Shown: piece by piece, positions 1 to 64,000 of the stretch | Layout: the number at the start of each line of letters is the position of its first letter | Numbering within the stretch: position 1 is the first letter of the stretch | Source of the DNA: Escherichia coli | GTDB lineage: Bacteria > Pseudomonadota > Gammaproteobacteria > Enterobacterales > Enterobacteriaceae | DNA length: 64,000 nucleotides | Assembly (NCBI RefSeq): GCF_002854065.1 | Contig: NZ_CP024147.1 | Strand: one strand, 5' to 3' | Program-made: the position numbers and the translations under genes | Notes under the pieces: model-generated | What the model was told of the DNA's origin: nothing | Databases searched by the model: none | Seen by the model: only the letters and a program-made list of their open reading frames with translations

Positions 1-445
1 GCAGCGGATAAAGTTCATCCGGCCAGTCATCCGGCAGCACCAGACGGCGTTCATCCGGCAGCCCTACCGGAATCAAACCGTACATATCGCGCACTTCGCG
101 CTCGCCCCACACCGCCGCCGGAACGCGCGGCGTCACGGACGGATACTCCGGTTTGTTGGCATCAACTTCGACGCGAACCGTTACCCAACACTTGGTGCCC
201 TTCTCCATCGACAGCACGTAATAAACGGCGTAATGACCATTCAGTTTGCGTTCGTCGTTACCAAACAGTACCGACAGCCAGCCACCCTGTTTGTAGTAAA
301 GAAACTCCACCACTTCCGGCAGGTAGTTCACCTTTACGGTGACAGTCAGCTGATCTTTGGTCTGCCAGGCGTGGTCCAGCACGACGCCCGGAAATGCCTC
401 ATTCAGCGCGGCGAGATAATGTTGACCTAATTTTTCTTCAGACAT
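1..445 (-). CDS. hycE: Formate hydrogenlyase hydrogenase-3 large subunit, N-terminal part; gene continues past window start
   Basis: Reverse translation from ATG at 445 gives MSEEKLGQHYLAALNEAF..., recognised HycE N-terminus; no stop before window edge. Confidence 0.9.
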   Translation of the reverse strand, partial: MSEEKLGQHYLAALNEAFPGVVLDHAWQTKDQLTVTVKVNYLPEVVEFLYYKQGGWLSVLFGNDERKLNGHYAVYYVLSMEKGTKCWVTVRVEVDANKPEYPSVTPRVPAAVWGEREVRDMYGLIPVGLPDERRLVLPDDWPDELYPL

Positions 446-462
446 GCTCAAACTCTCTTTAA

Positions 463-1386
463 TCACGCCGCCAGCAAGGAGACGAACGCTAAAAATGCAA
501 AGCCAAACCCAGCCCAGGTAATGCGCGGAGTAATATCAAGACGCAGACGGGCCATGCTGTTTTCGAACAGCGCGATAACCAGGACGCCGACCACCAGTTT
601 GACGATGGCAATCACCAACGCCAGCAGCAGCCCACCGACGGTGAAGGTTTCCATTTGTCCCCACGGAATAAACACCCCGACGAACATCTGCAGCACCACC
701 AACTGTTTCAGGCTGATACCCCATTTCATGACGCCAAAGCCGCTGCCGCTGTACTCAGAGAGCGGACCTTCCTGCAACTCCTGCTCGGCTTCCGCCAGGT
801 CGAACGGCAGTTTTCCCATTTCGATAAAAGTGGCGAACGCACAGGCACAAAGCGCCAGCACCAGCGGGATGCTCTGGCTCAGCGGCCAGTGATAAACGGT
901 GTCGGTGATGTTGCTGATGTTGGTGGAACCGGCAACCTGTGCGGCAACCCACAGACCAAGCAGCAGCATCGGTTCGACCAGCACGCCAAGCATCGCTTCA
1001 CGGCTCGCGCCGATAGCAGTAAACGGGCTACCGGTATCCAGACCGGAAATGGCAAAGAAGAAACGCGCGATGGCAAAGAGATACAGTAAGGTGATCAAAT
1101 CGCCCAGTTGCGGCAGCGGAGAACCAACGGTCACCACCGGCAGCGCAGTAGCGATAGTCAGCATGACGCCCACCATCACATACGGCGTCAGGCGGAACAC
1201 CCAGCCGGAGGCATCCGGGCCAACGCTCTGACGCCCCAGCAGTTTGATAATGTCGCGATACTCCTGCAACACGCCCGGCCCGCGACGGTTATGCAAGCGG
1301 GCGCGCGCCACGCGGGTTATACCGGAGAGCAGCGGCGCAACGGCAAATAACACCAGCGCCTGAATTAACGGATATAAAACACTCAT
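463..1386 (-). CDS. hycD: Formate hydrogenlyase membrane subunit HycD
   Basis: 307-aa ORF, polytopic membrane protein, expected position in hyc operon. Confidence 0.9.
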   Translation of the reverse strand: MSVLYPLIQALVLFAVAPLLSGITRVARARLHNRRGPGVLQEYRDIIKLLGRQSVGPDASGWVFRLTPYVMVGVMLTIATALPVVTVGSPLPQLGDLITLLYLFAIARFFFAISGLDTGSPFTAIGASREAMLGVLVEPMLLLGLWVAAQVAGSTNISNITDTVYHWPLSQSIPLVLALCACAFATFIEMGKLPFDLAEAEQELQEGPLSEYSGSGFGVMKWGISLKQLVVLQMFVGVFIPWGQMETFTVGGLLLALVIAIVKLVVGVLVIALFENSMARLRLDITPRITWAGFGFAFLAFVSLLAA

Positions 1387-1388
1387 TC

Positions 1389-3215
1389 TCAGGCTCCTCG
1401 TGAAACAATAATCACCACCAGTACCGCCAGTTCAACCAGCGCCATCCGGCGGAACAGCAACGCACTCCCCTCGCACTGCCAGCCCGGCACCAGCGACACC
1501 GGATTCAGCCATTTGCGCAGTTTCAGCACCGGCGCAAACGCCTGTTTCACCGGCATGGCAAAACCGTGAGCGGTAATCACCATTGATTTTTCGTGGTCGT
1601 AACCGCACACCCAGGCCGCACCGCGGGAACGCGATGGCAAACGATCGCCTTTGCAAATCGCCATAATGATGAATGGCAGCAGCGGGCAGGCAATCAGCAG
1701 CAACGTGATCATCGGTTGAGAAACGGTGGTGTTAGCAGGCTCCAGCGGCAGAGGTACAGCAGCAGACAGCATCGGCAGCAGCCACGGCGCAGCAACACCG
1801 CCAATTACGCAGCAAATCGCCAGTGCCACTACGCTTACGCTCATCAGGAGCGGCGCACAGGTGGCGTTTTCGGCTTCTTTGGTACGCGGCGCGCCGAGGA
1901 ACGTGACGCCATAGACTTTCGCCATACACATAACCGCCAGCGCACCGGTAATTGCCAGCCCCACAGCGAGCAGCGGCCCCAGCAGACGTGCAACAAACGC
2001 GCCACTATTGCTCAGTTTGAAAAAGGATTGATAGATAACCCATTCCCCGGCAAACCCGTTCAGCGGCGGCAGCGCAGCCATTGCCATCAACCCGACTAAC
2101 ATGGCGATGGAGATAACCGGCATTTTCTTGCCAATACCACCGAGTTTTTCGATATCGCGATGACCGGTACGGAACCAGACGCTCCCCGCCCCGAGGAACA
2201 GTACGCTTTTGAACAGGCTATGGTTAAGCAGATGGTACAGACCACCGACCAGGCCAAGAGCAATCAGCGCCGGTTGTTCGAGCGCGATACCCGTTACGCC
2301 AGCGCCCAGCCCCAGCAGGATAATGCCGATATTTTCCAGGGTGTGGTAAGCCAGTAGACGCTGGATGTTATGCTCCATCAGCGCATACAGACCACCGACG
2401 AACGCGGTGATCATACCGAGCACCAGCAGCGCGATCCCCCACCACAGCGGTGCATTACCACCCAGCAGCGACAGGGTTAAAATGCCCAGCAGGCCAATTT
2501 TCATGACTACCGTAGAAAACAACGCGGCAGCTGGCGCAGAGGCGTTCGCATGTGCCTGCGGCACCCAGCCGTGCAGCGGAATAATCCCGGCCAGCAGGCC
2601 AAAGCCAATCACACCGAGCAGCCAGATATCGGAACCGAGCGGCAGCTGTTGCATACGCATATCCAGCAGGCGCAGATCCAGCGTGCCGTAACGCTGCCAC
2701 AGCAGCCAGCAAGCAATCGCCAGCAGCAGAGTGCCAAGACGCCCCAGCGCAAACCACAGTTTGCCCTCTTTGCTGTTGTTGGTGAGGAACACCGCACACA
2801 AGGCCATGACTTCAGCCATTACCACGAACATGCCGAGGTTGCTGGCGATGACGGCGCAGACGGCGGCAGCCATCAACATATTGATCTGCAAGCCGTTGCA
2901 CTTCACCTGCGCGTGGCGATGCCAGTCAATGTTGTAGAGGCTGACAAACAGACCGCACAGACCGAGCGTAATCAGCCAAATCGCGTTAAGCGGAGAGATT
3001 TGCACATCGTAGCTTACCAGCGACAGCGCACCGCTCACGCCAACCGCGCCAGTCAGTACTGTGAAGCCCGCTGCTGCCGTATACAGACTACCAACCGCGC
3101 CGCCAATTCCGGCTATCCAGCCGCTTAGCGCCTTTTGAAAAGAAAAGAGAAATGCCAGAACAGCGGCGGCGACAAACCACGCCACGCCGCTATTGATCAG
3201 GGAAATTGCGCTCAT
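1389..3215 (-). CDS. hycC: Formate hydrogenlyase membrane subunit HycC (NuoL/MnhA-like)
   Basis: 608-aa ORF, antiporter-like membrane protein, operon context. Confidence 0.9.
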   Translation of the reverse strand: MSAISLINSGVAWFVAAAVLAFLFSFQKALSGWIAGIGGAVGSLYTAAAGFTVLTGAVGVSGALSLVSYDVQISPLNAIWLITLGLCGLFVSLYNIDWHRHAQVKCNGLQINMLMAAAVCAVIASNLGMFVVMAEVMALCAVFLTNNSKEGKLWFALGRLGTLLLAIACWLLWQRYGTLDLRLLDMRMQQLPLGSDIWLLGVIGFGLLAGIIPLHGWVPQAHANASAPAAALFSTVVMKIGLLGILTLSLLGGNAPLWWGIALLVLGMITAFVGGLYALMEHNIQRLLAYHTLENIGIILLGLGAGVTGIALEQPALIALGLVGGLYHLLNHSLFKSVLFLGAGSVWFRTGHRDIEKLGGIGKKMPVISIAMLVGLMAMAALPPLNGFAGEWVIYQSFFKLSNSGAFVARLLGPLLAVGLAITGALAVMCMAKVYGVTFLGAPRTKEAENATCAPLLMSVSVVALAICCVIGGVAAPWLLPMLSAAVPLPLEPANTTVSQPMITLLLIACPLLPFIIMAICKGDRLPSRSRGAAWVCGYDHEKSMVITAHGFAMPVKQAFAPVLKLRKWLNPVSLVPGWQCEGSALLFRRMALVELAVLVVIIVSRGA

Positions 3216-3823
3216 TTAGCCTCTCCACTTTGAGCCTGCTGAAACAAGGTGAGATCGCCAAAGTCCGTGTTAAAGGTCAGCTCACGCTTACGTTTGCTGA
3301 CGCGGGCGATATCGGTGTTATCCACCAGATGCAGGGCTTTAGTCGGGCACATCCGCACGCAGGCCGGACCTTGTTCATCAAAGCTACAAAGGTCACATTT
3401 GACGGCGATCGCGCGAATACCTGGCACCCAGTCAAGCAATGTGCTGACACGCGCCGGAGCAGGCGGTGCCGGTGGCGCTTTCGGGGTATTGGCGTTTGCC
3501 GGAATATCCAGCGGACGGCTGCCGGAAAATTCGATTGCGCCAAACGGGCAGGCGATGCCGCACAGTTTGCAGCTTACGCACAGACTTTCATTCAACTGCA
3601 CGGCCCCATCAACGCGGGTGATGGCGTTAACCGGGCAGACCACCGCGCAGGGTGCATCTTCACAGTGGTGACAGAGCTGCGGCGCAGATTCTTTTTCATT
3701 GAGCATCACTCTCAGGCGCGGCATTGATTGCAGGCCGTGCTGGCGATGCGTCTCTGAACAGGCGGCCTCACAAGTGTGGCAACCGATACAGAGCGTGGAG
3801 TCAGCAATTACAAAACGATTCAC
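3212..3823 (-). CDS. hycB: Formate hydrogenlyase 4Fe-4S ferredoxin-type subunit HycB
   Basis: 203-aa ORF with multiple CxxCxxCxxxCP motifs; overlaps hycC start. Confidence 0.9.
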   Translation of the reverse strand: MNRFVIADSTLCIGCHTCEAACSETHRQHGLQSMPRLRVMLNEKESAPQLCHHCEDAPCAVVCPVNAITRVDGAVQLNESLCVSCKLCGIACPFGAIEFSGSRPLDIPANANTPKAPPAPPAPARVSTLLDWVPGIRAIAVKCDLCSFDEQGPACVRMCPTKALHLVDNTDIARVSKRKRELTFNTDFGDLTLFQQAQSGEAK

Positions 3824-3871
3824 CAGGCATTCCTCAGGTGATTGTCATTTTTGACGAAAACATGCCGATGA

Positions 3872-3900
3872 AATGTCATTTTCGACACTCATCGACACGC
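3872..3900. promoter_or_regulatory. Repeated TCGACA motifs, candidate FhlA upstream activating sequence
   Basis: gtcattttcgacactcatcgacacg seen in hycB-hycA spacer; resembles motif at 4512-4550. Confidence 0.3.
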
Positions 3901-3947
3901 CCATCCCCAAACAGGCGTAACGCCTGCAAAACGGGCAAAGCCTCAGC

Positions 3948-4409
3948 TCATGCTGCCGGGCTTTGTCCCTTTACCAGTTGGCTTAAATTCACCGGCACAT
4001 TGTTTTCAATGGCGGTGTATAAGCTGTCGTAAACGCCAGCGATTTTTTCGAGATAGTGTTCCAGAACCTGTTCGCGATCGCGGATGTTGACCTTGCCATC
4101 AATCATGCCGTCAATGCTCAGTTGCGCCTGCGCAATCCGCTGTTTGTCTTCGCCATCTTTTGTTTCGACGTAATACTCGATGGTGTGGCTGTTAAAGCCA
4201 TCCGCCAGGGTGACGTAAATACGAAAATGTTCAAAAAGGACGAAACAGAGTTCTTTGTCCGGCGCGCAGCTCATGGCGTGATGCAGGCGCGCTTTCGATA
4301 ACGTGATCCCCTGAACCAGCGAATTGCAGTAGATGTGCCACTGGTCCTGTAGGCGACGATGCCGCTGTGCGATGTAATCGGCTTTCTCGCTTATTTCCCA
4401 AATAGTCAT
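3948..4409 (-). CDS. hycA: Formate hydrogenlyase regulatory protein HycA
   Basis: 153-aa ORF, first gene of hyc operon, divergent from hypA. Confidence 0.9.
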   Translation of the reverse strand: MTIWEISEKADYIAQRHRRLQDQWHIYCNSLVQGITLSKARLHHAMSCAPDKELCFVLFEHFRIYVTLADGFNSHTIEYYVETKDGEDKQRIAQAQLSIDGMIDGKVNIRDREQVLEHYLEKIAGVYDSLYTAIENNVPVNLSQLVKGQSPAA

Positions 4410-4445
4410 TGTCAGGTTACCCGTTTAACAGAGATGCCAGCTTTA

Positions 4446-4461
4446 AGCATTTTTTGTGCCA
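4446..4461 (-). promoter_or_regulatory. Candidate sigma54 promoter (-24 TGGCAC / -12 TGC) for hyc operon
   Basis: Minus strand reads TGGCACAAAAAATGCT upstream of hycA. Confidence 0.45.
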
Positions 4462-4511
4462 ACTTTTAATTTATTGTTATTAAAGCGATTTTTAAGATTT
4501 TGGTGAATTTC

Positions 4512-4550
4512 GTCGCCGTGTCGACGTGTCATTTCGACATCATCGACATT
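4512..4550. promoter_or_regulatory. Candidate FhlA upstream activating sequence, palindromic TGTCGA repeats
   Basis: gtgtcgacgtgtcatttcgacatcatcgaca between divergent sigma54 promoters. Confidence 0.4.
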
Positions 4551-4574
4551 ATTCACTGCAGGGATAATCAACAC

Positions 4575-4590
4575 TGGCACAATTATTGCT
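4575..4590 (+). promoter_or_regulatory. Candidate sigma54 promoter (TGGCAC-N5-TTGCT) for hyp operon
   Basis: TGGCACAATTATTGCT, about 30 nt upstream of hypA start. Confidence 0.5.
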
Positions 4591-4620
4591 TGTAGCTGGC
4601 AATAGTTAATGGGAGGCGAT

Positions 4621-4971
4621 ATGCACGAAATAACCCTCTGCCAACGGGCACTGGAATTGATCGAACAGCAGGCCGCAAAACACGGCGCAAAACGCGTAAC
4701 TGGGGTCTGGCTCAAAATTGGCGCATTTTCTTGTGTCGAAACCAGCTCTCTTGCCTTTTGTTTTGATCTGGTTTGCCGCGGCAGCGTGGCGGAAGGTTGT
4801 AAACTGCACCTCGAAGAACAAGAGGCCGAATGCTGGTGTGAAACATGCCAACAGTATGTGACGCTACTGACCCAGCGCGTCCGCCGCTGTCCACAGTGTC
4901 ATGGTGACATGCTACAGATTGTGGCAGACGACGGTTTACAGATTCGGCGGATAGAAATAGACCAGGAGTGA
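4621..4971 (+). CDS. hypA: Hydrogenase nickel incorporation protein HypA
   Basis: Starts MHEITLCQRALELIEQ, GGGAGG RBS, CxxC zinc motifs; 116 aa. Confidence 0.9.
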   Translation: MHEITLCQRALELIEQQAAKHGAKRVTGVWLKIGAFSCVETSSLAFCFDLVCRGSVAEGCKLHLEEQEAECWCETCQQYVTLLTQRVRRCPQCHGDMLQIVADDGLQIRRIEIDQE

Positions 4972-4974
4972 GCG

Positions 4975-5847
4975 ATGTGTACAACATGCGGTTGCGGTGA
5001 AGGCAACCTGTATATCGAGGGTGATGAACATAACCCTCATTCCGCGTTTCGTAGCGCGCCATTTGCCCCGGCGGCACGCCCGAAGATGAAAATCACCGGC
5101 ATTAAAGCGCCTGAATTTATCCCCAGCCAGACTGAAGAAGGCGACCTGCATTACGGTCATGGCGAAGCGGGCACTCACGCACCGGGCATGAGCCAGCGCC
5201 GGATGCTGGAAGTCGAAATTGACGTGCTGGACAAAAACAACCGTCTGGCTGAACGCAACCGCGCGCGCTTTGCTGCCCGCAAGCAACTGGTGCTCAACCT
5301 GGTTTCCAGCCCTGGTTCCGGTAAAACCACCCTGCTGACGGAAACCTTAATGCGCCTGAAAGACAGTGTTCCGTGCGCGGTTATTGAAGGTGACCAGCAA
5401 ACCGTGAACGATGCCGCACGCATTCGCGCTACCGGCACACCAGCGATTCAGGTGAATACCGGTAAAGGCTGCCATCTTGACGCACAGATGATTGCTGACG
5501 CCGCACCGCGCCTGCCACTGGACGATAACGGTATTCTGTTTATCGAAAACGTTGGCAACCTCGTATGCCCGGCGAGCTTCGATCTCGGTGAAAAACACAA
5601 AGTGGCGGTGCTTTCCGTTACCGAAGGTGAAGACAAACCGCTGAAATATCCGCATATGTTTGCCGCCGCCTCGCTGATGCTGCTCAACAAAGTTGACCTG
5701 TTGCCGTATCTCAACTTTGACGTTGAGAAGTGCATCGCCTGCGCCCGCGAAGTCAATCCAGAAATTGAAATCATCCTTATTTCCGCCACCAGCGGCGAAG
5801 GGATGGACCAGTGGCTGAACTGGCTGGAGACACAGCGATGTGCATAG
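4975..5847 (+). CDS. hypB: Hydrogenase maturation GTPase/nickel-binding protein HypB
   Basis: 290-aa ORF with N-terminal CxxCGC metal site and GSGKTT P-loop. Confidence 0.9.
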
Positions 5848-6110
5848 GCGTTCCCGGCCAGATCCGCACCATTGACGGTAACCAGGCGAAAGTCGACGTC
5901 TGCGGCATTCAGCGCGATGTCGATTTAACGTTAGTCGGCAGCTGCGATGAAAACGGTCAGCCGCGCGTGGGCCAGTGGGTACTGGTTCACGTTGGCTTTG
6001 CCATGAGCGTAATTAATGAAGCCGAAGCACGCGACACTCTCGACGCCTTACAAAACATGTTTGACGTTGAGCCGGATGTCGGCGCGCTGTTGTATGGCGA
6101 GGAAAAATAA
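5838..6110 (+). CDS. hypC: Hydrogenase maturation chaperone HypC
   Basis: [11 protein letters not shown]-terminus; start chosen inside the longer ORF; 90 aa. Confidence 0.85.
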
Positions 6111-7231
6111 TGCGTTTTGTTGATGAATATCGCGCGCCGGAACAGGTGATGCAGTTAATTGAGCATCTGCGCGAACGTGCTTCACATCTCTCTTACACAG
6201 CCGAACGCCCTCTGCGGATTATGGAAGTGTGTGGCGGTCATACTCACGCTATCTTTAAATTCGGCCTCGACCAGTTACTGCCGGAAAACGTTGAGTTTAT
6301 CCACGGTCCGGGTTGCCCGGTGTGCGTACTGCCGATGGGTAGAATCGACACCTGCGTGGAGATTGCCAGCCATCCGGAAGTCATCTTCTGTACCTTTGGC
6401 GACGCCATGCGCGTACCAGGGAAACAGGGATCGCTGTTGCAGGCAAAAGCACGCGGTGCCGATGTGCGTATCGTTTACTCGCCGATGGATGCGTTGAAAC
6501 TGGCGCAGGAGAATCCAACCCGCAAAGTGGTGTTCTTCGGCTTAGGTTTTGAAACCACCATGCCGACCACCGCTATCACTCTGCAACAGGCGAAAGCGCG
6601 TGATGTGCAGAATTTTTACTTCTTCTGCCAGCACATTACGCTTATCCCGACGCTTCGCAGTTTGCTGGAACAGCCGAATAACGGTATCGACGCGTTCCTC
6701 GCGCCGGGGCACGTTAGTATGGTTATCGGCACTGATGCCTATAATTTTATCGCCAGCGATTTTCATCGTCCGCTGGTGGTCGCTGGTTTCGAACCCCTTG
6801 ATCTACTGCAAGGCGTGGTGATGCTGGTGGAGCAGAAAATAGCGGCCCACAGCAAGGTAGAGAATCAGTATCGTCGGGTGGTACCGGATGCCGGTAACCT
6901 GCTGGCGCAACAGGCGATTGCCGATGTGTTCTGTGTCAACGGCGACAGCGAATGGCGCGGCTTAGGCGTGATTGAATCTTCTGGCGTGCACCTGACGCCG
7001 GATTATCAACGATTCGATGCCGAAGCACATTTCCGCCCGGCACCGCAGCAGGTCTGCGATGACCCGCGCGCGCGTTGTGGTGAGGTATTAACGGGCAAAT
7101 GTAAGCCGCATCAATGCCCGCTGTTTGGTAACACCTGTAATCCTCAAACCGCATTTGGTGCACTGATGGTCTCCTCCGAAGGAGCGTGCGCCGCGTGGTA
7201 TCAGTATCGTCAGCAGGAGAGTGAAGCGTGA
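6110..7231 (+). CDS. hypD: Hydrogenase maturation Fe-S protein HypD
   Basis: 373-aa ORF, conserved CGxH and CPVC motifs. Confidence 0.9.
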   Translation: MRFVDEYRAPEQVMQLIEHLRERASHLSYTAERPLRIMEVCGGHTHAIFKFGLDQLLPENVEFIHGPGCPVCVLPMGRIDTCVEIASHPEVIFCTFGDAMRVPGKQGSLLQAKARGADVRIVYSPMDALKLAQENPTRKVVFFGLGFETTMPTTAITLQQAKARDVQNFYFFCQHITLIPTLRSLLEQPNNGIDAFLAPGHVSMVIGTDAYNFIASDFHRPLVVAGFEPLDLLQGVVMLVEQKIAAHSKVENQYRRVVPDAGNLLAQQAIADVFCVNGDSEWRGLGVIESSGVHLTPDYQRFDAEAHFRPAPQQVCDDPRARCGEVLTGKCKPHQCPLFGNTCNPQTAFGALMVSSEGACAAWYQYRQQESEA

Positions 7232-8238
7232 ATAATATCCAACTCGCCCACGGCAGCGGCGGCCAGGCGATGCAGCAATTAATCAACAGCCTGTTTTTGG
7301 AAGCCTTTGCCAACCCGTGGCTGGCAGAGCAGGAAGATCAGGCACGTCTTGATCTGGCGCAACTGATAGCGGAAGGCGACCGTCTGGCGTTCTCCACCGA
7401 CAGTTACGTTATTGACCCGCTGTTCTTCCCTGGCGGTAATATCGGCAAGCTGGCGATTTGCGGCACAGCCAATGACGTTGCGGTCAGTGGTGCCATTCCG
7501 CGCTATCTCTCCTGTGGCTTTATCCTCGAAGAAGGATTGCCGATGGAGACACTGAAAGCCGTAGTGACCAGCATGGCAGAAACCGCCCGCACGGCAGGCA
7601 TTGCCATCGTTACTGGCGATACTAAAGTGGTGCAGCGCGGCGCGGCAGATAAACTGTTTATCAACACCGCGGGCATGGGCGCAATTCCGGTGAATATTCA
7701 CTGGGGCGCACAGACGCTAACCGCAGGCGATGTATTGCTGGTTAGCGGTACACTCGGCGACCACGGGGCGACTATCCTTAACCTGCGTGAGCAGCTGGGG
7801 CTGGATGGCGAACTGGTCAGCGACTGCGCGGTGCTGACGCCCCTTATTCAGACGCTGCGTGACATTCCCGGCGTGAAAGCGCTGCGTGATGCCACCCGTG
7901 GTGGTGTAAACGCGGTGGTTCATGAGTTCGCGGCAGCCTGCGGTTGCGGTATTGAAATTTCTGAATCAGCGCTGCCGGTTAAACCTGCCGTGCGCGGCGT
8001 TTGCGAATTGCTGGGACTGGACGCCCTGAACTTTGCCAACGAAGGCAAACTGGTGATCGCCGTTGAACGCAACGCGGCAGAGCAAGTGCTGGCAGCGTTA
8101 CATTCCCATCCACTGGGGAAAGACGCGGCGCTGATTGGTGAAGTGGTGGAACGTAAAGGTGTTCGTCTTGCCGGTCTGTATGGCGTGAAACGAACCCTCG
8201 ATTTACCACACGCCGAACCGCTTCCGCGTATATGCTAA
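7228..8238 (+). CDS. hypE: Hydrogenase maturation protein HypE
   Basis: 336-aa ORF, AIR-synthase-like, overlaps hypD stop. Confidence 0.9.
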   Translation: MNNIQLAHGSGGQAMQQLINSLFLEAFANPWLAEQEDQARLDLAQLIAEGDRLAFSTDSYVIDPLFFPGGNIGKLAICGTANDVAVSGAIPRYLSCGFILEEGLPMETLKAVVTSMAETARTAGIAIVTGDTKVVQRGAADKLFINTAGMGAIPVNIHWGAQTLTAGDVLLVSGTLGDHGATILNLREQLGLDGELVSDCAVLTPLIQTLRDIPGVKALRDATRGGVNAVVHEFAAACGCGIEISESALPVKPAVRGVCELLGLDALNFANEGKLVIAVERNAAEQVLAALHSHPLGKDAALIGEVVERKGVRLAGLYGVKRTLDLPHAEPLPRIC

Positions 8239-8311
8239 TAAAATTCTAAATCTCCTATAGTTAGTCAATGACCTTTTGCACCGCTTTGCGGTGCTTTCCT
8301 GGAAGAACAAA

Positions 8312-10390
8312 ATGTCATATACACCGATGAGTGATCTCGGACAGCAAGGGTTGTTCGACATCACTCGGACACTATTGCAGCAGCCCGATCTGGCCTCGCT
8401 GTGTGAGGCTCTTTCGCAACTGGTAAAGCGTTCTGCGCTCGCCGACAACGCGGCTATTGTGTTGTGGCAAGCGCAGACTCAACGTGCGTCTTATTACGCA
8501 TCGCGTGAAAAAGACACCCCCATTAAATATGAAGACGAAACTGTTCTGGCACACGGTCCGGTACGCAGCATTTTGTCGCGCCCTGATACGCTGCATTGCA
8601 GTTACGAAGAATTTTGTGAAACCTGGCCGCAGCTGGCCGCAGGTGGGCTATACCCAAAATTTGCTCACTATTGCCTGATGCCACTGGCGGCGGAAGGGCA
8701 TATTTTTGGTGGCTGTGAATTTATTCGTTATGACGATCGCCCCTGGAGCGAAAAAGAGTTCAATCGTCTGCAAACATTTACGCAGATCGTTTCTGTCGTC
8801 ACCGAACAAATCCAGAGTCGCGTCGTTAACAATGTCGACTATGAGTTGTTATGCCGGGAACGCGATAACTTCCGCATCCTGGTCGCCATCACCAACGCGG
8901 TGCTTTCCCGCCTGGATATGGACGAACTGGTCAGCGAAGTCGCCAAAGAAATCCATTACTATTTCGATATTGACGATATCAGTATCGTCTTACGCAGCCA
9001 CCGTAAAAACAAACTCAACATCTACTCCACTCACTATCTTGATAAACAGCATCCCGCCCACGAACAGAGCGAAGTCGATGAAGCCGGAACCCTCACCGAA
9101 CGCGTGTTCAAAAGTAAAGAGATGCTGCTGATTAATCTCCACGAGCGGGATGATTTAGCCCCCTATGAACGCATGTTGTTCGATACCTGGGGCAACCAGA
9201 TTCAAACCTTGTGCCTGTTACCGCTGATGTCTGGCGACACCATGCTGGGCGTGCTGAAACTGGCGCAATGTGAAGAGAAAGTGTTTACCACTACCAATCT
9301 GAATTTACTGCGCCAGATTGCCGAACGTGTGGCAATCGCTGTCGATAACGCCCTCGCCTATCAGGAAATCCATCGTCTGAAAGAACGGCTGGTTGATGAA
9401 AACCTCGCCCTGACCGAGCAGCTCAACAATGTTGATAGTGAATTTGGCGAGATTATTGGCCGCAGCGAAGCCATGTACAGCGTGCTTAAACAAGTTGAAA
9501 TGGTGGCGCAAAGTGACAGTACCGTGCTGATCCTCGGTGAAACTGGCACGGGTAAAGAGCTGATTGCCCGTGCTATCCATAATCTCAGTGGGCGTAATAA
9601 TCGCCGCATGGTCAAAATGAACTGCGCGGCGATGCCTGCCGGATTGCTGGAGAGCGATCTGTTTGGTCATGAACGTGGGGCTTTTACTGGTGCCAGCGTC
9701 CAGCGTATCGGTCGTTTTGAACTGGCGGATAAAAGCTCCCTGTTCCTCGACGAAGTGGGCGATATGCCACTGGAGTTACAGCCGAAGTTGCTGCGTGTAT
9801 TGCAGGAACAGGAGTTTGAACGCCTCGGCAGCAACAAAATCATTCAGACGGACGTGCGTCTAATCGCCGCGACTAACCGCGATCTGAAAAAAATGGTCGC
9901 CGACCGAGAGTTCCGTAGCGATCTCTATTACCGCCTGAACGTATTTCCGATCCACCTGCCGCCACTACGCGAGCGTCCGGAAGATATTCCGCTGCTGGCG
10001 AAAGCCTTTACCTTCAAAATTGCCCGTCGTCTGGGGCGCAATATCGACAGCATTCCTGCCGAGACGCTGCGCACCTTGAGCAACATGGAGTGGCCGGGTA
10101 ACGTACGCGAACTGGAAAACGTCATTGAGCGCGCGGTATTGCTAACACGCGGCAACGTGCTGCAGCTGTCATTGCCAGATATTGCTTTACCGGAGCCTGA
10201 AACGCCGCCTGCCGCAACGGTTGTCGCTCAGGAGGGCGAAGATGAATATCAGTTGATTGTTCGCGTGCTGAAAGAAACTAACGGCGTGGTTGCCGGGCCT
10301 AAAGGCGCTGCGCAACGTCTGGGGCTGAAACGCACGACCCTGCTGTCACGGATGAAGCGACTGGGAATTGATAAATCGGCATTGATTTAA
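8312..10390 (+). CDS. fhlA: Formate hydrogenlyase transcriptional activator FhlA (sigma54-dependent)
   Basis: Start at MSYTPMSDL inside longer ORF; GETGTGKE Walker A, GAFTGA motif, C-terminal HTH; 692 aa. Confidence 0.9.
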   Translation: MSYTPMSDLGQQGLFDITRTLLQQPDLASLCEALSQLVKRSALADNAAIVLWQAQTQRASYYASREKDTPIKYEDETVLAHGPVRSILSRPDTLHCSYEEFCETWPQLAAGGLYPKFAHYCLMPLAAEGHIFGGCEFIRYDDRPWSEKEFNRLQTFTQIVSVVTEQIQSRVVNNVDYELLCRERDNFRILVAITNAVLSRLDMDELVSEVAKEIHYYFDIDDISIVLRSHRKNKLNIYSTHYLDKQHPAHEQSEVDEAGTLTERVFKSKEMLLINLHERDDLAPYERMLFDTWGNQIQTLCLLPLMSGDTMLGVLKLAQCEEKVFTTTNLNLLRQIAERVAIAVDNALAYQEIHRLKERLVDENLALTEQLNNVDSEFGEIIGRSEAMYSVLKQVEMVAQSDSTVLILGETGTGKELIARAIHNLSGRNNRRMVKMNCAAMPAGLLESDLFGHERGAFTGASVQRIGRFELADKSSLFLDEVGDMPLELQPKLLRVLQEQEFERLGSNKIIQTDVRLIAATNRDLKKMVADREFRSDLYYRLNVFPIHLPPLRERPEDIPLLAKAFTFKIARRLGRNIDSIPAETLRTLSNMEWPGNVRELENVIERAVLLTRGNVLQLSLPDIALPEPETPPAATVVAQEGEDEYQLIVRVLKETNGVVAGPKGAAQRLGLKRTTLLSRMKRLGIDKSALI

Positions 10391-10434
10391 CAGATGTGGT
10401 TATACTCGATCAACATTCAATGAAAGGAGGCAGT

Positions 10435-10863
10435 ATGGCAGTTTCAGCAAGAAATCAATTAACCGGAACAGTTAGCGCAGTAGCAATGGGCGCGGTGAAT
10501 GACGAAGTAGAACTGACGCTGGCAGGTGGTGCAAAACTGGTGGCGATTGTTACACACAGCAGCCAACAGGCTCTGGGGCTGGCAAAAGGGAAAGAAGCGA
10601 TTGCCCTGATTAAAGCCCCGTGGGTAACGCTGGCCACGGAAGACTGTGGACTGAAATTCTCTGCTCGCAACCAGTTTGCTGGCAGCGTGTCGACAATCAC
10701 CGAAGGCGCAGTGAACGCCACTGTCCATATCAAAACGGATGCGGGTTTTGAAATTGTGGCAGTGGTAACAAATGAAAGTCAGGATGAAATGAAACTTACC
10801 ACTGGCTCACGCGTTATTGCGTTGATCAAAGCATCAGCAATCCTGATTGCTACCAAAGCGTAA
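10435..10863 (+). CDS. Molbindin (Mop) protein with two tandem TOBE domains
   Basis: aaaggagg RBS before ATG at 10435; 142 aa with internal duplication of ~65-aa TOBE-like repeat (SARNQ..G.VS..). Confidence 0.7.
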   Translation: MAVSARNQLTGTVSAVAMGAVNDEVELTLAGGAKLVAIVTHSSQQALGLAKGKEAIALIKAPWVTLATEDCGLKFSARNQFAGSVSTITEGAVNATVHIKTDAGFEIVAVVTNESQDEMKLTTGSRVIALIKASAILIATKA

Positions 10864-10874
10864 GCGCCTTATTT

Positions 10875-10897
10875 GCCGGAGAGTATGGCTCTCCGGC
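10875..10897 (+). terminator. Hairpin followed by T-rich tract, likely terminator of molbindin gene
   Basis: gccggagag-tatgg-ctctccggc then agatttatttcttt. Confidence 0.4.
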
Positions 10898-10901
10898 AGA
10901 T

Positions 10902-11246
10902 TTATTTCTTTGGACGATATTTTTCTGGCAACTCCGGCACCGGACGCTTGTCATCGATGAGATGACGCACGGTTAAGATCGGATGACGCCACAGCATTCT
11001 CGGCCCGGCCCAACGCATAATCTGTTTCATCTCTTCACGCTTTGCAGGCTGGTAACAGTGCACCGGACACTGCTTACAGGCTGGCTTCTCTTCGCCGAAC
11101 ACACATTTATCCAGCCGCTTTTGCGCGTAAACAAACAACGCCTCGTAATGCTCCGGCTCCGCTGACGCCTGCGGGCATTTCGCTTGATAAAGATCGATCA
11201 TTTTTTTAATCGTCAGTTTTTCACGAGAGATACGCTTGCCGGACAT
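10902..11246 (-). CDS. ygbA: YgbA, nitrous-oxide-stimulated-promoter family protein
   Basis: 114-aa Cys-rich ORF, recognised YgbA sequence, convergent with molbindin gene. Confidence 0.8.
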   Translation of the reverse strand: MSGKRISREKLTIKKMIDLYQAKCPQASAEPEHYEALFVYAQKRLDKCVFGEEKPACKQCPVHCYQPAKREEMKQIMRWAGPRMLWRHPILTVRHLIDDKRPVPELPEKYRPKK

Positions 11247-11532
11247 ACTGCCTCCACCTCATTAAGATGCATTTATATTACAACTTAATCTTAAAGGGCA
11301 CTATGACTCTAAAGAAGAAGGGTTAGCCAACCGATACAATTTTGCGTACTTGCTTCATAAGCATCACGCAAAAGCTGCAAAACAGCATCTTTCCCGGAAC
11401 CAGCATCAAGAACTCGCCGTTCGCTTCTTCCCCTGAAATGATTAACTCCGGTATCATGTGCGCCTTATGTGATTACAACGAAAATAAAAACCATCACACC
11501 CCATTTAATATCAGGGAACCGGACATAACCCC

Positions 11533-14094
11533 ATGAGTGCAATAGAAAATTTCGACGCCCATACGCCCATGATGCAGCAGTATCTCAAGCTGAAAGCCCA
11601 GCATCCCGAGATCCTGCTGTTTTACCGGATGGGTGATTTTTATGAACTGTTTTATGACGACGCAAAACGCGCGTCGCAACTGCTGGATATTTCACTGACC
11701 AAACGCGGTGCTTCGGCGGGAGAGCCGATCCCGATGGCGGGGATTCCCTACCATGCGGTGGAAAACTACCTCGCCAAACTGGTGAATCAGGGCGAGTCCG
11801 TTGCCATCTGCGAACAAATTGGCGATCCGGCGACCAGCAAAGGTCCGGTTGAGCGCAAAGTTGTGCGTATCGTTACGCCAGGCACCATCAGCGATGAAGC
11901 CCTGTTGCAGGAGCGTCAGGACAACCTGCTGGCGGCTATCTGGCAGGACAGCAAAGGTTTCGGCTACGCGACGCTGGATATCAGCTCCGGGCGTTTTCGC
12001 CTGAGCGAACCGGCTGACCGGGAAACGATGGCGGCAGAACTGCAACGCACTAATCCTGCGGAATTGCTGTATGCAGAAGATTTTGCTGAAATGTCGTTAA
12101 TTGAAGGCCGTCGCGGCCTGCGCCGTCGCCCGCTGTGGGAGTTTGAAATCGACACCGCGCGCCAGCAGTTGAATCTGCAATTTGGGACCCGCGATCTGGT
12201 CGGTTTTGGCGTCGAGAACGCGCCGCGCGGACTTTGTGCTGCCGGTTGTCTGTTGCAGTATGCGAAAGATACCCAACGTACGACTCTGCCGCATATTCGT
12301 TCCATCACCATGGAACGTGAGCAGGACAGCATCATTATGGATGCCGCGACGCGTCGTAATCTGGAAATCACCCAGAACCTGGCGGGTGGTGCGGAAAATA
12401 CGCTGGCTTCTGTGCTCGACTGCACCGTCACGCCGATGGGCAGCCGTATGCTGAAACGCTGGCTGCATATGCCAGTGCGCGATACCCGCGTGTTGCTTGA
12501 GCGCCAGCAAACTATTGGCGCATTGCAGGATTTCACCGCCGAGTTACAGCCGGTACTGCGTCAGGTGGGCGATCTGGAACGTATTCTGGCGCGTCTGGCG
12601 TTGCGTACTGCTCGCCCGCGCGATCTGGCCCGTATGCGCCATGCTTTCCAGCAACTGCCGGAACTGCGCGCGCAGTTAGAAAATGTCGATAGTGCACCGG
12701 TACAGGCGCTGCGTGAGAAGATGGGCGAGTTTGCCGAACTGCGCGATCTGCTGGAGCGGGCAATCATCGACACACCACCAGTGCTGGTACGCGACGGTGG
12801 TGTTATCGCACCGGGCTATAACGAAGAGCTGGATGAGTGGCGGGCGCTGGCTGACGGCGCGACCGATTATCTGGAGCGTCTGGAAATCCGCGAGCGTGAA
12901 CGTACCGGCCTGGACACGCTGAAAGTCGGATTTAACGCGGTGCATGGTTATTACATTCAGATCAGCCGTGGACAAAGCCATCTGGCCCCCATCAACTACA
13001 TGCGTCGCCAGACGCTGAAAAATGCCGAGCGCTACATTATTCCAGAGCTAAAAGAGTACGAAGATAAAGTTCTCACCTCAAAAGGCAAAGCACTGGCACT
13101 GGAAAAACAGCTTTATGAAGAGCTGTTCGACCTGCTGTTGCCGCATCTGGAAGCGTTGCAACAGAGCGCAAGCGCGCTGGCAGAACTTGATGTGCTGGTT
13201 AACCTGGCGGAGCGGGCCTATACCCTGAACTACACCTGCCCGACTTTTATTGATAAACCGGGTATTCGCATCACCGAAGGCCGCCATCCGGTGGTTGAAC
13301 AGGTGCTGAATGAGCCGTTTATCGCCAACCCGCTGAACCTGTCGCCACAGCGTCGCATGTTGATCATTACCGGTCCGAATATGGGCGGTAAAAGTACCTA
13401 TATGCGCCAGACCGCACTGATTGCGCTGATGGCCTACATCGGCAGCTATGTACCGGCACAAAAAGTTGAGATTGGACCTATCGATCGCATCTTTACCCGC
13501 GTAGGGGCAGCGGATGATCTGGCATCCGGGCGTTCAACCTTTATGGTGGAAATGACCGAAACCGCCAATATTTTACATAACGCCACCGAATACAGTCTGG
13601 TGTTAATGGATGAGATCGGGCGTGGAACGTCCACTTACGATGGTCTGTCACTGGCATGGGCGTGCGCGGAAAATCTGGCGAATAAGATTAAGGCATTGAC
13701 GCTGTTTGCTACCCACTATTTCGAGCTGACCCAGTTACCGGAGAAAATGGAAGGCGTCGCCAACGTGCATCTCGATGCACTGGAGCACGGCGACACCATT
13801 GCCTTTATGCATAGCGTGCAGGATGGCGCGGCGAGCAAAAGCTACGGCCTGGCGGTTGCAGCTCTGGCGGGCGTGCCAAAAGAGGTGATTAAGCGCGCAC
13901 GGCAAAAACTGCGTGAGCTGGAAAGTATTTCGCCGAACGCCGCCGCTACACAAGTGGATGGTACGCAAATGTCTTTGCTGTCAGTACCGGAAGAAACCTC
14001 GCCAGCGGTCGAAGCTCTGGAAAATCTCGACCCGGATTCACTAACTCCGCGTCAGGCGCTGGAATGGATTTATCGCTTGAAGAGTCTGGTGTAA
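11533..14094 (+). CDS. mutS: DNA mismatch repair protein MutS
   Basis: 853-aa ORF starting [27 protein letters not shown] Walker A. Confidence 0.95.
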
Positions 14095-14199
14095 TAACAA
14101 TTCCCGATAGAAAAATACTATCGGGAATATTATCTACAGCTGACGAATCAAATAAAAATACCCTGTATAATAGGAAAGTTTATTTTACAGGGTAAAACC

Positions 14200-14856
14200 A
14201 TGCCATCTACACGCTATCAAAAAATCAATGCCCATCACTATCGCCATATATGGGTCGTTGGTGATATTCATGGTGAATATCAGTTATTACAATCCCGCTT
14301 ACATCAACTCTCTTTTTTCCCCGAAACCGACTTACTTATTTCTGTCGGCGATAATATTGATCGTGGGCCGGAGAGTCTTGACGTCCTGCGCCTGCTAAAC
14401 CAGCCCTGGTTTATCTCCGTTAAAGGCAACCACGAAGCAATGGCGCTGGATGCGTTCGCGACCGGCGATGGCAATATGTGGCTTGCCAGCGGTGGTGACT
14501 GGTTCTTTGAGTTAAATGATATGGAACAAAAAGAAGCTATAGGTCTATTGCTGAAATTTCATCAACTTCCACATATTATTGAAATTACCAACGACATTAT
14601 AAAATATGTCATCGCACATGCGGATTATCCGGGCAATGAATATCTCTTTGGCGGACAAATAGCGGAGAGCGAATTACTTTGGCCTGTTGATCGTGTGCAG
14701 AAATCTCTTAATGGCGAGTTACAACAAATAAACGGCGCTGATTATTTTATATTTGGACATATGATGCTTGATAACATTCAGACGTTCGCTAACCAGATTT
14801 ATATTGATACCGGATCGCCGAAAAGCGGGCGGCTGTCATTTTATAAAATAAAGTAG
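14200..14856 (+). CDS. pphB: Serine/threonine protein phosphatase 2
   Basis: 218-aa ORF with GDIHG and GDNIDRG metallophosphatase motifs. Confidence 0.85.
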   Translation: MPSTRYQKINAHHYRHIWVVGDIHGEYQLLQSRLHQLSFFPETDLLISVGDNIDRGPESLDVLRLLNQPWFISVKGNHEAMALDAFATGDGNMWLASGGDWFFELNDMEQKEAIGLLLKFHQLPHIIEITNDIIKYVIAHADYPGNEYLFGGQIAESELLWPVDRVQKSLNGELQQINGADYFIFGHMMLDNIQTFANQIYIDTGSPKSGRLSFYKIK

Positions 14857-14906
14857 TCTCATGCTTCTTCTGTGAAGCATGAGTAACCCGGTGTTATTGC
14901 AGGCCA

Positions 14907-15704
14907 TTATTCATTTTTCGCTACCAGCAAAGAGAGATCCTGCTTCGCCAGCGCGCGACTGGCACTCTCCGGCAAACCGTCGTCTGTAATAATCTGATCA
15001 AACTCGCTTAATGGTAACGCCAGCCATGTCGCCACCTGACCATATTTCGTCGCATCACAGACCAAAACTCGCTGGCGGCTGGCACTGGCAATCGCCCGTT
15101 TCACCGTGACTTTATCTTCCGCTGGCGTAGAAATCCCCCGCAAACTCCATGACGATGCAGAAATAAAAGCCTGATCAATCATCAGGCTGCGCAGCATGGT
15201 CGCAGCGGCTTCCCCGACACAGGAACGGTTTTCCCGACACACTGCACCGCCAGTGTGAATAATTGTGCAATTACTGTTGTCGAGCAAGTAGTCCGCAATA
15301 ACGAAATCGTTTGTGACCACAGTCAGTGACTCCATGTGAATCAGATGCTGTGCTATCGCTAACGTGGTCGTTCCCGCATCCAGATAGATACAACTTCCCG
15401 GCTGAACAAGACTTGCCGCCAGCTTGCCAATAGCCGCTTTTTGCGTCATTGCCAGCGCAGTTTTTACCTGATGAGAAGGTTCATGCGCCACGCGTCCCGG
15501 AGACTGGACGCCTCCGGATACCAGCACAACGGCTCCCTGCTGCTCCAGTTTTTGTAAATCCCGACGAATGGTCATATGTGACACATTCATTCTGTCCGTT
15601 AGTTCAGCAATACTGACAATGCCTTTTTCAGCTACCATCTCAAGGATGATTTGGCGACGCTCTACGGGTATCAACTTTTGCTCCTTCCTTTGTCCTGCTG
15701 ACAT
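14907..15704 (-). CDS. ygbI: DeoR-family transcriptional regulator YgbI
   Basis: 265-aa ORF, N-terminal HTH and DeoR C-terminal sugar-binding fold; exact start uncertain. Confidence 0.8.
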   Translation of the reverse strand: MSAGQRKEQKLIPVERRQIILEMVAEKGIVSIAELTDRMNVSHMTIRRDLQKLEQQGAVVLVSGGVQSPGRVAHEPSHQVKTALAMTQKAAIGKLAASLVQPGSCIYLDAGTTTLAIAQHLIHMESLTVVTNDFVIADYLLDNSNCTIIHTGGAVCRENRSCVGEAAATMLRSLMIDQAFISASSWSLRGISTPAEDKVTVKRAIASASRQRVLVCDATKYGQVATWLALPLSEFDQIITDDGLPESASRALAKQDLSLLVAKNE

Positions 15705-15869
15705 TCTACGCTATTTGCCTGCGAAACGTGCGCGGCGCAACTAACGCTTAGTTCACATAAAATAACACACAATGTTAATTTTTGTGAATCAGCTCACCAT
15801 ATCGTTATCTTCCAGCGCTTATATTCACAATATCAAACAAAATATCACTTAAATTAACAATGAGAGCAG

Positions 15870-16777
15870 ATGAAAACGGGATCTAGTTTCATGTCGGTAT
15901 CGTTGGCTTAGGGTCAATGGGAATGGGAGCAGCACTGTCATGTGTCCGCGCAGGTCTTTCTACCTGGGGCGCAGACCTGAACAGCAATGCCTGCGCTACG
16001 TTGAAAGAGGCAGGTGCTTGCGGGGTTTCTGATAACGCCGCGACGTTTGCCGAAAAACTGGACGCTCTGCTGGTGCTGGTGGTCAATGCGGCCCAGGTTA
16101 AACAGGTGCTGTTTGGTGAAACAGGCGTTGCACAACATCTGAAACCCGGTACGGCAGTAATGGTTTCTTCCACTATCGCTAGTGCTGATGCGCAAGAAAT
16201 TGCTACCGCTCTGGCTGGATTCGATCTGGAAATGCTGGATGCGCCAGTTTCTGGTGGTGCAGTAAAAGCCGCTAACGGTGAAATGACTGTCATGGCCTCC
16301 GGTAGCGATATTGCCTTTGAACGACTGGCACCCGTGCTGGAAGCCGTTGCCGGAAAAGTTTATCGCATAGGTGCAGAACCGGGACTAGGTTCGACCGTAA
16401 AAATTATTCACCAGTTGTTAGCGGGCGTACATATTGCTGCCGGAGCCGAAGCGATGGCACTTGCAGCCCGTGCGGGGATCCCGCTGGATGTGATGTATGA
16501 CGTCGTGACCAATGCCGCCGGAAATTCCTGGATGTTCGAAAACCGGATGCGTCATGTGGTGGATGGCGATTACACCCCGCATTCAGCCGTCGATATTTTT
16601 GTTAAGGATCTTGGTCTGGTTGCCGATACAGCCAAAGCCCTGCACTTCCCGCTGCCATTGGCCTCAACAGCATTGAATATGTTCACCAGCGCCAGTAACG
16701 CGGGTTACGGGAAAGAAGACGATAGCGCAGTTATCAAGATTTTCTCTGGCATCACTCTACCGGGAGCGAAATCATGA
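15870..16777 (+). pseudogene. ygbJ: L-threonate dehydrogenase-like gene with a frameshift at codon 6
   Basis: ATG at 15870 reads MKTGS then hits TAG at 15909; FHVGIVGLGSMG Rossmann motif continues in another frame directly after a TAG. Confidence 0.6.
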
Positions 16778-18036
16778 TCAAGATTGGCGTTATCGCCGAT
16801 GATTTTACCGGCGCGACGGATATCGCCAGTTTTCTGGTGGAAAACGGTCTACCAACGGTACAAATTAACGGTGTTCCAACAGGTAAAATGCCGGAAGCAA
16901 TCGACGCACTGGTGATCAGCCTGAAAACGCGTTCCTGTCCGGTGGTTGAAGCCACACAGCAATCGCTGGCGGCTCTGAGCTGGTTGCAACAGCAAGGTTG
17001 CAAACAGATCTATTTCAAATACTGCTCTACTTTCGACAGTACGGCTAAAGGTAATATCGGCCCGGTTACCGATGCATTAATGGATGCTCTCGACACGCCG
17101 TTTACGGTCTTCTCTCCGGCCCTGCCGGTCAACGGACGTACGGTTTATCAGGGGTATTTGTTCGTAATGAATCAACTGCTGGCCGAATCCGGGATGCGCC
17201 ATCACCCGGTAAATCCCATGACCGACAGCTATCTTCCCCGTCTGGTTGAAGCGCAATCCACAGGGCGCTGCGGCGTCGTTTCGGCACATGTTTTCGAACA
17301 AGGTGTGGATGCCGTTCGTCAAGAGCTGGCTCGCTTACAGCAAGAGGGCTACCGCTACGCGGTGCTTGATGCGCTGACCGAACACCATCTGGAAATTCAG
17401 GGAGAAGCCTTGCGCGATGCCCCACTGGTAACGGGCGGTTCTGGTCTGGCGATTGGCCTGGCCCGGCAGTGGGCGCAAGAAAACGGTAACCAGGCTCGCA
17501 AAGCAGGGCATCCGCTCGCTGGGCGCGGCGTAGTGCTCTCCGGTTCATGCTCTCAAATGACCAACCGCCAGGTGGCACATTACCGTCAAATTGCACCAGC
17601 CCGTGAAGTTGATGTGGCACGCTGCCTCTCAATTGAAACTCTGGCCGCTTATGCACACGAACTGGCAGAGTGGGTTCTGGGCCAGGAAAGTGTACTTGCT
17701 CCACTGGTTTTTGCCACCGCCAGCACTGACGCATTGGCAGCAATTCAACAGCAATACGGTGCACAAAAAGCCAGTCAGGCAGTAGAAACACTGTTTTCTC
17801 AACTAGCGGCGCGGTTAGCAGCGGAAGGCGTGACACGCTTTATTGTCGCAGGCGGTGAGACCTCCGGCGTAGTCACACAGAGCCTGGGAATAAAAGGGTT
17901 TCATATTGGCCCAACCATTTCCCCCGGCGTGCCGTGGGTAAACGCACTGGATAAGCCTGTCTCACTCGCCCTTAAATCTGGCAACTTCGGTGATGAAGCC
18001 TTTTTTTCACGAGCCCAAAGAGAGTTTTTATCATGA
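16774..18036 (+). CDS. ygbK: 3-oxo-tetronate kinase (DUF1537 family)
   Basis: 420-aa ORF starting MIKIGVIADDFTGATD; overlaps ygbJ stop and ygbL start. Confidence 0.8.
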   Translation: MIKIGVIADDFTGATDIASFLVENGLPTVQINGVPTGKMPEAIDALVISLKTRSCPVVEATQQSLAALSWLQQQGCKQIYFKYCSTFDSTAKGNIGPVTDALMDALDTPFTVFSPALPVNGRTVYQGYLFVMNQLLAESGMRHHPVNPMTDSYLPRLVEAQSTGRCGVVSAHVFEQGVDAVRQELARLQQEGYRYAVLDALTEHHLEIQGEALRDAPLVTGGSGLAIGLARQWAQENGNQARKAGHPLAGRGVVLSGSCSQMTNRQVAHYRQIAPAREVDVARCLSIETLAAYAHELAEWVLGQESVLAPLVFATASTDALAAIQQQYGAQKASQAVETLFSQLAARLAAEGVTRFIVAGGETSGVVTQSLGIKGFHIGPTISPGVPWVNALDKPVSLALKSGNFGDEAFFSRAQREFLS

Positions 18037-18671
18037 GCGATTTCGCAAAAGTAGAGCAGTCTTTGCGAGAGGAGATGACGCGGATTGCCAGTTCATTCTT
18101 TCAGCGCGGCTATGCAACCGGTTCGGCTGGCAATCTGTCGCTGCTTTTACCTGACGGGAATTTACTGGCGACACCGACAGGTTCATGCCTGGGCAATCTC
18201 GAGCCGCAGCGGCTTTCCAAAGTCGCCGCGGATGGCGAATGGTTAAGTGGTGACAAACCCTCGAAAGAGGTGCTCTTTCATCTGGCGCTGTATCGCAACA
18301 ATCCGCGCTGTAAAGCGGTGGTGCATTTGCACAGCACATGGTCGACGGCGCTTTCCTGCCTGCAAGGGCTGGACAGCAGCAACGTTATTCGTCCGTTCAC
18401 ACCATACGTGGTGATGCGGATGGGAAATGTCCCGCTGGTGCCTTATTACCGACCGGGCGATAAACGCATCGCACAGGATCTGGCGGAACTGGCAGCAGAC
18501 AATCAGGCTTTTTTACTGGCAAATCATGGCCCAGTGGTTTGCGGTGAAAGCCTGCAAGAAGCCGCCAACAATATGGAAGAGCTGGAGGAAACGGCAAAGC
18601 TGATTTTTATTCTCGGTGACCGCCCGATCCGTTATCTGACCGCAGGTGAAATTGCGGAATTAAGGAATTAA
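18033..18671 (+). CDS. ygbL: Class II aldolase/adducin-family decarboxylase
   Basis: 212-aa ORF, aldolase-II fold signature, operon context. Confidence 0.8.
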
Positions 18672-18675
18672 TGCA

Positions 18676-19452
18676 ATGCCTCGTTTTGCAGCTAATTTAT
18701 CCATGATGTTCACCGAAGTGCCTTTTATTGAACGCTTCGCCGCAGCGCGAAAAGCCGGGTTCGATGCTGTGGAATTTCTGTTTCCCTATAACTACTCCAC
18801 CCTGCAAATCCAAAAGCAACTGGAGCAAAACCATCTGACACTGGCGCTGTTCAATACCGCTCCCGGAGATATTAATGCGGGGGAATGGGGATTATCCGCC
18901 CTTCCCGGACGTGAGCACGAAGCACACGCAGACATCGACCTGGCACTGGAATATGCATTGGCGCTCAATTGTGAACAAGTCCATGTAATGGCAGGCGTCG
19001 TGCCCGCTGCCGAAGATGCTGAACGGTACCGGGCAGTATTTATCGATAATCTCCGCTACGCTGCCGACCGCTTTGCGCCACACGGCAAGCGAATATTAGT
19101 TGAAGCACTCAGCCCCGGCATTAAGCCTCATTATCTCTTCTCCAGCCAGTATCAGGCACTGGCTATTGTTGAAGAAGTTGCGCGAGATAACGTGTTTATT
19201 CAACTAGATACTTTTCATGCGCAAAAAGTAGATGGCAACCTGACGCATTTAATCCGCGACTACGCCGGGAAATATGCGCACGTACAAATTGCCGGACTAC
19301 CTGATCGACATGAACCGGACGATGGAGAAATCAACTATCCGTGGCTGTTCCGCCTGTTCGATGAGGTGGGATATCAGGGCTGGATCGGTTGTGAATATAA
19401 ACCTCGTGGCCTCACCGAAGAAGGACTTGGCTGGTTTGACGCCTGGCGCTAA
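18676..19452 (+). CDS. ygbM: Hydroxypyruvate-isomerase-like TIM-barrel isomerase
   Basis: 258-aa ORF, xylose-isomerase-like TIM barrel. Confidence 0.8.
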
Positions 19453-19540
19453 TTCGTTAAATCCCTAATTACAACGTACCCATACATCCCCCCATCTACG
19501 GATGGGGTAGGTTAACTATAACTTTCAGACAGGGTTTCCC

Positions 19541-20836
19541 ATGTCCACAATTACATTGTTATGCATTGCGTTAACTGGCGTAATCATGCTGTTGCTGCTG
19601 GTCATCAAGGCAAAGGTACAACCATTCGTTGCTCTGCTCCTCGTCAGCCTGTTAGTCGCACTTGCGGCGGGTATACCGGCGGGCGAAGTGGGTAAAGTGA
19701 TGATCGCCGGGATGGGCGGTGTGCTTGGTTCCGTCACTATTATTATTGGTCTGGGCGCTATGCTGGGGCGTATGATCGAACACTCTGGTGGTGCAGAGTC
19801 ACTGGCTAATTATTTCAGTCGCAAGTTAGGTGACAAACGAACTATCGCTGCGCTGACTCTGGCAGCGTTCTTCCTCGGTATTCCCGTCTTCTTTGATGTC
19901 GGCTTTATTATTCTTGCGCCAATCATTTACGGTTTTGCCAAGGTTGCCAAAATATCGCCACTCAAATTTGGCCTGCCTGTCGCTGGGATCATGCTAACTG
20001 TACATGTGGCGGTACCGCCGCATCCAGGCCCTGTCGCCGCAGCAGGGTTACTCCACGCAGACATCGGCTGGCTAACCATCATCGGTATTGCGATTTCTAT
20101 TCCCGTAGGGATTGTTGGCTACTTTGCAGCGAAAATAATCAATAAGCGCCAATATGCGATGTCGGTGGAAGTACTGGAACAGATGCAACTGGCTCCGGCC
20201 AGTGAGGAAGGCGCGACAAAATTAAGCGATAAAATAAATCCACCGGGCGTCGCGCTGGTCACCTCGCTAATTGTTATTCCTATCGCGATTATCATGGCGG
20301 GTACGGTTTCCGCAACACTGATGCCGCCTTCGCATCCCCTGCTTGGTACGCTACAGCTGATCGGCTCACCAATGGTAGCTCTAATGATTGCGCTGGTGCT
20401 GGCATTCTGGTTATTGGCTTTACGTCGCGGCTGGAGCTTACAACACACCAGCGACATTATGGGCTCAGCGCTTCCTACTGCGGCGGTAGTGATTTTGGTT
20501 ACTGGTGCTGGAGGGGTATTTGGCAAAGTGCTGGTGGAATCGGGCGTCGGCAAAGCCCTTGCCAACATGTTACAAATGATTGACCTGCCTCTGTTACCAG
20601 CCGCATTTATTATTTCACTGGCGCTGCGTGCATCGCAGGGGTCAGCAACCGTAGCAATACTGACAACCGGCGGGTTACTCTCAGAAGCGGTGATGGGATT
20701 GAATCCGATTCAGTGCGTATTGGTGACGCTGGCAGCCTGCTTTGGTGGGCTTGGTGCGTCACATATTAATGACTCAGGGTTCTGGATTGTGACCAAATAT
20801 CTGGGATTGTCGGTAGCAGACGGTCTGAAAACCTAG
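19541..20836 (+). CDS. ygbN: GntP-family permease, truncated by premature amber codon
   Basis: 431-aa ORF ends at TAG 20834-20836; same frame continues 22 hydrophobic codons (TVLTTILGFTGFLITWCVWAVI) to TGA at 20903-20905. Confidence 0.8.
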   Translation: MSTITLLCIALTGVIMLLLLVIKAKVQPFVALLLVSLLVALAAGIPAGEVGKVMIAGMGGVLGSVTIIIGLGAMLGRMIEHSGGAESLANYFSRKLGDKRTIAALTLAAFFLGIPVFFDVGFIILAPIIYGFAKVAKISPLKFGLPVAGIMLTVHVAVPPHPGPVAAAGLLHADIGWLTIIGIAISIPVGIVGYFAAKIINKRQYAMSVEVLEQMQLAPASEEGATKLSDKINPPGVALVTSLIVIPIAIIMAGTVSATLMPPSHPLLGTLQLIGSPMVALMIALVLAFWLLALRRGWSLQHTSDIMGSALPTAAVVILVTGAGGVFGKVLVESGVGKALANMLQMIDLPLLPAAFIISLALRASQGSATVAILTTGGLLSEAVMGLNPIQCVLVTLAACFGGLGASHINDSGFWIVTKYLGLSVADGLKT

Positions 20837-20913
20837 ACAGTGTTAACGACCATTCTCGGTTTTACCGGATTCTTAATTACCTGGTGCGTATGGGCGGTAA
20901 TTTGACCTTAATA

Positions 20914-20946
20914 AAAAGGTCCGATGAGCATCGGACCTTTTATTTA
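20914..20946. terminator. Bidirectional intrinsic terminator between ygbN and ecdD
   Basis: Perfect hairpin aaaaggtccgatg-agc-atcggacctttt flanked by A-run and T-run. Confidence 0.45.
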
Positions 20947-21180
20947 GCGCTTATCTGCCGCCAGCAGCGGCGGAATGCTCGGCACCATTGGCGCGTCATC
21001 AATATCTTTCTGCGTCATGCGGAACTCTTCGGGATAATGTTCGCGGCTGGTACGGCGCAGCGGTTCGGTATCGCGCCAGGTATAAAGGCAATGCTGGCAC
21101 TGATATACCGTCCAGACATCTTTCACCGGCGATTTCGCCATCACTTCAATCTGTTCATCGGCACAACGTGGACAAATCAT
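20944..21180 (-). CDS. ecdD: Phenolic acid decarboxylase small subunit D
   Basis: 78-aa ORF with CPRC...CQHC zinc-ribbon motifs, downstream of UbiD-like gene. Confidence 0.8.
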   Translation of the reverse strand: MICPRCADEQIEVMAKSPVKDVWTVYQCQHCLYTWRDTEPLRRTSREHYPEEFRMTQKDIDDAPMVPSIPPLLAADKR

Positions 21181-21190
21181 CTTCTTCTCC

Positions 21191-22618
21191 TTATTTACGT
21201 GCAGCCAGCATAGCGGTCAGTTTTTCAGCCCAGGCTTTGGTTTCCGGCAAATCCACCACCGGCTGGCTGTAGTGACCACGGTTGTCCGGGGCGACAGGCG
21301 TGGTGGCGTCGATAATCAGCTTGTCGGTGATCCCCGCCGGGCTTGAGCCAGGGTCGAGTTCCAGCACGGACATATTCGGCAACTGCACCAAATCCCCTGC
21401 CGGGTTCACTTTCGAGGAGAGCGCCCACATCACCTGCGGCAGGTTGAACGGATCAACGTCTTCATCGACCATAATCACCATCTTCACGTAGCCCAGACCG
21501 TGCGGCGTGGTCATCGCGCGCAGGCCCACCGCGCGGGCAAAGCCGCCGTAGCGTTTTTTGGTGGAGATAATCGCCAGCAGGCCGTGGGTGTACATGGCGT
21601 TTACCGCCTGCACTTCCGGGAACTCGGCTTTCAGTTGTTGATATAGCGGTACGCAGGTGGCTGGCCCCATCAGGTAGTCGATTTCGGTCCACGGCATGCC
21701 GAGGTACAGCGATTCGAAAATCGGCCTGGTGCGGTAAGAGACTTTATCGATGCGCACCACGGTCATGTTACGCCCGCCGGAGTAGTGTCCGGTAAACTCA
21801 CCGAACGGCCCTTCGATTTCGCGTTTACGGCTTTCGATGACCCCTTCGAGGATCGCTTCTGAACCCCACGGCACATCAAAACCGGTCAGCGGGGCGGTGG
21901 CGATCGGGTACGAGCTTTCACGCAGCGCGCCTGCCATTTCATACTCAGACTGATCGTATTTCAGCGGCGTGGCCCCCATCAGCGTGATGATCGGATCGTT
22001 ACCGAGCGTGATCGCAATCGGCAGATCTTCACCGCGCTCTTCTGCTTTATGCAGATGCAGGGCGATATCGTGCATCGGCACCGGTTGCAGGCCGAGCTTA
22101 CGCTTGCCCTTCACTTCCATGCGGTAGATGCCGACGTTCTGCTTGCCGAAGTTATCCGGGTCGAGCGGATCGCGGGAAACCACGCACGCTTTGTCGAGAT
22201 AGAAACCGCCATCACCGTCGTTTAAACGAAACAGCGGCAGGATATCGAACAGATTAATCTCGTCACCATCGACGGTGTTCTGCGCCCAGGCTGGATTGGC
22301 GCGGCGCTCCGGGGCAATCGGGAAGTTATCCCAGCGGCGGATAAACTCATCAATCTGTTTTTTAACCGGGGTGTTTGGCGGCAGGCCCAAGGAAATCGCG
22401 TGGTTCTGCCAGGAACCGATGGTATTCATCGCCACGCGGGCATCGGTAAAACCGCGAATATTATCAAACCACAGCGCCGGTGCACCATCGCCGATACGCC
22501 CGGTGGCGTTGGCAGCGGCAGCCAGATCCGGTTCCGCGTTCACCTCTTCGCTGATTTTCAGTAACTGGCCGTGGTCATCAAGCGCCTGTAAAAAGCTGCG
22601 TAAATCATCAAATGCCAT
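21191..22618 (-). CDS. ecdC: UbiD-family phenolic acid decarboxylase subunit C
   Basis: 475-aa ORF, UbiD-family decarboxylase. Confidence 0.85.
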   Translation of the reverse strand: MAFDDLRSFLQALDDHGQLLKISEEVNAEPDLAAAANATGRIGDGAPALWFDNIRGFTDARVAMNTIGSWQNHAISLGLPPNTPVKKQIDEFIRRWDNFPIAPERRANPAWAQNTVDGDEINLFDILPLFRLNDGDGGFYLDKACVVSRDPLDPDNFGKQNVGIYRMEVKGKRKLGLQPVPMHDIALHLHKAEERGEDLPIAITLGNDPIITLMGATPLKYDQSEYEMAGALRESSYPIATAPLTGFDVPWGSEAILEGVIESRKREIEGPFGEFTGHYSGGRNMTVVRIDKVSYRTRPIFESLYLGMPWTEIDYLMGPATCVPLYQQLKAEFPEVQAVNAMYTHGLLAIISTKKRYGGFARAVGLRAMTTPHGLGYVKMVIMVDEDVDPFNLPQVMWALSSKVNPAGDLVQLPNMSVLELDPGSSPAGITDKLIIDATTPVAPDNRGHYSQPVVDLPETKAWAEKLTAMLAARK

Positions 22619-23211
22619 TATTCATTCTCCTGAGAAAAATTCCGGGCCTGCGGCAATCCTTGCCAGCGCCTGGCGTAGGGATGTTCAAGGCCAAATTGAT
22701 CCAGCACGCGGGCTACCACGTGGTGGACAATGTCATCTACCGTTTCGGGATGGTTATAAAAGGCAGGCATCGGCGGCACCATCGCCACGCCCATGCGTGA
22801 AAGTGCGAGCATATTTTCGAGATGGATGGTGTTAAGCGGCATTTCACGCGGCACCAGTACCAGTTTGCGGCCTTCTTTGAGCACGACGTCCGCCGCGCGC
22901 CCTACCAGGCCATCGGCGTAACCAGCGCGGATACCGGCGAGCGTTTTCATACTGCACGGAATAACGATCATGCCGTCGGTACGAAAGGAACCTGAGGAGA
23001 TGGTCGCCGCCTGATCCGCCGGGTTATGGCTGAAGTCAGCGAGGGCAGCAACATCGCGGGCGCTGTAAGGCGTTTCCAGTTCAATGGTGGTTTTCGCCCA
23101 CTTCGACATCACCAGATGAGTCTCGATATTCGGCATCTCCTGCAGCGCTTGCAGTAATGCCACACCAAGAGGCGCACCGGTAGCCCCTGTCATCCCGACG
23201 ATCAGTTTCAT
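22618..23211 (-). CDS. ecdB: UbiX-like flavin prenyltransferase, decarboxylase subunit B
   Basis: 197-aa ORF starting MKLIVGMTGATGA, flavoprotein fold; overlaps ecdC start. Confidence 0.85.
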   Translation of the reverse strand: MKLIVGMTGATGAPLGVALLQALQEMPNIETHLVMSKWAKTTIELETPYSARDVAALADFSHNPADQAATISSGSFRTDGMIVIPCSMKTLAGIRAGYADGLVGRAADVVLKEGRKLVLVPREMPLNTIHLENMLALSRMGVAMVPPMPAFYNHPETVDDIVHHVVARVLDQFGLEHPYARRWQGLPQARNFSQENE

Positions 23212-23324
23212 TGCTTACTCTCTTAATTGTTCGTATACGAACGTTATTATTAAAATACGCCTCTGTTCTCATTGCGGCAAGCACTGAAAAGTAACAACAT
23301 CCCCTTCGTCACTGAAAAACCGCT

Positions 23325-23765
23325 ATGATAGCGGCAGATAGTTTGCCCGGAGTTTACATGGCGTTACGAAATAAAGCGTTCCATCAGTTACGACAGCTTT
23401 TTCAGCAGCACACATCTCGCTGGCAGCACGAGTTACCTGACCTGACCAAACCACAGTATGCGGTGATGCGTGCCATTGCTGATAAGCCTGGTATCGAACA
23501 GGTGGCACTGATAGAAGCAGCAGTCAGCACCAAAGCAACGCTGGCAGAAATGTTGGCAAGAATGGAAAATCGTGGCTTAGTCAGACGTGAACATGACGCC
23601 GCTGATAAGCGGCGACGCTTTGTCTGGCTGACTGCCGAAGGAGAAAAGATACTTGCTGCGGCGATACCGATTGGTGACAGCGTGGATGAGGAATTTTTGG
23701 GGCGTTTGAGTGCAGAAGAGCAGGAGCTGTTTATGCAGCTGGTGCGCAAGATGATGAACACATAG
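23325..23765 (+). CDS. MarR/SlyA-family transcriptional regulator, divergent from ecdBCD
   Basis: 146-aa ORF with winged-helix MarR signature. Confidence 0.75.
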   Translation: MIAADSLPGVYMALRNKAFHQLRQLFQQHTSRWQHELPDLTKPQYAVMRAIADKPGIEQVALIEAAVSTKATLAEMLARMENRGLVRREHDAADKRRRFVWLTAEGEKILAAAIPIGDSVDEEFLGRLSAEEQELFMQLVRKMMNT

Positions 23766-23837
23766 GATGCAAATTGCCGGGTAGGACGCTGACGTGTCTT
23801 ATCCAGGCGACAAAAACACATGCTTCCCAAACAAAAG

Positions 23838-23872
23838 AAAAAAGGCCAGCCTCGCTTGAGACTGGCCTTTCT
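23838..23872 (-). terminator. rpoS intrinsic terminator
   Basis: Minus strand: GGCCAGTCTCAAGCGAGGCTGGCC hairpin followed by TTTTTTCTTTTG. Confidence 0.5.
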
Positions 23873-23885
23873 GACAGATGCTTAC

Positions 23886-24878
23886 TTATTCGCGGAACAG
23901 CGCTTCGATATTCAGCCCCTGCGTTTGCAGGATTTCGCGCAAACGGCGCAGGCCTTCAACCTGAATCTGGCGAACACGTTCACGGGTGAGGCCAATTTCA
24001 CGACCTACATCTTCCAGTGTTGCCGCTTCGTACCCAAGCAAACCGAATCGACGTGCCAGCACTTCACGCTGTTTGGCGTTCAGTTCGAACAGCCATTTGA
24101 CGATGCTCTGCTTCATATCGTCATCTTGCGTGGTATCTTCCGGACCGTTCTCTTTTTCATCGGCCAGGATGTCCAGCAACGCTTTTTCGGAATCACCACC
24201 CAGCGGGGTGTCTACCGAGGTAATGCGCTCGTTAAGACGAAGCATACGGCTGACGTCATCAACTGGCTTATCCAGTTGCTCTGCGATCTCTTCCGCACTT
24301 GGTTCATGGTCCAGCTTATGGGACAACTCACGTGCGGTTCGCAGGTAAACGTTCAGCTCCTTTACGATGTGAATCGGCAAACGAATAGTACGGGTTTGGT
24401 TCATAATCGCCCGTTCAATCGTCTGGCGAATCCACCAGGTTGCGTATGTTGAGAAGCGGAAACCACGTTCCGGGTCAAACTTCTCTACCGCGCGGATCAG
24501 CCCCAGGTTGCCCTCTTCGATAAGGTCCAGCAACGCCAGACCACGATTGCCATAACGGCGGGCAATTTTTACCACCAGACGCAAGTTACTCTCGATCATC
24601 CGGCGGCGAGAGGCGACATCTCCACGCAGTGCGCGACGCGCAAAATAAACTTCTTCTTCGGCCGTTAACAGTGGTGAATAACCAATCTCACCAAGGTAAA
24701 GCTGAGTCGCGTCCAACACACGCTGTGTGGCTCCCTGCGATAACAGTTCCTCTTCGGCCAAATCGTTATCACTGGGTTCCTCTTCTACTAAGGCCTTTTC
24801 GTCAAAAACCTCAACTCCGTTCTCATCAAATTCCGCATCTTCATTTAAATCATGAACTTTCAGCGTATTCTGACTCAT
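23886..24878 (-). CDS. rpoS: RNA polymerase sigma factor RpoS (sigma38), full length
   Basis: Start at [17 protein letters not shown] inside longer ORF; 330 aa; codon 33 is GAG, no internal stop. Confidence 0.95.
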
Positions 24879-24940
24879 AAGGTGGCTCCTACCCGTGATC
24901 CCTTGACGGAACATTCAAGCAAAAGCCTGGTTCCGCCGAT

Positions 24941-26080
24941 TTATCGCTGCGGCAAATAACGCAGCGGGTTTACGGATTTCCCCTTGTAACGAATTTCAAA
25001 ATGCAAGCGTGTTGAACTGGTTCCGGTGCTACCCATGGTTGCTATTTTTTGCCCCGCCTTCACTTCTTGTTGTTCCCGGACCAGCATTGTGTCGTTATGG
25101 GCGTAGGCACTCAGGTAATCATCATTATGTTTGATGATAATCAGATTACCGTAGCCGCGCAGCGCGTTACCGGCATAAACAACGCGGCCATCTGCGGTCG
25201 CGATAATTGCCTGTCCTTTGCTGCCTGCGATATCAATCCCCTTGTTGCCCCCCTCAGAAGCGCCAAAGGTTTCGATCACTTTGCCCTCAGTCGGCCAGCG
25301 CCAGGTGGAGATAGGCGTACTGGTTGATGTACTGCTGACAGTCGGCTCGGTTGTGCTTGCTGTTGGTACCGTTACAGGCGCTGTGACCGTGGTCGCAGTT
25401 GGCTTGTTGTTCGGCAACATTTTGTTAGCACTCTGTTCACCCGAAGACTCAGAATACGTAATTGTCGGTTGCGACGCAACAGCAACGGTGGAATTTTGTG
25501 CAGGCTTGATCACAACTCCTTGCTCTGCTGCGTCGGCCTGGGTAATGGCATTTCCGCCAGTGATTGGCGTACCGGAAGCATTACCCACCTGTAAGGTCTG
25601 ACCGACGTTCAGCGCGTATGGTGCCTGAATATTGTTGCGCTGAGCAAGGTCACGGAAATCGTTGCCAGTAATCCAGGCGATATAGAAAAGTGTGTCGCCT
25701 TTTTTCACGGTATAGGTACTGCCGCTATAACTGCCTTTCGGAATGTTCCCATACTGACGGTTATAGACGATGCGTCCGTTTTCCATCTGTACCGGCTGCT
25801 GAGCTACTGGCTGCACTGGCTGGATTTGCGGTTGTTGAGTAGCCTGAATTTGTGGCTGCTGTACCGGCTGAATTTGCGGTTGCTGGGCTGTAGACGTCGT
25901 CCCCATTTTCGGCGGCGGCGTAATCAACATACCAGAATTGGTATTTGCAGGCGCATTGCCATTAACGGAGCTGACCGGTGCCGGTGGATTTGAAGTGTCA
26001 GAACAGCCTGCCAGCCATAGCGAAACCAGTGACAAAGCCGCAATGCGGCGAACGGTGAATTTTGGGCTTCCCGCGCTCAT
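24941..26080 (-). CDS. nlpD: Murein hydrolase activator lipoprotein NlpD
   Basis: 379-aa ORF, lipobox LAGC, QPQIQ repeats, LysM and M23 peptidase domains. Confidence 0.9.
25450..25479 (-). promoter_or_regulatory. Major rpoS promoter inside nlpD coding sequence
   Basis: Minus strand TTGCGT-18nt-TATTCT, about 565 nt upstream of rpoS ATG, consistent with the known long 5'UTR. Confidence 0.5.
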
Positions 26081-26219
26081 TTATCCCCCAGGAAAAATTG
26101 GTTAATAACCAGTGACATAATTACCGTGCAAGGCACCATACTGAACACTGGAAAAGATGTTCACGATACGCTGACCTGCGGCAAAATAACCAGGAAAAAT
26201 CCAGGTATTTCCTCACGTT

Positions 26220-27581
<1,362 letters not shown>

Positions 27582-27601
<20 letters not shown>

Positions 27602-28631
27602 AATCACCTGTTGTGTTGATAAGTTCCCTGACAACGCTGGTTGCAAAACTACCCGCCGGAAGCCAGAAACGGATCTCTACGGTGACGTCATCCCACCAAT
27701 TCCAGCTTAATTGTTGCGGATACAGCAGCATCGCTCTGCGCGCGGCTTCAACTTTTTCGCGCACCAGTAAAGCTTGTAATTCAGTTTCTGCGGCGACAGC
27801 TGCTTGTTCGAATGCCAGCGCTTCACGCTGAGTTCCCCATTCGCCACTGCCCGGCAATGCGGCTGTTATCATCAGCTCTTTATCGTTGACGCGACGCTGT
27901 AATTCCGCCAGTTCTTCGGTGGTTGCTACAAACCAGCTACCACGTCCGGCTAATTGTAGCGCATCGCCGTCAACAACTTGATTAACGTCTGCTTTTTTGA
28001 GGCGCTCAGCAACAATCTGATTAAACAACGCACTGCGGGCTGCCGACAACCAAAAACTCCGTTTATTGCGATCGCGCACCGGAGTATTGGTTTGCGCCCA
28101 GCGCAGCGCGCCCTGCAAGTTGCTACCGCCAATCCCAAAACGTTGGGCACCGAAGTAGTTCGGTACACCTTTTACGCAAATATCGATCAGACGTTGTTCA
28201 ACGTCATCGCGATTGCTCACTTCGCGCAGAACCAGGGTAAAGGCGTTACCTTTCAGCGCCCCTAAACGCAGCTTGCGCTTGTGCCGCGTATACTCCAGCA
28301 CCTGGCAGCCTTCCAATTGAAAGGCGCTCAGATCGGGCATTTCCTTGCCCGGCACGCGAGCGCATAACCACTGTTCTGTAACAGCATGTTTGTCTTTTTG
28401 CCCAGCAAAGCTGACTTCACGGGCATGAATTTTCAGGAATTTCGCCAGTGCATCCGCCACAAAACGGGTATTGCAGCCGTTTTTGAGGATTCTAACCAGA
28501 ATATGCTCACCTTCACCATCAGGCTCAAAGCCCAAATCTTCCACCACCACAAAGTCTTCCGGATTGGCTTTCAGCAGCCCGGTGCCTTGCGGTTTACCGT
28601 GGAGGTAAGTGAGATTATCAAACTCAATCAT
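27582..28631 (-). CDS. truD: tRNA pseudouridine13 synthase TruD
   Basis: 349-aa ORF, recognised TruD. Confidence 0.9.
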
Positions 28632-29107
28632 TTTGTTGCCTTAATGAGTAGCGCCACCGCTTCACAGGCAATCCCTTCCCCACGTCCGGTAAATCCAAGT
28701 TTTTCCGTAGTAGTGGCTTTCACGTTAACATCATCCATATGGCAGCCGAGATCTTCGGCAATAAACACGCGCATTTGTGGAATGTGCGGCAACATCTTCG
28801 GTGCCTGAGCGATGATAGTGACATCGACGTTGCCAAGGGTATAACCCTTCGCCTGAATACGACGCCAGGCTTCGCGTAGCAGCTCGCGGCTGTCGGCACC
28901 TTTAAATGCCGGATCGGTATCCGGGAACAGCTTGCCGATATCCCCCAGCGCCGCCGCGCCAAGCAATGCATCGGTCAACGCATGGAGCGCCACGTCGCCA
29001 TCAGAATGCGCCAGCAATCCTTTTTCGTAAGGAATGCGTACGCCACCAATGATAATTGGGCCTTCACCGCCAAAGGCGTGTACGTCAAAACCGTGTCCAA
29101 TTCGCAT
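28628..29107 (-). CDS. ispF: 2-C-methyl-D-erythritol 2,4-cyclodiphosphate synthase
   Basis: 159-aa ORF starting [14 protein letters not shown]. Confidence 0.9.
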
Positions 29108-29817
29108 TATGTATTCTCCTGATGGATGGTTCGGGTGAGGTAAAACTCGGCCAGTGCCAAATCCTCCGGGCGCGTGACTTTAATGTTATCCGCACGGCCT
29201 TCGACCAACTGAGGATGGAATCCGCAATATTCCAGCGCCGAGGCTTCGTCGGTAATAGTCGCGCCTTCATTTAGAGCGCGCGTCAGACAGTCATGTAACA
29301 GCTCACGAGGGAAAAATTGCGGCGTCAGCGCGTGCCATAAGCCGTTGCGATCAACGGTATGAGCAATGGCATTTTTGCCCGGTTCGGCACGTTTCATAGT
29401 ATCGCGCACTGGTGCGGCGAGGATCCCCCCCGTGCGGCTGGTTTCGCTCAACGCCAACAATCGCGCCAGGTCATCCTGATGCAGACAAGGACGAGCGGCG
29501 TCATGCACCAATACCCACTGCGCGTCGCCAGCGGCTTTCAAACCTGCCAGCACGGAATCGGCACGCTCATCACCGCCATCTACAACGGTGATTTGCGGAT
29601 GATTCGCCAGAGGAAGTTGTGCAAAACGGCTATCGCCAGGACTTATGGCAATGACGACACGTTTCACCCGGGGATGCGCCAGCAGCGCATGCACCGAGTG
29701 TTCAAGAATGGTTTGATTACCGATTGAGAGATATTGCTTAGGACATTCCGTTTGCATTCGACGGCCAAATCCGGCCGCCGGAACCACGGCGCAAACATCC
29801 AAATGAGTGGTTGCCAT
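29107..29817 (-). CDS. ispD: 2-C-methyl-D-erythritol 4-phosphate cytidylyltransferase
   Basis: 236-aa ORF with [11 protein letters not shown] motif. Confidence 0.9.
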
Positions 29818-29835
29818 GTTAATTCCCGGGCTGAT

Positions 29836-30147
29836 TTATCGATTGTTTTGCCCCGCAGACTGTGCGCGCTTCGACGCGTCAGGTACCAGACGATAAAAAG
29901 TTTCGCCCGGCCTGGTCATGCTGAGTTCATTACGCGCACGCTCTTCGAGCGCCTCCTGGCCGCCATTGAGATCGTCAATTTCGGCAAAAAGTTGATCGTT
30001 TCGCGCTTTAAGTTTCGCGTTTGTAGCTTGCTGTGCCGCCACATCATCATTGACGCGGGTATAGTCATGTATACCGTTCTTACCGAACCACAGCGAATAC
30101 TGTAGCCAGACCAGAATAGCCAGCAACAGCAGCGTTAGTTTACCCAT
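29836..30147 (-). CDS. ftsB: Cell division protein FtsB
   Basis: 103-aa ORF, N-terminal TM helix plus coiled coil. Confidence 0.9.
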
Positions 30148-30340
30148 CCTGCCCCCTGAAAAACGGCATCATCATCCCATGCATCCGAAGACGACTCTAC
30201 ATCCTCTGTTGGGGATACCGCGACAACGCGGGCAAATGTACCACATTTGTCCATTGTTACGTATACCCAGGGCGTGCAGAACATAATCTCATTATTAGTT
30301 ACGGTTTGAATTATGAACAGAGGAGACAAGAAAGTACAAA

Positions 30341-30664
30341 TTAGCCCAGTAGCCACATAAACAGTGCGCCAAACATAATGCCTACTGTCATCAGGGTGAA
30401 AACAATACTGTAGCGTAGCTTTCCGTCCATCAATGAATGCAGCGCAATCCCCACCACTACCGCGACAGGCATCAGTGCCAGAAAGAAAGGCCAGGTGTAG
30501 ATAAAGAAGAACAGCGTGTTAGAGCCATAAATCAACATCGGCATCGCCAGCGCAAATAACCAAGAGATAAAACCGACCACGGCACCAGGCAGTGACCATG
30601 TGGTTTCTTCATCCTCAGTAAGGCTGTCGTTATTTGTTAGTGTAATGTTATGGCTATTACGCAT
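30341..30664 (-). CDS. ygbE: Inner membrane protein YgbE
   Basis: 107-aa hydrophobic ORF at expected position. Confidence 0.8.
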   Translation of the reverse strand: MRNSHNITLTNNDSLTEDEETTWSLPGAVVGFISWLFALAMPMLIYGSNTLFFFIYTWPFFLALMPVAVVVGIALHSLMDGKLRYSIVFTLMTVGIMFGALFMWLLG

Positions 30665-30713
30665 ATTTGATCCTGTTACTTTGACGAACCGGGCATGGAA
30701 ACCCGGTGGTGTC

Positions 30714-31319
30714 TCAGGATCTGATAATATCGTTCTGTCTCAACAGATCTAATAATTGCTGTACCAAATTTGTTACTAATTGTTCACCATTGAGATGAAT
30801 TTCTGCCGATTCAGGCGCTTCGTAAACGGAATCTATTCCCGTAAAGTTGCGCAGTTCACCGGCACGCGCTTTCTTATATAAGCCTTTTGGATCGCGGGCT
30901 TCGCAAATCGCCAGCGGCGTATCGACAAACACTTCGATAAAGCGCCCTTCTCCTACGCGTTCGCGAACCATCTGGCGTTCGGCGCGGTGTGGCGAGATAA
31001 ATGCAGTCAGCACCACCAGTCCGGCTTCAACCATCAAATTCGCCACTTCACCGACGCGACGGATATTCTCTTTACGATCGGCATCGCTAAAACCGAGATC
31101 GCTGCATAATCCGTGGCGAACATTGTCGCCATCCAGCAGATACGTACTGACGCCGAGTTTATGTAACGCCTCCTCCAGCGCCCCGGCGACCGTTGATTTA
31201 CCGGACCCGGAGAGGCCGGTAAACCACAACACTACACCACGATGACCGTGGTGTAGCTCGCGTTGTTGCACAGTGACCGGATGGCTATGCCAGACGACGT
31301 TTTCGTCATGCAGCGCCAT
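30714..31319 (-). CDS. cysC: Adenylylsulfate kinase
   Basis: 201-aa ORF with [10 protein letters not shown]-loop. Confidence 0.9.
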
Positions 31320-32746
31320 TATTTATCTCCCAGCAAATCGCGCGCGCCCCAGTGCGGAAAGTGGCGGCGAACCAGAGCATTCAATTCCAGTTCGAATGCA
31401 CTGAATTCAGATGGCGCAGCAGTTGCCTGGCTAACTGGCTCGTGCACCATACCGGCGCCCACGGTCACATTGCTCAGGCGATCGATAAAAATCAGCCCAC
31501 CGGTAACCGGGTTTTGCTGATAACGATCTAACACCAGTGGCTCGTCAAAAGTGAGATCCACCAGGCCGATGCCGTTCAGCGGCAGGTTTTCAACTTCGCG
31601 TTGGGTAAGGTTATTAATATCAACCTGATAACGAATGCCATCAACACGAGCACGCGTCTTCTTACCGGCAATTTTGATGTCATAACTCTGGCCCGGGGAA
31701 AGCGGCTGTTCCGCCATCCATACCACATCCACCGACGCGCTCTGCACAGCTGGTAACGCTTCGTCTGCCGCCAGCAGCAGATCGCCACGGCTGATGTCGA
31801 TCTCATCCGTCAGCACCAGGGTGATCGCTTCTCCGGCAAAGGCTTCTTCGCGATCACCATCAAAAGTCACGATCCGCGCGACGTTTGATTCCACACCAGA
31901 GGGCAGCACTTTTACACGTTGCCCGACTTCCACGCGACCGGATGCCAGCGTTCCGGCGTAGCCACGAAAATCGAGATTTGGGCGGTTAACGTACTGCACC
32001 GGGAAGCGCATTGGCTGGGCATCCACCACTCGCTGGATCTCCACGGTTTCCAGCACTTCGAGCAGTGTCGGACCGCTGTACCACGGCATACTTTCACTTT
32101 GCGAAGCCACGTTGTCACCTTCCAGTGCGGAGAGCGGCACAAAGCGGATATCCAGATTACCCGGCAGCTGCCCGGCAAAGGTCAGATAATCTTCACGAAT
32201 ACGGGTGAACGTCTCTTCACTGTAATCCACCAGATCCATTTTGTTGATCGCCACGACCAGATGTTTGATCCCCAACAGTGTGGAGATAAAACTGTGACGA
32301 CGGGTTTGATCGAGCACGCCTTTACGGGCATCGATCAGTAAGATCGCCAGTTCACATGTCGATGCGCCAGTCGCCATATTGCGGGTGTACTGCTCGTGCC
32401 CTGGGGTGTCGGCGATAATAAATTTACGCTTCTCGGTAGAGAAATAACGGTAAGCCACGTCAATGGTGATGCCCTGTTCGCGCTCAGCTTGCAGGCCGTC
32501 CACTAGCAGTGCCAGATCCAGCTTTTCGCCCTGGGTGCCGTGACGCTTACTGTCGTTATGCAGCGATGAGAGCTGATCTTCGTAGATTTGGCGGGTATCG
32601 TGCAGCAGGCGACCAATCAGGGTACTTTTGCCGTCATCGACGCTACCACAGGTCAGAAAACGCAGCAGGCTTTTATGTTGTTGCGCAATCATCCAGGCTT
32701 CGACGCCGCCTTCATTGGCGATTTGTTGTGCAAGTGCGGTGTTCAT
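31319..32746 (-). CDS. cysN: Sulfate adenylyltransferase subunit 1 (GTPase)
   Basis: 475-aa ORF with [10 protein letters not shown]1 motif. Confidence 0.9.
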
Positions 32747-32747
32747 C

Positions 32748-33656
32748 TTAAAAATACCCCTGACGTTTTTTCAGCTCCATAGACCCCGCCTGGTCGCGAT
32801 CAATCACGCGGCCCTGACGTTCACTGGTGGTGGAAACCAGCATCTCTTCGATGATCTCCGGCAGTGTTTGTGCATTTGACTCCACCGCACCGGTCAGCGG
32901 CCAGCAGCCCAGCGTACGGAAACGCACCATCCGTTTTTTGATCACTTCGCCCGGTTGCAGGTCGATACGGTTGTCATCAATCATCATCAACATACCGTCG
33001 CGTTCCAGAACCGGACGTTCCGCAGCGAGATACAGCGGCACAATGTCGATATTTTCCAGCCAGATGTATTGCCAGATATCCTGCTCGGTCCAGTTAGAGA
33101 GCGGGAAGACGCGGATGCTTTCGCCTTTGTTAATTTGCCCGTTGTAGTTGTGCCACAGCTCCGGGCGCTGATTTTTCGGATCCCAGCGATGGAAGCGGTC
33201 ACGGAAAGAGTAGATTCGCTCTTTAGCGCGGGATTTCTCTTCGTCACGGCGCGCACCACCGAAGGCGGCATCAAAACCGTATTTATTCAGCGCCTGTTTC
33301 AGGCCTTCAGTTTTCATAATATCGGTATGTTTCGCGCTGCCGTGCACGAATGGATTAATCCCCATCGCCACGCCTTCCGGGTTTTTATGCACCAGCAGCT
33401 CGCAGCCGTAGGCTTTCGCCGTACGATCGCGGAACTCATACATCTCGCGGAATTTCCAGCCGGTATCGACATGCAGCAACGGGAAAGGCAGCGTACCTGG
33501 ATAAAACGCCTTGCGCGCCAGATGCAGCATGACGCTGGAATCTTTACCGATAGAGTAGAGCATCACCGGATTTGAGAATTCTGCCGCCACCTCGCGAATA
33601 ATGTGGATACTTTCCGCCTCCAGTTGCCGCAGGTGAGTAAGTCGTTTTTGATCCAT
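32748..33656 (-). CDS. cysD: Sulfate adenylyltransferase subunit 2
   Basis: 302-aa ORF, PAPS-reductase-like fold. Confidence 0.9.
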
Positions 33657-33907
33657 AACCGTTCCTTTGCAATACCGCTATTTTCTTGCCATCAGATGTT
33701 TCGACTATAGGGAGCGTAAGAGAACGAATGAAATTACCAATTAGAATGAGTAGTTCCTTAACGGAATAACGATTTGGCAAAGCTAATATCAAAAAGTGCT
33801 TAAGGCACCGGATTTCGGGCGTTTAGGAAGATTTGAAATTGTTTTAGCGCAGCGGCAGTTTCATACTATGGCGGTAAAAAAATTTGCATGGTATTTAAGG
33901 ACTCACT

Positions 33908-34945
33908 ATGTTTTCCGCATTGCGCCACCGTACCGCTGCCCTGGCGCTCGGCGTATGCTTTATTCTCCCCGTACACGCCTCGTCACCTAAACCTGGCGAT
34001 TTTGCTAATACCCAGGCACGACATATTGCTACTTTCTTTCCGGGACGCATGACCGGAACTCCTGCAGAAATGTTATCTGCCGATTATATTCGCCAACAGT
34101 TTCAGCAAATGGGTTATCGCAGTGATATTCGGACATTTAATAGTCGGTATATTTATACCGCCCGCGATAATCGCAAGAGCTGGCATAACGTGACGGGAAG
34201 TACGGTGATTGCCGCTCATGAAGGCAAAGCGCCGCAGCAGATCATCATTATGGCGCATCTGGATACTTACGCCCCGCTGAGCGATGCTGACGCCGATGCC
34301 AATCTCGGCGGGCTGACGTTACAAGGAATGGATGATAACGCCGCAGGTTTAGGTGTCATGCTGGAATTGGCAGAACGCCTGAAAAATACGCCTACCGAGT
34401 ATGGTATTCGATTTGTGGCGACCAGCGGCGAAGAGGAAGGGAAATTAGGCGCTGAGAATTTACTCAAGCGGATGAGTGACACCGAAAAGAAAAATACGCT
34501 GCTGGTGATTAATCTCGATAACTTAATTGTTGGCGATAAATTGTATTTCAACAGCGGTGTAAAAACCCCTGAAGCAGTAAGGAAATTAACGCGCGACAGG
34601 GCGCTGGCAATTGCGCGTAGTCATGGAATTGCCGCAACGACCAATCCGGGTTTGAATAAAAATTATCCGAAAGGCACTGGGTGTTGTAATGACGCAGAAA
34701 TATTCGACAAAGCGGGCATTGCTGTACTTTCGGTGGAAGCGACTAACTGGAATCTTGGGAATAAGGATGGTTATCAGCAACGCGCAAAAACAGCCGCATT
34801 CCCTGCGGGAAATAGCTGGCATGACGTAAGACTGGATAATCAACAGCATATTGATAAGGCACTTCCAGGAAGAATAGAACGTCGCTGCCGTGACGTTATG
34901 CGGATAATGCTACCACTGGTGAAGGAGCTGGCGAAGGCGTCTTGA
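33908..34945 (+). CDS. iap: Alkaline phosphatase isozyme conversion aminopeptidase
   Basis: 345-aa ORF with signal peptide and M28 peptidase features. Confidence 0.85.
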   Translation: MFSALRHRTAALALGVCFILPVHASSPKPGDFANTQARHIATFFPGRMTGTPAEMLSADYIRQQFQQMGYRSDIRTFNSRYIYTARDNRKSWHNVTGSTVIAAHEGKAPQQIIIMAHLDTYAPLSDADADANLGGLTLQGMDDNAAGLGVMLELAERLKNTPTEYGIRFVATSGEEEGKLGAENLLKRMSDTEKKNTLLVINLDNLIVGDKLYFNSGVKTPEAVRKLTRDRALAIARSHGIAATTNPGLNKNYPKGTGCCNDAEIFDKAGIAVLSVEATNWNLGNKDGYQQRAKTAAFPAGNSWHDVRLDNQQHIDKALPGRIERRCRDVMRIMLPLVKELAKAS

Positions 34946-35070
34946 TGGGTTTGAAATGATGACTCCCGTGCCTGCAGGAAATCAATGCCACCTGAAACAG
35001 AGAATAAAAAAGGGTGCAGGAGGCCAAACCATCACAATTCAATACGCGGGGTTTTACCCCCGCGTGGTGG

Positions 35071-35223
35071 CTACTTCTTCGATTCGTAAGCGAGAACTGC
35101 CTTAAACTCCATACCACGCTCTCTGATACTCAACTCACATAACGAGTCGCCTACCATGAGCGTGAATCCCAGTACTGTACAACACAGTACTATGATTGCC
35201 ACAAGGGCATATTTTGTTAGCAT
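35071..35223 (-). CDS. Hok-family type I toxin (hokX-like), intact 50-aa ORF
   Basis: [50 protein letters not shown]: TM helix plus conserved SLCEL...LAYES C-terminus; GGGAGG SD 6 nt upstream. Confidence 0.75.
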
Positions 35224-35430
35224 GTCTTGCCTCCCTGCAAAGAAGAGACTAACATCCGAATTGCTACGTTCGAACGCGAGCCTCAGGTTGATAGAAATAT
35301 CGCCTGGGGCTTTTGTCCATCTGGAACCTCGCGAATGCTTAACGCCAGACAGCCTCAAGCACCCGACGCCATTCTATACCTGATAATTCTTCCAGCGGCG
35401 TTCACGTTTAAAATCAGGAATGCTGCTCGC

Positions 35431-35470
35431 AAAATAAAAACGCCCCCATCATTTCTGACAGAGGCGTTTA
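35431..35470 (-). terminator. Likely cysJIH operon terminator
   Basis: Minus strand hairpin (aacgcctc...gggggcgtt) followed by TTTTTATTTT just downstream of cysH stop. Confidence 0.4.
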
Positions 35471-35486
35471 ATTTATCCGGCAATAT

Positions 35487-36221
35487 TTACCCTTCGTGTA
35501 ACCCACATTCCCTTTTTAAGCCAAAGAAACGCGTTTCTTCTTCCGCCATGCCGGGTTCCCATTTACGGGTTGTATGGGTATCGCCCACCGATAAATATCC
35601 TTCGTCCCATAATGGGTGATATTTCAGGCCATGTTTTTGCAGGTACTGATAAATAGTTCGGTTATCCCAGTCGATAATCGGCAGCACTTTAAATACGCCA
35701 CGCTGAATTGCCAGCACCGGTAAATTGGCGCGGCTGCCGGATTGTTCACGGCGCAGGCCAGCAAACCAGGTTTGCGCATTCAGTTCTTTTAGCGCCCGGT
35801 TCATCGGTTCGACTTTGTTGATGTCATTGTACTTTTCAATGCCTTCAACGCCCTGTTCCCACAGTTTTCCGTAGCGTGCTTCCTGCCAGGCTGCGCTTTC
35901 GGTAGCACGGTACACTTTCAGGTTGAGCTTGAGTTTGTCCGTTAACTCGTCAATAAAGCGGTAGGTTTCCGGGAACAAGTAACCGGTATCGGTGAGGATC
36001 ACTGGAATATCCGGGCGAATCTGATTCACCAGATGCAGGCTCACCGCCGCCTGAATGCCGAAGCTGGAAGAAAGCACATATTCACCGGGCAGATTATCCA
36101 GCGCCCAGGCTACGCGGCCTTCAGCGTCCAGTTTTTCCAGTTGGGCGTTAGTTTCCGCCAGCGCCAGAATGCGATCTACCTTCGGCAGTTCGTTCAGGGC
36201 GTTTAGATCGAGTTTGGACAT
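35487..36221 (-). CDS. cysH: Phosphoadenosine phosphosulfate reductase
   Basis: Start at [12 protein letters not shown] inside longer ORF; 244 aa; C-terminal ECGLH motif. Confidence 0.9.
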
Positions 36222-36242
36222 AGATTCCTCACTGTTTGCCTT

Positions 36243-36278
36243 GCCTGATGCGACGCTCACGCGTCTTATCAGGCCTAC
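36243..36278. repeat. REP (repetitive extragenic palindrome) element
   Basis: gcctgatgcgacgctcacgcgtcttatcaggcctac in cysH-cysI spacer. Confidence 0.5.
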
Positions 36279-36294
36279 AAGACCGGGCTGATGG

Positions 36295-38007
36295 TTAATC
36301 CCACAAATCGCGCGCCGGATCGAGCACCGGGCGAATGATGCCCGCACGCACCGTAAAGTCGCCGAAGCCTTCACCCGCTTCGCGCTCTTTCGCCCAGCGC
36401 CCTATCAGTTCATCAAGCGACGCCAGGATTTCCGGCTCGGTGATGTTTTCTTTATACATCCGTGGGATACGTGTCCCAATGCGGTTGCCGCCAAGATGCA
36501 GGTTGTAGCGACCCGGCGCTTTACCCACCAGGCCCACTTCCGCCAGCATCGCGCGACCACAACCGTTCGGGCAGCCTGTTACACGCATCACGATATGCTC
36601 ATCGCTGACACCATGTTTCGCCATTAAATTATCGATGTTGTCGATAAAAGACGGCAGGAAACGCTCCGCTTCCGCCATCGCCAGCGGGCAAGTCGGGAAT
36701 GACACGCAGGCCATTGAGTTTTCACGCTGCGGCGTGACGGCATTCATTAACCCGCTCTCTTTGGCGATCCTCTCGATCTTCGCTTTCTCACTTTCCGGCA
36801 CACCGGCGATGATCAGATTCTGGTTCGCCGTAATGCGGAAATCACCTTTGTGGATCTTTGCGATCTCCAGCAGGCCGGTTTTCAGCGGACGCCCCGGATA
36901 ATCAAGGATGCGACCATTTTCGATAAACAGCGTCAGGTGCCAGTTATCATCAATGCCCTTAACCCAGCCAATACGATCTCCGCGTCCGGTAAACTCATAC
37001 GGGCGAATCGGCTCGAATTTGATCCCCGCGCGACGTTCCACTTCCGCTTTAAATGTCTCAACACCCACGCGCTCCAGCGTGTATTTGGTTTTGGCATTTT
37101 TACGATCGGTACGGTTACCCCAATCGCGCTGAGTCGTCACGACGGCTTCCGCCACCGCCAGGGTATGCTCCAGCGGCAGATAACCAAACTCGCTCGCCGT
37201 GCGGGCGTAGGTTTTCTTATTACCGTGTTCGATGGAAAGCCCGCCGCCCACCAGCAGGTTAAAGCCTACCAGCTTGCCGTTTTCGGCGATTGCCACGAAG
37301 TTCATGTCGTTGGCGTGCAGATCGATATCGTTCTGTGGCGGGATCACTACCGTGGTTTTGAATTTACGCGGCAGGTAGGTCTGGCCGAGGATCGGTTCTT
37401 CATCAGTGGTGGCGACTTTTTCCTGATCGAGCCAGATCTCCGCATACGCGCGGGTACGCGGCAGCAGATGTTCCGAGATTTTCTTCGCCCACTCGTACGC
37501 TTCTGCGTGCAGCTGCGACTCGTAAGGGTTCGAGGTGCAGAGTACGTTACGGTTCATGTCGTTAGCGGTCGCCAGCGCATCAAGACCGACCGAGTGCAGC
37601 ATCTGGTGCACCGGTTTGACGTTCTTTTTCAGAATGCCGTGGAACTGGAATGTCTGGCGGTTGGTCAGGCGAATGCTGCCATAGATGGTGTTTTCACCGG
37701 CAAATTTATCGATCGCCTGCCACTGTTTGGTGGTGATAACTCCACCCGGCAGACGGCAGCGCAACAGCATCGCATGGCGCGGCTCCAGCTTCTGTTCAGC
37801 ACGTTCGGCGCGGATGTCGCGGTCATCCTGCTGATACATGCCGTGGAAGCGGATCAGCAGGAAGTTGTCGCCCTTAAAGCCGCCGGTCAGACCGTCGTTT
37901 AAATCTTCCGCAATGGTGCCGCGCAGGTAGTTGCTTTCAAGCTTCATGCGCTCGGCGTCTGTCAGTTTTCCTTCGACCACTAAAGGCCCTGGATGTTTTT
38001 CGCTCAT
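36295..38007 (-). CDS. cysI: Sulfite reductase hemoprotein beta subunit
   Basis: 570-aa ORF, siroheme/4Fe-4S Cys cluster. Confidence 0.9.
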
Positions 38008-39806
38008 TAGTAGACATCTCGCTGATAACGGCGCTCTACGCGCAGCTCACTTAAAAATTCATCCGCCGCTTCGGTGTCCATACCACCAAATTCGGCAATC
38101 ACTTCCAGAAGTGCCTGCTCAACGTCTTTCGCCATGCGATTAGCGTCGCCGCAGACATAAATGTGGGCACCGTCATTGATCCAGCGCCACAGCTCCGCGC
38201 CCTGTTCGCGTAGTTTGTCTTGTACGTAAACTTTTTCTTTTTGATCGCGCGACCAGGCGAGATCGATACGTGTCAGCACACCCTCTTTGACGTAGCGCTG
38301 CCACTCCACCTGGTAGAGGAAATCTTCCGTAAAATGCGGGTTGCCAAAGAACAGCCAGTTTTTACCCGGTGCTTCATCGGCAGCACGTTGCTGCATAAAG
38401 GCGCGGAACGGCGCGATACCGGTGCCTGGGCCAATCATAATCACCGGGGTTTCTGGATTGGCTGGTAGGCGGAAGTTATCGTTATGTTCGATAAATACGC
38501 GGAGTTCGCCCTCTTCTTCCACGCGGTCCGCAAGGAAGCTGGAGGCCCCCCCGGCACGGGCGCGGCCTTCCACGTCGTAACGCACCACACCAACGGTGAC
38601 GTGTACTTCGTTCTCGACTTCCGCCTGCGAGGAGGCAATGGAATAGAGACGCGGCGTCAGCGGGCGCAGCAGATTAATTAGCGCTTCGGCATCAAGCTGT
38701 GCCGGGGAGAAACGCACCATGTCAACAATCGGCGTCGTCGCGGCGTAATGCTGTAACTTCGCTTTATCGCCCACCAGCGGCAGCAGTGTTTCACTGCGGG
38801 TAAGCGTGGCATAATTCTCAACAATGTTGGCGGTGTTGACGGTCAGTTCGAAGTGCCACTGTAGCGCTTCGTTCAGAGGCAACGTTTTGCCCTCGACGGT
38901 GACAGGTTCATCGCCTTTCAGCCACAGCAGTTCGACAAGTTCTTTCACCAGTGCCGGATCGTTCTGATACCAGACACCCAGCGCGTCACCCGGCTGGTAA
39001 CGCAGGCCCGAGTCACCTAAGTCAATTTCGATATGGCGAACGTCTTTTTCAGAGTTACGCCCGGTAATTTTCTGGTTAACCGAAAGGCTCGCTACCAGCG
39101 GCGCGTCTTTGCTGTACGGGCTGGTGTGGATTTCATTTACCACGCCAGTAGCGACGGATTGCGAAGGTGCCGCGACAGGCGCACGCGATTTAAGCGCATC
39201 AACCACGCGGGCGCGCCACTCGCTGGCAGCAGCCTGGTATTCAACGTCGGCGTCGACACGGTCGAGCAGGCGTTCACCGCCCAGTTCCGCCAGCTTGCTG
39301 TCGAAATCTTTCCCGGACTGGCAGAAAAATTCATAAGAACTATCGCCGAGGCTAAACACGGCAAAAGCGGTATTTTCCAGCTTCGGCGCTTTTTTGGAGA
39401 ACAGGAACTTATGCAGCGCGACGGCTTCTTCCGGCGGTTCCCCTTCTCCTTGCGTTGACGTCACCACGATAAGCAGTTTTTCGCTGGCGATTTGTTTGAA
39501 TTTATAGTCGCCCGCGTTCACCAGCTTAACGTTCAGTTTTGCCGTCAATAAATCATCGCGTAATGCTTCAGCAACCCGGCGCGCATTGCCGGTTTGCGAA
39601 GCAGAGATAATAGTTATACCCGGCATTTCTGCGGCTGGCGCTGGCGTCGCTGCAAGCGCAGCAGGCTGCTGATTGAGCACGCCCCAGAAATAGCCAGAAA
39701 CCCAGGCAAGCTGGGGGGGAGTTAAATCGGTCGTGGCCGCCTGAAGGCGTGCCAGTTGCTCCGGGTTCAACGGAAGCAACGCGGAAGGTGGGACCTGTGT
39801 CGTCAT
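38007..39806 (-). CDS. cysJ: Sulfite reductase flavoprotein alpha subunit
   Basis: 599-aa ORF with flavodoxin and FAD/NADPH domains. Confidence 0.9.
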
Positions 39807-40120
39807 GCGTCGTTATGTTCCAGTAAGCAAAGCTGTTTCTGCGCCCTGTCAGCGCCCATAAAACAGAAGAGAAGGTAAGGTTAACGGGGTGAACGGTGTG
39901 GATTAAAGACGGGATAGCGATAACTAATAACCAAATCGACTAACCTGTTTTAGCAATAGTCTTTAACAACAAAATAGATTAACCAACCTATTGAAAAAAA
40001 ATGAATTTAGCCAATCATTAAGATAAATCAGCGATTTTGCGCAACAAAGTCGTTTTAGATAATGCGAAAAAAGAGCCTTTCCGGTACTCTACGGCGGTTT
40101 TATCGTCCTGTAGAGAAATT

Positions 40121-40486
40121 ATGATGTCCACCACGTTATTTAAAGATTTCACCTTCGAAGCCGCTCACCGCTTACCACACGTCCCGGAAGGGCATAAATG
40201 TGGTCGCCTGCACGGGCATTCCTTTATGGTGCGACTGGAAATTACCGGGGAAGTCGATCCGCATACGGGCTGGATTATCGATTTCGCTGAACTAAAAGCG
40301 GCGTTTAAGCCAACTTATGAGCGCCTCGATCACCATTATCTCAATGATATTCCAGGTCTGGAAAACCCAACTAGCGAAGTTTTAGCAAAATGGATTTGGG
40401 ATCAGGTTAAACCCGTTGTGCCGCTGTTAAGTGCGGTGATGGTAAAAGAAACCTGCACCGCTGGTTGTATCTATCGCGGCGAATGA
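40121..40486 (+). CDS. queD: 6-carboxy-5,6,7,8-tetrahydropterin synthase
   Basis: Start at [18 protein letters not shown] inside longer ORF; 121 aa. Confidence 0.9.
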
Positions 40487-40563
40487 TAAGAGTGTGGCGG
40501 CGGTCAATTTCCCTTAAGTAACGCTATGTTAGGGTGTTGTGTTCAGGATATCTGGGGCATGAC

Positions 40564-41835
40564 ATGGAAGACGACTGCGACATTATTATTATTGGTGCCG
40601 GTATTGCAGGCACCGCTTGCGCGTTACGCTGCGCGCGAGCGGGTTTATCCGTTTTGTTACTGGAACGCGCTGAAATCCCCGGCAGCAAAAATCTTTCCGG
40701 CGGGCGGTTATATACCCATGCACTCGCGGAACTCCTCCCTCAATTTCATCTGACCGCGCCTCTTGAACGACGCATCACTCACGAAAGCCTTTCCCTGTTA
40801 ACGCCGGATGGCGCAACGACGTTTTCCAGCTTACAGCCCGGCGGTGAATCCTGGAGTGTATTACGTGCACGGTTCGATCCGTGGCTGGTTGCCGAAGCCG
40901 AAAAAGAAGGTGTCGAATGCATCCCTGGTGCGACGGTGGATGCACTGTATGAAGAAAACGGCAGGGTGTGTGGTGTCATTTGTGGTGACGATATTCTCCG
41001 CGCCCGTTATGTGGTGCTGGCAGAAGGTGCCAACAGCGTCCTGGCTGAACGTCACGGGTTAGTGACTCGTCCTGCTGGCGAAGCGATGGCGTTGGGGATC
41101 AAAGAAGTGCTGTCGCTGGAAACATCCGCTATTGAAGAACGTTTTCATCTGGAGAATAACGAAGGCGCAGCGTTGCTGTTCAGCGGCGGAATCTGTGATG
41201 ACTTACCCGGCGGCGCATTTCTTTATACTAATCAACAAACGCTCTCGTTAGGGATTGTTTGCCCACTCTCTTCCCTTACGCAAAGTCGTGTTCCGGCAAG
41301 CGAGCTGCTTGCTCGCTTTAAAACGCATCCGGCAGTGCGCCCGCTTATCAAAAACACGGAATCACTGGAGTATGGTGCGCATCTGGTGCCAGAAGGTGGC
41401 TTGCACAGTATGCCGGTACAATACGCCGGTAACGGCTGGCTGCTGGTGGGCGATGCGTTGCGCAGTTGCGTCAATACCGGAATTTCTGTGCGCGGCATGG
41501 ATACGGCGCTAACTGGCGCGCAGGCGGCGGCACAAACACTGATAAGCGCCTGCCAGCACCGCGAGCCGCAAAATCTGTTTCCGCTTTATCATCACAACGT
41601 AGAGCGCAGCCTACTGTGGGATGTTCTACAGCGTTATCAGCATGTTCCGGCGCTTTTGCAACGCCCGGGATGGTACCGTACGTGGCCTGCGTTAATGCAG
41701 GATATTTCCCGCGATTTATGGGATCAGGGTGATAAACCTGTTCCACCGCTGCGCCAGTTACTCTGGCGTCATTTACGTCGTCATGGCTTGTGGAATCTGG
41801 CGGGCGATGTTATCAGGAGTGTTCGATGTCTGTAG
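40564..41835 (+). CDS. ygcN: FAD-dependent oxidoreductase, FixC/ETF-QO-like
   Basis: Start at MEDDCDIIIIGAGIAGTACA (Rossmann GxGxxG); 423 aa. Confidence 0.85.
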   Translation: MEDDCDIIIIGAGIAGTACALRCARAGLSVLLLERAEIPGSKNLSGGRLYTHALAELLPQFHLTAPLERRITHESLSLLTPDGATTFSSLQPGGESWSVLRARFDPWLVAEAEKEGVECIPGATVDALYEENGRVCGVICGDDILRARYVVLAEGANSVLAERHGLVTRPAGEAMALGIKEVLSLETSAIEERFHLENNEGAALLFSGGICDDLPGGAFLYTNQQTLSLGIVCPLSSLTQSRVPASELLARFKTHPAVRPLIKNTESLEYGAHLVPEGGLHSMPVQYAGNGWLLVGDALRSCVNTGISVRGMDTALTGAQAAAQTLISACQHREPQNLFPLYHHNVERSLLWDVLQRYQHVPALLQRPGWYRTWPALMQDISRDLWDQGDKPVPPLRQLLWRHLRRHGLWNLAGDVIRSVRCL

Positions 41836-42086
41836 CCCGTAATCTCTGGCGCGCTGCTGATGCGCCGCATATTGTTCCGGCTGACTCCGTTGAGCGCCAG
41901 ACGGCAGAACGATTAATTAACGCCTGCCCGGCAGGTCTTTTTGCGCTCACGCCGGAAGGCGACTTGCGTGTTGATTATCGCGGTTGCCTTGAGTGTGGCA
42001 CCTGCCGTTTGCTGTGCGACGAATCAACACTACAACAGTGGCGCTATCCACCTTCCGGATTCGGCATCACCTACCGCTTTGGATAA
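41826..42086 (+). CDS. ygcO: Ferredoxin-like protein, FixX-like
   Basis: 86 aa with CLECGTCRLLC motif; overlaps ygcN end. Confidence 0.8.
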   Translation: MSVARNLWRAADAPHIVPADSVERQTAERLINACPAGLFALTPEGDLRVDYRGCLECGTCRLLCDESTLQQWRYPPSGFGITYRFG

Positions 42087-42102
42087 ATAATAAGGATAAT
42101 TT

Positions 42103-42678
42103 ATGCCCCTCTTACACCTGCTCCGCCAGAATCCGGTGATTGCTGCCGTTAAAGATAATGCCAGCCTGCAACTGGCAATCCATTCTGAATGCCAATTTAT
42201 TTCCGTGTTGTACGGCAATATCTGCACCATCAGTAATATCGTTAAAAAGATTAAGAACGCCGGGAAATATGCTTTTATTCATGTTGATTTGCTGGAAGGC
42301 GCGTCAAATAAAGAAGTCGTGATTCAGTTTTTGAAACTGGTGACCGAGGCGGACGGCATTATCAGTACCAAAGCCTCAATGTTGAAAGCGGCAAGAGCGG
42401 AAGGTTTTTTCTGTATTCATCGCCTGTTTATTGTTGATTCAATTTCGTTTCACAACATTGATAAGCAAGTTGCGCAATCGAATCCGGATTGTATTGAGAT
42501 CCTGCCAGGCTGTATGCCCAAAGTGCTGGGCTGGGTGACGGAAAAAATCCGCCAACCGCTGATTGCTGGCGGGCTGGTATGCGATGAAGAAGATGCGCGT
42601 AATGCGATTAACGCGGGTGTCGTGGCGCTTTCCACCACGAATACCGGAGTCTGGACGTTAGCGAAAAAATTGCTTTGA
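42103..42678 (+). CDS. ygcP: GlpP-family antiterminator-like regulator
   Basis: 191-aa ORF, GlpP/G3P-antiterminator family. Confidence 0.8.
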   Translation: MPLLHLLRQNPVIAAVKDNASLQLAIHSECQFISVLYGNICTISNIVKKIKNAGKYAFIHVDLLEGASNKEVVIQFLKLVTEADGIISTKASMLKAARAEGFFCIHRLFIVDSISFHNIDKQVAQSNPDCIEILPGCMPKVLGWVTEKIRQPLIAGGLVCDEEDARNAINAGVVALSTTNTGVWTLAKKLL

Positions 42679-42712
42679 CGGGATAATCGTAACCAATTGA
42701 ATTTGGTTTGAT

Positions 42713-42781
42713 TTGTAGGCCGCACGCCACATCCGACATTCAGCGCCTGATGCGACGCTTAACACGTCTTATCAGGCCTAC
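42713..42781. repeat. REP element(s) between convergent ygcP and ygcQ
   Basis: tgtaggccg... and gcctgatgcgacgcttaacacgtcttatcaggcctac. Confidence 0.5.
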
Positions 42782-42825
42782 AGGTCCCCAGTCCAGAACC
42801 GTAGGCAGGATCATCCGGCAACACG

Positions 42826-43686
42826 TTATTGGCAATCTGCGTGAATGTTTGTCACCAGTGCCTCCAGCACCACTTTCCAGTCATCAACCACGCCAACATC
42901 TGCCTGTGAAAATACCGCTGCGCTGGCGTCATGATTAATCGCCACCACAAACTTGCTATTGCGTACGCCCGCCATTAACGCTGCTGCGCCAGAAGCGCCA
43001 ACAACAATACACACCTCAGGTGCCAGCAGATGTCCGGAAATACCAATCACTTTTTCAGCATCAACGCCACCGTTCATCACTCGCGCCCGACTGTAGCCCA
43101 CTTCGGCTCCCAGCTTTTCTGCCAGCATAGCGATTTCCTGGTTATCTGCCTCTCCGCCCTGCCCCACCACCAACACCCGTCTGGCCTCAGCTAATGGGTC
43201 GCGGGTAACATTTTTCAGGTTCTCTATACTAACCAGCCAGTCCGGAAGCGCACCTGGGACTATGTTCAGTTGCTGCATACCAGAGGGCAAAGTGGCATTT
43301 TTATCTGCTCCCGCCTGGCGCGCCAGGGAAAGACATAGCGGGCGTTTTTCTGTTTGCAGCGTCGCCGTTAGCGCATTTCCCCAGTGGGATTTGCGCACGC
43401 TTACGATTGGAATCTCTAACGAAGTCACCTGGCAGATGCTTGCACCATGTAAACGCCAGGCCAGCCGAGTCGACAGTTCATCGCCAAACGTTCCCGGCGG
43501 AAAGAGAACAACGTTCGCAGGCGTTCGCTGCCACTGTTCCACCAGCGCATCCAGCACCTGTTCCACCACTACGGGCTGTGGTTCTATTTGCCAGTGCGCC
43601 AGGGTACAACCGCTGAAATCCTGCGCCGCCAGCCAGCCCGCTAATGCGGCATTCTCCTGATTTATTGTCACAATTGCGATATTCAT
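42826..43686 (-). CDS. ygcQ: Electron transfer flavoprotein alpha-subunit-like (FixB-like)
   Basis: Start at MNIAIVTINQ inside longer ORF; 286 aa. Confidence 0.8.
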   Translation of the reverse strand: MNIAIVTINQENAALAGWLAAQDFSGCTLAHWQIEPQPVVVEQVLDALVEQWQRTPANVVLFPPGTFGDELSTRLAWRLHGASICQVTSLEIPIVSVRKSHWGNALTATLQTEKRPLCLSLARQAGADKNATLPSGMQQLNIVPGALPDWLVSIENLKNVTRDPLAEARRVLVVGQGGEADNQEIAMLAEKLGAEVGYSRARVMNGGVDAEKVIGISGHLLAPEVCIVVGASGAAALMAGVRNSKFVVAINHDASAAVFSQADVGVVDDWKVVLEALVTNIHADCQ

Positions 43687-44462
43687 GGCTGCATCCTTTG
43701 GCGTAAATAGTCCTGCCATAGCTTTTGCGCTTTTTCTGCTACCGTTTGCCCATCAATCAGCGTCGCTCCGCGTCGTTGCTCTGCTCTTGCCAGTTGCAGA
43801 CACTGCATCGCTGGCAATTCGGCAGCAACAGTTTTACGGATAATTTCCGCTTTCCCCGCAGCCATTCGCTGGCGCATTCCCGGTACTGGCAAGGCCACTT
43901 CACCGCACTGACGCACGGCAATCACCGCAGGCAAGCGAATCCGACAACAGCGCAGCCCATGTTCAGTACGCTGTTCGAGGGTGATAAACGGCGCGTCGAG
44001 AGTGAAACGCTCCACCTGGGTGAAGCATGGCCAGCCCAGCATTTCCGCCAGCAAAAATGGCGTTTGCCCATTCTGCCCTTCGCTGCTTTGGCAGCCGGTA
44101 ATTATCAGATCCAGCGGATTCTGACGCTGCCATTCGGCAATATGGCGAGCGACAAATTCCGACGCAAAGCGCAGATCTGCCGCCGTCTCCAGCAATACAG
44201 CTTCCTCAAACCCAAGAGCCATGAGATAGAGCAGCCAGTGTAACGCCCGTTCATCCCCCATGCTCAACGCGGTTAAAGACATCGGCGTACCGTTTTTTCT
44301 CTGCGCCAACAGCAGCGCGGCGGCAGCCTGTTCATCAGCACCGAGTAAACTTCGCAGTAGCGAAACATCCGGTCCGCTATTACCCTGAGCCGCCGCCTGC
44401 CACTCTTTTTCCGCCAGCATTCCGGCATCCGGTTCGGCTTTAAACGCTAACAGAATGTTCAT
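43683..44462 (-). CDS. ygcR: Electron transfer flavoprotein beta-subunit-like (FixA-like)
   Basis: 259-aa ORF, overlaps ygcQ start. Confidence 0.8.
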   Translation of the reverse strand: MNILLAFKAEPDAGMLAEKEWQAAAQGNSGPDVSLLRSLLGADEQAAAALLLAQRKNGTPMSLTALSMGDERALHWLLYLMALGFEEAVLLETAADLRFASEFVARHIAEWQRQNPLDLIITGCQSSEGQNGQTPFLLAEMLGWPCFTQVERFTLDAPFITLEQRTEHGLRCCRIRLPAVIAVRQCGEVALPVPGMRQRMAAGKAEIIRKTVAAELPAMQCLQLARAEQRRGATLIDGQTVAEKAQKLWQDYLRQRMQP

Positions 44463-45777
44463 TCGCACCTCCTACATTTCCCGCCGCCACCAGCGGGAGG
44501 GCTTTGGTTTCTGGTGCCCATAGCCAGGTCACAACAAAACCAACCAACAACACTGCCGCCAGGAGCAATAAGGTGACTTGCATTCCCCACTGCGCCAGCA
44601 CCCACGGCAGCAGGCCAGTACTTACCGCCGCCCCCAACCGACTCATGGCGGTGGCAAAACCGACACCCAGCGAGCGAATGTCAGTAGGAAAACTTTCCGC
44701 AGGCAAAATGCCCACCAGATTACTGACTGCCGAAATGGTGGTGCTGAAGAGAACAAAAAGCAGTAGCGTTAATGAACTGCCGGAAGGCAAACAGGCCATC
44801 ACTACCAGCGTTGCCGCCAGCAGCAAAAAACTTCCCAGCAAAAACTTGCGATGTGCCAGCAGGTGCGTCAGAACTAATCCCAGCAGCGCGCCCACAATTA
44901 ACAACGCATTAAGCATCAGGCTGGCAGTCAGCGCATCTTCCAGTCCAATAGTCTGGGCGATAGTTGGCAGCCAGGTATAAATCACAAACCATGGGATTAC
45001 GAGGCAGACAAAGAAGACGCTGTTAAACGCCGTGCGCCGCCAGTAGCGCAAAGAGAACAAGGTTTTGATGTGTTTATGGGTCGCCGTTGCCACTTCATCG
45101 CCCAGTAAAACATGGGGACCAAAATAGCGATGCACGATAGCGTGAGCTTCTGCAAAACGCCCCTGGCGCAGTAGCCAGCGTGGCGATTCTGGCGTTCCCC
45201 AGCGTAATAACGTAATCAACAACGCGGGCAGAGCTGCCGATGCCAGCAGCCAGCGCCAGGCCTCCGGGTTTTCGGAAATAAAGTGATGTCCGGCAATACT
45301 TGCCAACACATAGCCTACGGTCCACACCACGCTGAATGCGCCCAGCAAAATACCGCGATGGCGGCGCGGGGAAAATTCAGCCAGCAAGGTGTGACCTACT
45401 GAGTAATCGCCTCCCAGACCAATGCCGATCAAAATGCGCAGCCCAATAAGATGCTCTGGCGTGGTGGCAAAAAATTGCAAGAACGAAGCGAGCGTAATCA
45501 GCAAAAAGCTGAAGGTGAAGATTTTTTGCCGACCAATATGGTCGGAGATCCACCCAAGAACCAGGCTGCCAAGAAACAAACCAAGGAGCGCCGAGCCGCC
45601 GATCATTCCCGCCATAAACGGCGTCAGTTGCATGGCGGGCGTAAGTTGAATAATGGCGTAACCAATGACGCCGAGAACATAACCGTCGGTCAGGTGTGCG
45701 CCGAAAGTGAGCGCAGCAATTCGACAGTGAAAACGGTTAAGCGGTAAATCATCCATTCGCACCGGTGAAGTGTTCAT
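44440..45777 (-). CDS. ygcS: MFS sugar-porter-family transporter
   Basis: Start at MNTSPVRMDDLPLNRFH inside longer ORF; 445 aa, 12 TM. Confidence 0.8.
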   Translation of the reverse strand: MNTSPVRMDDLPLNRFHCRIAALTFGAHLTDGYVLGVIGYAIIQLTPAMQLTPFMAGMIGGSALLGLFLGSLVLGWISDHIGRQKIFTFSFLLITLASFLQFFATTPEHLIGLRILIGIGLGGDYSVGHTLLAEFSPRRHRGILLGAFSVVWTVGYVLASIAGHHFISENPEAWRWLLASAALPALLITLLRWGTPESPRWLLRQGRFAEAHAIVHRYFGPHVLLGDEVATATHKHIKTLFSLRYWRRTAFNSVFFVCLVIPWFVIYTWLPTIAQTIGLEDALTASLMLNALLIVGALLGLVLTHLLAHRKFLLGSFLLLAATLVVMACLPSGSSLTLLLFVLFSTTISAVSNLVGILPAESFPTDIRSLGVGFATAMSRLGAAVSTGLLPWVLAQWGMQVTLLLLAAVLLVGFVVTWLWAPETKALPLVAAGNVGGANEHSVSV

Positions 45778-45870
45778 CTTTACCCCTTCATTGTCCGGTA
45801 ATAAGAACGGCTTCTCGCCTGAGAAGCCGAAAAGGCAACGCCCCATCATCGCAGAACGCTGCCTGACACA

Positions 45871-47325
45871 TTATTTTTCAATCGGATAGATAGTACCCGT
45901 ATTCATAATGCCGTTAGGATCGAACTGCTTTTTCAGCCCTTCCAGCAACGCCCACGCGCTGCCGTGTTCCAGCTTGCTCCAGTGAACGCGATGTTTACCG
46001 ATACCGTGGTGGTGCACCATCGAACCACCGAGGCGAATGGTTTCTTCGCAAATGATTTTGTTGAGCGGATTGTGGTACTTGTCGATTTCCTCTTCCGGCT
46101 TACAGTTGACAACGTTGTAGTCGTAGACGAAGTACATGTTGGTGCCGTTCTGATAGCTATGAGAGGAGTGACCGCCCAGCATAGTGATGTCGTCGGCGTG
46201 CGGGAACTCGGTACGAATACGGTTAATAACGCTTTCGTAGATTTCGTGGATGCAGCTCCAGCAGCCGGACACTTCGGTAGTAAAGCCCATGTTGCCGGTT
46301 TTGAGGATCTGCACACGTTCGGCAGCCACTTTATCCGGTCCCCAGTTCAGGTTGTTAAACCAGGTTTCGATCAGCTTGCTGTCCACGCGTTGGCATTGCG
46401 GGTAGCGGGCAACGATTTCCGCAATCCCTTCGCCCGTCGCCTTCGCAATGCGAGGGTTACCTTCAGCCATAAAGATCAGCACGCATTTTCCGTCGGCAAA
46501 ATGGGTGAAGTGTTGGGTGCCATCTTCAGCGTCATACAAACGAGCGATCGACGGACGATACCCTTCCACCATGATTTCACGCAGGATGTTGAAGCCGGTT
46601 TTCATGTCTTCCAGGATATAGCCGTAGAAGAGGTTGTTTTCCGGGGTGAATTTAAAGATTTTCACTGTTACTTCAGTGATATAGCACAATGCACCTTCGT
46701 TGCCGATGATGATGTGACGAATGTCCGGGCCAGCCGCGCGGCGTGGCACGTTTTTAATGCGTGTGACGGTGCCATCAGCCAATACTGCTTCCAGACCAAC
46801 GACCATATCTTCGATTGCGCCGTAGAGTGTGGAGAACTGCCCGATACTGCGGGTTGCTACCAGGCCGCCCATCTGCGCCAGCGGCTTTGACTGCGGAGAA
46901 TGCCCCGTGGTGTAACCTTTTTCACGCAACGCGTTTTCCAGCACTTCCAGGGGAACGCCACATTGCGCCGTCGCCTGCATATTCTCAATATCAATATTAA
47001 TGATTTGATTCATGGCGGAGCCGTCGAGCACCACCGAGTTTTCTACAACAGTTTCCAGCCCACCTTCGGTGGCGGAAGCACCGGTACGCGGCACACCGTT
47101 AATTTTGTGCGCATTCATAAAATTCAGCACACGGGATATTTGCTCTGTGGAACCGAGTTTTACGACCGCTGCCGGAATCGGCAAAGTATAAATGCCATGA
47201 ATATCCGGAAATTTACGAAAACGGTCAATACTGTTCTTCTTTAATACTGTTTCATCGGTAATTACGCGATCTGCACCAACAATTTCCTTTAGCTGGTCGA
47301 CAATCGCTGCGCGAGATAAAGACAT
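45871..47325 (-). CDS. ygcU: FAD-linked oxidase
   Basis: 484-aa ORF, FAD-binding PCMH-type domain. Confidence 0.85.
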   Translation of the reverse strand: MSLSRAAIVDQLKEIVGADRVITDETVLKKNSIDRFRKFPDIHGIYTLPIPAAVVKLGSTEQISRVLNFMNAHKINGVPRTGASATEGGLETVVENSVVLDGSAMNQIINIDIENMQATAQCGVPLEVLENALREKGYTTGHSPQSKPLAQMGGLVATRSIGQFSTLYGAIEDMVVGLEAVLADGTVTRIKNVPRRAAGPDIRHIIIGNEGALCYITEVTVKIFKFTPENNLFYGYILEDMKTGFNILREIMVEGYRPSIARLYDAEDGTQHFTHFADGKCVLIFMAEGNPRIAKATGEGIAEIVARYPQCQRVDSKLIETWFNNLNWGPDKVAAERVQILKTGNMGFTTEVSGCWSCIHEIYESVINRIRTEFPHADDITMLGGHSSHSYQNGTNMYFVYDYNVVNCKPEEEIDKYHNPLNKIICEETIRLGGSMVHHHGIGKHRVHWSKLEHGSAWALLEGLKKQFDPNGIMNTGTIYPIEK

Positions 47326-47394
47326 AGTAATTCCTTCCTGATAATAAAAATGGAATAATCATTAATAAGAGAAAACAGAAACCACCGTTATGGG

Positions 47395-48180
47395 TTAGCG
47401 CACTAAATAACCGCCATCAACTACTAATAAATGCCCGTTGACATAATTCGATGCCGGACTTGCGAGGAATACGGCTGCGCCCATTAAATCCTGAGTATCG
47501 CCCCAACGGTTTGCCGGAATATGATCAAGAACGCGCTGATTGGTTTCTGGATTACTACGTGTCGCCAGCGTAATATCTGTTGCATAATAGCCAGGGGCGA
47601 TACCATTTACCTGAATATTATATTGACCTAGTTCATCACAATAAGCTTTGGTGAACCCGGCAAGAGCATGTTTAGTGGCAGAATATGCAGGTGACCATTG
47701 TCCACCTAAGTAAGAGAATAATGAACAGATATTAATTATTTTACCGCTTTTCTGCGGGATCATAATTTTTGCCGCTTCATAGCTTAACTCGAATGCGGCG
47801 GTCAGGTTCACATCAATCATCGGGTCCCAGTCGGCACGACCGAAGTCCAGCACCTTATTCAGCTTACAAATACCGGCATTGTTAACCAGAATATCGACGG
47901 TACCGAAACGTTCGCAACAGGCGGCGATTATCTTCTGCGGCGCGCCTTCTGCGGTGATATCCACCTGCATGAAGTCCACCTCAACACCCTGTTTTTCAAT
48001 CATTTCCTTTGTTTCGCCGTTATCTTTGACGAAGCTAGGAATAAAGACATTTGCGCCTGCTTTGGCCAACGCCATGGCAAATGCCTGGCCTAAACCGCTA
48101 TTCCCGCCGGTAACAATTGCGGTTTTACCTTTCAGGGAGAAAAAATCCATTGAGAACGCATTGAGAGATTCGATTGACAT
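47395..48180 (-). CDS. ygcW: Short-chain dehydrogenase/reductase
   Basis: Start at MSIESLNAF inside longer ORF; TGGNSGLG cofactor motif; 261 aa. Confidence 0.8.
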   Translation of the reverse strand: MSIESLNAFSMDFFSLKGKTAIVTGGNSGLGQAFAMALAKAGANVFIPSFVKDNGETKEMIEKQGVEVDFMQVDITAEGAPQKIIAACCERFGTVDILVNNAGICKLNKVLDFGRADWDPMIDVNLTAAFELSYEAAKIMIPQKSGKIINICSLFSYLGGQWSPAYSATKHALAGFTKAYCDELGQYNIQVNGIAPGYYATDITLATRSNPETNQRVLDHIPANRWGDTQDLMGAAVFLASPASNYVNGHLLVVDGGYLVR

Positions 48181-48499
48181 AGTTAGCTCCAATTTCCGTA
48201 AGGCAAAAAAAAAAGAAAGGTAACTTCCCCCGCGAGAGGGAAGTTACCTTTCTCATTATCTCTGGTAACTGGAGATAATTTTTAGCATAAGGGCATAACT
48301 GCTAATGTGATCGTAATCACAGTGTGATATTCGCATTATCAAATAGTTTTAAAAAGCAGAAGCGTGATTACTCTCACACAACACCTCTGCTTTCCATGTT
48401 ATTTCTTATTGCAATTACTAGAGACCTGAGAAAAGTAATCCACCTGAAAGGGCGGCTTACTTTTCTCTTTTTTTTGTCTATTACAAATGGGAATACGAT

Positions 48500-49777
48500 A
48501 TGCAACACAACTCATATCGCCGTTGGATAACCCTCGCGATAATTAGTTTTAGCGGCGGCGTTAGTTTCGACCTGGCTTATTTACGTTATATTTATCAAAT
48601 TCCCATGGCGAAATTTATGGGATTCAGCAATACCGAGATAGGCTTAATAATGAGTACCTTTGGTATTGCTGCTATTATTCTTTATGCCCCCAGCGGCGTT
48701 ATTGCCGATAAATTTTCACACCGCAAAATGATTACTTCCGCGATGATCATTACCGGATTACTGGGTCTGTTAATGGCAACGTATCCACCGCTGTGGGTAA
48801 TGCTCTGTATTCAGGTCGCCTTTGCGATAACAACGATTTTAATGCTGTGGTCGGTGTCGATTAAAGCCGCATCGTTGCTTGGCGATCATAGCGAGCAAGG
48901 GAAAATTATGGGCTGGATGGAAGGGCTGCGCGGCGTCGGTGTAATGTCGCTGGCGGTGTTTACCATGTGGGTCTTTTCTCGCTTTGCACCGGATGACAGC
49001 GCCAGCCTGAAAACGGTCATTATCATCTACAGTGTGGTTTACATCTTGTTGGGGCTTCTGTGCTGGTTTTTTGTTAGCGATAACAACAACCTGCGCAGTG
49101 CCAATAACGAAGAAAAACAGTCATTCCAGCTTAGCGATATCCTGGCCGTTTTGCGTATCAGTACCACCTGGTATTGCAGCATGGTGATTTTTGGTGTCTT
49201 CACCATCTACGCCATTCTGAGTTACTCCACCAACTATCTGACCGAAATGTACGGCATGTCGCTGGTGGCGGCGAGCTACATGGGGATTGTGATCAACAAA
49301 ATCTTCCGCGCGCTGTGCGGCCCACTTGGCGGCATAATCACCACCTACAGCAAAGTGAAATCCCCTACCCGCGTGATCCAAATCCTTTCCGTACTCGGCC
49401 TGCTGGCGTTAACTGCCCTGCTCGTCACGAACTCTAACCCGCAATCGGTCGCGATGGGGATTGGCCTGATTTTACTGCTGGGATTCACCTGTTACGCCTC
49501 ACGCGGGCTGTACTGGGCCTGCCCTGGCGAAGCGAGAACACCGTCTTACATTATGGGCACCACGGTAGGTATTTGCTCGGTGATTGGATTCCTGCCGGAT
49601 GTCTTCGTTTACCCAATTATCGGCCACTGGCAAGACACCCTGCCCGCAGCAGAAGCCTACCGCAATATGTGGCTGATGGGCATGGCGGCGCTTGCCATGG
49701 TGATTGTCTTTACCTTTTTGCTGTTCCAAAAAATTCGTACTGCTGATAGCGCCCCCGCAATGGCTAGCAGCAAGTAA
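48500..49777 (+). CDS. yqcE: MFS transporter
   Basis: 425-aa polytopic membrane ORF. Confidence 0.8.
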   Translation: MQHNSYRRWITLAIISFSGGVSFDLAYLRYIYQIPMAKFMGFSNTEIGLIMSTFGIAAIILYAPSGVIADKFSHRKMITSAMIITGLLGLLMATYPPLWVMLCIQVAFAITTILMLWSVSIKAASLLGDHSEQGKIMGWMEGLRGVGVMSLAVFTMWVFSRFAPDDSASLKTVIIIYSVVYILLGLLCWFFVSDNNNLRSANNEEKQSFQLSDILAVLRISTTWYCSMVIFGVFTIYAILSYSTNYLTEMYGMSLVAASYMGIVINKIFRALCGPLGGIITTYSKVKSPTRVIQILSVLGLLALTALLVTNSNPQSVAMGIGLILLLGFTCYASRGLYWACPGEARTPSYIMGTTVGICSVIGFLPDVFVYPIIGHWQDTLPAAEAYRNMWLMGMAALAMVIVFTFLLFQKIRTADSAPAMASSK

Positions 49778-49803
49778 GCCAGGAAAATTACAGGAGAAAA
49801 ATC

Positions 49804-51282
49804 ATGTCGAAGAAATACATCATAGGGATTGATGGCGGAAGTCAGAGCACAAAAGTGGTGATGTACGATCTGGAAGGTAACGTGGTTTGCGAAGGCAAAG
49901 GTTTATTGCAGCCGATGCACACGCCAGATGCCGATACCGCAGAACATCCTGACGACGATTTATGGGCATCATTATGTTTTGCCGGTCACGATTTGATGAG
50001 TCAGTTTGCCGGGAATAAAGAAGATATTGTCGGTATTGGTCTGGGATCCATCCGTTGCTGCCGTGCGTTATTGAAAGCCGATGGCACGCCTGCTGCGCCG
50101 TTGATTAGCTGGCAGGATGCACGCGTAACGCGTCCCTACGAACACACTAATCCTGACGTGGCCTATGTCACCTCTTTTTCGGGTTATCTGACGCATCGCT
50201 TAACCGGCGAGTTTAAAGACAATATCGCCAACTATTTTGGTCAGTGGCCGGTGGATTATAAGACCTGGGCATGGAGTGAAGATGCTGCGGTAATGGATAA
50301 GTTTAATATCCCCCGTCATATGCTGTTTGATGTGCAAATGCCTGGCACCGTCCTCGGACATATCACACCACAAGCCGCACTGGCGACACATTTCCCGGCA
50401 GGACTGCCGGTTGTTTGTACCACCAGTGATAAACCGGTAGAAGCTCTGGGGGCCGGATTACTGGATGATGAAACGGCGGTAATTTCTCTTGGCACCTACA
50501 TCGCGCTGATGATGAACGGCAAAGCACTGCCGAAAGATCCGGTGGCGTACTGGCCGATTATGTCTTCTATTCCGCAAACATTGCTGTATGAAGGTTACGG
50601 TATCCGTAAAGGCATGTGGACGGTGAGCTGGCTGCGCGACATGCTAGGCGAGTCGTTAATTCAGGATGCCAGGGCGCAGGATCTTTCACCGGAAGATTTA
50701 CTCAACAAAAAAGCTTCTTGTGTGCCGCCAGACTGTAATGGTCTGATGACGGTGCTGGACTGGCTGACCAATCCGTGGGAACCGTACAAACGCGGGATTA
50801 TGATCGGCTTTGATTCCAGCATGGATTACGCATGGATATATCGTTCGATACTGGAAAGCGTGGCGCTGACGCTGAAGAACAATTACGACAATATGTGTAA
50901 TGAAATGAATCACTTTGCGAAGCATGTGATCATTACTGGCGGCGGTTCGAACAGCGATCTGTTTATGCAGATTTTTGCCGACGTGTTCAACCTTCCGGCA
51001 CGACGTAACGCCATTAACGGTTGTGCAAGTCTGGGGGCAGCGATTAATACCGCGGTAGGTCTGGGGCTATACCCGGATTACGCAACGGCTGTCGATAAAA
51101 TGGTTCGCGTGAAAGATATCTTTATACCGATTGAGAGCAATGCCAAACGCTACGACGCGATGAATAAAGGCATTTTCAAAGACCTAACCAAACATACTGA
51201 TGTGATTCTGAAAAAATCGTATGAAGTGATGCATGGGGAATTGGGAAATGCGGATTCGATCCAGAGCTGGTCGAATGCGTAA
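49804..51282 (+). CDS. ygcE: FGGY-family carbohydrate kinase
   Basis: 492-aa ORF starting MSKKYIIGIDGGSQSTK. Confidence 0.85.
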   Translation: MSKKYIIGIDGGSQSTKVVMYDLEGNVVCEGKGLLQPMHTPDADTAEHPDDDLWASLCFAGHDLMSQFAGNKEDIVGIGLGSIRCCRALLKADGTPAAPLISWQDARVTRPYEHTNPDVAYVTSFSGYLTHRLTGEFKDNIANYFGQWPVDYKTWAWSEDAAVMDKFNIPRHMLFDVQMPGTVLGHITPQAALATHFPAGLPVVCTTSDKPVEALGAGLLDDETAVISLGTYIALMMNGKALPKDPVAYWPIMSSIPQTLLYEGYGIRKGMWTVSWLRDMLGESLIQDARAQDLSPEDLLNKKASCVPPDCNGLMTVLDWLTNPWEPYKRGIMIGFDSSMDYAWIYRSILESVALTLKNNYDNMCNEMNHFAKHVIITGGGSNSDLFMQIFADVFNLPARRNAINGCASLGAAINTAVGLGLYPDYATAVDKMVRVKDIFIPIESNAKRYDAMNKGIFKDLTKHTDVILKKSYEVMHGELGNADSIQSWSNA

Positions 51283-51329
51283 GTGAGGAAGGCCGGGCGG
51301 GAAACAGCACGGCCTGAACATACCTGAAT

Positions 51330-51500
51330 GGTTATCCCCGCTGACGCGGGGAACTCTCTAAACATAACCTATTATTAATTAATGATTTTTTAAGCCAGTC
51401 ACAATCTACCAACTTTACAGTATCACACAAACAACACATCCATCATGTTAAAGAGCACTTAACCCATTGATTAAAAAGGTAAATATTTAAAATAACTCTA
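51330..51500 (-). CDS. placeholder
   Basis: placeholder. Confidence 0.
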
Positions 51501-51694
51501 TACAAACTAAAATCTACCAAACTTTACCGCAATAATTTTCACTCCAGCGAAAAATTAACGCCACAGAATTTGTAGAGAATGATAATGATTAGTTCAGGAT
51601 GGGCAAAATGGAGGTTTTTCAGAGACGACAAAGAATATAAATGAGTAGAAGTCTTTACAGGTTCCACCCATTTATAACGCTTATAAATGTTTAA

Positions 51695-52366
51695 TCAGGC
51701 AATATTTAAATATTTATGGGTTTGCATCGACAAACGCCAATTACGCGCAATGCAGGTTTCAATGCACAAACGTGTGGCATCATCCTTTTGGCTAATCGGC
51801 TGCAGTGCAATGACTCGCGGTTTATCATCGGTCAGCGTCGCCAAAAGTTCATCCAGTGCTTCAATATCACGTACGCGTCCCACTGGATGCTTGATTTCGT
51901 TGGCTCGCTCCAGTGCCTGTGACAACACTTCATAGCCGCCGCGCATGTTCAGCTTTGGCGATACGGTAACCCAGGTATTCGGTGTACAGCGTACTTCATG
52001 AGTACCACTGGTTTCGATCTGGCAGCTAAAACCGTTCTTTTCGAGCAGGTCAGTCAGTGGTAGCAAATCATGAATGCAAGGCTCACCACCCGTAATCACC
52101 ACATGCCGCGCGGTGTATCCCTGGCGACCAATGACAGCCAGCAAGTCTTCACTGCTCGCCGCCCCCCACTTATCACTCTCTTTGGTCTTCGCCAGAATGC
52201 TGAAAAGGGAGACTTCCCGATCCTCAAGCTTTTCCCAGGTGTGTTTGGTGTCGCACCAGGCACAGCCAACCGGGCATCCCTGTAAACGAATAAAAATGGC
52301 GGGGACGCCGGTAAAGTAACCCTCACCTTGCAGGGTCTGGAACATCTCGTTAATCGGGTACTGCAT
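51695..52366 (-). CDS. queE: 7-carboxy-7-deazaguanine synthase (radical SAM)
   Basis: 223-aa ORF with CxxxCxxC-type radical-SAM cysteine cluster. Confidence 0.9.
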   Translation of the reverse strand: MQYPINEMFQTLQGEGYFTGVPAIFIRLQGCPVGCAWCDTKHTWEKLEDREVSLFSILAKTKESDKWGAASSEDLLAVIGRQGYTARHVVITGGEPCIHDLLPLTDLLEKNGFSCQIETSGTHEVRCTPNTWVTVSPKLNMRGGYEVLSQALERANEIKHPVGRVRDIEALDELLATLTDDKPRVIALQPISQKDDATRLCIETCIARNWRLSMQTHKYLNIA

Positions 52367-52520
52367 AGCATTCTCTGTGAAGTGGATAATTGTTAATTAT
52401 TGCAGATCCTGCCGCAACAATCATGTCTTATTAACATTCTGTTACAGGCAGGTTTAAGGCAAAAAGTGCATTAGATCATAAAGAATAAAATGAAGCGGCG
52501 TATTATGTTTTAAGGAATTA

Positions 52521-52692
52521 ATGAAAAAGGATTTAAACATGCTCAGGATATTCATCGTAATTATATTTATTTTCAATTTATCAGGCTGTGGATATAACGA
52601 TATTCAAACCTATGATGAGCAGGTTAACGCCTCCTGGTCTGAGGTATTAAATCAATATCAACGTCGCGCCGATCTTATTCCTAATCTTGTCG
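52521..52692 (+). pseudogene. LemA-family lipoprotein gene, 5' fragment truncated by IS1
   Basis: AAGGA RBS; MKKDLNMLRIFIVIIFIFNLSGCGYN... with LSGC lipobox; reading frame runs into IS1 left end after 57 codons. Confidence 0.6.
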
Positions 52693-52747
52693 GGTGATGC
52701 TGCCAACTTACTGATTTAGTGTATGATGGTGTTTTTGAGGTGCTCCA

Positions 52748-53023
52748 GTGGCTTCTGTTTCTATCAGCTGTCCCTCCTGTTCAGCTACTGACGGGGTGGT
52801 GCGTAACGGCAAAAGCACTGCCGGACATCAGCGCTATCTCTGCTCTCACTGCCGTAAAACATGGCAACTGCAGTTCACTTACACCGCTTCTCAACCCGGT
52901 ACGCACCAGAAAATCATTGATATGGCCATGAATGGCGTTGGATGCCGGGCAACCGCCCGCATTATGGGCGTTGGCCTCAACACGATTTTCCGCCATTTAA
53001 AAAACTCAGGCCGCAGTCGGTAA
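52748..53023 (+). CDS. insA: IS1 InsA
   Basis: 91 aa [21 protein letters not shown]..., GTG start. Confidence 0.9.
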
Positions 53024-53445
53024 CCTCGCGCATACAGCCGGGCAGTGACGTCATCGTCTGCGCGGAAATGGACGAACAGTGGGGATACGTCGGGGCTAAA
53101 TCGCGCCAGCGCTGGCTGTTTTACGCGTATGACAGGCTCCGGAAGACGGTTGTTGCGCACGTATTCGGTGAACGCACTATGGCGACGCTGGGGCGTCTTA
53201 TGAGCCTGCTGTCACCCTTTGACGTGGTGATATGGATGACGGATGGCTGGCCGCTGTATGAATCCCGCCTGAAGGGAAAGCTGCACGTAATCAGCAAGCG
53301 ATATACGCAGCGAATTGAGCGGCATAACCTGAATCTGAGGCAGCACCTGGCACGGCTGGGACGGAAGTCGCTGTCGTTCTCAAAATCGGTGGAGCTGCAT
53401 GACAAAGTCATCGGGCATTATCTGAACATAAAACACTATCAATAA
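52942..53445 (+). CDS. insB: IS1 InsB (transposase C-terminal part, expressed as InsAB' by -1 frameshift)
   Basis: 167-aa ORF in -1 frame relative to insA, recognised IS1 InsB. Confidence 0.85.
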
Positions 53446-53462
53446 GTTGGAGTCATTACCTG

Positions 53463-53846
53463 ATGCTGGCCCCAAAAAATAAAAACGCTAAAGTGAAAAA
53501 ACAAAAGAAGACTCCGCAGGTTCGTGAATCAGGACGAAATTCATTGTTTGTCGTGATGCTGATAATTATTGTGGGATGGTGCCTGGTGTTCGCCAGTATT
53601 AAAGATATTGCATTCATCTCAACAATTATTGGGTTAATTGATCATTTTATCGGTCCAATAACCATTGCTGGCATCGTTCTGCTGATCATTGTGGCCAAAT
53701 TTACTGGCAATCTTAAGCTGGGATCAGGAGAAAAAAGCAACAGGAAAACGGGGAATCGTAATGCTCACTCTCGCTCTTCGTCGAGAAATTCTTTCCGCGG
53801 TGGTGGCGGTTCTTCAGGAGGCGGCGGTTCATCCGGCCGTTGGTGA
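53463..53846 (+). pseudogene. 3' fragment of a TPM-domain/YgcG-like membrane protein gene, lacking its 5' end
   Basis: Begins immediately after IS1 right end; two TM helices and GGGGSSGGGGSSGRW tail paralogous to ygcG C-terminus. Confidence 0.5.
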
Positions 53847-53851
53847 TCGTA

Positions 53852-54745
53852 ATGCGCTTAATCTTTATTCTATTCACTTTGTGGTGTCTTCCTGGGCTTG
53901 CCCAGCAAATTGCTGTGCCAGAACTGCGCCAACAGGTGACCGATATTACTGGTACGTTAAGCACTTCTGAACAACAATCACTGACACAGCAACTGCAGGA
54001 TATTACACATAAAACACGGGCGCAGGTCGCTGTATTAGTAGTGCCGTCTACCGGAGACGATTCCATTGAACAATATGCTACAAGGGTTTTTGATAGCTGG
54101 AAACTGGGAGATAAGCAGAGAAACGATGGTATTTTACTTCTGGTTGCCTGGGAGGATCATGCTGTTCGTATTGAGGTTGGCTACGGGCTGGAAGGGGTGG
54201 TTACCAACCTGCAAGCGGCGAAGATTATCAGGGATATATTGATCCCTGCCTTCAAAAGTGATGACCTGATGGGTGGATTAACACTGGCAAGCGAAAATAT
54301 CGGCGCACTTCTGTTGAATGGTGAATTACCGGAAGACAGGGGGGATTATTACAGTATCAATCCCCCTATTCCATTATCGCTTGCTGTAATTATATTGCTG
54401 GCGGTACTTTCATATTTTATTGTTTTTACCGATCCGTCGAATTTACCCTGGATCACTCTCACTGGCGCCATTTACGGGATGGTATTCCTCTATGTTGCCG
54501 AGCCAGGACCATGGACCAATTTAATCGTTGCCTGCGGTATGTTAACGCCTTTTGCGATCGTACCACTGGTTATTTTTTGGCTTATCGTCAATAAAAAGCT
54601 ACGCGCCAAATACAAAAAACTCAGTAAAGAAAGAGCTACAAGAAAAGGTTCTTCTTCATCCTCTTCCGGTGGAGGCTCAAGTGGCGGCGGATTTAGCGGC
54701 GGGGGCGGTTCTTCTGGAGGTGGCGGCGCATCCGGCCGCTGGTAA
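53852..54745 (+). CDS. ygcG: TPM-domain protein YgcG with signal peptide and Gly/Ser-rich C-terminal tail
   Basis: Start at MRLIFILFTLWCLPGLAQQ; TPM domain, TM helices, ends GGGSSGGGFSGGGGSSGGGGASGRW. Confidence 0.75.
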   Translation: MRLIFILFTLWCLPGLAQQIAVPELRQQVTDITGTLSTSEQQSLTQQLQDITHKTRAQVAVLVVPSTGDDSIEQYATRVFDSWKLGDKQRNDGILLLVAWEDHAVRIEVGYGLEGVVTNLQAAKIIRDILIPAFKSDDLMGGLTLASENIGALLLNGELPEDRGDYYSINPPIPLSLAVIILLAVLSYFIVFTDPSNLPWITLTGAIYGMVFLYVAEPGPWTNLIVACGMLTPFAIVPLVIFWLIVNKKLRAKYKKLSKERATRKGSSSSSSGGGSSGGGFSGGGGSSGGGGASGRW

Positions 54746-54754
54746 CTCAACCAT

Positions 54755-54785
54755 AAAAAATGCCAGCCCGGAGGCTGGCATTTTT
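54755..54785. terminator. Bidirectional intrinsic terminator between ygcG and eno
   Basis: aaaaaatgccagcc-cgga-ggctggcattttt. Confidence 0.45.
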
Positions 54786-54804
54786 AAATCAGATAAAGTC
54801 AGTC

Positions 54805-56118
<1,314 letters not shown>

Positions 56119-56190
56119 TCACTAGTTAAACTGAAACTCCAGACAAACAACGCGTACCCAGGGTACGCGTTGCCGTTCTAACTTTTTTAC

Positions 56191-57843
<1,653 letters not shown>

Positions 57844-58055
57844 TTAGGTTGAAAAGACGATGGAATAACCAGGACGGGAAAGCAGTATACCCGAACATGA
57901 CCTGTGCCACAAACTTTCATTATCCCTCCTCTTCGCCAGCGCACTATTGAAATCAGGAGTGAGAAAATAGCCCCTTTGGGGTAAATGTTTTTGACGCAAA
58001 TCAAGCGCTTGTCATTTAAAAAATGACACAAATGGCGCTTGACCGCGTAATTCCC

Positions 58056-58847
58056 TTAGAGATCAATTTCCTGCCGTTTTACCTGTTGCCAGACTTCTTC
58101 CATTGTTTCGAGGTCAACACCTGTCATTTCCAGTCCACGCGCGGCAACAATACGCTCCACTTCGCGAAAACGACGCTCGAATTTTTCGTTCGCTTTTTGC
58201 AATGCGATTTCCGCTTTTGTCCCTAAATGACGAGCCAGATTGACCGTGGCAAACAGCAGGTCCCCCATTTCCTCCTCCAGTTTAGCCTGGTCGACAACAG
58301 CCTGCCGCGCTTCGTACATCACCTCGTCGATCTCTTCGTAGACTTTATCGACTACCGGACCAAGCGTCGTCCAATCGAAGCCAACGTTGGCGCAACGTTT
58401 CTGGATTTTTTGCGCACGCATTAAAGCCGGTAAACTACGAGGAATATCGTCCAGCGCCGAATGCTGCGCTTTCTGCGCGCGCTCTCCGGTTTTGATTTGC
58501 TCCCAACGGGCAAGCACTTCACTACTGTTTTCGGCAGAACTGTCAGCAAAAACATGCGGATGGCGACGCTCTAATTTATCGCTAATCGCAGCGCAAATAT
58601 CATTAAAGTCAAAGCGCCCTTCTTCCTGAGCCATTTGTGCGTAAAACACCACCTGGAACAGCAGATCGCCGAGTTCACCGCGCAGATCGTCAAAATCTTC
58701 ACGGGCGATGGCGTCCAGCACTTCGTAGGTTTCTTCAAGGGTGTAAGGCGCAATGGTGGCAAATGTCTGCTCTTTATCCCACGGGCAGCCGTTTTCCGGG
58801 TCGCGCAGGCGCTGCATAATAGTGAGCAAACGGTCGATTTGATTCAT
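58056..58847 (-). CDS. mazG: Nucleoside triphosphate pyrophosphohydrolase MazG
   Basis: 263-aa ORF, tandem MazG domains. Confidence 0.9.
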   Translation of the reverse strand: MNQIDRLLTIMQRLRDPENGCPWDKEQTFATIAPYTLEETYEVLDAIAREDFDDLRGELGDLLFQVVFYAQMAQEEGRFDFNDICAAISDKLERRHPHVFADSSAENSSEVLARWEQIKTGERAQKAQHSALDDIPRSLPALMRAQKIQKRCANVGFDWTTLGPVVDKVYEEIDEVMYEARQAVVDQAKLEEEMGDLLFATVNLARHLGTKAEIALQKANEKFERRFREVERIVAARGLEMTGVDLETMEEVWQQVKRQEIDL

Positions 58848-58917
58848 TAGAATGTCCTGAAAATTGCAGGTCCGTCAGGTGGAAACCTGTGACCAGAATA
58901 GAAGTGAGTTAGTAACA

Positions 58918-59253
58918 CTACCCAATCAGTACGTTAATTTTGGCTTTAATGAGTTGTAATTCCTCTGGGGCAACTGTTCCTTTCTTCGTTGCTCCTCTTG
59001 CCCGCCAGGCGATACTTTTTACCTGATCAGCTAACGCTACGCCATCACGTTCCTGACCGGATAAAACAACTTCGAACGGATATCCTTTTGATTGCGTTGT
59101 ACAAGGAACACACAGACACATACCTGTTTTGTTGTTGTACATGAACGGACTCAGGACAACAGCCGGACGATGTCCGGCTTGCTCGCTACCTTTTGTCGGG
59201 TCAAAATCAACCCAAATCAGATCGCCCATATCGGGTACGTATCGGCTTACCAT
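58918..59253 (-). CDS. mazF: Endoribonuclease toxin MazF
   Basis: 111-aa [28 protein letters not shown]. Confidence 0.9.
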   Translation of the reverse strand: MVSRYVPDMGDLIWVDFDPTKGSEQAGHRPAVVLSPFMYNNKTGMCLCVPCTTQSKGYPFEVVLSGQERDGVALADQVKSIAWRARGATKKGTVAPEELQLIKAKINVLIG

Positions 59254-59501
59254 TACCAGACTTCCTTATCTTTCGGCTCTCCCCAGTCGATATTCTCGTG
59301 GAGGTTTTCCGGCGTGATGTCGTTGACCAGTTCAGCAAGCGTAAATACGGGCTCTTTACGCACTGGCTCAATAATTAATTTGCCATCCACCAGGTCAATC
59401 TTCACTTCATCATCAATATTCAGATTGAGCGCCTGCATTAACGTAGCCGGGATCCGCACCGCCGGTGAATTTCCCCAACGCTTTACGCTACTGTGGATCA
59501 T
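59253..59501 (-). CDS. mazE: Antitoxin MazE
   Basis: 82-aa [21 protein letters not shown]; overlaps mazF start. Confidence 0.9.
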
Positions 59502-59507
59502 AACCCT

Positions 59508-59560
59508 TTCCTCAAACCGCTATCATATGTAGATACAGTATATATCAATCTACATTGTAG
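59508..59560 (-). promoter_or_regulatory. mazEF promoter region with alternating palindrome operator
   Basis: ttgatatatactgtatctacatatgatagc on minus strand just upstream of mazE. Confidence 0.45.
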
Positions 59561-59578
59561 ATACGAGCAAATTTCTGC

Positions 59579-61813
59579 CTAACTCCCGTGCAACCGACGC
59601 GCGTCGATAACATCCGGCACCTGGTTGAGTTTACCCAGCACGCGACCCAGCACCTGCAGGTTGTAAATCTCAATGGTCATGTCGATGGTCGCCAGTTGCT
59701 GTTTGGTGTCGCTACGGCTGGCAACGCCAAGTACGTTCACCTTCTCGTTGGCGAGAATGGTCGTGATATCACGTAACAACCCACTACGATCATTAGCCAC
59801 CACGCGGACCACCAGCGAATATCCGGCGGAGTAGCTCTCGCCCCATACCGCGTCAACAATGCGTTCTGGCGCATGGGAGCGCAGTTCCGCCAGTTGTTCG
59901 CAATCGGCGCGGTGTACTGAAATACCGCGTCCCTGGGTAATGAAGCCGACAATCTCATCTCCAGGAATCGGCTGGCAGCAGCGCGCGATGTGGTGCATCA
60001 GGTTACCAACACCTTCAACCACCACACGACCGTTATCTTTACTGCGGTTTTGCGGCGTGTAGCTTTTTTGCTGAAGCTGTTTCAGCGCGGCGGCGTCCTG
60101 CTCTTCGGCACTCGGCTTATTAAATTGCGATTGCAGGAAGTTCACCATCTGATTGAGACGGATATCCCCGCCACCAATCGCCGCCAGCAACTCGTCGACA
60201 TCATTGAAGTTGTAACGCGGCAGCAGATGTTTTTCTGCTTCTTTCAGGCTGATCCCCAGATGTTCCAGCTCGTCGTCAAGGATTTGCCGCCCAGCCAGAA
60301 TGTTTTTGTCACGGTCCTGTTTACGGAACCAGGCGTGAATTTTCGAACGCCCACGGCTGGTTGTGACGTAACCGAGGTTTGGGTTTAACCAGTCACGGCT
60401 GGGGTTCGGCTGTTTCTGGGTGATAATTTCAATCTGGTCGCCCATCTGCAGCTGGTAGGTGAACGGCACAATGCGCCCGCCAATTTTTGCCCCGATGCAG
60501 CGGTGTCCGACATCACTGTGGATGTGGTAAGCGAAGTCCAGCGGCGTTGATCCCGCAGGCAAATCAACGACATCACCTTTCGGCGTAAAGACATACACCC
60601 GGTCGTCAAACACCTGACTACGTACTTCGTCGAGCATTTCGCCGGAATCAGCCATCTCTTCCTGCCACGCAATCAGTTTACGCAGCCAGGCAATCCGGTC
60701 TTCATGTCCCGAACGTGCGCCGCCAGCTGCCGCGCCCTCTTTATATTTCCAGTGCGCAGCAACACCCAACTCTGCATCTTCATGCATCTGTTTGGTGCGG
60801 ATTTGGATCTCAACGGTTTTTCCACCCGGCCCCAGAACCACGGTATGAATAGACTGATAACCGTTTGGTTTCGGGTTAGCGACGTAATCGTCAAACTCAT
60901 CCGGCAGGTGGCGATAGTGAGTGTGCACTATCCCCAGTGCGGCATAACAATCCTGTAAACGCTCGGCGACAATACGTACCGCACGCACATCAAACAGCTC
61001 ATCGAAGGCGAGGTTCTTTTTCTGCATTTTGCGCCAGATGCTGTAGATGTGTTTCGGACGACCATACACTTCAGCTTTAACGCCTTCAGCTTTCATCTCA
61101 GCGCGCAGATGGCCGACAAACTCTTCGATATAGTGTTCGCGGTCGAGACGGCGTTCATGCAACAGTTTTGCGATGCGTTTGTATTCGGTCGGGTGGAGAT
61201 AACGGAAGCAGTAATCTTCCAGCTCCCATTTCAGTTGCCCAATCCCAAGACGGTTTGCCAACGGCGCGTAGATATTGGTGCACTCTTTTGCCGCCAGTAC
61301 GCGTTCATCTTCCGGCGCATCTTTTACTTCACGCAGATGAGCAATACGCTCCGCCAGTTTGATGACCACGCAGCGAAAATCATCGACCATCGCCAATAAC
61401 ATCCGGCGAACGTTATCGACCTGTTCGGAGGAAACAGAATCAGTGTGCGTCGCTTTCAGCTGGCGGATCGCCGCCATATCACGCACGCCGTGAATAAGGT
61501 TAACGACCGACTTACCGACGCTCTCACGCAGCACATCTTCGCTGACTACGTTGGCATCCGCCAGAGGGAAAAGCAGCGCCGCCCGCAGCGTGTCAATGTC
61601 CATACTTAATGTCGAGAGGATCTCCACCATCTCAACACCACGCCACAATAACAGACTGGCATCCGGATGCCCCTGCGTCTGTTGCAGACAATACGCCCAG
61701 GTTTCGGCTAAGCACTCACACGACTTCTGGCTGGTAATACCCAGACTTGCGATCCATTTTTCCGGATCAAATTCACCAGCCTTATTGATATGTGCACTTC
61801 TTACCGCAACCAT
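59579..61813 (-). CDS. relA: GTP pyrophosphokinase, (p)ppGpp synthetase I
   Basis: 744-aa ORF, recognised RelA. Confidence 0.95.
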   Translation of the reverse strand: MVAVRSAHINKAGEFDPEKWIASLGITSQKSCECLAETWAYCLQQTQGHPDASLLLWRGVEMVEILSTLSMDIDTLRAALLFPLADANVVSEDVLRESVGKSVVNLIHGVRDMAAIRQLKATHTDSVSSEQVDNVRRMLLAMVDDFRCVVIKLAERIAHLREVKDAPEDERVLAAKECTNIYAPLANRLGIGQLKWELEDYCFRYLHPTEYKRIAKLLHERRLDREHYIEEFVGHLRAEMKAEGVKAEVYGRPKHIYSIWRKMQKKNLAFDELFDVRAVRIVAERLQDCYAALGIVHTHYRHLPDEFDDYVANPKPNGYQSIHTVVLGPGGKTVEIQIRTKQMHEDAELGVAAHWKYKEGAAAGGARSGHEDRIAWLRKLIAWQEEMADSGEMLDEVRSQVFDDRVYVFTPKGDVVDLPAGSTPLDFAYHIHSDVGHRCIGAKIGGRIVPFTYQLQMGDQIEIITQKQPNPSRDWLNPNLGYVTTSRGRSKIHAWFRKQDRDKNILAGRQILDDELEHLGISLKEAEKHLLPRYNFNDVDELLAAIGGGDIRLNQMVNFLQSQFNKPSAEEQDAAALKQLQQKSYTPQNRSKDNGRVVVEGVGNLMHHIARCCQPIPGDEIVGFITQGRGISVHRADCEQLAELRSHAPERIVDAVWGESYSAGYSLVVRVVANDRSGLLRDITTILANEKVNVLGVASRSDTKQQLATIDMTIEIYNLQVLGRVLGKLNQVPDVIDARRLHGS

Positions 61814-61860
61814 CGTCCTCTCCTTTAGGGACCAGACCTACCGAAATCGGCAAATCGCAA

Positions 61861-63162
61861 CTATTTAACGCGCGAGAAAAGTACCATCGATTCCAGATGT
61901 CCCGTGTGTGGGAACATATCCAGCATCGCCAGTCGCGCAATGGTATATCCTGCTTTTAATAACGCTTCGCTATCCCGAGCCAGCGTTGCAGGGTTACAGG
62001 ATACATAAACTATACGAATAGGTTCCAGTTTTATAATTTGCTGCATAACACCTGCGGCACCTGCTCGCGCCGGGTCCAGCAACACTTTATCGAAGCCGTT
62101 TTTCGCCCACGGCTGCTTTGTGACATCTTCTTCAAGATTTTCGTGATAAAACGTCACATTCTGTAAGCCATTAAGACGCGCATTCTGCTGGCCTTTTTCC
62201 ACCAGCGCCGGAACACCTTCTACACCGACCACACTGGCAGCTTGTGTCACCAATGGCAGTGTAAAGTTGCCCATACCGCAGAACAGATCCAGTACGCGAT
62301 CTTCAGGTTGCACATCCAGCCATTCCAACGCACGCGCTACCATTTTTTGGTTCACACCCGCATTGACCTGAATAAAATCGCGCGGGCTAAAAGTTAAGCG
62401 CAACCCGTTTGAGTCATACCAGGGCATCTCACCAGAGACGGTTTCGAGTATCTCACTATCGGGGGCGAGATACAGATCCAGGCCTTCAGAATGCGAAAAG
62501 CGTTCCAGTTTTTCGCGATCTGCCGAACTTAGCGGTGCGGTATGGCGCAAAATCATCAGCGTGCCGCTGGTTGCCTGTACCAGTTCAACATGACCAAGAT
62601 GGCGCATAGCTTGTAAGCTGCCCAGGCATGCCCTGACTTTGGGCAGCAATGCTTCAAGTTGGGGCACTAAAATGGGGCATTGTTTAACGTCGACAATGTC
62701 ACTGGAGCCCGCTTTGCGAAACCCCATCTGAAGTTGCTGTGTTTTCGGTAAGTAATTCAGACTTAAACGCGCGCGACGGCGATAGCCCCAGGGAACATCG
62801 GCGATCACTTCAGAGACTTCGTGTTTCATTAATCGGGCGAGTGCCGCACTTTTGCTTCGCTGCTGTAAATCCACGCTGGCGTGTTGTTGCTGACAGCCGC
62901 CGCATACGCCAAAATGAGGACAGCGTGGCGTTTCGCGTTCCGGGCTATCGCTTAACCGGCGTACGACTTTAGCGCGGGCATACTGTTTTTTATCTTCAGT
63001 AACAGTAACTTCCGCGTTTTCCTGCGGCAATAATCCGGGGATAAATAGCGTTTTGCCGTTATGTCGCGCCACGCCCTGACCAAAAGAGTCGAGGTCGTTG
63101 ACTGAAACGGTTATGATCTGACGCGTCGTCGTGCGTCGTTTTGCAGAGTAGAATTGCGCCAT
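61861..63162 (-). CDS. rlmD: 23S rRNA (uracil1939-C5)-methyltransferase
   Basis: 433-aa ORF, TRAM domain plus Fe-S cysteines and SAM-MTase fold. Confidence 0.9.
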
Positions 63163-63218
63163 TGGCGAGACTTTCTCAATTTAACAGTGTGACCTTAATT
63201 GTCCCATAACGGAACTCC

Positions 63219-64000
63219 ATGACCAACTACAGCCTGCGCGCACGCATGATGATTCTGATCCTGGCACCGACCGTCCTTATTGGTTTATTGCTGAGTATCT
63301 TTTTCGTCGTGCATCGCTATAACGACTTGCAGCGTCAACTGGAAGATGCCGGTGCCAGCATTATTGAGCCGCTTGCAGTTTCTACTGAATATGGCATGAG
63401 CCTGCAAAATCGCGAATCTATCGGTCAGTTAATAAGCGTACTGCATCGTCGCCATTCCGATATTGTTCGCGCGATTTCGGTTTATGATGAAAATAACCGA
63501 CTCTTTGTCACCTCCAATTTTCATCTTGATCCCTCATCAATGCAGCTCGGCAGCAACGTGCCGTTTCCTCGCCAGCTCACTGTCACTCGTGACGGCGATA
63601 TTATGATCCTCCGCACGCCGATTATTTCTGAGAGTTACTCCCCTGACGAATCGCCCAGTAGCGATGCCAAAAATAGTCAAAATATGTTGGGATATATTGC
63701 GCTTGAGCTGGATCTTAAATCGGTTCGCTTGCAGCAATATAAAGAGATCTTTATTTCCAGCGTGATGATGCTGTTTTGTATCGGTATTGCGCTTATTTTT
63801 GGCTGGCGCTTAATGCGCGATGTAACCGGTCCGATTCGCAACATGGTGAATACCGTAGACCGCATCCGTCGCGGGCAACTCGACAGCCGGGTGGAAGGAT
63901 TTATGCTTGGTGAGCTGGATATGCTCAAAAACGGTATCAACTCGATGGCAATGTCGCTGGCTGCTTATCACGAAGAGATGCAGCACAATATCGACCAGGC
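63219..64000 (+). CDS. barA: Sensor histidine kinase BarA, N-terminal part; continues past window end
   Basis: ATG at 63219 gives [29 protein letters not shown]...; no stop before window edge. Confidence 0.85.

Follow-up and report, generated by a model that had tools for sequence, protein, structure and literature searches.

Divergent sigma-54 promoters and two conserved FhlA enhancer clusters in the hyc-hyp control region of an Escherichia coli genome

The hyc-hyp control region of Escherichia coli is a classic example of sigma-54 enhancer control, and it sets the level of formate hydrogenlyase, hence fermentative H2 production and acid relief. The sigma-54 holoenzyme forms closed complexes, and the formate-activated AAA+ protein FhlA binds the UAS and opens the promoters by ATP hydrolysis (PMC3844500, PMC11291172, PMC11841067). 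According to PMC11291172, FhlA binds to DNA on one side. Footprints of purified FhlA on its sites, and the requirement of these sites for induction by formate, are credited to Schlensog 1994 and Leonhartsberger 2000 in PMC11291172 and PMC4987338. In K-12, the ChIP-seq tables of PMC4591121 give one sigma-54 motif for each operon: OS27 for hycA (TTGGCACAAAAAATGCT), with a fold-above-threshold value of 91 and a start predicted 26 bp from the gene, and OS28 for hypA (CTGGCACAATTATTGCT), with a value of 201, the highest among the Table 1 rows compared, and a start predicted 20 bp from the gene. Both promoters are flagged in these tables as experimentally confirmed in EcoCyc. Genomic SELEX with the RpoN holoenzyme also picks out the hycA/hypA spacer as a peak (PMC8743547), PMC2636881 counts IHF among the activators of both operons, and the Salmonella homologues are bound by sigma-54, with hyc and hyp there listed as FhlA-dependent by ChIP-chip and microarray (PMC3844500). 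Control of both operons by FhlA and sigma-54 is the established reading and is already well described.

We analyzed a 64,000-nt stretch of one E. coli genome (assembly GCF_002854065.1, contig NZ_CP024147.1), called the window below. Genes were called from the list of open reading frames together with the RefSeq annotation of the matching strain CUWW06 and of K-12. Positions 3824–4620 fill exactly the stretch between the start codons of hycB (3823) and hypA (4621); hycA lies within it, with the hycB-hycA spacer on one side and the hycA-hypA intergenic region on the other. On the minus strand lie hycA (3948–4409), which encodes the anti-activator of FhlA, is the first gene of the hyc operon and sits between both clusters of activator sites; hycB (3212–3823), which has a GTG start at 3821–3823 in the ORF list and in the annotation of the identical strain, and a ribosome-binding site GAGG at 3832–3835; and hycC (1389–3215, from the annotation of CUWW06 and K-12). 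On the plus strand, hypA (4621–4971), the first gene of hypABCDE, is preceded by the ribosome-binding site GGGAGG at 4611–4616. After hypBCDE, fhlA follows directly downstream of hypE in the same window, with an annotated start at ~8312.

The window is chromosomal E. coli DNA, and the locus is the native divergent control region for hyc and hyp in the formate regulon. Of 5426 complete E. coli genomes, 5425 carry segment 3700–4700 at 95% identity or more. Positions 1–8700 of the window are 100% identical to CUWW06 and 98.4% identical to K-12. Within 3700–4700 there are 11 substitutions relative to K-12, none of them in the promoter elements or the hexamer clusters described below. Seven of the 11 are packed into an 18-nt A/T-rich patch at 4486–4503, between the IHF-like core and the enhancer cluster UAS-A, which is the least conserved part of the intergenic alignment. 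One difference, G/A at 4503, touches the weakly conserved left edge of UAS-A.

The original prediction named clear -24/-12 elements on both strands, and both are present exactly as quoted. The hyp promoter element, TGGCACAATTATTGCT at 4575–4590 (+), matches TGGCACN5TTGCW with no mismatch, and the hyc promoter element, TGGCACAAAAAATGCT at 4446–4461 (-), matches it with one. A loose sigma-54 pattern alone is not rare (4 matches in the window against 3.8 expected); a divergent sigma-54 pair within 300 bp, with the relaxed pattern, was seen in none of 300 dinucleotide shuffles. An RpoN matrix built from 186 sigma-54 promoters (PMC7658346, table 2) ranks P_hyp first (18.7 bits) and P_hyc second (15.1 bits) among 128,000 window positions. 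The two divergent promoters are 113 nt apart. By the rule that places the start 19 bp away from the centre of the motif, transcription is predicted to start at ~4435 (-) for hyc and at ~4601 (+) for hyp, leaving leaders of 26 nt to the hycA ATG (4409) and 20 nt to the hypA ATG (4621). Both window 17-mers are identical to OS27 and OS28, and the motif centres are 128 bp apart in the window as in K-12. Carried over by this identity, the in vivo sigma-54 occupancy reported in PMC4591121 would hold here too, and the predicted starts would agree with mapped ones on the strength of the ChIP-seq data and the EcoCyc confirmed flags cited in that paper. A scan of 3700–5100 for sigma-70 promoters and terminators returned counts at or under shuffle expectation. 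A scan for the FNR consensus gave just a two-mismatch match at 4470–4483 in the A/T-rich spacer and nothing convincing inside hypA.

Three further sigma-54-like motifs follow in the matrix ranking. The third rank falls inside hycC, where TGGCGCGTTTGTTGCA at 1989–2004 (-) corresponds to the intragenic K-12 site IS31 (GTGGCGCGTTTGTTGCC) in the ChIP-seq tables of PMC4591121; its last base is A here and C in K-12, which brings the window copy nearer to the consensus. The fourth, TGGCACATCTACTGCA at 4325–4340 (-), lies inside hycA and points towards hycB. It is missing from the Table 2 rows compared for this genome region (PMC4591121), and at 120 bp from P_hyc it is inseparable from that promoter at ChIP resolution. 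As a conserved promoter it was rejected: the motif is made of the codons for W-H-I-Y-C, its relaxed form occurs in 36 of 80 species, and its variation tracks changes in the amino acids and in synonymous codons. Coding probably produced it as a by-product, although sigma-54 could still bind it in E. coli. The fifth, TGGCACGCCTGCTGCG at 50082–50097 (+), scores 14.8 and lies inside a ygcE-like FGGY kinase gene; the name ygcE does not occur in the main-text portion of the ChIP-seq paper (PMC4591121).

Several other features of the window lie outside this locus. The ygcE-queE intergenic region holds a single orphan CRISPR repeat, GGTTATCCCCGCTGACGCGGGGAAC at 51330–51354 (+), beside an A/T-rich leader-like stretch, with no spacers and no further repeats around it. 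The short iap-cysH gap has no cas genes and no CRISPR array, and contains a hok/sok toxin-antitoxin locus at 35072–35364 (Rfam sok at 35208–35364 (-), 105 bits; Hok/Gef coding sequence at ~35072–35224); in K-12, the type I-E cas operon and an array occupy this position. At ~20945–23766, between ygbN and rpoS, the window encodes subunits B, C and D of hydroxyarylic acid decarboxylase together with a MarR regulator; we take this to be the known variable mutS-rpoS segment that is absent from K-12. In the matching strain, an internal stop makes ygbN a pseudogene. A copy of IS1 at 52675–53460 interrupts a LemA-family gene. Compared with the near-identical CUWW06, the window is without a second IS1 at ~48035 and without ~1.9 kb beside the IS1 at 53460, differences that are a recent IS1-associated rearrangement.

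The activator sites form two clusters. UAS-A (4505–4549, core TGTCGACGTGTCATTTCGACATCATCGACAT at 4519–4549) lies between the promoters and contains three hexamers, TGTCGA at 4519–4524 and TCGACA at 4534–4539 and 4543–4548. Measured from the predicted starts, its centre lies at about -99 for hyc and about -67 for hyp. UAS-B lies in the hycB-hycA spacer, inside the hyc transcript; relative to the predicted hyp start it spans -703 to -758. It is composed of two modules. B1, a T followed by GTCATTTTTGACGAAA, occupies 3843–3859, 20 nt upstream of the hycB start, and B2, TGTCATTTTCGACACTCATCGACAC at 3874–3898, carries two TCGACA hexamers 10 bp apart, at 3882–3887 and 3892–3897. Clustering of the bare hexamer is moderately unusual, with at least three within 30 bp in 6 of 300 shuffles, and the hexamer is over-represented across the whole window (49 against 30.7 expected). 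The two clusters have a longer 22/24-nt module in common, TGTCATTT(T)CGACA(C)TCATCGACA. Positions 4527–4548 and 3874–3897 form a direct repeat, TGTCA(T)TTTCGACA(C)TCATCGACA, with a local alignment score of 36 against 16.1 +/- 2.4 in shuffles, a score reached by 1 of 2000. To the left of the repeat copy in the spacer, at a distance of 31 bp, is TGTCATTTTTGACG (3843–3856).

We then compared these elements across HycA-anchored loci from 80 species of Enterobacteriaceae, including Escherichia, Salmonella, Citrobacter, Enterobacter, Klebsiella, Kluyvera, Raoultella and Kosakonia; patterns were counted in all 80 species and an alignment was made of 28. Gene order (hypA<>hycA>hycB) is kept in 80 of 80, and so are both divergent -24/-12 motifs with their GG and GC; TGGCA and TATTGC on the hyp side and AGCA...TGCCA on the hyc side are invariant in the alignment. 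UAS-A shows the conserved block GAC-R-TGTCATT-TCGWCA-N3-TCGWCAT, and its core TGTCATNTCGWCA is found in 70 of the 80 species. In UAS-B, the B1 sequence is exact in 76 of 80 species, with all 16 columns invariant in the 28-species alignment, and no other non-coding block of the region is conserved as strongly; in 64 of those 76 its distance to the hycB start is 20 nt. The B2 repeat TCGACAC-N3-TCGACAC is near-invariant. The exact hexamer TCGACA is absent between the promoters in 15 of 80 species, and the conserved unit is TCGWCA. The TCGACA hexamers are fragments of longer elements, not self-standing half-sites. The original prediction was right to place hexamer clusters between the promoters and again in the hycB-hycA spacer, but its term half-sites was loose for a TCGWCA unit embedded in longer blocks.

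The spacers between these elements vary in length in steps of ~11 nt, roughly one helical turn. From P_hyc to the UAS-A core the distance is 43, 54–57 or 65–66 nt, from the UAS-A core to P_hyp it is 33–35 or 45–46 nt, and from B1 to B2 it is 9–13 or 19–22 nt. Such steps match a face-of-helix constraint on proteins and stand for about four independent indel events, which makes them supportive rather than strong evidence. Since the distance from UAS-A to each promoter changes only in ~11-nt steps in Enterobacteriaceae, UAS-A would be held in helical register with both. Given the phase kept between UAS-A and P_hyp, UAS-A may also act on hyp, or may have to avoid a clash with P_hyp.

A published FhlA matrix from 13 characterised sites peaks on the same clusters. 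Window-wide, its first rank is 3874–3887 (16.7), its second 4535–4548 (15.5), and its fourth 3843–3856 (12.2), in B1. The test is partly circular, since this locus is very probably among the characterised FhlA-dependent promoters behind the matrix. The idealised 16-bp FhlA palindrome, CATTTCGTACGAAATG (PMC4987338), is nowhere matched in the window within three mismatches; inspection by eye gives 11 of 16 at 3846–3861 and 9 of 16 at 4530–4545 as the closest partial agreement. This palindrome is an idealisation drawn from sites such as these, and is not a defining criterion. Assignment of the clusters as putative FhlA UAS is based on the identity of the locus with K-12. Similar modules also occur elsewhere in the regulon, with a B1-like unit upstream of K-12 fdhF and TGTCGATGACA-type units upstream of K-12 hydN. 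Identity of the locus, the ChIP-seq motifs, the FhlA matrix matches and the Salmonella data together support the FhlA-dependent control of hyc and hyp that had been proposed for this region.

Between P_hyc and UAS-A lies an A/T-rich spacer (4462–4500, -) that includes an IHF-like core, TAACAATAAATTA at 4467–4479 (-), which agrees with WATCAANNNNTTR at 12 of 13 positions. The window contains IHF matches of this quality about as often as chance predicts (52 against 50 expected). The element gains standing from its position, where a perfect WATCAANNNNTTR core is found in 27 of 80 species, from its likeness to hydN and from the listing of IHF as an activator. The likeness is close: 4464–4485 agrees at 20 of 22 positions with the element that directly precedes the -24 box of K-12 hydN, and the promoters of hyc and hydN, both FhlA-dependent, may have an IHF or architectural site in common. 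An IHF footprint in the A/T-rich spacer between P_hyc and UAS-A was reportedly obtained by Hopper et al. in 1994.

Two other explanations were weighed against this evidence. The TCGACA clusters could have arisen by chance or could be sites of another regulator, such as the FhlA paralogue HyfR, with FhlA acting elsewhere. The modest clustering and window-wide excess of the bare hexamer would fit this, as would the unmatched idealised 16-mer. What the bare hexamer does not capture is the 22/24-nt module common to both clusters, which 1 of 2000 shuffles equalled, and the conservation of the blocks in 80 species while the flanking spacer varies freely; the published FhlA matrix also peaks on the clusters. 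We give this explanation hardly any credence. The invariant block between hycA and hycB could, on the other hand, be kept mainly for a role in the hyc mRNA, instead of or besides that of an FhlA enhancer. Candidates for such a role are a structure or binding site that controls translation of hycB, or partial termination after hycA. B1 does lie inside the hyc transcript, at its near-constant distance from the hycB start, and the spacer RNA is predicted to fold with -65.6 kcal/mol (z = -4.05), a stability that 0 of 200 shuffles attained, in a structure that includes the hairpin CAGGCGUUACGCCUG followed by UUUGGGG. However, the left arm of the long hairpin and the terminator-like hairpin are absent from Enterobacter, Klebsiella, Kluyvera and Kosakonia, where the DNA-type repeats are conserved. 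The same module recurs in UAS-A, which would be transcribed from neither predicted start, and the shift in B1-B2 spacing by about one helical turn is a property of DNA. No Rfam family matches in the region. RNA structure as the main constraint on the hycA-hycB spacer was rejected on the ground that conservation of the hairpin arms does not extend beyond Escherichia, Salmonella and Citrobacter, and an RNA-level role as the chief reason for the invariant block seems improbable to us, if less so than chance or a different regulator.

Two hairpins flank the hycA stop at 3900–3977 in the minus-strand RNA, GGGACAAAGCC...GGCUUUGCCC and CAGGCGUUACGCCUG with its UUUGGGG. They are found only in Escherichia, Salmonella and Citrobacter, whose spacer is 50–70 nt longer, and could serve as a partial terminator or stabiliser after hycA.

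A native hyc-hyp divergent control region run by sigma-54 and FhlA, with two UAS clusters, a probable IHF bend and feedback wiring, is almost certainly the best explanation of the locus. The sequence elements, their identity to K-12 motifs that are occupied by sigma-54, their conservation and the constraints on their spacing are direct observations; for FhlA occupancy, the role of IHF, the pairing of UAS with promoters and the feedback logic we draw on the literature. Sigma-54 RNA polymerase would wait as a closed complex on the back-to-back promoters P_hyc (-) and P_hyp (+). FhlA, a formate-sensing enhancer-binding ATPase, would bind both clusters: UAS-A (~4519–4549), between the promoters and roughly 100 bp upstream of the hyc start, and UAS-B (3843–3898), in the hycA-hycB spacer and roughly 700 bp upstream of the hyp start. 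A DNA bend at the A/T-rich IHF-like region (4462–4500) probably brings FhlA at UAS-A within reach of P_hyc, and ATP hydrolysis by FhlA would then open the promoters. UAS-A is said to serve hyc and UAS-B to serve hyp, in work associated with Lutz in 1990, Schlensog and Hopper in 1994 and Leonhartsberger in 2000. Transcription on the hyc side would produce the anti-activator HycA and the products of the hydrogenase-3 genes, and on the hyp side the maturation genes, reading on towards fhlA. With hycA on the hyc side and read-through towards fhlA on the other, the circuit would combine negative and positive feedback.

The simple picture has one dedicated UAS per promoter. A more speculative arrangement, to which we attach a low probability, would make both clusters a single phase-locked device, in which one FhlA oligomer at UAS-A acts bidirectionally and UAS-B, which is still more strongly conserved and lies 650 bp off across hycA, adds the remaining subunits by looping.

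Confirmation of the FhlA/sigma-54 reading adds no new biology, and the analysis gives exact coordinates for every element in the window. Mildly new are only the footprint across 80 species and the helical-turn quantisation of the spacers. The footprint tells which bases are constrained, namely TCGWCA rather than TCGACA, plus the invariant GTCATTTTTGACGAAA.

The closest described system is the K-12 hycA-hypA promoter pair, the same locus with the same gene order and identical ChIP-seq motifs; the window and K-12 agree at every base of the two -24/-12 elements, of both hexamer clusters and of the IHF-like core. Within the same K-12 regulon, fdhF and hydN-hypF resemble hyc-hyp in having a -24/-12 element, an upstream TGWC/GWCA array and an A/T-rich context. 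The fdhF upstream region contains the B1-like sequence CGTCAGTTTTGACG, and hydN and P_hyc have the 20/22-nt promoter-proximal A/T-rich element in common. Those systems have a single promoter and one upstream cluster, whereas hyc-hyp has two of each, with one cluster ~700 bp away inside the opposing operon, and the fdhF array consists mostly of CGTCA/TGACG where hyc-hyp has CGACA/TGTCG. Further afield, hyc-hyp shares with nifH/NifA and glnAp2/NtrC an enhancer ~100 bp upstream, a bend site between (here putative) and a -24/-12 promoter, and its spacing changes in whole helical turns, as in classical IHF-bend sigma-54 promoters. Unlike nifH/NifA or glnAp2/NtrC, it has the formate-responsive FhlA as its activator, and its enhancer is common to, or sandwiched between, divergent promoters 113 nt apart.

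Follow-up and report, generated by a model that had tools for sequence, protein, structure and literature searches.

A predicted ModG-type di-Mop molbindin gene beside fhlA in Escherichia coli, apparently deleted in the K-12 lineage

The closest described relatives of the gene analyzed here are the di-Mop protein ModG of Azotobacter vinelandii, the single-domain Mop and Tub proteins, and the C-terminal di-Mop domain of ModE. The oxyanion sites of Tub have been reported in detail. The type-1 site is formed by the backbone of Ala20-Val21-Asn22, and the type-2 site by Ser4, Arg6, Lys60 and Ala61 together with Ser40 from the neighboring subunit; these tungstate/molybdate contacts are said to resemble those in ModG, Mop and ModE (PMC11980592). 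A survey of gut genomes in the same work counted 5,379 two-TOBE proteins labeled 'TudG/ModG' in 148 species representatives (PMC11980592). The textbook account of molybdenum homeostasis in Escherichia coli (ModABC, ModE and molybdenum cofactor (Moco) synthesis) derives from K-12, a strain without the gene described below, here called mop.

The window analyzed is a 64,000-nucleotide stretch of E. coli DNA (RefSeq assembly GCF_002854065.1, contig NZ_CP024147.1). An ORF coding for 142 aa runs in it from an ATG at 10435 to a stop codon at 10861-10863, between fhlA and ygbA. The features of the locus are as follows.

8312-10390, same strand as mop: fhlA, stop codon at 10388-10390
10401-10406, plus strand: candidate -10 box TATACT (part of GGTTATACT) in the fhlA-mop spacer, a conserved TATA-like element of putative function
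10423-10430, plus strand: Shine-Dalgarno sequence AAAGGAGG, read from the sequence, 4 nt before the ATG
10435-10863, plus strand: mop/modG-like CDS, 142 aa plus stop, predicted di-Mop (tandem TOBE) molbindin, WP_000301062.1
10871-10911, plus strand: intrinsic terminator, a 14-bp stem-loop at 10871-10901 and a T-rich tail at 10902-10911, with TTATTTCTTT after the hairpin
10902-11246, minus strand: ygbA, convergent with mop
11533-14094: mutS, beyond ygbA

The RefSeq annotation of the same contig has a CDS at exactly 10435-10863, named "TOBE domain-containing protein", and the 142-aa ORF that a sequence-only reading had placed between fhlA and ygbA is thus real. The range given in that reading, 10396-10863, matches the maximal ORF (155 aa from a GTG at 10396); its end stands and its start does not, the actual start being the ATG at 10435. 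The strong ribosome-binding site and the terminator hairpin of the gene's own that the reading had pointed out are both present, and the GGAGG upstream of the ATG is kept in nearly all orthologous loci. The neighborhood in the window consists of hycE-A (minus strand), hypA-E, fhlA, mop, ygbA (minus strand), a gene for a hypothetical 44-aa protein and mutS. There are no mod genes within the RefSeq annotation of the window, and linkage of mop to a mod transport locus was not found there.

Domain searches returned two stretches each for Pfam TOBE PF03459 (E 8.8e-35) and for the NCBIfam Mop model TIGR00638 (E 4.1e-42, 142 bits against a cutoff of 55), and these libraries gave no domain besides the two TOBE/Mop units. 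The two halves of the protein align to each other without internal gaps and are identical at 30/72 positions. The top PDB match was A. vinelandii ModG (1h9j_A, E 5e-33), which is colinear with the query (residues 1-140 against 4-143 of the chain) and 49% identical; the E. coli ModE di-Mop domain (E 1e-15) ranked next, followed by the single-domain Tub and Mop. The AlphaFold2 model of the product has a pLDDT of 96.2 and a pTM of 0.87. A Foldseek search with this predicted model returned the ModG structures 1h9j/1h9k/1h9m as the best matches (TM 0.94-0.95, rmsd 1.3-1.4 Å; against 1h9j, TM 0.95 and rmsd 1.3 Å over 142 columns) and the ModE di-Mop domain as the second (TM 0.88-0.90). The predicted fold is the double β-barrel (OB-like) Mop fold. 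The "stand-alone tandem-TOBE molbindin" of the sequence-only reading is therefore an apt description, and the protein is more precisely a ModG-type di-Mop protein.

The domains and the residues predicted to contact the oxyanion are as follows.

10444-10632, plus strand: Mop/TOBE domain 1, aa 4-66, Pfam best stretch, residues mapped against Tub and ModG; predicted contacts S4, R6, A20-V21-N22, T40, K60 and A61
10654-10851, plus strand: Mop/TOBE domain 2, aa 74-139, from an ungapped alignment to Tub (9beb/9bem) and both ModG domains; predicted contacts S76, R78, A92-V93-N94, T112, K132 and A133

All contact positions reported for Tub are kept in both domains of the ungapped alignment, with threonine replacing Ser40 as it does in ModG. 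The type-1 motif GAVN is present in both domains; in ModG it reads GAVNAEV in both. The contact columns are invariant or at least 90% conserved among the orthologues, two distant betaproteobacterial homologues and ModG. Three other assignments were considered and rejected. The ModE transcription factor model NF007957 matches at profile positions 124-261 of 263 only, with 88 bits against a cutoff of 369, and the protein has only 142 aa. The ModC/ABC-transporter models TIGR02142 and NF008355 cover only their last ~60 profile positions and score far under their cutoffs. The ModE and ModC models thus match by their C-terminal TOBE parts alone and below cutoff, which leaves the protein without a DNA-binding or ATPase domain. 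A single-domain Mop or Tub has one ~70-aa Mop unit per chain, whereas the present chain joins two of them. As judged from the sequence and the predicted model, the product shows all the defining features of the ModG/di-Mop class that can be tested, and the mod-locus context alone is not shared.

Conservation of the gene was measured between and within species. The length is exactly 142 aa in 46/46 orthologues that could be read from related loci (47 with an identical copy in E. coli ST2747). Comparison with 20 loci of other species and genera gave dN/dS values of 0.03-0.10, and synonymous sites were saturated in 8 further loci. The window allele differs from that of E2348/69 at 17 nucleotides and from that of ST131 at 15; all differences are synonymous third-position changes with 0 amino acid changes, and both proteins are identical to the window product and share its WP accession. 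The probability of such an all-synonymous outcome under neutrality is ~1e-10 to 1e-9 (25.5% synonymous sites). A full-length CDS is found in 1889/1892 E. coli copies. These results identify mop as a live gene under strong purifying selection.

Complete E. coli genomes were scanned with the mop CDS and with a 701-nt query that also covered its flanks. The CDS was found in 1892/5426 genomes (35%), each time as a single chromosomal copy. About 65% of the genomes lack it, so the gene is dispensable. Among the named anchor strains, O25b:H4-ST131 and E2348/69 are carriers and K-12 MG1655 is a non-carrier. One plasmid record matched part of the query, in the flank only; the CDS was never on plasmids. 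In E. coli FDAARGOS_1285 (locus 1501-2431), mop is cut short after ~46 codons by an IS1A element, beyond which nlpD is the next gene. Apparently ygbA, mutS and the complete mutS-rpoS region, rpoS included, have been lost from this strain, which would make it a likely mutator and an rpoS-null deletion.

The sequence-only reading did not recall such a gene in K-12 at this position, and a direct comparison bears this out. MG1655 lacks the gene and is 473 bp shorter at the site. Neither of the two outcomes that would have refuted that reading, an identical gene at this site in MG1655 or a missing TOBE domain, was obtained.

10391-10863: 473-bp segment absent from K-12 MG1655 by pairwise alignment, equivalently described as 10389-10861

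The segment is bounded by the TAA of fhlA and the TAA of mop, and in K-12 the fhlA TAA runs directly into the terminator hairpin. The mop-negative genomes sampled across the ranking all have the same 234-235-nt layout (18/18, 27% coverage). The order hypE-fhlA-mop is conserved in E. albertii and in Citrobacter, Klebsiella, Raoultella, Kluyvera, Enterobacter and Kosakonia, which argues for a deletion in K-12 rather than an insertion here. The sequence after fhlA in K-12 is also homologous to the terminator that follows mop in the window, which likewise argues that mop is ancestral at the site and was deleted in K-12. On these sequence comparisons, the absence from K-12 is a lineage-specific deletion, and what appears to be the ancestral mop terminator now lies directly after fhlA. 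The deletion was probably mediated by the TAA...TAA microhomology.

The junction itself (window 10864-10960 against 1592-1700 of the K-12 locus) is unusually diverged between the two haplotypes. Compensatory changes distinguish the terminator stems (GCCGGAGAG/CTCTCCGGC in the window and GCCGGACAG/CTGTCCGGC in K-12), and an 8-nt indel makes YgbA 117 aa long in K-12 versus 114 aa. The K-12 sequence after fhlA is closer to the Citrobacter amalonaticus version than to that of mop-positive E. coli. The diverged junction and this resemblance suggest, at the sequence level, either old haplotypes or recombinational import. Over 10300-11000, E. coli ST2747 matches the window at 100% identity, but over 1-14094 at only 97.8%; given this contrast, the fhlA-mop-ygbA region looks like a recombination mosaic between lineages.

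ST2747 also differs from the window elsewhere. The variable mutS-rpoS region of the window (14200-23766) holds two gene sets, the K-12-type one of pphB and ygbI-ygbN and another of the hydroxyarylic acid decarboxylase BCD genes and a MarR regulator; in ST2747 the region holds the decarboxylase BCD/MarR set only, plus an extra hypothetical gene. The iap-cysH interval of the window (34946-35488) has no type I-E cas genes in the RefSeq annotation, only hok/gef at 35072-35224, and ST2747 has cas3-cas2 between iap and cysH. RefSeq further annotates ygbN as a pseudogene with an internal stop (19542-20906) and an IS1B element that splits an SDR oxidoreductase gene (47396-48958).

Related loci were scanned with one genome per species, which gave 49 loci. 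The fhlA gene is immediately upstream on the same strand in 36/49, with a spacer of 44-105 nt; this arrangement was found in E. albertii, a cryptic Escherichia clade, Citrobacter, Raoultella, Klebsiella, Kluyvera, Enterobacter, Pluralibacter, Yokenella, Lelliottia and Kosakonia. The gene directly upstream is hypE in three more loci, two from Phytobacter and one from a Kosakonia sp. Downstream, ygbA is often convergent with mop. The gene stands alone among unrelated genes, away from fhlA and hyp, in Serratia, Cedecea and Edwardsiella. The divergence of mop grows with taxonomic distance.

The Salmonella enterica copy (6001-6429 and 4025-4453 on two contigs) is 89% identical and is not beside fhlA. 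Its island neighbors are an IS21 IstB fragment and genes for a TetR protein, a DUF417 protein and MsrPQ-like proteins (Oxidored_molyb and cytochrome b), and mop may be mobile or accessory in Salmonella. A placement of the Salmonella gene at the fhlA/SPI-1 border was considered and dropped, as the one copy that could be placed (P0020) sits in a different island.

Two related loci bear on the expression of the gene. In Raoultella sp. BIGb0138 (~4900-5447), neither hyp nor an intact fhlA is left and the flanking genes are asc-like and sitABC-like, yet a remnant of the fhlA 3'-end (...LSRMKRLGINKNELV*) remains directly upstream of mop. In Lelliottia (upstream of 5001), a terminator-like hairpin separates fhlA from mop and is followed by a TATAAA box. 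Both loci point to independent mop expression signals in the 3' end of fhlA or in the spacer.

The terminator hairpin that follows mop in the window has a folding energy of -23.3 kcal/mol (z = -4.25), none of 200 shuffled sequences folds as well, and its T-tail shares positions with the stop codon of ygbA on the opposite strand. The 44-nt fhlA-mop spacer contains no terminator-like site, and read-through from the hyp-fhlA transcript is therefore possible. Most genera have a box resembling GG(C/T)TATA(C/A)(T/A) ~30-45 nt before the ATG, also where a gene other than fhlA precedes mop. A consensus scan of 10000-11600 returned no sigma-70 promoter, and an acceptable -35 element at a spacing of 16-18 nt is likewise lacking. 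The gene may nevertheless be able to be transcribed on its own, with TATACT as the candidate -10. TATAT-N7-TAYAT is a ModE half-site pattern. The conserved GGTTATACT box and the sequence after it were compared with this pattern and with RTTATGT-N8-RCATAAY, and a ModE operator was rejected there, since the genera do not share the second half-site and no palindrome is formed. No RNA family, such as the Moco riboswitch, was detected in 10000-11700 (Rfam, E ≤ 1).

The reading that we consider probable is that mop encodes a functional ModG-type di-Mop molbindin that acts as a trimeric molybdate/tungstate buffer, and that the gene was ancestral at the fhlA-ygbA site in Enterobacteriaceae and was deleted in the K-12 lineage. 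The product would be a small cytoplasmic protein that consists of two tandem Mop/TOBE β-barrels only. By analogy with ModG and with the hexameric Mop and Tub, three di-Mop chains would form a pseudo-hexamer with room for as many as eight molybdate (or tungstate) oxyanions. The GAVN backbone would form two type-1 sites on the three-fold axis, and Ser and Arg of the SARN motif, Thr40 and the KA motif would form six type-2 sites at domain interfaces. Such a particle would buffer or store intracellular molybdate for molybdenum-cofactor synthesis. Transcription would proceed by read-through from fhlA, from an own promoter at the TATA-like box, or both. In the lineage that contains K-12, the 473-bp deletion between the two TAA stops would have removed mop and left the old mop terminator serving fhlA. 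The proposed trimer, stoichiometry, metal preference and physiological role are drawn by analogy from published work on ModG, Mop and Tub (Delarbre 2001 and Mouncey 1995, as relayed in PMC11980592). Tub binds both molybdate and tungstate (PMC11980592), and the sequence gives no preference for the E. coli protein.

A regulatory role would have the molbindin act as a molybdenum sensor through protein contact, for example with FhlA, the formate regulon, ModE or ModC, and couple hydrogenlyase/FDH-H expression to molybdenum. The conserved same-strand position just 3' of fhlA (36/49 loci, with the short spacers given above) is in line with this, as is the rank of the ModE di-Mop domain, a regulator's sensing module, as second-best structural match. 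Transcription of hyc and fdhF in K-12 reportedly depends on molybdate, according to work by Self and Shanmugam; K-12, however, controls its formate regulon by molybdenum without mop. The protein also lacks a DNA-binding or other effector domain, is nearer to ModG (49%) than to ModE (~34%), keeps the GAVN type-1 motif that is missing from ModE, and survives without a nearby fhlA in Phytobacter, Raoultella sp., Serratia and Edwardsiella. A regulatory molbindin is accordingly an unlikely reading. A tungstate-directed, TudG-like function is also doubtful, at about the same level. The protein would then sequester tungstate that enters through ModABC, and either spare Moco enzymes from mis-metallation or supply tungsten. 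To our knowledge, neither TupA nor WOR occurs in E. coli, and the closest characterized relative is a molybdate protein, ModG. Tungsten use is judged by the presence of TupA or WOR in the gut-genome work, in which di-TOBE 'TudG/ModG' proteins are often predicted to be tungsten-linked and the Tub and Mop sites are described as binding tungstate and molybdate alike (PMC11980592).

The opposite history, in which K-12 has the ancestral state and mop is a horizontally inserted cassette here, or in which mop is a decaying, functionless relic, is very improbable and already largely refuted. The presence or absence of the gene as a precise 473-bp unit, its patchy distribution in 35% of complete E. coli genomes and the Salmonella copy in a different island beside an IS21 fragment could be read in this way. 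Against it, the fhlA-mop-ygbA order is found in E. albertii, a cryptic Escherichia clade, Citrobacter, Klebsiella, Kluyvera, Enterobacter and others with a divergence that tracks taxonomy, and the post-mop terminator is retained in K-12. The GC content of the mop region is unremarkable (~0.50-0.51), there are no flanking repeats or mobility genes around mop in the window, the substitutions within the species are all synonymous and 1889/1892 copies are intact. The location next to fhlA, the activator of a formate regulon that includes the molybdenum enzyme FDH-H, is coherent with the buffer role and may be historical. A functional link of the mop product to FDH-H, which the sequence-only reading had offered as biologically coherent, is a plausible hypothesis. 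The adjacency to fhlA is no proof that the two are specifically linked, since mop is also kept in other genomic settings and is missing from two thirds of E. coli genomes. A further version, in which the di-Mop protein is the ancestral molybdate-sensing or delivery partner of formate-hydrogenlyase, was kept next to fhlA for that reason and either gates FhlA-driven transcription or passes molybdate to Moco synthesis for FDH-H, is improbable. If it were true, the loss of mop in the K-12 lineage would have rewired molybdenum control of the formate regulon onto ModE, and K-12-based models of molybdenum regulation would mislead for B2/ExPEC strains and most Enterobacteriaceae.

The gene is of an ordinary and known kind, is already annotated by RefSeq in ~1,900 complete E. 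coli genomes and is not a new discovery. The literature searched contained no experimental paper on binding, oligomerization or expression of an enterobacterial orthologue, and absence there is not proof. The importance of the gene is modest and it challenges no concept. About one third of complete E. coli genomes and many genera of Enterobacteriaceae nevertheless encode this strongly conserved, predicted cytoplasmic molybdate-binding protein. It could alter molybdenum buffering, tungstate tolerance and the supply of molybdenum to molybdoenzymes such as FDH-H and nitrate reductase in the gut or urinary tract, and it is a cheap target for knockout and biochemistry.

Among the described systems, the 'TudG/ModG' architecture of human-gut genomes (IPR005116 x2) has the same stand-alone two-TOBE layout; it comes from a survey that is bioinformatic only and has no locus-level or E. 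coli-specific description (PMC11980592). Each half of the E. coli protein corresponds without gaps to the ~70-aa unit of Clostridium pasteurianum MopII (1gug), Sporomusa ovata Mop (1fr3) and Eubacterium limosum Tub (9beb). Tub is 40% identical to the halves and has the ligand-contact positions in common with them. The Mop and Tub subunits have one domain and form homohexamers, whereas two domains are fused here, so that a trimer would be the equivalent particle. The C-terminal di-Mop part of ModE (1h9r/1h9s/1o7l/1b9m), whose gene is in the same genome, shares the double-Mop fold and the type-2 residues. ModE differs in its N-terminal winged-helix DNA-binding domain, its dimeric state and its lack of the GAVN type-1 motif, and the identity is ~34%. 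The closest counterpart is ModG, with two tandem Mop/TOBE domains in colinear order, 142 versus ~142-145 aa, and the motifs SARN, GAVN, T(x)ES and KA(S/P) kept in both domains of the E. coli protein; the ModG trimer and its eight-molybdate stoichiometry would apply to the E. coli protein by analogy only. The two genes differ in their setting. In A. vinelandii, a nitrogen fixer, modG belongs to the mod (molybdate transport) locus, whereas the E. coli gene comes after fhlA, where the hyp-fhlA cluster of a non-diazotroph ends.

What the first reader, a model, noticed from the sequence alone, without database searches (positions are those of the whole stretch)
14907..20905. Two independent lesions in one catabolic cluster suggest pathway decay
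The ygbI-ygbN cluster is established as the L-threonate/D-erythronate utilisation locus (regulator, dehydrogenase, kinase, decarboxylase, isomerase, permease). In this window both the dehydrogenase (frameshift) and the permease (amber) are damaged, while every other gene in the 64 kb has its expected length. Two hits in a six-gene cluster look like relaxed selection on this pathway rather than random sequencing error.
Basis: inference. Interest (0 to 1): 0.5.

Follow-up and report, generated by a model that had tools for sequence, protein, structure and literature searches.

The report
Two lesions in E. coli threonate operon
An E. coli strain carries two knock-out mutations in its non-essential L-threonate sugar-acid operon: an older one inherited by a whole lineage, and a newer one seen only in this assembly. 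This is ordinary gene decay in a cluster that E. coli often damages or loses.

Summary
Both lesions are in the sequence. ltnD (ygbJ) lacks one G in codon 6, between window 15884 and 15885, and stops after 13 residues. ygbN has TGG→TAG at codon 432 of 454 (20834-20836).

The amber is real and inherited. It is annotated as an internal stop in two complete genomes, and the exact 431-aa product occurs on 176 public contigs, including MEGAHIT- and SPAdes-named (short-read-style) contigs. It lies at a Dcm site (CCTGG→CCTAG), the classic 5-methylcytosine deamination hotspot, and also occurs on a second haplotype.

The frameshift is private. None of 4,586 complete genomes has it, nor do two relatives that differ from the window by 1-2 SNPs over 14 kb. 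It is the only indel against the sister strain in 62 kb and sits next to a GATC site, so I cannot separate a recent mutation from an assembly error.

"Relaxed selection after permease loss" is plausible but not shown:
- The chance of co-location is about 0.06-0.07.
- Every other amber carrier examined keeps the other five genes intact.
- The nonsynonymous:synonymous ratio equals that of flanking genes.

The cluster is damaged or absent in many E. coli regardless of ygbN, K-12 included. The claim that every other gene in the window is intact is wrong.

The parts
14907..15674 (-). ygbI, a DeoR-family repressor of the cluster. It is intact at 255 aa; the longest ORF runs on to 15704.
   Evidence: NCBIfam NF040890 trans_reg_YgbI, 485 bits against a cut-off of 400. 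Same protein allele as in CUWW06, 100416 and TUM13936. Repressor role shown in K-12: PMC8464067.
15675..15869 (.). Divergent ygbI-ltnD control region. It contains the ltnD Shine-Dalgarno variant AAGGAG→AATGAG (T at 15861).
   Evidence: The T variant is shared with CUWW06 and five other amber carriers, but not with 100416, L009, L010 or L013. It occurs in 29 of 4,506 complete genomes, and CP53 and MDP9-27 carry it with intact clusters. Predicted anti-SD duplex weakens from -8.5 to -4.5 kcal/mol.
15870..16777 (+). ltnD (ygbJ), L-threonate dehydrogenase, a pseudogene in this assembly. A 1-nt deletion between 15884 and 15885 (codon 6) leads to a stop at 15909-15911. The only in-frame restart is ATG 15917 (Met17), which loses beta-1 and the first two glycines of the GLGSMG NAD-binding loop.
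   Evidence: The intact allele scores 473.6 bits on NF043037 ThreonDh. The N-terminus FHVGIVGLGSMGMGAA aligns to solved homologue 3g0o. The deletion is absent from 4,586 complete genomes.
16774..18036 (+). otnK (ygbK), 3-oxo-tetronate kinase. Intact at 420 aa; overlaps ltnD and otnC by 4 nt each.
   Evidence: NF043035, 599 bits. K-12 has a 1-nt deletion at the position equivalent to window 17925, giving 388 aa.
18033..18671 (+). [quoted passage not shown] Intact at 212 aa, with a derived S212N change at 18667.
   Evidence: NF043034, 333 bits. S212N is shared with the sub-lineage that carries the SD variant.
18676..19452 (+). otnI (ygbM), 2-oxo-tetronate isomerase (TIM barrel). Intact at 258 aa.
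   Evidence: NF043033, 394.6 bits. Pfam AP_endonuc_2 in the gene tables.
19541..20905 (+). ygbN, a GntP-family permease and a pseudogene. TGG→TAG at 20834-20836 (Trp432) removes the last 23 residues, WTVLTTILGFTGFLITWCVWAVI, which form the final hydrophobic transmembrane-length segment.
   Evidence: Annotated 'internal stop' in CUWW06 and 100416. Pfam GntP_permease covers residues 5-453 and NCBIfam PRK09821 covers 1-454 of the intact protein. Mean Kyte-Doolittle hydropathy of 432-454 is 1.76. The wild-type context CCTGG is a Dcm site.
20914..20945 (.). GC-rich hairpin flanked by A and T runs, lying between the convergent genes ygbN and ecdD. Probably a bidirectional terminator.
   Evidence: Read directly from the sequence (AAAAGGTCCGATG-AG-CATCGGACCTTTT). 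The simple scanner did not list it.

Best explanation
This is ordinary, stepwise pseudogenisation of a dispensable accessory operon.

Step 1 (shown). In an ancestor of a widely distributed E. coli lineage, Trp432 of the permease YgbN became an amber codon. The change is G→A at the position paired with the methylated cytosine of a Dcm site, CCTGG→CCTAG. That is the signature of 5-methylcytosine deamination.

Step 1 consequence (inferred). The mutation removes the last transmembrane segment, which is conserved across the GntP family, and so probably abolishes or cripples uptake.

Step 2 (shown in the sequence, not verified in reads). The strain behind this window later lost one G in codon 6 of ltnD. 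Translation stops after 13 residues. It can resume only at Met17, five bases after the new stop. That would give an LtnD without beta-1 and half of the NAD-binding glycine loop, which I infer to be inactive. Because the restart is so close, polarity on otnK, otnC and otnI may be small.

Net effect. The strain should be unable to take up L-threonate and oxidise it to 2-oxo-tetronate.

Background. The cluster is under weak or patchy selection across E. coli as a whole. A second hit here is therefore unsurprising and need not be a consequence of the first.
For: - Lesions.
- The amber is inherited. It is in CUWW06 (Thailand, wastewater) and 100416 (Gambia, stool), 2 of 4,598 complete genomes. The exact 431-aa product is on 176 contigs, in 257 blocks of the collection, including MEGAHIT- and SPAdes-named metagenome contigs.
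- Hotspot: the Dcm context is confirmed, and W432 is one of nine codons in the cluster that 5mC deamination would turn into amber.
- Recurrence: the same amber sits on a second haplotype, L013. That haplotype has 35 differences, including SNPs 26-29 nt upstream and 92 nt downstream of the site.
- The C-terminal segment belongs to the conserved family domain.
- The frameshift is plausibly real. Against CUWW06 the window shows 10 SNPs and only this 1 indel in 62 kb, so the assembly is not indel-prone.
- The cluster is generally dispensable:
  - Absent from about 15% of complete genomes. This is the known 'o454-negative' pattern of the mutS-rpoS mosaic region (PMC4209514).
  - K-12-type otnK frameshift in 371 of 4,579 genomes.
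  - otnI::IS5 in FDAARGOS_943.
  - Four other independent ltnD 5' knock-outs in strains with intact ygbN.
Against: - The frameshift has no independent confirmation. It is absent from all complete genomes, from every other amber-lineage locus, and from the two nearest relatives that share the derived EcdD A52E allele.
- It is not in a homopolymer. It lies 2 nt from a GATC Dam site, a context where I recall long-read consensus errors being reported.
- Strain C51 has a +T indel in the same GATC. That could point to a real hotspot or to a recurrent artefact.
- Loss of function of YgbN(1-431) is inferred, not tested. The allele has spread widely, and every other amber carrier examined keeps the other five genes intact. 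That is also what one would see if the truncated permease still worked, or if the lineage is simply too young to have decayed.
Confidence: 0.55

Rival explanations
1. Only one lesion is real. The ygbN amber is a genuine lineage marker. The ltnD 1-nt deletion is a consensus or assembly error, for example a methylation-associated long-read error at the adjacent Dam site.
For: - The deletion is a singleton: 0 of 4,586 complete genomes.
- It is absent in relatives 1-2 SNPs away over 14.2 kb and in all other amber carriers.
- It is outside any homopolymer and 2 nt from GATC.
- Another complete assembly, C51, has an indel inside the same GATC.
- The window spans an IS1 copy at which the related draft contig JAPQBK010000019.1 ends. 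This suggests the window comes from a long-read or hybrid assembly.
Against: - It is the only indel in 62 kb against CUWW06, next to 10 substitutions. That is roughly the indel-to-substitution proportion I would expect for real mutations (from my own knowledge of mutation-accumulation studies, not tested here).
- By my estimate the window holds a few hundred other GATC sites (not counted here), and none of them shows an error.
- Real 5' knock-outs of ltnD exist elsewhere: a nonsense codon seen in 4 assemblies, a 20-bp deletion, and a second nonsense codon.
Confidence: 0.3
2. Loss of the pathway is selected, not neutral. Inactivating YgbN or the operon would be advantageous in some niche, for example by avoiding uptake of a toxic analogue or the cost of expression. 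That would explain the recurrence and wide spread of the amber and the repeated hits on ltnD.
For: - The same amber occurs on two haplotypes.
- The amber lineage is geographically wide and has been sampled often.
- There are at least five independent lesions in the first 16 codons of ltnD.
- Within the amber lineage, mutations cluster in otnC (5 of 14 events, P = 0.011) and in the ygbI-ltnD control region (3 of 14, P = 0.009).
Against: - The Dcm hotspot by itself explains the recurrence.
- My ltnD look-up could only find lesions upstream of Met17, so the apparent clustering there is an ascertainment artefact.
- The enrichment tests are post hoc and partly rest on metagenome contigs.
- The repressor YgbI keeps the operon silent in K-12, so expression cost should be small.
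- Most E. coli keep the cluster intact.
Confidence: 0.07
3. The amber is not a functional lesion. YgbN lacking its last 23 residues still transports, or another carrier supplies the substrate. In that case the pathway was working until the ltnD frameshift, which would be the only effective hit.
For: - The amber is near the C-terminus (95% of the protein is retained).
- The allele has persisted on at least 176 contigs, and the other five genes are full length in all other carriers examined.
Against: - The deleted segment is a complete hydrophobic transmembrane-length helix.
- It lies inside the Pfam and NCBIfam family models. The GntT, GntP and DsdX paralogue profiles also align almost to its end.
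- The lineage differs internally by well under 0.1% in this region (about 0.02% between the window and CUWW06). Intact neighbouring genes are therefore expected even under complete neutrality.
Confidence: 0.15

Closest known systems
Four-step L-threonate catabolic cluster LtnD / OtnI / OtnK / OtnC (Zhang et al. 2016, PNAS 113:E4161, as summarised in PMC12994016 and PMC12506659); E. coli K-12 ygbI-ygbJKLMN
   Same: Same six genes in the same order. Every product scores above the NCBIfam equivalog cut-off. The region is 99.3% identical in DNA to K-12.
   Different: Here ltnD is frameshifted and ygbN is truncated. K-12 instead carries a frameshift at the 3' end of otnK. No D-erythronate dehydrogenase is present, so only the L-threonate branch applies. 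In K-12 the only reported phenotype is growth on L-tartrate or m-tartrate after loss of ygbI (PMC8464067, PMC6452873).
Amber hotspots from 5-methylcytosine deamination at Dcm sites (CCWGG), as described for lacI by Coulondre, Miller, Farabaugh and Gilbert in 1978 (recalled from my own knowledge)
   Same: CCTGG→CCTAG is exactly a G→A change opposite the methylated inner cytosine, and it creates TAG. It is seen on two haplotypes.
   Different: The lacI cases were CAG→TAG on the coding strand. Here the event is on the opposite strand (TGG→TAG). Dcm activity of this strain was not checked.
Mosaic mutS-rpoS (o454-nlpD) region of E. coli
   Same: The window has the 'pattern IV' arrangement: o454/ygbN, then the kpd/ecd decarboxylase genes D, C and B, then a slyA/MarR-like regulator, then rpoS (PMC4209514). 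Loss of o454 and of the whole ygb block is a known lineage polymorphism.
   Different: The published polymorphisms are presence or absence of blocks. Here the block is present but carries point lesions.

Membership tests
L-threonate catabolic cluster (LtnD, OtnI, OtnK, OtnC) | An L-threonate 2-dehydrogenase of the beta-hydroxyacid dehydrogenase family | tested here: met
   The intact sister allele scores 473.6 bits on NF043037 (cut-off 350). In the window itself the gene is frameshifted.
L-threonate catabolic cluster (LtnD, OtnI, OtnK, OtnC) | A DUF1537 3-oxo-tetronate kinase, a class II aldolase-type decarboxylase and a TIM-barrel isomerase encoded side by side | tested here: met
   NF043035 599 bits, NF043034 333 bits and NF043033 394.6 bits, all above their cut-offs. 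The genes are contiguous or overlapping.
L-threonate catabolic cluster (LtnD, OtnI, OtnK, OtnC) | Growth on L-threonate that depends on these genes in this organism | not testable with these tools
   I found no E. coli growth data on L-threonate. K-12 annotation still says 'putative'.
   All six genes are accounted for by other equivalogs, and no further ORF of gene size lies between ygbI and ygbN. The rest of the genome was not searched.
GntP-family permease | Full-length match to the GntP_permease domain, including the C-terminal helix | tested here: not met
   The intact allele matches Pfam PF02447 over residues 5-453 and PRK09821 over 1-454. The window's product ends at residue 431.
Dcm / 5-methylcytosine deamination hotspot mutation | A transition at the inner C:G pair of CCWGG | tested here: met
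   Wild type AACCTGGAC, window AACCTAGAC.
Dcm / 5-methylcytosine deamination hotspot mutation | Independent recurrence of the same change | tested here: inconclusive
   L013 carries the change on a different haplotype, with flanking SNPs at -29, -26 and +92 nt. A very short gene-conversion tract cannot be excluded.
Dcm / 5-methylcytosine deamination hotspot mutation | The strain has an active Dcm methylase | not tested
   dcm does not lie in the window.
Pathway decay under relaxed selection | An excess of disruptive or nonsynonymous changes in the cluster after the first hit, relative to controls | tested here: inconclusive
   Only the window, out of about a dozen fetched amber-carrier loci, has a second disruptive lesion. 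The nonsynonymous:synonymous ratio is 5:3 in the cluster and 5:4 in the flanks. Co-location has P = 0.063-0.072.

The most novel reading that the evidence does not exclude
A globally distributed commensal E. coli lineage has been caught in the middle of silencing an operon step by step. First came a hotspot-driven, recurrent and possibly selected amber in the permease. Then came a mutation that weakens the Shine-Dalgarno sequence of the first gene, together with a cluster of amino-acid changes in otnC. Finally came a frameshift in the first enzyme. On this reading the order of events reveals how loss of uptake releases the downstream enzymes from selection.
Probability: 0.1. Interest if true: 0.35.

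Novelty: already known. Interest (0 to 1): 0.15.

Why it matters
The consequences are modest.
- It predicts a simple phenotype: this strain, and probably its whole lineage, should not use L-threonate.
- It gives a textbook natural example of a Dcm-hotspot amber mutation spreading in the wild.
- It shows that automated annotation can hide 5' frameshifts by calling a shorter "normal" protein.
- It also shows that the laboratory reference K-12 carries its own lesion in this cluster. That matters to anyone using K-12 to study the pathway.

Tried and rejected
- Source assembly. I tried to identify it through alleles specific to the window. EcdD A52E is on 9 contigs and YgcE G310D on 2. The tool collapses similar places, so I could not read the ltnD site of the closest draft (GCA_035821435.1, contig JAPQBK010000019.1) or of the >1-Mb contig.
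- The 286-aa LtnD restart product. None of the places shown from the 23 longest contigs read has the window's haplotype or a truncated ygbN. Many hits are contig-end artefacts (L020-L025).
- Nonsynonymous:synonymous comparison as a test of relaxed selection. There are too few changes, and the ratio equals that of flanking genes.
- The Shine-Dalgarno variant as a third lesion. It weakens pairing, but it also occurs in 28 other complete genomes, and in the two I opened the cluster is intact. I therefore do not count it as a lesion.
- Solved structures for the permease. No GntP-family relative is detectable by sequence in the PDB copy.
- The promoter and terminator scan of the cluster gave counts no higher than shuffled sequence.
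- Zhang et al. 2016 (PMC4961189) is not held in the library. I cite it only through papers that summarise it.


Full report
**What the region is.** The window is Escherichia coli. The stretch 14500-21500 matches 5,412 of 5,426 complete RefSeq E. coli genomes, and the best match is strain CUWW06. Positions 14907-20905 hold the divergent repressor gene ygbI and the genes ltnD(ygbJ)-otnK(ygbK)-otnC(ygbL)-otnI(ygbM)-ygbN. All six products, using intact sister alleles for the two damaged genes, score above the curated NCBIfam equivalog cut-offs:
- YgbI repressor
- L-threonate dehydrogenase
- 3-oxo-tetronate kinase
- 2-oxo-tetronate isomerase
- a GntP-family transporter

The pathway runs L-threonate → 2-oxo-tetronate → 3-oxo-tetronate → its 4-phosphate → DHAP. 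It is the four-step route of Zhang et al. 2016, as summarised in PMC12994016 and PMC12506659. In K-12 the products are still annotated "putative". The only E. coli phenotype I found is growth on tartrate once the repressor YgbI is lost (PMC8464067; PMC6452873).

**The two lesions.**
- ltnD: CUWW06 reads ATGAAAACGGGATCTGAGTTT and the window reads ATGAAAACGGGATCT-AGTTT. One G is missing between 15884 and 15885, in codon 6. The reading frame ends after MKTGSSFMSVSLA.
- The deletion itself creates a TAG in the downstream frame. The first possible restart is therefore ATG 15917, Met17. A product starting there lacks FHVGIVGLGS, that is, beta-1 and the first two glycines of the GLGSMG dinucleotide-binding loop. 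This stretch aligns residue for residue with the solved close homologue 3g0o. I infer that such a protein is inactive.
- The restart lies five bases after the new stop and has a weak SD-like AGGG. Re-initiation is therefore plausible, and polarity on otnK and otnC, which overlap their upstream genes by 4 nt, may be limited. This is inference.
- ygbN: TAG at 20834-20836 replaces TGG (Trp432 of 454). The lost tail WTVLTTILGFTGFLITWCVWAVI is a complete hydrophobic segment of transmembrane length. It lies inside the Pfam GntP_permease model (residues 5-453) and inside the NCBIfam models of YgbN and its paralogues. Loss or severe impairment of transport is likely but untested. No sequence-detectable GntP relative has a solved structure.

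**The amber is old, real and at a hotspot.**
- Exactly two of 4,598 complete genomes share it: CUWW06 (wastewater, Thailand) and 100416 (human stool, Gambia). PGAP annotates ygbN as a pseudogene with an internal stop in both.
- The exact 431-aa product is recorded on 176 contigs, in 257 blocks of the public collection. These include contigs with MEGAHIT- and SPAdes-style names and GenBank entries such as EZJ84098.1 and KEO30873.1. It cannot be a sequencing error.
- The nearest genome with an intact ygbN is TUM13936, 99.8% identical across the cluster.
- The wild-type context is CCTGG, a Dcm site. The G→A change lies opposite the methylated inner cytosine. This is the classical 5-methylcytosine deamination route to amber codons, which I recall from the lacI hotspot work of 1978.
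- W432 is one of two such codons in ygbN and one of nine in the cluster.
- In line with a hotspot, locus L013 carries the same amber on a different haplotype. It has 35 differences in 6 kb, including SNPs 26-29 nt upstream and 92 nt downstream of the site. A very short conversion tract cannot be excluded.

**The frameshift is private.**
- None of 4,586 complete genomes carrying this segment matches the window across the deletion.
- All ten other amber-carrying loci I fetched have GATCTGAG.
- The window has a derived EcdD A52E allele that is found on only nine contigs. Two of these, L029 (Logan ERR10376543) and L030 (GCA_036586365.1), differ from the window by 1-2 substitutions over 14.2 kb, and both have an intact ltnD.
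- The window's YgcE G310D allele occurs on only two contigs, one of them in GCA_035821435.1. I could not read the ltnD site of that contig.

Against CUWW06 the window shows 10 substitutions, this single indel, a missing IS1 copy and a 1.9-kb deletion beside another IS1, over 62 kb. The assembly is therefore not indel-prone, and one indel per ten substitutions is about what I would expect for real mutations. On the other hand, the deleted base is not in a homopolymer and lies 2 nt from a GATC Dam site, a context I recall being associated with long-read consensus errors. A second complete assembly, strain C51, has a +T indel inside the same GATC. I put the chance that the frameshift is real at roughly 60-70%.

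**Is this relaxed selection on the pathway?** The evidence is weak in both directions.
- If two coding lesions were placed at random in this window, they would share a directon with P = 0.063. A second lesion would hit one of the other five ygb genes with P = 0.072. Neither figure is corrected for post-hoc choice.
- Among amber carriers, only the window has a second disruptive lesion. The rest keep ygbI (255 aa), ltnD (302), otnK (420), otnC (212) and otnI (258).
- Within the amber lineage the cluster shows 5 nonsynonymous and 3 synonymous changes. The flanking genes, window against CUWW06, show 5 and 4. There is no difference.
- The lineage is very young, well under 0.1% divergence in this region. 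Intact neighbouring genes are expected whether or not selection has been relaxed.
- Two post-hoc enrichments are worth noting and no more. Five of 14 mutational events fall in otnC (P = 0.011): G54D, G112R, V127A, S212N and one synonymous change. Three of 14 fall in the 195-bp control region (P = 0.009).

**The cluster is fragile in E. coli generally.**
- About 15% of complete genomes lack it. This corresponds to the known o454-negative pattern of the mosaic mutS-rpoS region (PMC4209514). The window itself has the "pattern IV" arrangement.
- K-12 carries a 1-nt deletion near the 3' end of otnK. Its product is 388 aa and ends ...ISPACRG, instead of 420 aa, and so lacks the end of the family model. 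Another 370 complete genomes share the deletion, 371 of 4,579 in all.
- FDAARGOS_943 has IS5 in otnI.
- Four other independent lesions hit the first 16 codons of ltnD in strains whose ygbN is intact: GGA→TGA at codon 4, +T in codon 5, a 20-bp deletion, and TCA→TAA at codon 16.

A second hit in this operon is therefore unremarkable and does not need the first hit as its cause.

**The claim about the rest of the window.** It is not correct that every other gene has its expected length. An IS1 interrupts a LemA-family gene (fragment 52521-52697, IS1 about 52748-53445). An adjacent 1.9-kb deletion relative to CUWW06 removes or truncates TPM-domain genes, leaving a fragment at 53463-53846.

**Verdict.** The amber is a genuine, already-annotated lineage marker with a clear mutational mechanism. 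The frameshift is an unverified singleton. Together they most likely make this strain unable to use L-threonate. This is ordinary decay of an accessory operon that E. coli frequently damages or loses, not a demonstrated case of selection being relaxed by the first hit. Novelty is nil at the level of mechanism, and interest is low.

Noticed in passing
window 17925 (otnK); K-12 locus L026 about 4487: E. coli K-12 MG1655 carries a 1-nt deletion near the 3' end of otnK/ygbK. Its product is 388 aa (ending ...ISPACRG*) instead of 420 aa, and a 91-nt gap opens before ygbL. The exact K-12 61-mer is in 371 of 4,579 complete genomes; the rest have the extra base. The reference strain may therefore itself be defective in this pathway.
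   Followed up: partly
window 15861: The Shine-Dalgarno sequence of ltnD is AATGAG instead of AAGGAG, and the predicted anti-SD duplex weakens from -8.5 to -4.5 kcal/mol. The variant is rare (29 of 4,506 complete genomes) but occurs on at least three haplotypes, including CP53 and MDP9-27, whose clusters are intact. Within the amber lineage it marks a sub-lineage together with OtnC S212N (18667).
   Followed up: partly
L033 (NZ_CP127306.1, strain C51) 18035-18895: PGAP annotates a 5'-frameshifted ltnD (+T in codon 5) as a normal 286-aa 'L-threonate dehydrogenase' (WP_101969498.1) that starts at Met17. It does not flag a pseudogene. Lesions this close to a gene's 5' end can therefore be hidden in public annotation.
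   Followed up: yes
L016, L017, L018, L019 (ltnD 5' ends); L020-L025: There are independent knock-outs in the first 16 codons of ltnD in strains with intact ygbN: GGA→TGA at codon 4, +T in codon 5, a 20-bp deletion of codons 10-16, and TCA→TAA at codon 16. Several draft contigs (L020-L025) begin within codons 2-3 of ltnD, which suggests an IS insertion or another repeat at that point.
   Followed up: partly
L013 (Logan SRR10830771) 7250-7400, equivalent to window 20806-20927: The same W432 amber lies on a clearly different ygb haplotype (35 differences in 6 kb, with flanking SNPs within 30 nt and 92 nt). This points to recurrent mutation at the Dcm hotspot or to a very short conversion tract.
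   Followed up: partly
window 18033-18671 (otnC) and 15675-15869: Within the amber lineage, 5 of 14 mutational events fall in otnC (G54D, G112R, V127A, S212N and one synonymous change; P = 0.011). Three of 14 fall in the ygbI-ltnD control region (P = 0.009). The tests are post hoc and partly rest on metagenome contigs.
   Followed up: partly
window 52521-53846: An IS1 sits inside a LemA-family gene. Directly after it, 1.9 kb present in CUWW06 is missing, which removes the LemA C-terminus and one TPM-domain gene and truncates a second. Conversely, CUWW06 has an extra IS1 in the SDR gene (near window 48030) that the window lacks.
   Followed up: partly
window 18676-19452 (otnI/ygbM): RefSeq names this TIM-barrel isomerase 'HPr family phosphocarrier protein'. 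The reason is that NCBIfam NF007441 (PRK09989) outscores the OtnI equivalog, 583 bits against 395. This looks like a mislabelled family name.
   Followed up: no
window about 33900-35500 (iap to cysH): In the transferred CUWW06 annotation, only a hok/gef family gene lies between iap and cysH. As I recall, K-12 has its type I-E CRISPR-Cas locus there. I did not check for residual repeats.
   Followed up: no
L005 (strain 100416) 201-1634: In the other complete genome that carries the amber, the neighbouring gene pphB is split by an IS1 insertion.
   Followed up: no

Follow-up and report, generated by a model that had tools for sequence, protein, structure and literature searches.

The ltnD (ygbJ) locus in the window, by which we mean the whole 64,000-nucleotide stretch of Escherichia coli DNA analysed here, raises the question whether the gene is broken at its very beginning, and if so whether the break belongs to the organism or to its assembly and whether ribosomes could get round it. 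Between 15860 and 15920 the window reads atgagagcag ATG AAA ACG GGA TCT AGT TTC ATG TCG GTA TCG TTG GCT TAG, and translation from the ATG at 15870 gives MKTGSSFMSVSLA*, with the stop TAG at 15909-15911. The initial annotation had this ATG encode MKTGS and then terminate at 15909; the stop is where it was placed, but eight out-of-frame codons that precede it had been skipped. The NAD-binding motif had been assigned to a different frame, directly after a TAG at 15884-15886, and this is what the translation of the long frame gives: I*FHVGIVGLGSMG..., also written I-*-FHVGIVGLGSMGMGAALSC..., with the F at 15887. From that F the frame stays open for 296 codons, up to the TGA at 16775-16777. Its first ATG, GTG or TTG is the ATG at 15917, 6 nt past the stop of the short ORF, from which 286 aa can be read. 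An ATG at 15860 is also in the long frame and its reading ends at the TAG at 15884-15886. The N-terminus of intact LtnD is thus out of reach of every start codon, as the ATG at 15917 comes too late and the one at 15860 is blocked by the TAG. The features of the locus and of the surrounding operon are listed in Table 1.

Table 1. Positions in the window of the ltnD lesion, the reading frames it leaves and the neighbouring genes.
Feature	Position	Strand	Remarks
ltnD (ygbJ) pseudogene	15870..16777	+	908 nt vs 909 nt in intact alleles; from alignment to CUWW06 and K-12
ltnD deletion site	between 15884 and 15885	+	one G lost in codon 6 (Glu), TCT-GAG -> TCT-AG
ltnD stub ORF from the authentic start	15870..15911	+	MKTGS plus out-of-frame SFMSVSLA, then TAG (translation)
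TAG created by the deletion	15884..15886	+	closes the long frame upstream of F7; blocks ATG 15860
residual ltnD ORF, 286 aa (Met17 onward)	15917..16777	+	without strand beta-1 and G13/G15 of G13-L-G15-S-M-G18
ygbI, DeoR-family operon repressor, intact	14907..15674	-	NF040890 trans_reg_YgbI, 483 bits (cut-off 400); coordinates from CUWW06 RefSeq
otnK (ygbK), 3-oxo-tetronate kinase, intact, 420 aa	16774..18036	+	NF043035, 599 bits
otnC, intact	18033..18671	+	NF043034, 333 bits
otnI (ygbM), 2-oxo-tetronate isomerase, intact	18676..19452	+	NF043033, 394.6 bits (cut-off 325)
ygbN (o454), GntP-family transporter, amber stop at codon 432	19541..20905	+	TGG -> TAG at 20834-20836; 431 of 454 aa

To define the lesion we compared the window with intact alleles. 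In a three-way base-level alignment with CUWW06 and K-12 MC4100 exactly one G is missing from the first codons of the gene, that of GAG (Glu6), so that TCT-GAG-TTT reads TCT-AG-TTT; a single-base deletion near 15884 breaking codon 6 is what the initial annotation had proposed. In both reference genomes ltnD is 909 nt long and encodes 302 aa, starting in RefSeq at the ATG equivalent to 15870, and its expectation that six codons plus the 296 in-frame codons would make up a protein of 302 aa was borne out as well. When the G was re-inserted, the window's gene became identical to the CUWW06 ltnD over 909/909 nt, so the locus is a frameshift pseudogene that differs by a single indel from an intact orthologue, and its repaired product differs from K-12 LtnD in one residue only (C25Y). 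K-12 and CUWW06 share with the window the locus order mutS-pphB-ygbI-ltnD-otnK-otnC-otnI-ygbN and the start codon, and all 908 nt outside the deletion are the same in CUWW06; the window alone has a frame broken at codon 6. The three nearest genomes, CUWW06, 100416 and TUM13936, are annotated with an intact LtnD of 302 aa (WP_000847985.1). A 301-nt query around the site matched 4,587 of 5,426 complete E. coli genomes, none of them at 100% identity; the best match was CUWW06, where 302 subject bases align with the 301 query bases, and among the matches listed the hits lie under a gene annotated as ltnD, L-threonate dehydrogenase. The sequence difference at ltnD is deterministic, and chance is no factor in it.

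We next turned to what the lost codons encode. In beta-hydroxyacid dehydrogenases NAD(P) is bound near the N-terminus, where strand beta-1 leads into a glycine-rich GxGxxG loop. The repaired protein, identical to that of CUWW06, scored 473.6 bits on NCBIfam NF043037, the L-threonate dehydrogenase equivalog (cut-off 350), in agreement with the earlier naming of ygbJ as L-threonate dehydrogenase-like, while the next family, 2-hydroxy-3-oxopropionate reductase, was far under its own cut-off; the family assignment is unambiguous. Both domains of the beta-hydroxyacid dehydrogenase fold are found on it in the expected order, PF03446 NAD_binding_2 at residues 9-168 (E = 3e-39) and PF14833 NAD_binding_11 at residues 172-291 (E = 3e-34). 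The N-terminal motif H8-V-G-I-V-G13-L-G15-S-M-G18 aligns with the vGfiGLGiMG of 1vpd, a tartronate semialdehyde reductase of the beta-hydroxyacid dehydrogenase family that has the GLGxMG motif, and with 3g0o, a Salmonella YgbJ homologue deposited in the PDB as '3-hydroxyisobutyrate dehydrogenase'; 3g0o aligns with residues 3-294 of repaired LtnD (E = 5e-149) and shares the N-terminal hVGivGLGsMG. In contrast to both structures, the window encodes no such motif in frame with any start codon. The residual 286-aa ORF still scored 454.8 bits on NF043037, above the cut-off of 350, matching from profile position 13 of 297, and it starts after the beginning of Pfam NAD_binding_2. Profile, Pfam and PDB alignments agree that a protein begun at 15917 would be without most of the GxGxxG motif, as had been claimed from the sequence. 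Because the frame breaks after codon 5, no complete coding frame runs from a start codon through beta-1 and the GxGxxG loop. The locus is accordingly classed as an ltnD pseudogene and not as a functional member of NF043037; as written, it is one through the loss of a single G in codon 6.

The expected consequences for translation are as follows. Ribosomes that start at the ATG at 15870 would make a 13-residue peptide and halt at the TAG at 15909-15911, and any re-initiation at the ATG at 15917, 6 nt further on, would yield the 286-aa protein. Without Rossmann strand beta-1 and the first two of the three GxGxxG glycines this protein should neither bind NAD+ nor fold properly, and it is, judging from its sequence, almost certainly inactive. 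Loss of the enzyme activity is thus to be expected, and with it the first step of L-threonate catabolism, the conversion of L-threonate to 2-oxo-tetronate, would be lost. In addition, the ATG of otnK overlaps the stop codon of ltnD (ATGA at 16774-16777), so early termination may lower otnK translation, by lost translational coupling, or cause polarity, unless ribosomes re-initiate at 15917.

We then asked how widespread the allele is. A megablast query of 81 nt with the deletion at its centre located the gene in 4,586 complete E. coli genomes, in none of them at 99% identity or more. A genome with the deletion and one nearby substitution would score 98.8%, the same as a wild-type sequence with a single gap, and would not stand out in this count; the source genome is absent from the RefSeq complete E. 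coli set compared. Other strains that carry the same sequence with a different validated start, which would have spoken against a lesion, were thus not encountered. The string of the deletion allele is TCTAGTTTCATG; an exact 34-mer across the deletion had no match in metagenome contigs and none in species-representative genome contigs, and the wild-type 35-mer used as a control had 51 matches in metagenome contigs. The deletion allele is private to the window's sequence.

Such a private allele can arise in the organism or in its assembly, and the comparison with CUWW06 (NZ_CP182139.1) bears on both. The two genomes are distinct and collinear, window position p corresponding to record position p + 3,637,000. 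Over the ~63 kb aligned they differ by 10 substitutions and one small indel, which is the ltnD G, a proportion of one to ten that looks natural. With 100416, TUM13936 and XJ34 as outgroups, five of the substitutions are private to CUWW06 and five to the window, the latter being 21026 G>T and, at 47557, 50732, 53920 and 62249, G>A; two of these five are synonymous, two nonsynonymous and one has no assignment, a split that does not tell a real mutation from an error. In addition, the window carries a private 1.9-kb deletion beside an IS1, described below, and hence represents a distinct strain. We consider it likely that the missing G is a real one-base deletion that arose on this strain's own terminal branch and turned ltnD into a pseudogene: the same branch also has substitutions and an apparently IS1-mediated deletion, there are no other indels, and the deleted G lies outside any homopolymer run. 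The G of GAG (Glu6) would on this reading have been lost on that branch.

The alternative that survives best is a sequencing or assembly artefact, in which the organism has an intact ltnD and the G was dropped in error from the assembly's consensus; we regard it as possible, though unlikely. The allele had no counterpart in 4,586 complete genomes, and metagenome contigs have the wild type only; a one-off lesion of this kind is what an assembly error looks like. The source genome is also missing from the RefSeq set of complete E. coli genomes. The rest of ltnD is nucleotide-identical to the intact allele, so there is no secondary decay, but a recent real mutation would likewise show none. Nanopore basecalling errors cluster near the Dam GATC context, and the deleted G follows a GATC site (15880-15883) at a distance of 2 nt; a second private change, one of the five substitutions, falls within a CCAGG Dcm motif. 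These two make 2/6 private changes near Dam or Dcm motifs against a background of 6.8%, a difference that is not significant with only six events. Against an artefact, the ltnD G is the sole small indel in the ~63 kb aligned, which argues that the assembly is not riddled with indels, and it is not in a homopolymer; the private substitutions mix synonymous and nonsynonymous changes in a way that looks natural, and the strain shows real structural divergence in its IS1 differences. All six window-private small changes (15885, 21026, 47557, 50732, 53920 and 62249) affect a G on the plus strand. This pattern could reflect a systematic basecalling bias, as an artefact would have it; other possible explanations are a mutational bias between the strands, for instance through deamination of cytosines on the opposite one, and chance (about 3% two-sided).

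The structural differences are associated with IS1. At 52693-53461 of the window an IS1 lies in a LemA-family gene, and this insertion is common to CUWW06 and 100416. Directly after it, with the junction at 53460/53461, the window lacks 1,928 bp that both relatives have, and this deletion takes out the 3' part of the LemA gene and parts of TPM-domain genes; it has the look of a strain-private adjacent deletion mediated by IS1. At 48027-48035 CUWW06 has an IS1 inside ygcW (SDR oxidoreductase) that is absent from the window and from 100416, and the 9-bp overlap of alignment blocks at these positions is the IS1 target-site duplication. The relatives' genomes each have 38-39 matching places, mostly to IS1, pointing to an IS1-rich lineage.

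A frameshift may also be real and yet bypassed in translation, either by a -1 P-site slip of tRNA-Phe from UUC (15888-15890) to UUU (15887-15889) or by re-initiation at 15917 giving a partly active enzyme, and this we consider highly improbable. The two frames can be joined by a -1 shift between 15887 and 15908, in the interval bounded by the TAGs at 15884-15886 and 15909. The sole plausible site is U-UUC at 15887-15890, which allows re-pairing at -1 and would give MKTGSSFHVG..., a full-length LtnD with E6S, and the ATG at 15917 is merely 6 nt beyond the stop of the stub. However, there is no canonical X-XXY-YYZ heptamer, and the 80 nt downstream have no unusual RNA structure (z = +0.60; 140/200 shuffles fold at least as well). 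Unassisted ribosomal slippage usually stays well below 1%, and the product of re-initiation is without strand beta-1 and two of the three NAD-loop glycines. Moreover, none of the relatives has the lesion, so a recoding signal cannot have been selected. It is accordingly very doubtful that the locus is a leaky pseudogene, in which unprogrammed -1 slippage of tRNA-Phe would supply a trickle of full-length E6S LtnD with weak predicted dehydrogenase activity, and a bypass of physiological meaning is just as hard to credit.

Programmed -1 frameshifting was rejected as a candidate. The likeness of ltnD to dnaX or IS1 insAB' is limited to the formal need of a -1 shift; unlike them, the window's ltnD offers neither a slippery heptamer nor a stimulatory structure, and it lacks conservation, as judged across 4,586 genomes and metagenome contigs. 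Neither a conserved requirement for the shift nor a heptamer with its structure was found.

The weakest alternative, that there is no lesion and the true gene is the 286-aa ORF from ATG 15917 with the upstream ATG irrelevant, is scarcely tenable: gene callers did report exactly the 286-aa product on many public contigs, but every contig inspected has a separate N-terminal lesion or ends at codons 2-3, intact alleles are annotated with 302 aa from the ATG equivalent to 15870 in all genomes examined, and the family profile, the Pfam domain and the crystal-structure homologues all run through residues 7-16, so a gene start at 15917 is refuted by the alignments.

Returning to a real deletion on the terminal branch as the preferred reading, we examined the operon in which it lies. 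L-threonate is a breakdown product of ascorbate. The models for otnK, otnC, otnI and ygbI (NF043035, NF043034, NF043033 and NF040890) were all found above their cut-offs, which places the broken gene in an L-threonate operon. As relayed in PMC12540250, which cites Zhang et al. 2016, LtnD oxidizes L-threonate to 2-oxo-tetronate, from which OtnI, OtnK and OtnC lead onward to DHAP; the same source gives LtnD as the first enzyme and states that growth on L-threonate is abolished by deleting pathway genes. For K-12, PMC8464067 describes YgbI as a repressor of ygbJK that binds the ygbI-ygbJ intergenic region. A real deletion should leave the strain unable to begin breaking down L-threonate.

The operon also carries an older lesion. 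The ygbN stop (W432*) drops the last 23 residues of the transporter and is common to the window, CUWW06 and 100416, where RefSeq lists ygbN as a pseudogene with an 'internal stop' in the latter two genomes; in TUM13936 ygbN is intact. This distribution makes W432* older than the ltnD lesion. The deletion in ltnD would then have fallen on an operon already compromised in the clade by the amber stop, and since the operon was already damaged, the loss of ltnD was probably neutral.

Damage to ltnD recurs in other strains. About 15% of the complete E. coli genomes (839/5,426) lack the locus by the 301-nt query, and the mutS-rpoS interval in which it lies is a known mosaic region (PMC4209514). A look-up of the exact 286-aa product in public assemblies returned many contigs, and those shown have an intact 454-aa ygbN. 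Among the contigs inspected there are at least four independent lesions in the first 16 ltnD codons, each leaving the same 286-aa residual ORF as in the window: G4 -> TGA, a +T insertion after codon 4, a 20-bp deletion and S15 -> TAA, found in GCA_035791055.1, GCA_030285565.1, GCA_031565255.1 and GCA_000358045.2 (positions 5953-6000 of the extracted locus in three of them and 1442-1490 in one). None is the -1 G of the window and the mutations differ, so these four arose independently of it. Against this background one more neutral loss of function in the operon is no surprise. The ltnD lesion is most likely recent and neutral, a commonplace change confined to one strain in an operon prone to decay, with a sequencing error as the serious alternative. 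If real, it adds to the cases in which the ygb operon, in the mosaic mutS-rpoS region, has decayed piece by piece; as an artefact, it would mark a single consensus error in the source assembly. In both cases the proper annotation is a frameshifted ltnD pseudogene, rather than a protein of 286 aa. The frameshift holds no new mechanism or family, and its importance beyond annotation is very small.

Several minor observations were made along the way. In K-12 ltnD is preceded by AAGGAGAG, a stronger Shine-Dalgarno sequence than the AATGAGAG that stands upstream of the gene at 15860-15869 of the window and in CUWW06. The T variant in AATGAGAG also creates the ATG at 15860, which is in the post-deletion long frame and is closed by the TAG at 15884-15886. 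In RefSeq, ygbM carries the name 'HPr family phosphocarrier protein' through model NF007441 (583 bits); its product has an AP_endonuc_2 / xylose-isomerase-like fold and passes NF043033, and the HPr name looks like an annotation misnomer. Six further public contigs start at ltnD codons 2-3, and these breaks may reflect a repeat or an IS insertion at the start of the gene. In K-12 MC4100 one C is lost from a C5 run at codon 383 of otnK (about 5173 in the extracted locus, where the gene spans 4026-5192), giving a product of 388 aa with a frameshifted tail in place of 420 aa, the form in which the full NF043035 profile is matched; the L-threonate operon of K-12 MC4100 may thus be partly defective.

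Follow-up and report, generated by a model that had tools for sequence, protein, structure and literature searches.

Why does the ygbN gene of an Escherichia coli strain stop after 431 codons, and does the shortened product still work as a transporter? In the window (the whole 64-kb stretch of DNA that was analyzed), a first-pass annotation had placed the end of a GntP family permease gene at the TAG codon 20834 to 20836, after 431 codons, and had noted that the same frame runs on over 22 sense codons to a TGA at 20903 to 20905. Indeed, both readings were confirmed, and the 22 codons between the two stops are TVLTTILGFTGFLITWCVWAVI. The features at this end of the gene are as follows.

19541 to 20836, plus strand: truncated ygbN coding sequence with an ATG start, 431 codons and TAG (from the list of open reading frames and the translation)
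20834 to 20836, plus strand: premature amber codon TAG, codon 432 (from base-by-base comparison with K-12 and counts in complete genomes)
20837 to 20902, plus strand: orphaned 22 codons, residues 433 to 454 of intact YgbN (from the translation; same as the K-12 tail)
20903 to 20905, plus strand: original ygbN stop codon TGA (from the K-12 annotation)

That the gene is ygbN, as had been proposed, was supported by a match of the 431-aa product to the NCBIfam equivalog profile for YgbN (NF007332) with 779 bits, against a cutoff of 524, and by a match to the Pfam family GntP_permease. The ortholog in K-12 (b2740; NF007332/PF02447) is likewise positioned after ygbM, and the length of 454 aa that the first-pass annotation had given for it agrees with both the W3110 annotation and the alignment. 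The window differed from ygbN of K-12 W3110 at 13 of 1365 nucleotides (99% identity), and the protein was identical at 451 of 454 codon positions, the only residue changes being A12T, V191I and W432*. Codon 432 reads TGG (Trp432) in K-12 and TAG in the window, owing to a single G-to-A change at 20835; the suspected TGG-to-TAG mutation was thus located by the alignment. Behind the stop, the 22-residue tail showed no difference from K-12, but the window product itself is 23 residues shorter than K-12 YgbN and is without the final helix. Since a run of 22 codons without a stop has a computed probability of about 35% by chance alone, the open run downstream of the TAG is weak proof taken by itself, and it is the comparison with K-12 that is decisive.

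Whether a stop at this position is natural in most strains was read from the allele counts in all complete genomes, searched with 55-mers centered on the variant base, so that each 28-base seed word contains it. Of the 5,426 complete E. coli genomes, 4,572 carried the TGG allele and 2 the TAG allele, and ygbN was absent from about 825 (~15%). With 2 genomes against 4,572, TGG is the ancestral state and the stop is a rare allele rather than the natural terminus. The two carriers are strain 100416 (human stool, Gambia) and strain CUWW06 (wastewater, Thailand), and both were 99.95 to 99.99% identical to the window over 48 to 50 kb, with about 5 SNPs in 48 kb within the lineage. IS1, IS421 and island insertions are placed differently in the window, 100416 and CUWW06, and this, together with the near-identity, shows that the window is distinct from both records and comes from a third representative of the lineage. 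In a large assembly collection, the exact 431-aa product was present on 176 contigs and in 258 blocks, among them MEGAHIT- and SPAdes-style metagenome contigs and an isolate draft from 2014, and the gene neighborhood around it was constant on the contigs examined. Since the product occurs on so many contigs, including short-read-style assemblies, the stop is inherited and not a read error. Moreover, the allele is already flagged as a pseudogene in public annotation: in both TAG genomes, PGAP describes ygbN as a GntP family transporter pseudogene with an "internal stop." The ygbN coding sequence of the lineage is otherwise without further decay, and the orphaned tails are all identical. Dating of the allele by decay of the tail was of no use, since the tails are identical and the lineage is too young. 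The ygbN stop is an ordinary inactivating mutation, a nonsense allele specific to this lineage in a transporter gene that E. coli can do without.

How did this mutation arise? The ancestral sequence around codon 432 is AAAACCTGGACAG, and the G-to-A change at 20835 corresponds to a C-to-T change at the inner, methylatable C of a CCAGG motif on the minus strand. Two Dcm sites at this end of the gene are of importance.

20832 to 20836, no strand assigned: former Dcm site, ancestral CCTGG, now CCTAG
20880 to 20884, no strand assigned: second Dcm site, CCTGG, at Trp448 (codon 20882 to 20884), intact in the window (from the list of sites)

There are three Dcm (CCWGG) sites in ygbN, and deamination leads to a stop at only two of them, W432 and W448. 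Deamination of Dcm-made 5-methylcytosine is the mechanism of the classic lacI amber hotspots and is countered by Vsr repair (PMC12606429, PMC2715241). The lacI hotspots (Coulondre, Miller et al. 1978, as described in PMC12606429) share with ygbN a G:C-to-A:T change at the inner C of CCWGG that gives TAG, and, like the W432 and W448 ambers, they recurred independently. In lacI, the change is CAG to TAG on the coding strand, whereas in ygbN the deaminated C lies on the noncoding strand and the change is TGG to TAG. Furthermore, the lacI hotspots were measured in the laboratory, whereas the evidence for ygbN is recurrence among natural isolates, with no measured rate. The single G:C-to-A:T transition at 20835 turned Trp432 TGG into amber TAG, and its most likely cause is that a 5-methylcytosine was spontaneously deaminated to thymine and missed by very-short-patch repair. 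Both dcm and vsr are annotated and intact in CUWW06, the closest complete relative, as judged by gene annotation only. An ordinary replication error gives the same G-to-A transition. As judged from sequence context and recurrence, an origin of the W432 amber by Dcm deamination is likely rather than proven.

The recurrence was addressed by searching all 24 possible transition-to-stop alleles of ygbN together against the complete genomes. Only 4 of the 24 were seen: W432am (2 genomes), W448am (4 genomes), W298am (3 genomes) and an ochre codon at Q27 (1 genome). W298, which is not a Dcm site, was hit about as frequently as the Dcm sites. Nevertheless, both Dcm stop alleles are among the four seen of 24 (P = 0.022), and at least three of five independent events fell on 2 of 24 sites (P = 0.005), with small counts and with independence judged from flanking sequence. 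Stops recurred more often at Dcm sites than at comparable non-Dcm sites, again on small counts. A second origin of W432am is indicated by locus L008. Although its 431-aa protein is identical, 423 of 21,296 positions differ between L008 and the window, 11 of them at synonymous sites in ygbN. Over the same 21,296 nt, a lone substitution, again this G-to-A change, separates L008 from CFSAN061763, a genome with TGG. Since L008 is one substitution away from CFSAN061763 and 423 away from the window, an independent event is the reading that we follow. Recombination over a short tract was considered as the source of the TAG in L008; it needs a tract of less than about 120 bp (differences at 20809 and 20927) and was judged less likely.

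At the second site, W448am products came as three distinct 447-aa proteins on 71, 55 and 2 contigs, found in an ST131-type background, in a strain with a K-12-like ygbN-rpoS junction and in Shigella sonnei, respectively. These alleles (WP_135103473.1 in the ST131-type strains, WP_181046830.1 and the Shigella sonnei form) affect the same gene by the same CCTGG-to-CCTAG change and likewise hit the last helix. They drop 7 residues and are annotated as normal GntP transporters, whereas the W432am form drops 23 and is annotated as a pseudogene. Public annotation is thus inconsistent, in that the 431-aa form is a pseudogene and the 447-aa form is normal, although both arise by the same mechanism. 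The Dcm context, the second origin of W432am and the recurrence at W448 in at least three backgrounds are new here and go beyond the first-pass annotation.

What does the protein lose? The window product matched NF007332 over positions 1 to 431 of 454 only, and it scored 328 bits (cutoff, 293) with TIGR00791, of which positions 3 to 416 of 439 were matched. The intact YgbN ortholog, in contrast, is covered by PF02447 (GntP_permease) from residue 5 to 453 (E = 2e-154), and the paralog profiles GntT, GntU, GntP, DsdX and TIGR00791 run about 15 to 24 positions past residue 431. The window product therefore lacks the complete GntP architecture with its C-terminal helix (profile to about position 439/440; equivalog, 454 of 454) and is a truncated member of the GntP family, a pseudogene of the family. 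In a word-indexed protein search, all hits were near-identical E. coli sequences of 454 aa, which told nothing about conservation in the family. Conservation was instead read from an alignment of 102 full-length homologs, 27 to 55% identical to YgbN, from a representative library at 50% identity. Columns 432 to 454 had at most two gaps, and the last helix was kept in all 102 sequences. Trp432 was retained in 76 of the 102, and Thr or Ser at position 433 was found in 97. Directly before the last helix lies the most conserved motif of GntP proteins, S407-H-x-N-D-x-G-F-W415, with S407, H408, N410, D411, F414 and W415 as its top conserved residues.

An AlphaFold2 model of YgbN built on the homolog alignment had a mean pLDDT of 92.4 and a pTM of 0.92. 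Its last helix spans residues 425 to 453 (29 residues), in agreement with the earlier proposal that the stop cuts the last predicted transmembrane helix; with a stop at codon 432, only the first seven residues of this helix remain. By sequence search, no homolog of YgbN was found among solved structures. A Foldseek search with the model led to the folds of TRAP SiaQM, VcINDY/DASS and AbgT with TM-scores of 0.6 to 0.67, and by fold YgbN would be an elevator-type permease of the ion-transporter superfamily. Translation of the allele would be ended by RF1 at codon 432 and would yield a 431-residue protein, and the 22 orphaned codons would now be translated only by rare readthrough. Since only seven of 29 helix residues are left and the helix adjoins the top conserved motif, the truncated YgbN is probably misfolded, unstable or inactive, as far as alignment and model can tell. 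On the other hand, PGAP calls the 447-aa W448 amber product normal, and some loss at the C terminus may hence be compatible with function.

ygbN is the last gene of a cluster composed of the repressor gene ygbI and ltnD-otnK-otnC-otnI(ygbM)-ygbN, as seen in the annotation of related genomes and the gene calls in six loci. YgbI represses ygbJKLMN (PMC8464067), and mutations in ygbI arise when cells are evolved on m-tartrate in the laboratory (PMC6452873). L-Threonate is converted to dihydroxyacetone-phosphate in four steps by the enzymes that the cluster encodes (Zhang et al. 2016, as cited in PMC12540250). The papers found deal with regulation by YgbI and with these enzymes, and none of them assigns a substrate to YgbN by experiment. 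Downstream of ygbN, one further feature is present.

20914 to 20941, no strand assigned: symmetrical, GC-rich hairpin with runs of A and T on its sides (RNA folding energy, -17.3 kcal/mol; z = -5.0 relative to shuffled sequences)

This hairpin sits between the convergent ygbN and the gene for a decarboxylase subunit D. It was found by direct folding and was not listed by a consensus terminator scan; its structure suggests that it is likely a bidirectional intrinsic terminator. Since ygbN is the last gene before the terminator, no polar effect is expected from the premature stop.

Several other genes of the cluster and its surroundings deserve mention. In the window, ltnD (ygbJ; 15870 to 16777) has a 1-nt deletion at about 15885, in codon 6, where relatives read GGGATCTGAGTTT and the window reads GGGATCTAGTTT. 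The deletion yields the product MKTGSSFMSVSLA* and leaves a 286-codon open reading frame from 15917, which is without the N-terminal GxGxxG NAD-binding motif. ltnD is intact with 302 codons in 9 of 9 other loci, including both relatives of the lineage. Either the operon has a second lesion private to the window, or the deletion, which lies next to a GATC Dam site, is an assembly error. In otnK (ygbK) of K-12 W3110 (L002, 235 to 1401), one nucleotide is missing at gene position 1148 compared with the gene in the window (16774 to 18036); this frameshift gives 388 aa versus 420 aa in the window and its relatives, and the K-12 form is annotated as normal. ygbM (18676 to 19452), which we take to be the gene for the 2-oxo-tetronate isomerase OtnI of the cluster, is called "HPr family phosphocarrier protein" by PGAP in all records examined. 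The domain of its product is AP_endonuc_2, a xylose-isomerase-like TIM barrel (PF01261), and the RefSeq name looks misleading. PMC12540250 lists OtnI among the steps of this pathway in E. coli and does not name its gene.

Between ygbN and rpoS, the window (20944 to 23765) has a hydroxyarylic acid decarboxylase B/C/D operon, whose members are a UbiX-like flavoprotein, a UbiD-family protein and the small subunit D, and a divergent MarR regulator. K-12, in contrast, is without this insert, and ST131-type strains have other genes at this place, including one for an MBL-fold hydrolase. The mutS-rpoS region is well known to be polymorphic, and rpoS is a frequent target of inactivating mutations. rpoS of the window (23886 to 24878, minus strand) is an open reading frame that appears intact, and the relatives encode WP_000081550.1. 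W3110-P, in contrast to the window lineage with its intact rpoS, has an "internal stop" in rpoS, in the same neighborhood as ygbN but in a different gene; the rpoS stop of K-12 is presumably an amber codon as well. Elsewhere in the window, a copy of IS1 is located at 52675 to 53460 (junction, 53460/53461), and about 1.9 kb beside it, with parts of a LemA-family and of a TPM-domain pseudogene, are missing in comparison with strain 100416. CUWW06 carries IS1 in the ygcW gene for an SDR oxidoreductase, and this copy is absent from the window at about 48036. In strain 100416, an island (L004, 3412 to 12350) adjoins mutS on its pphB-distal side and contains a type I restriction-modification system together with IS1 and IS3 elements and a fragment of an integrase; pphB itself is interrupted by an IS1 copy. 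Both the island and this IS1 are absent from the window and from CUWW06. IS1 activity varies among the members of this young lineage.

The stop could be explained in other ways than by an inherited inactivating mutation. Nanopore basecallers are prone to miscalls at Dcm (CCWGG) and Dam (GATC) sites, and position 20835 does fall in a Dcm motif; moreover, the private 1-nt deletion in ltnD of the window, present in no relative, lies beside a GATC and is of an error kind typical of such assemblies. The A at 20835 could thus be a sequencing or assembly artefact, such as a methylation-induced consensus error. However, two complete genomes from independent assemblies share this TAG, as do at least five further loci, and the latter include the MEGAHIT- and SPAdes-style metagenome contigs and the 2014 isolate draft; the 176 contigs with the 431-aa product likewise speak against an artefact. 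In addition, 177 other CCWGG sites are kept in the window, L008 keeps 52 of 53 Dcm sites in comparison with its nearest relative, which argues against a systematic error, and the remaining differences between the window and CUWW06 fall outside methylation motifs. We therefore reject a nanopore methylation artefact for the lineage-wide TAG in view of the independent assemblies and the 177 kept CCWGG sites, and we consider an error of any such kind at 20835 extremely improbable. The base, for which a check of read depth and quality had been proposed, is an A in many independent assemblies. A real amber codon might nevertheless be suppressed, so that full-length YgbN is made by means of an amber or ochre suppressor tRNA or by efficient readthrough and the gene remains functional. 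The 22 codons past the TAG are still intact and identical to K-12, and low-level natural readthrough of UAG occurs in E. coli. In a lineage as young as this one, with about 5 SNPs in 48 kb, an intact tail is uninformative, however, and no tRNA genes were found in the 64-kb window. The first-pass annotation had asked for a check for suppressors, and we searched the 5,426 complete genomes with suppressor-anticodon 55-mers for supE, supF, supD, supP and trpT-CUA and for the ochre suppressors of glnU/W, tyrT/V and the lysT family. As a positive control, supE was recovered in 158 genomes, and among the 60 of 160 matches listed almost all were K-12 laboratory derivatives; strain 100416 was absent among these 60. 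supF, supD, supP, trpT-CUA and the ochre alleles of glnU, tyrT and lysT were found in two strains only, both outside the lineage, and all tested alleles except supE were absent from both related complete genomes. Both Gln tRNA genes read in CUWW06, glnV and glnX, retain the wild-type anticodon CUG, so supE is absent there and none of the tested alleles is present in the closest complete relative. Suppression of the ygbN amber is therefore very improbable.

It might also be argued that the 431-aa permease is still functional, or changed in function, and that truncation at W432 and W448 recurs by selection and not by a mutational hotspot alone. Stops at the two Trp codons near the C terminus have originated at least five times and persist on tens to hundreds of contigs, the rest of ygbN shows no further decay in the lineage, and the neighboring enzyme genes are intact in all relatives. 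But a bias in mutation accounts for the recurrence, given that W432 and W448 are precisely the two codons that become stops upon Dcm deamination, and the last helix is present in 102 of 102 homologs. Furthermore, loss of the gene is tolerated, given the ~15% of complete genomes without ygbN, and the lineages are too young for the lack of further decay to count. We regard a functional or altered 431-aa permease maintained by selection as unlikely. A more specific form of the idea, in which repeated loss of the last helix is itself selected and acts as a contingency-like, methylation-driven switch in unrelated E. coli and Shigella lineages, appears quite unlikely. If it were true, selection might, for example, block the uptake of a harmful analogue of C4 acid sugars in the gut; alternatively, the gain might be a shortened transporter with altered properties. 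With all of this considered, an inherited nonsense allele of ygbN that arose by a transition at 20835 through Dcm deamination and led to loss of function is, in our view, highly probable as the overall explanation.

For the physiology of the strains, loss of ygbN function in the lineage is likely, as suggested by the sequence and the model. The lineage would thereby lose the YgbN-borne uptake of the C4 sugar acid used by the adjacent genes (L-threonate by annotation), and on this predicted basis the YgbN route of entry for the substrate of the ltnD-otnK-otnC-otnI pathway is probably closed. The absence of ygbN from about 15% of the complete genomes shows that such a loss is tolerated, and the lineage has been sampled on at least two continents (Gambia, stool; Thailand, wastewater) and is also found on well over a hundred other contigs. 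In metabolic models and in the prediction of phenotypes, ygbN of these strains should be treated as inactive. More generally, Dcm methylation creates predictable nonsense hotspots, and in ygbN both such sites have been hit repeatedly in wild populations. The ygbN ambers do not change current understanding but provide a natural example of a textbook mutational mechanism.

Follow-up and report, generated by a model that had tools for sequence, protein, structure and literature searches.

The ecdBCD-hosA segment between ygbN and rpoS of Escherichia coli: a 4-hydroxybenzoate-responsive decarboxylase operon probably retained at an ancestral position

Known decarboxylase systems and the ecdBCD genes

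An operon that combines a UbiD-type C subunit, a zinc-ribbon D subunit and a UbiX-type B protein is known from the VdcCD systems of Sedimentibacter hydroxybenzoicus and Bacillus subtilis (ShdCD and BsdCD; PDB 7AE4/5/7), and the same combination is found in the locus described here. The regulator of the B. subtilis operon is the LysR-type BsdA, in contrast to the MarR protein of our locus. VdcC needs VdcD, a Zn ribbon, and the enzyme, which is oxygen-sensitive in vitro, acts on 4-hydroxybenzoate (4-HBA) and vanillate (PMC8379154). According to a review table citing Lupa 2005 (PMC6644310), EcdCD of E. coli O157:H7 has the same two substrates as BsdBCD of B. subtilis, and the decarboxylation assay proposed in the first-pass annotation is thus already reported, in this table, for the O157:H7 orthologue. 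HosA of E. coli UMN026 and EPEC E2348/69 (PDB 8AGA and six further entries) has the same operator and the same divergent position as the regulator found here; UMN026 HosA binds 4-HBA (Kd ~4.7 uM), which relieves its binding to DNA (PMC6261655). Repression by HosA of the operon and of its own gene, and its release by 4-HBA, are credited to Roy & Ranjan 2016 as cited in bioRxiv 10.1101/2024.04.24.590444 and PMC6261655. On the other hand, UbiX and UbiD of ubiquinone biosynthesis in K-12 share the two enzyme folds and the prFMN chemistry with EcdB and EcdC, but they have no D subunit, act on a membrane-bound polyprenylated substrate and are encoded by unlinked genes.

The window, a stretch of 64,000 nucleotides of an E. 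coli chromosome, carries three intact, closely packed genes on the minus strand in its ORF list, with a divergent MarR gene alongside. The operon ecdBCD is also named vdc, kpd, ycl or pad1.

20944-21180 (including the stop codon), minus strand: ecdD (vdcD/kpdD/yclD), 78 aa, zinc-ribbon decarboxylase subunit
21191-22618, minus strand: ecdC (vdcC/kpdC/yclC), 475 aa, UbiD-family prFMN-dependent hydroxyarylic acid decarboxylase
22618-23211, minus strand: ecdB (pad1/vdcB/kpdB), 197 aa, UbiX-type flavin prenyltransferase making the prFMN cofactor

The ORFs matched their families far past the chance level in profile scores. All three passed the NCBIfam cut-offs for VdcD (NF041205; 121.2 bits, cut-off 30), VdcC (NF041204; 785.7 bits, cut-off 650) and VdcB (NF041206; 311 bits, cut-off 290), which bears out the earlier reading of a UbiX-like ecdB, a UbiD-like ecdC and a zinc-ribbon ecdD at these positions, and the Pfam domains in the cluster were UbiD_N/UbiD/UbiD_C, Flavoprotein and MarR. 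Gene identities and intactness are thus established directly. EcdB also passed generic UbiX-family models (258 and 246 bits). EcdC scored 173 bits against the true UbiD equivalog (4-hydroxy-3-polyprenylbenzoate decarboxylase), under its 788-bit cut-off, and stayed under the cut-offs of all other NCBIfam equivalogs including the menaquinone and phenylphosphate types. Because EcdC misses the UbiD cut-off, EcdB/EcdC and UbiX/UbiD are paralogues, not orthologues.

Crystal structures exist for near-identical or homologous versions of all four proteins. EcdB is identical in 194 of 197 residues to the crystallised Pad1 of O157:H7 (PDB 1sbz). EcdC aligned to PDB 7ae4_A over residues 3-471 (E=2.8e-159), a full-length but distant likeness to the VdcCD C subunit (roughly 60% by eye), and the motifs GIYR (R166) and EGPFGE (E269, E274) were conserved in the alignment with ShVdcC. 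These residues we take to correspond to R173/E277/E282 of Fdc1, the catalytic ERE residues of UbiD enzymes. EcdD aligned to chain a of PDB 7ae4 (ShdD/VdcD; E=1.7e-11) with all four Zn-binding Cys in register, despite a 6-residue insertion and a longer tail in EcdD; its two CxxC knuckles (C3, C6, C28, C31) have the same numbering as those of ShVdcD (PMC8379154). The ecdB and ecdC genes share 1 nt (TAATG), and ecdD follows ecdC after a gap of 10 nt with GGAG ahead of its ATG, a spacing that fits one operon. An Rfam search of the region found no RNA family.

By analogy with published orthologues, EcdB would prenylate reduced FMN to prFMN, and EcdC, kept active by EcdD, would use prFMN for reversible CO2 removal, turning 4-HBA into phenol and vanillate into guaiacol. 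The strain is predicted to carry out both conversions under the control of HosA. Which way the reaction runs physiologically, and which substrate it meets naturally in the gut, are deduced from the inducer.

Segment edges and distribution in E. coli

Edges of the segment were determined by blastn against the K-12 J53 and MG1655, O157:H7 and ST131 loci. Homology with K-12 stops at 20944 and restarts at 23840, and the segment lies exactly between the terminators of ygbN and rpoS.

20945-23839: segment absent from K-12, 2,895 bp, equal to the '2.9-kb insert' of the literature
20918-20945: hairpin with T/A tracts after ygbN, read from sequence, touching the ecdD stop codon; left edge of the segment and likely a bidirectional terminator
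23839-23872, minus strand: rpoS intrinsic terminator, from a terminator scan; right edge of the segment
23776-23808: REP-like imperfect palindrome, read from sequence, between hosA and the rpoS terminator

In MG1655, ygbN and rpoS are only 93 bp apart without these genes, and the segment stands in place of 8 bp of this spacer. The statement that K-12 lacks the genes at this site therefore holds. Strain MINF_2E has a clearer REP at the position matching 23776-23808 and another REP is found in an alternative ST131 insert, while K-12 has none; the REP-like palindrome may take part in rearrangement.

The segment was present, at a coverage of at least 80%, in 2,380 of 5,426 complete E. coli genomes (~44%), always as a single chromosomal copy; this distribution is observed directly. 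A plasmid search revealed no genuine carriage in E. coli, since the three E. coli 'plasmid' matches were mislabelled chromosomes of 4.8-4.9 Mb. The ygbN-ecdD junction of the window is shared by 1,601 of the 2,380 genomes and corresponds to 'pattern IV' of the mutS-rpoS/o454-nlpD region, an EPEC-type arrangement of ygbN (o454), kpdDCB and 'slyA' (PMC4209514). The window belongs to this pattern, with the segment between ygbN and rpoS and with ygbI-N present. The remaining carriers are probably O157-like, judged on sampled rows. The comparison with O157:H7 and other E. coli genomes that had been suggested thus found the segment widely. In O157:H7 EDL933/Sakai, ecdBCD (pad1-yclC-yclD) and hosA have the same order and edges as in the window, with 98.1-98.2% DNA identity over 2,895 bp, but the cluster adjoins pphB because ygbI-ygbN are missing there, whereas the window retains ygbI-N. 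The segment had also been taken to mark the chromosome as non-K-12; the chromosome is indeed not K-12, its best match being strain CUWW06, but the marker is a weak one since the segment occurs in 44% of the complete genomes of E. coli. The allele itself is rare, being found in 2 of the 5,426 genomes at an identity of at least 99%.

Probable retention of the segment at the rpoS site

Polymorphism of the mutS-rpoS region is described in PMC4209514, which refers to LeClerc 1999, Herbelin 2000 and Culham & Wood 2000. The first-pass annotation spoke of a known polymorphic insertion; the polymorphism is indeed published, but synteny shows the polarity of an insertion to be wrong, with the deletion on the side of K-12. 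Dozens of other species of Enterobacteriaceae (in Citrobacter, Klebsiella, Enterobacter, Kluyvera, Kosakonia, Atlantibacter, Franconibacter, Mangrovibacter and others) share the order nlpD-rpoS-hosA/ecdBCD-mutS, and a position of the cluster between rpoS and mutS is seen in most other genera of the family. Among 80 related loci in other species, 51 had rpoS in the same locus; within these, hosA stood directly beside rpoS in 34, the cluster was inverted in 5, and mutS lay on the other side in most. This gene order argues that the cluster is ancestral and that K-12 lost the segment. Moreover, ecdC matches its counterparts in other genera at ~86-88% DNA identity, comparable to rpoS (85-93%) and mutS (82-85%), as vertical descent would give. 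In K-12 and many other lineages, a deletion between the terminators of ygbN and rpoS would have removed the 2.9-kb segment. We therefore consider, with a probability of roughly 90%, that ecdBCD and hosA form a 4-HBA-responsive decarboxylase operon kept at its ancestral rpoS-mutS position, with loss by deletion in K-12.

The opposite polarity, that the segment is a horizontally acquired island which entered some lineages of E. coli, appears quite improbable. It would account for the absence from K-12 with sharp edges, for the GC content of ecdC (55-60%, versus ~51-53% in the flanks) and for the lower identity within E. coli of the segment (95-98%) than of the flanks (~99%), and transfer of hosA from Shigella has been argued in a preprint (bioRxiv 10.1101/2024.04.24.590444). 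However, the same order of genes across many genera speaks against it, and the ORF list and sequence at both edges showed neither an integrase nor a tRNA, IS or direct repeat. With neither edge features nor true plasmid carriage, and with synteny across genera, a genomic island or mobile element was dropped as a candidate. Shigella is phylogenetically E. coli, so that the 97.6% identity to S. dysenteriae is no evidence of transfer. The likeness to Pseudocitrobacter, unusually high in ecdCD (94%, as compared with 82% in ecdB and 70% in hosA at the DNA level), also favors acquisition, and it points to some intergeneric exchange on top of vertical descent. Given the conservation of the segment at the rpoS site across Enterobacteriaceae, what has been called a '2.9-kb insertion' in O157:H7, or a 'horizontally acquired HosA' in the preprint, is more aptly seen as a segment that was retained and that K-12-like and B2 lineages have lost. 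The chromosome can accordingly be typed as o454-nlpD pattern IV, with the ancestral ecdBCD-hosA segment beside rpoS that K-12 has lost.

A further speculation, which we regard as unlikely, is that phenolic-acid detoxification in the gut, with phenol as its product, is under fluctuating or balancing selection. The E. coli population would then keep two old haplotypes of the control region between ecdB and hosA, 86% identical near the presumed promoter and with an invariant operator, ecdCD would have been swapped between Escherichia and Pseudocitrobacter, and deletions between REP-like or terminator sequences would have occurred repeatedly. In addition, since hosA is convergent with rpoS, the 3' end of rpoS or its antisense transcription might differ between chromosomes with and without the segment.

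HosA and the ecdB-hosA control region

The divergent gene and its control region are as follows.

23358-23765, plus strand: hosA, 135 aa, MarR-family repressor sensing 4-HBA, assigned by near-identity to HosA and by Pfam MarR
23212-23357: divergent ecdB-hosA control region, 146 bp, read from sequence
23229-23242: HosA operator GTTCGTATACGAAC, a perfect 14-bp palindrome 17 bp upstream of the ecdB ATG

The longest version of the MarR ORF begins at 23325, but the true start is 23358, since the RefSeq annotation of an identical strain uses this ATG and crystallised HosA aligns over residues 1-135. The protein matched Pfam MarR (45.2 bits, cut-off 24.6) and is identical in 133 of 135 residues to PDB 8aga, 'Transcriptional regulator HosA', the two substitutions relative to the crystallised sequence being S20A and I98V. 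The divergent MarR/SlyA-family regulator of the earlier description can thus be narrowed to HosA. It reached none of the NCBIfam cut-offs for the SlyA, MarR and HpaR equivalogs and is therefore not SlyA, the name under which hosA has long been annotated (PMC4209514).

The operator has a single exact match in the window and is the core of the oligo T_H (...AATTGTTCGTATACGAACGTTATTA) used in assays of HosA binding and its release by 4-HBA (PMC6261655 supplement); its presence here is established directly, and alignment showed it unchanged across three E. coli alleles. Another palindrome given for the RPA probes in the same supplement, CAAGCATATGCTTG, is absent from the window; it amounts to the real site GTTCGTATACGAAC printed as its complement in 3'->5' direction, and other probes of that table have the site itself. 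The control region is 99.3% identical to that of O157:H7 but only 86% to that of strain MINF_2E, with the differences clustered at ~23254-23285. A scan for the sigma-70 consensus gave chance-level matches only, none of them in the ecdB-hosA intergenic region, and no promoter was assigned; the literature would place the operator between the ecdB promoter and the start codon, relative to the transcription start. As carried over from the published, near-identical orthologues, HosA dimers on GTTCGTATACGAAC would repress both the operon and hosA, and 4-HBA would bind HosA and make it leave the DNA, so that the substrate may induce its own removal.

That HosA acts above all as a global or virulence regulator of motility and fliC, with the decarboxylase genes as incidental neighbours, is very improbable. 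An EPEC hosA mutant is reported to be reduced in FliC and motility (Ferrandiz 2005, as cited in bioRxiv 10.1101/2024.04.24.590444), and the annotation as 'slyA' has long pointed in the same direction. On the other hand, hosA and ecdB(CD) are divergently arranged in almost all genera looked at, among them non-pathogens and genera outside Enterobacteriaceae, the high-affinity operator of HosA sits in the intergenic stretch that the two share, and the ligand of HosA is the substrate of the enzyme itself. UbiX-type enzymes are interchangeable suppliers of prFMN, and K-12 makes ubiquinone without the ecdBCD cluster. The idea that the cluster serves mostly as a backup for ubiquinone biosynthesis, EcdB feeding prFMN to UbiD and EcdC serving as a second UbiD, could draw on this interchangeability, on the generic UbiX scores of EcdB and on an O157:H7 genomics paper of 2025 that puts EcdB under 'ubiquinone biosynthesis' (PMC12711010), but it is extremely improbable given that EcdC fails the UbiD cut-off yet passes VdcC, that it has a VdcD partner which true UbiD lacks, that HosA responds to free 4-HBA, and that K-12 does without the cluster.

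The region is thus the known and well-studied ecdBCD operon with its HosA repressor, ordinary and explained already: enzyme activity, regulator, ligand, operator, structures and polymorphism are all in print, and the significance is small outside annotation. The proteins of this allele differ from the characterised ones by a few substitutions.

The ecd genes and their products

The first-pass annotation, made from the sequence alone, placed UbiX-like, UbiD-like and zinc-ribbon genes on the minus strand, with a divergent regulator, at 20944-23765; this observation was confirmed, with exact ORF coordinates. Its interpretation holds up, refined on three points: HosA is the regulator, the polymorphism reflects loss and not gain, and the cluster is frequent. 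The literature already covers the enzyme, its cofactor route, the accessory subunit, the regulator, its ligand and operator, crystal structures and the population polymorphism.

Features of the cluster
20944-21180, minus strand: ecdD, 78 aa (ORF list)
21191-22618, minus strand: ecdC, 475 aa (ORF list)
22618-23211, minus strand: ecdB, 197 aa (ORF list)
23229-23242, no strand: predicted HosA operator, palindrome GTTCGTATACGAAC, exact match to the published site
23358 (ATG) to 23765 (ORF end), plus strand: hosA (ORF list and HosA alignment)

The ecdB and ecdC genes overlap by one base (TAATG), and a 10-nt gap with GGAG ahead of the ecdD ATG separates ecdC from ecdD; tight packing of this kind is usual in operons with translational coupling. 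The Pfam domains were Flavoprotein in EcdB, UbiD_N/UbiD/UbiD_C in EcdC and MarR in the plus-strand protein. All three subunits passed the curated NCBIfam cut-offs for non-oxidative hydroxyarylic acid decarboxylases: EcdB scored 311 bits for VdcB (cut-off 290), EcdC 786 for VdcC (650) and EcdD 121 for VdcD (30). As a genuine UbiD, EcdC failed (173 bits against a cut-off of 788). EcdB is identical at 194/197 residues to Pad1 of E. coli O157:H7 (PDB 1SBZ). Residues 3-471 of EcdC align with subunit C of Sedimentibacter VdcCD, whose complex is solved (7AE4, E=2.8e-159), keeping the GIYR (R166) and EGPFGE (E269, E274) stretches; we take R166, E269 and E274 to be the UbiD Arg/Glu/Glu triad, presumably equivalent to the Fdc1 residues. 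EcdD in turn aligns with subunit D of that complex and has Cys3, Cys6, Cys28 and Cys31 at the positions of the four reported ShVdcD zinc ligands (PMC8379154).

VdcC shows no activity unless VdcD is present; VdcD is a zinc ribbon with a stabilising effect on the catalytic loops. The complex decarboxylates 4-hydroxybenzoate (4-HBA) and vanillate, and its cofactor, prFMN, is oxygen-sensitive (PMC8379154). According to a review table citing Lupa et al. 2005, heterologously expressed EcdCD of O157:H7 shares these two substrates with B. subtilis BsdBCD (PMC6644310). The published Vdc/HosA picture fits the anatomy of the window genes.

HosA and the control region

Starting at ATG 23358, the regulator shares 133/135 residues with the protein crystallised as 'Transcriptional regulator HosA' (8AGA plus six other entries). 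Of its earlier description as a divergent MarR/SlyA-family regulator, the MarR family and the orientation stand, narrowed to HosA specifically; it is not SlyA itself. RefSeq starts hosA at the same ATG in strain CUWW06, which is nearly identical, and translation of the longer ORF that opens at 23325 probably does not occur.

In E. coli UMN026, both the operon and hosA itself are under HosA repression; the protein binds a palindromic site downstream of the transcription start, and 4-HBA releases it (Roy & Ranjan 2016, as related in bioRxiv 10.1101/2024.04.24.590444). A 4-HBA biosensor was built on purified HosA, with a 14-bp binding site and a Kd for 4-HBA of ~4.7 uM, and the HosA probe of that study includes AATTGTTCGTATACGAACGTTATTA (PMC6261655). 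The window contains this stretch exactly; GTTCGTATACGAAC matches without mismatch only once across the 64 kb, 17 bp ahead of the ecdB start codon. A promoter scan of the 146-bp ecdB-hosA intergenic region gave nothing convincing. This region has two forms in E. coli, the window/O157 type and the type of strain MINF_2E, only 86% identical; the differences concentrate at ~23254-23285, a stretch of about 30 bp on the upstream side of the invariant operator, and may be promoter variants. In the RPA-probe set of supplementary table S1 of PMC6261655, the HosA site is printed as CAAGCATATGCTTG. Read 3'->5', this is the complement of the native GTTCGTATACGAAC that the table's other probe sets carry, either a quirk of notation or an inconsistency in the design.

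Presence, loss and synteny of the segment

The claim that K-12 lacks these genes held: homology to K-12 (a J53 derivative and MG1655) stops at 20944 and resumes at 23840, 2,895 bp of the window standing in place of 8 bp (GTGCACAG) within K-12's 93-bp ygbN-rpoS spacer. The left edge is a hairpin and T-tract 3' of ygbN, adjoining the ecdD stop codon, and the right edge is the rpoS terminator; a search of both edges found no integrase genes, IS elements, tRNA genes or direct repeats. O157:H7 carries the same segment and edges, adjoining pphB because ygbI-ygbN is missing there. In ST131 the site is occupied by another insert, which encodes an MBL-fold hydrolase plus a flavodoxin. In the scheme of Ewers et al. 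(PMC4209514), K-12 shows pattern II, O157:H7 pattern I and ST131 pattern III, and the window, with ygbN and the cluster, is pattern IV. A REP-like palindrome lies at 23776-23808, between hosA and the rpoS terminator; the ST131 insert and other alleles have clearer REPs at that position, K-12 none. REP-associated recombination may have shaped the variants.

An EcdC scan of one-genome-per-species contigs gave 80 loci, whose neighbours were placed by tblastn. rpoS lay inside the fetched flank at 51 of the 80, in genera including Citrobacter, Klebsiella, Enterobacter, Kluyvera, Kosakonia, Leclercia, Atlantibacter, Franconibacter, Mangrovibacter and Pseudocitrobacter, mostly with mutS on the opposite side. 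It directly adjoined hosA, as in the window, in 34/51; a short extra stretch intervened in 12/51; and in 5/51 (L022, L025, L027, L050 and L053, from Salmonella enterica subsp. arizonae and subsp. diarizonae, and Phytobacter) the cluster was inverted, ecdD and not hosA facing rpoS. Loci with neither rpoS nor mutS nearby (24/80) were mostly outside Enterobacteriaceae (Pantoea, Rahnella, Erwinia, Vibrio, Shewanella). ecdC DNA is ~86-88% identical to that of these genera, similar to rpoS and mutS. By this similarity and the synteny, the cluster is ancestral at the rpoS-mutS site and K-12 carries a deletion. The "known polymorphic insertion" of the first-pass annotation is thus a published polymorphism (PMC4209514) whose direction is reversed, 'insertion' being historical wording. 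A recent preprint claimed that hosA was acquired horizontally from Shigella, for which the conserved rpoS-hosA/ecdBCD-mutS synteny gives no support.

In some loci (L045, L057, L058, L065, L069, L071, L077, L078, L083, L085, L086; examples are Superficieibacter, Cedecea, Chimaeribacter, Siccibacter, some Rahnella and Erwinia endophytica), hosA directly adjoins ecdC with no ecdB match between; prFMN for such clusters presumably comes from the housekeeping UbiX.

Counting presence as at least 80% of the segment, 2,380 of 5,426 complete E. coli genomes carry it, always as a single chromosomal copy, 'plasmid' matches being mislabelled chromosomes of 4.8-4.9 Mb. The ygbN-ecdD junction of the window occurs in 1,601 of the 2,380; the remaining ~780 are taken as O157-like from inspection of sampled rows. 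The chromosome is indeed non-K-12, as the cluster, many other differences and its best match, CUWW06, show, but the cluster is a common marker, not a distinctive one.

Allele mosaicism and other features

The window allele is rare, with just two of the 5,426 genomes reaching 99% identity or more; the figure is 98.2% for O157:H7 alleles and 95-97% for most others, and the flanks ygbI-N and rpoS-truD are ~99-99.7% identical to K-12. Pseudocitrobacter (L011-L013) ecdC and ecdD DNA is ~94% identical to 20947-22618, against 82% for ecdB, 70% for hosA, 89% for rpoS and 86% for mutS, a pattern suggesting that the ecdCD half has undergone some exchange between genera, with a putative breakpoint at the ecdB/ecdC boundary. 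Neither the allele rarity, the two control-region forms, the Pseudocitrobacter likeness nor the REP alters the verdict. Separately, mutS and pphB (11533-14856) are 93-96.6% identical to K-12, O157:H7 and MINF_2E and look like an imported block, which agrees with published reports of mutS alleles moving horizontally.

The GntP-family transporter gene ygbN (19541-20905) has a premature TAG at 20834-20836 (AAA ACC TAG ACA), at expected codon 432 of 454, leaving 431 aa; in near-identical CUWW06 it is annotated as a pseudogene (internal stop). The neighbouring ecd cluster of the window is intact. A TOBE-domain (molybdenum-pterin-binding-like) gene at 10435-10863 (plus strand), between fhlA and ygbA, corresponds to the 'c3292' marker of PMC4209514 and is absent from K-12 MG1655 and O157:H7 G5295, where fhlA adjoins ygbA. 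No type I-E CRISPR-Cas locus was found from iap to cysH (34946-35488), and the K-12 type I-E repeat had zero matches at <=3 mismatches across the whole window. This interval holds only a hok-family toxin gene (35072-35224, minus strand) and an antisense RNA:

35208-35364, no strand: sok antisense RNA (Rfam RF01794, 105 bits)

An IS1 copy at ~52675-53460 interrupts a LemA-family gene beside degraded TPM-domain genes. The window therefore derives from a near relative of CUWW06 and not from the CUWW06 assembly itself, which shares this insertion and has a second IS1, absent from the window, in an SDR oxidoreductase gene (~48030 in window coordinates).
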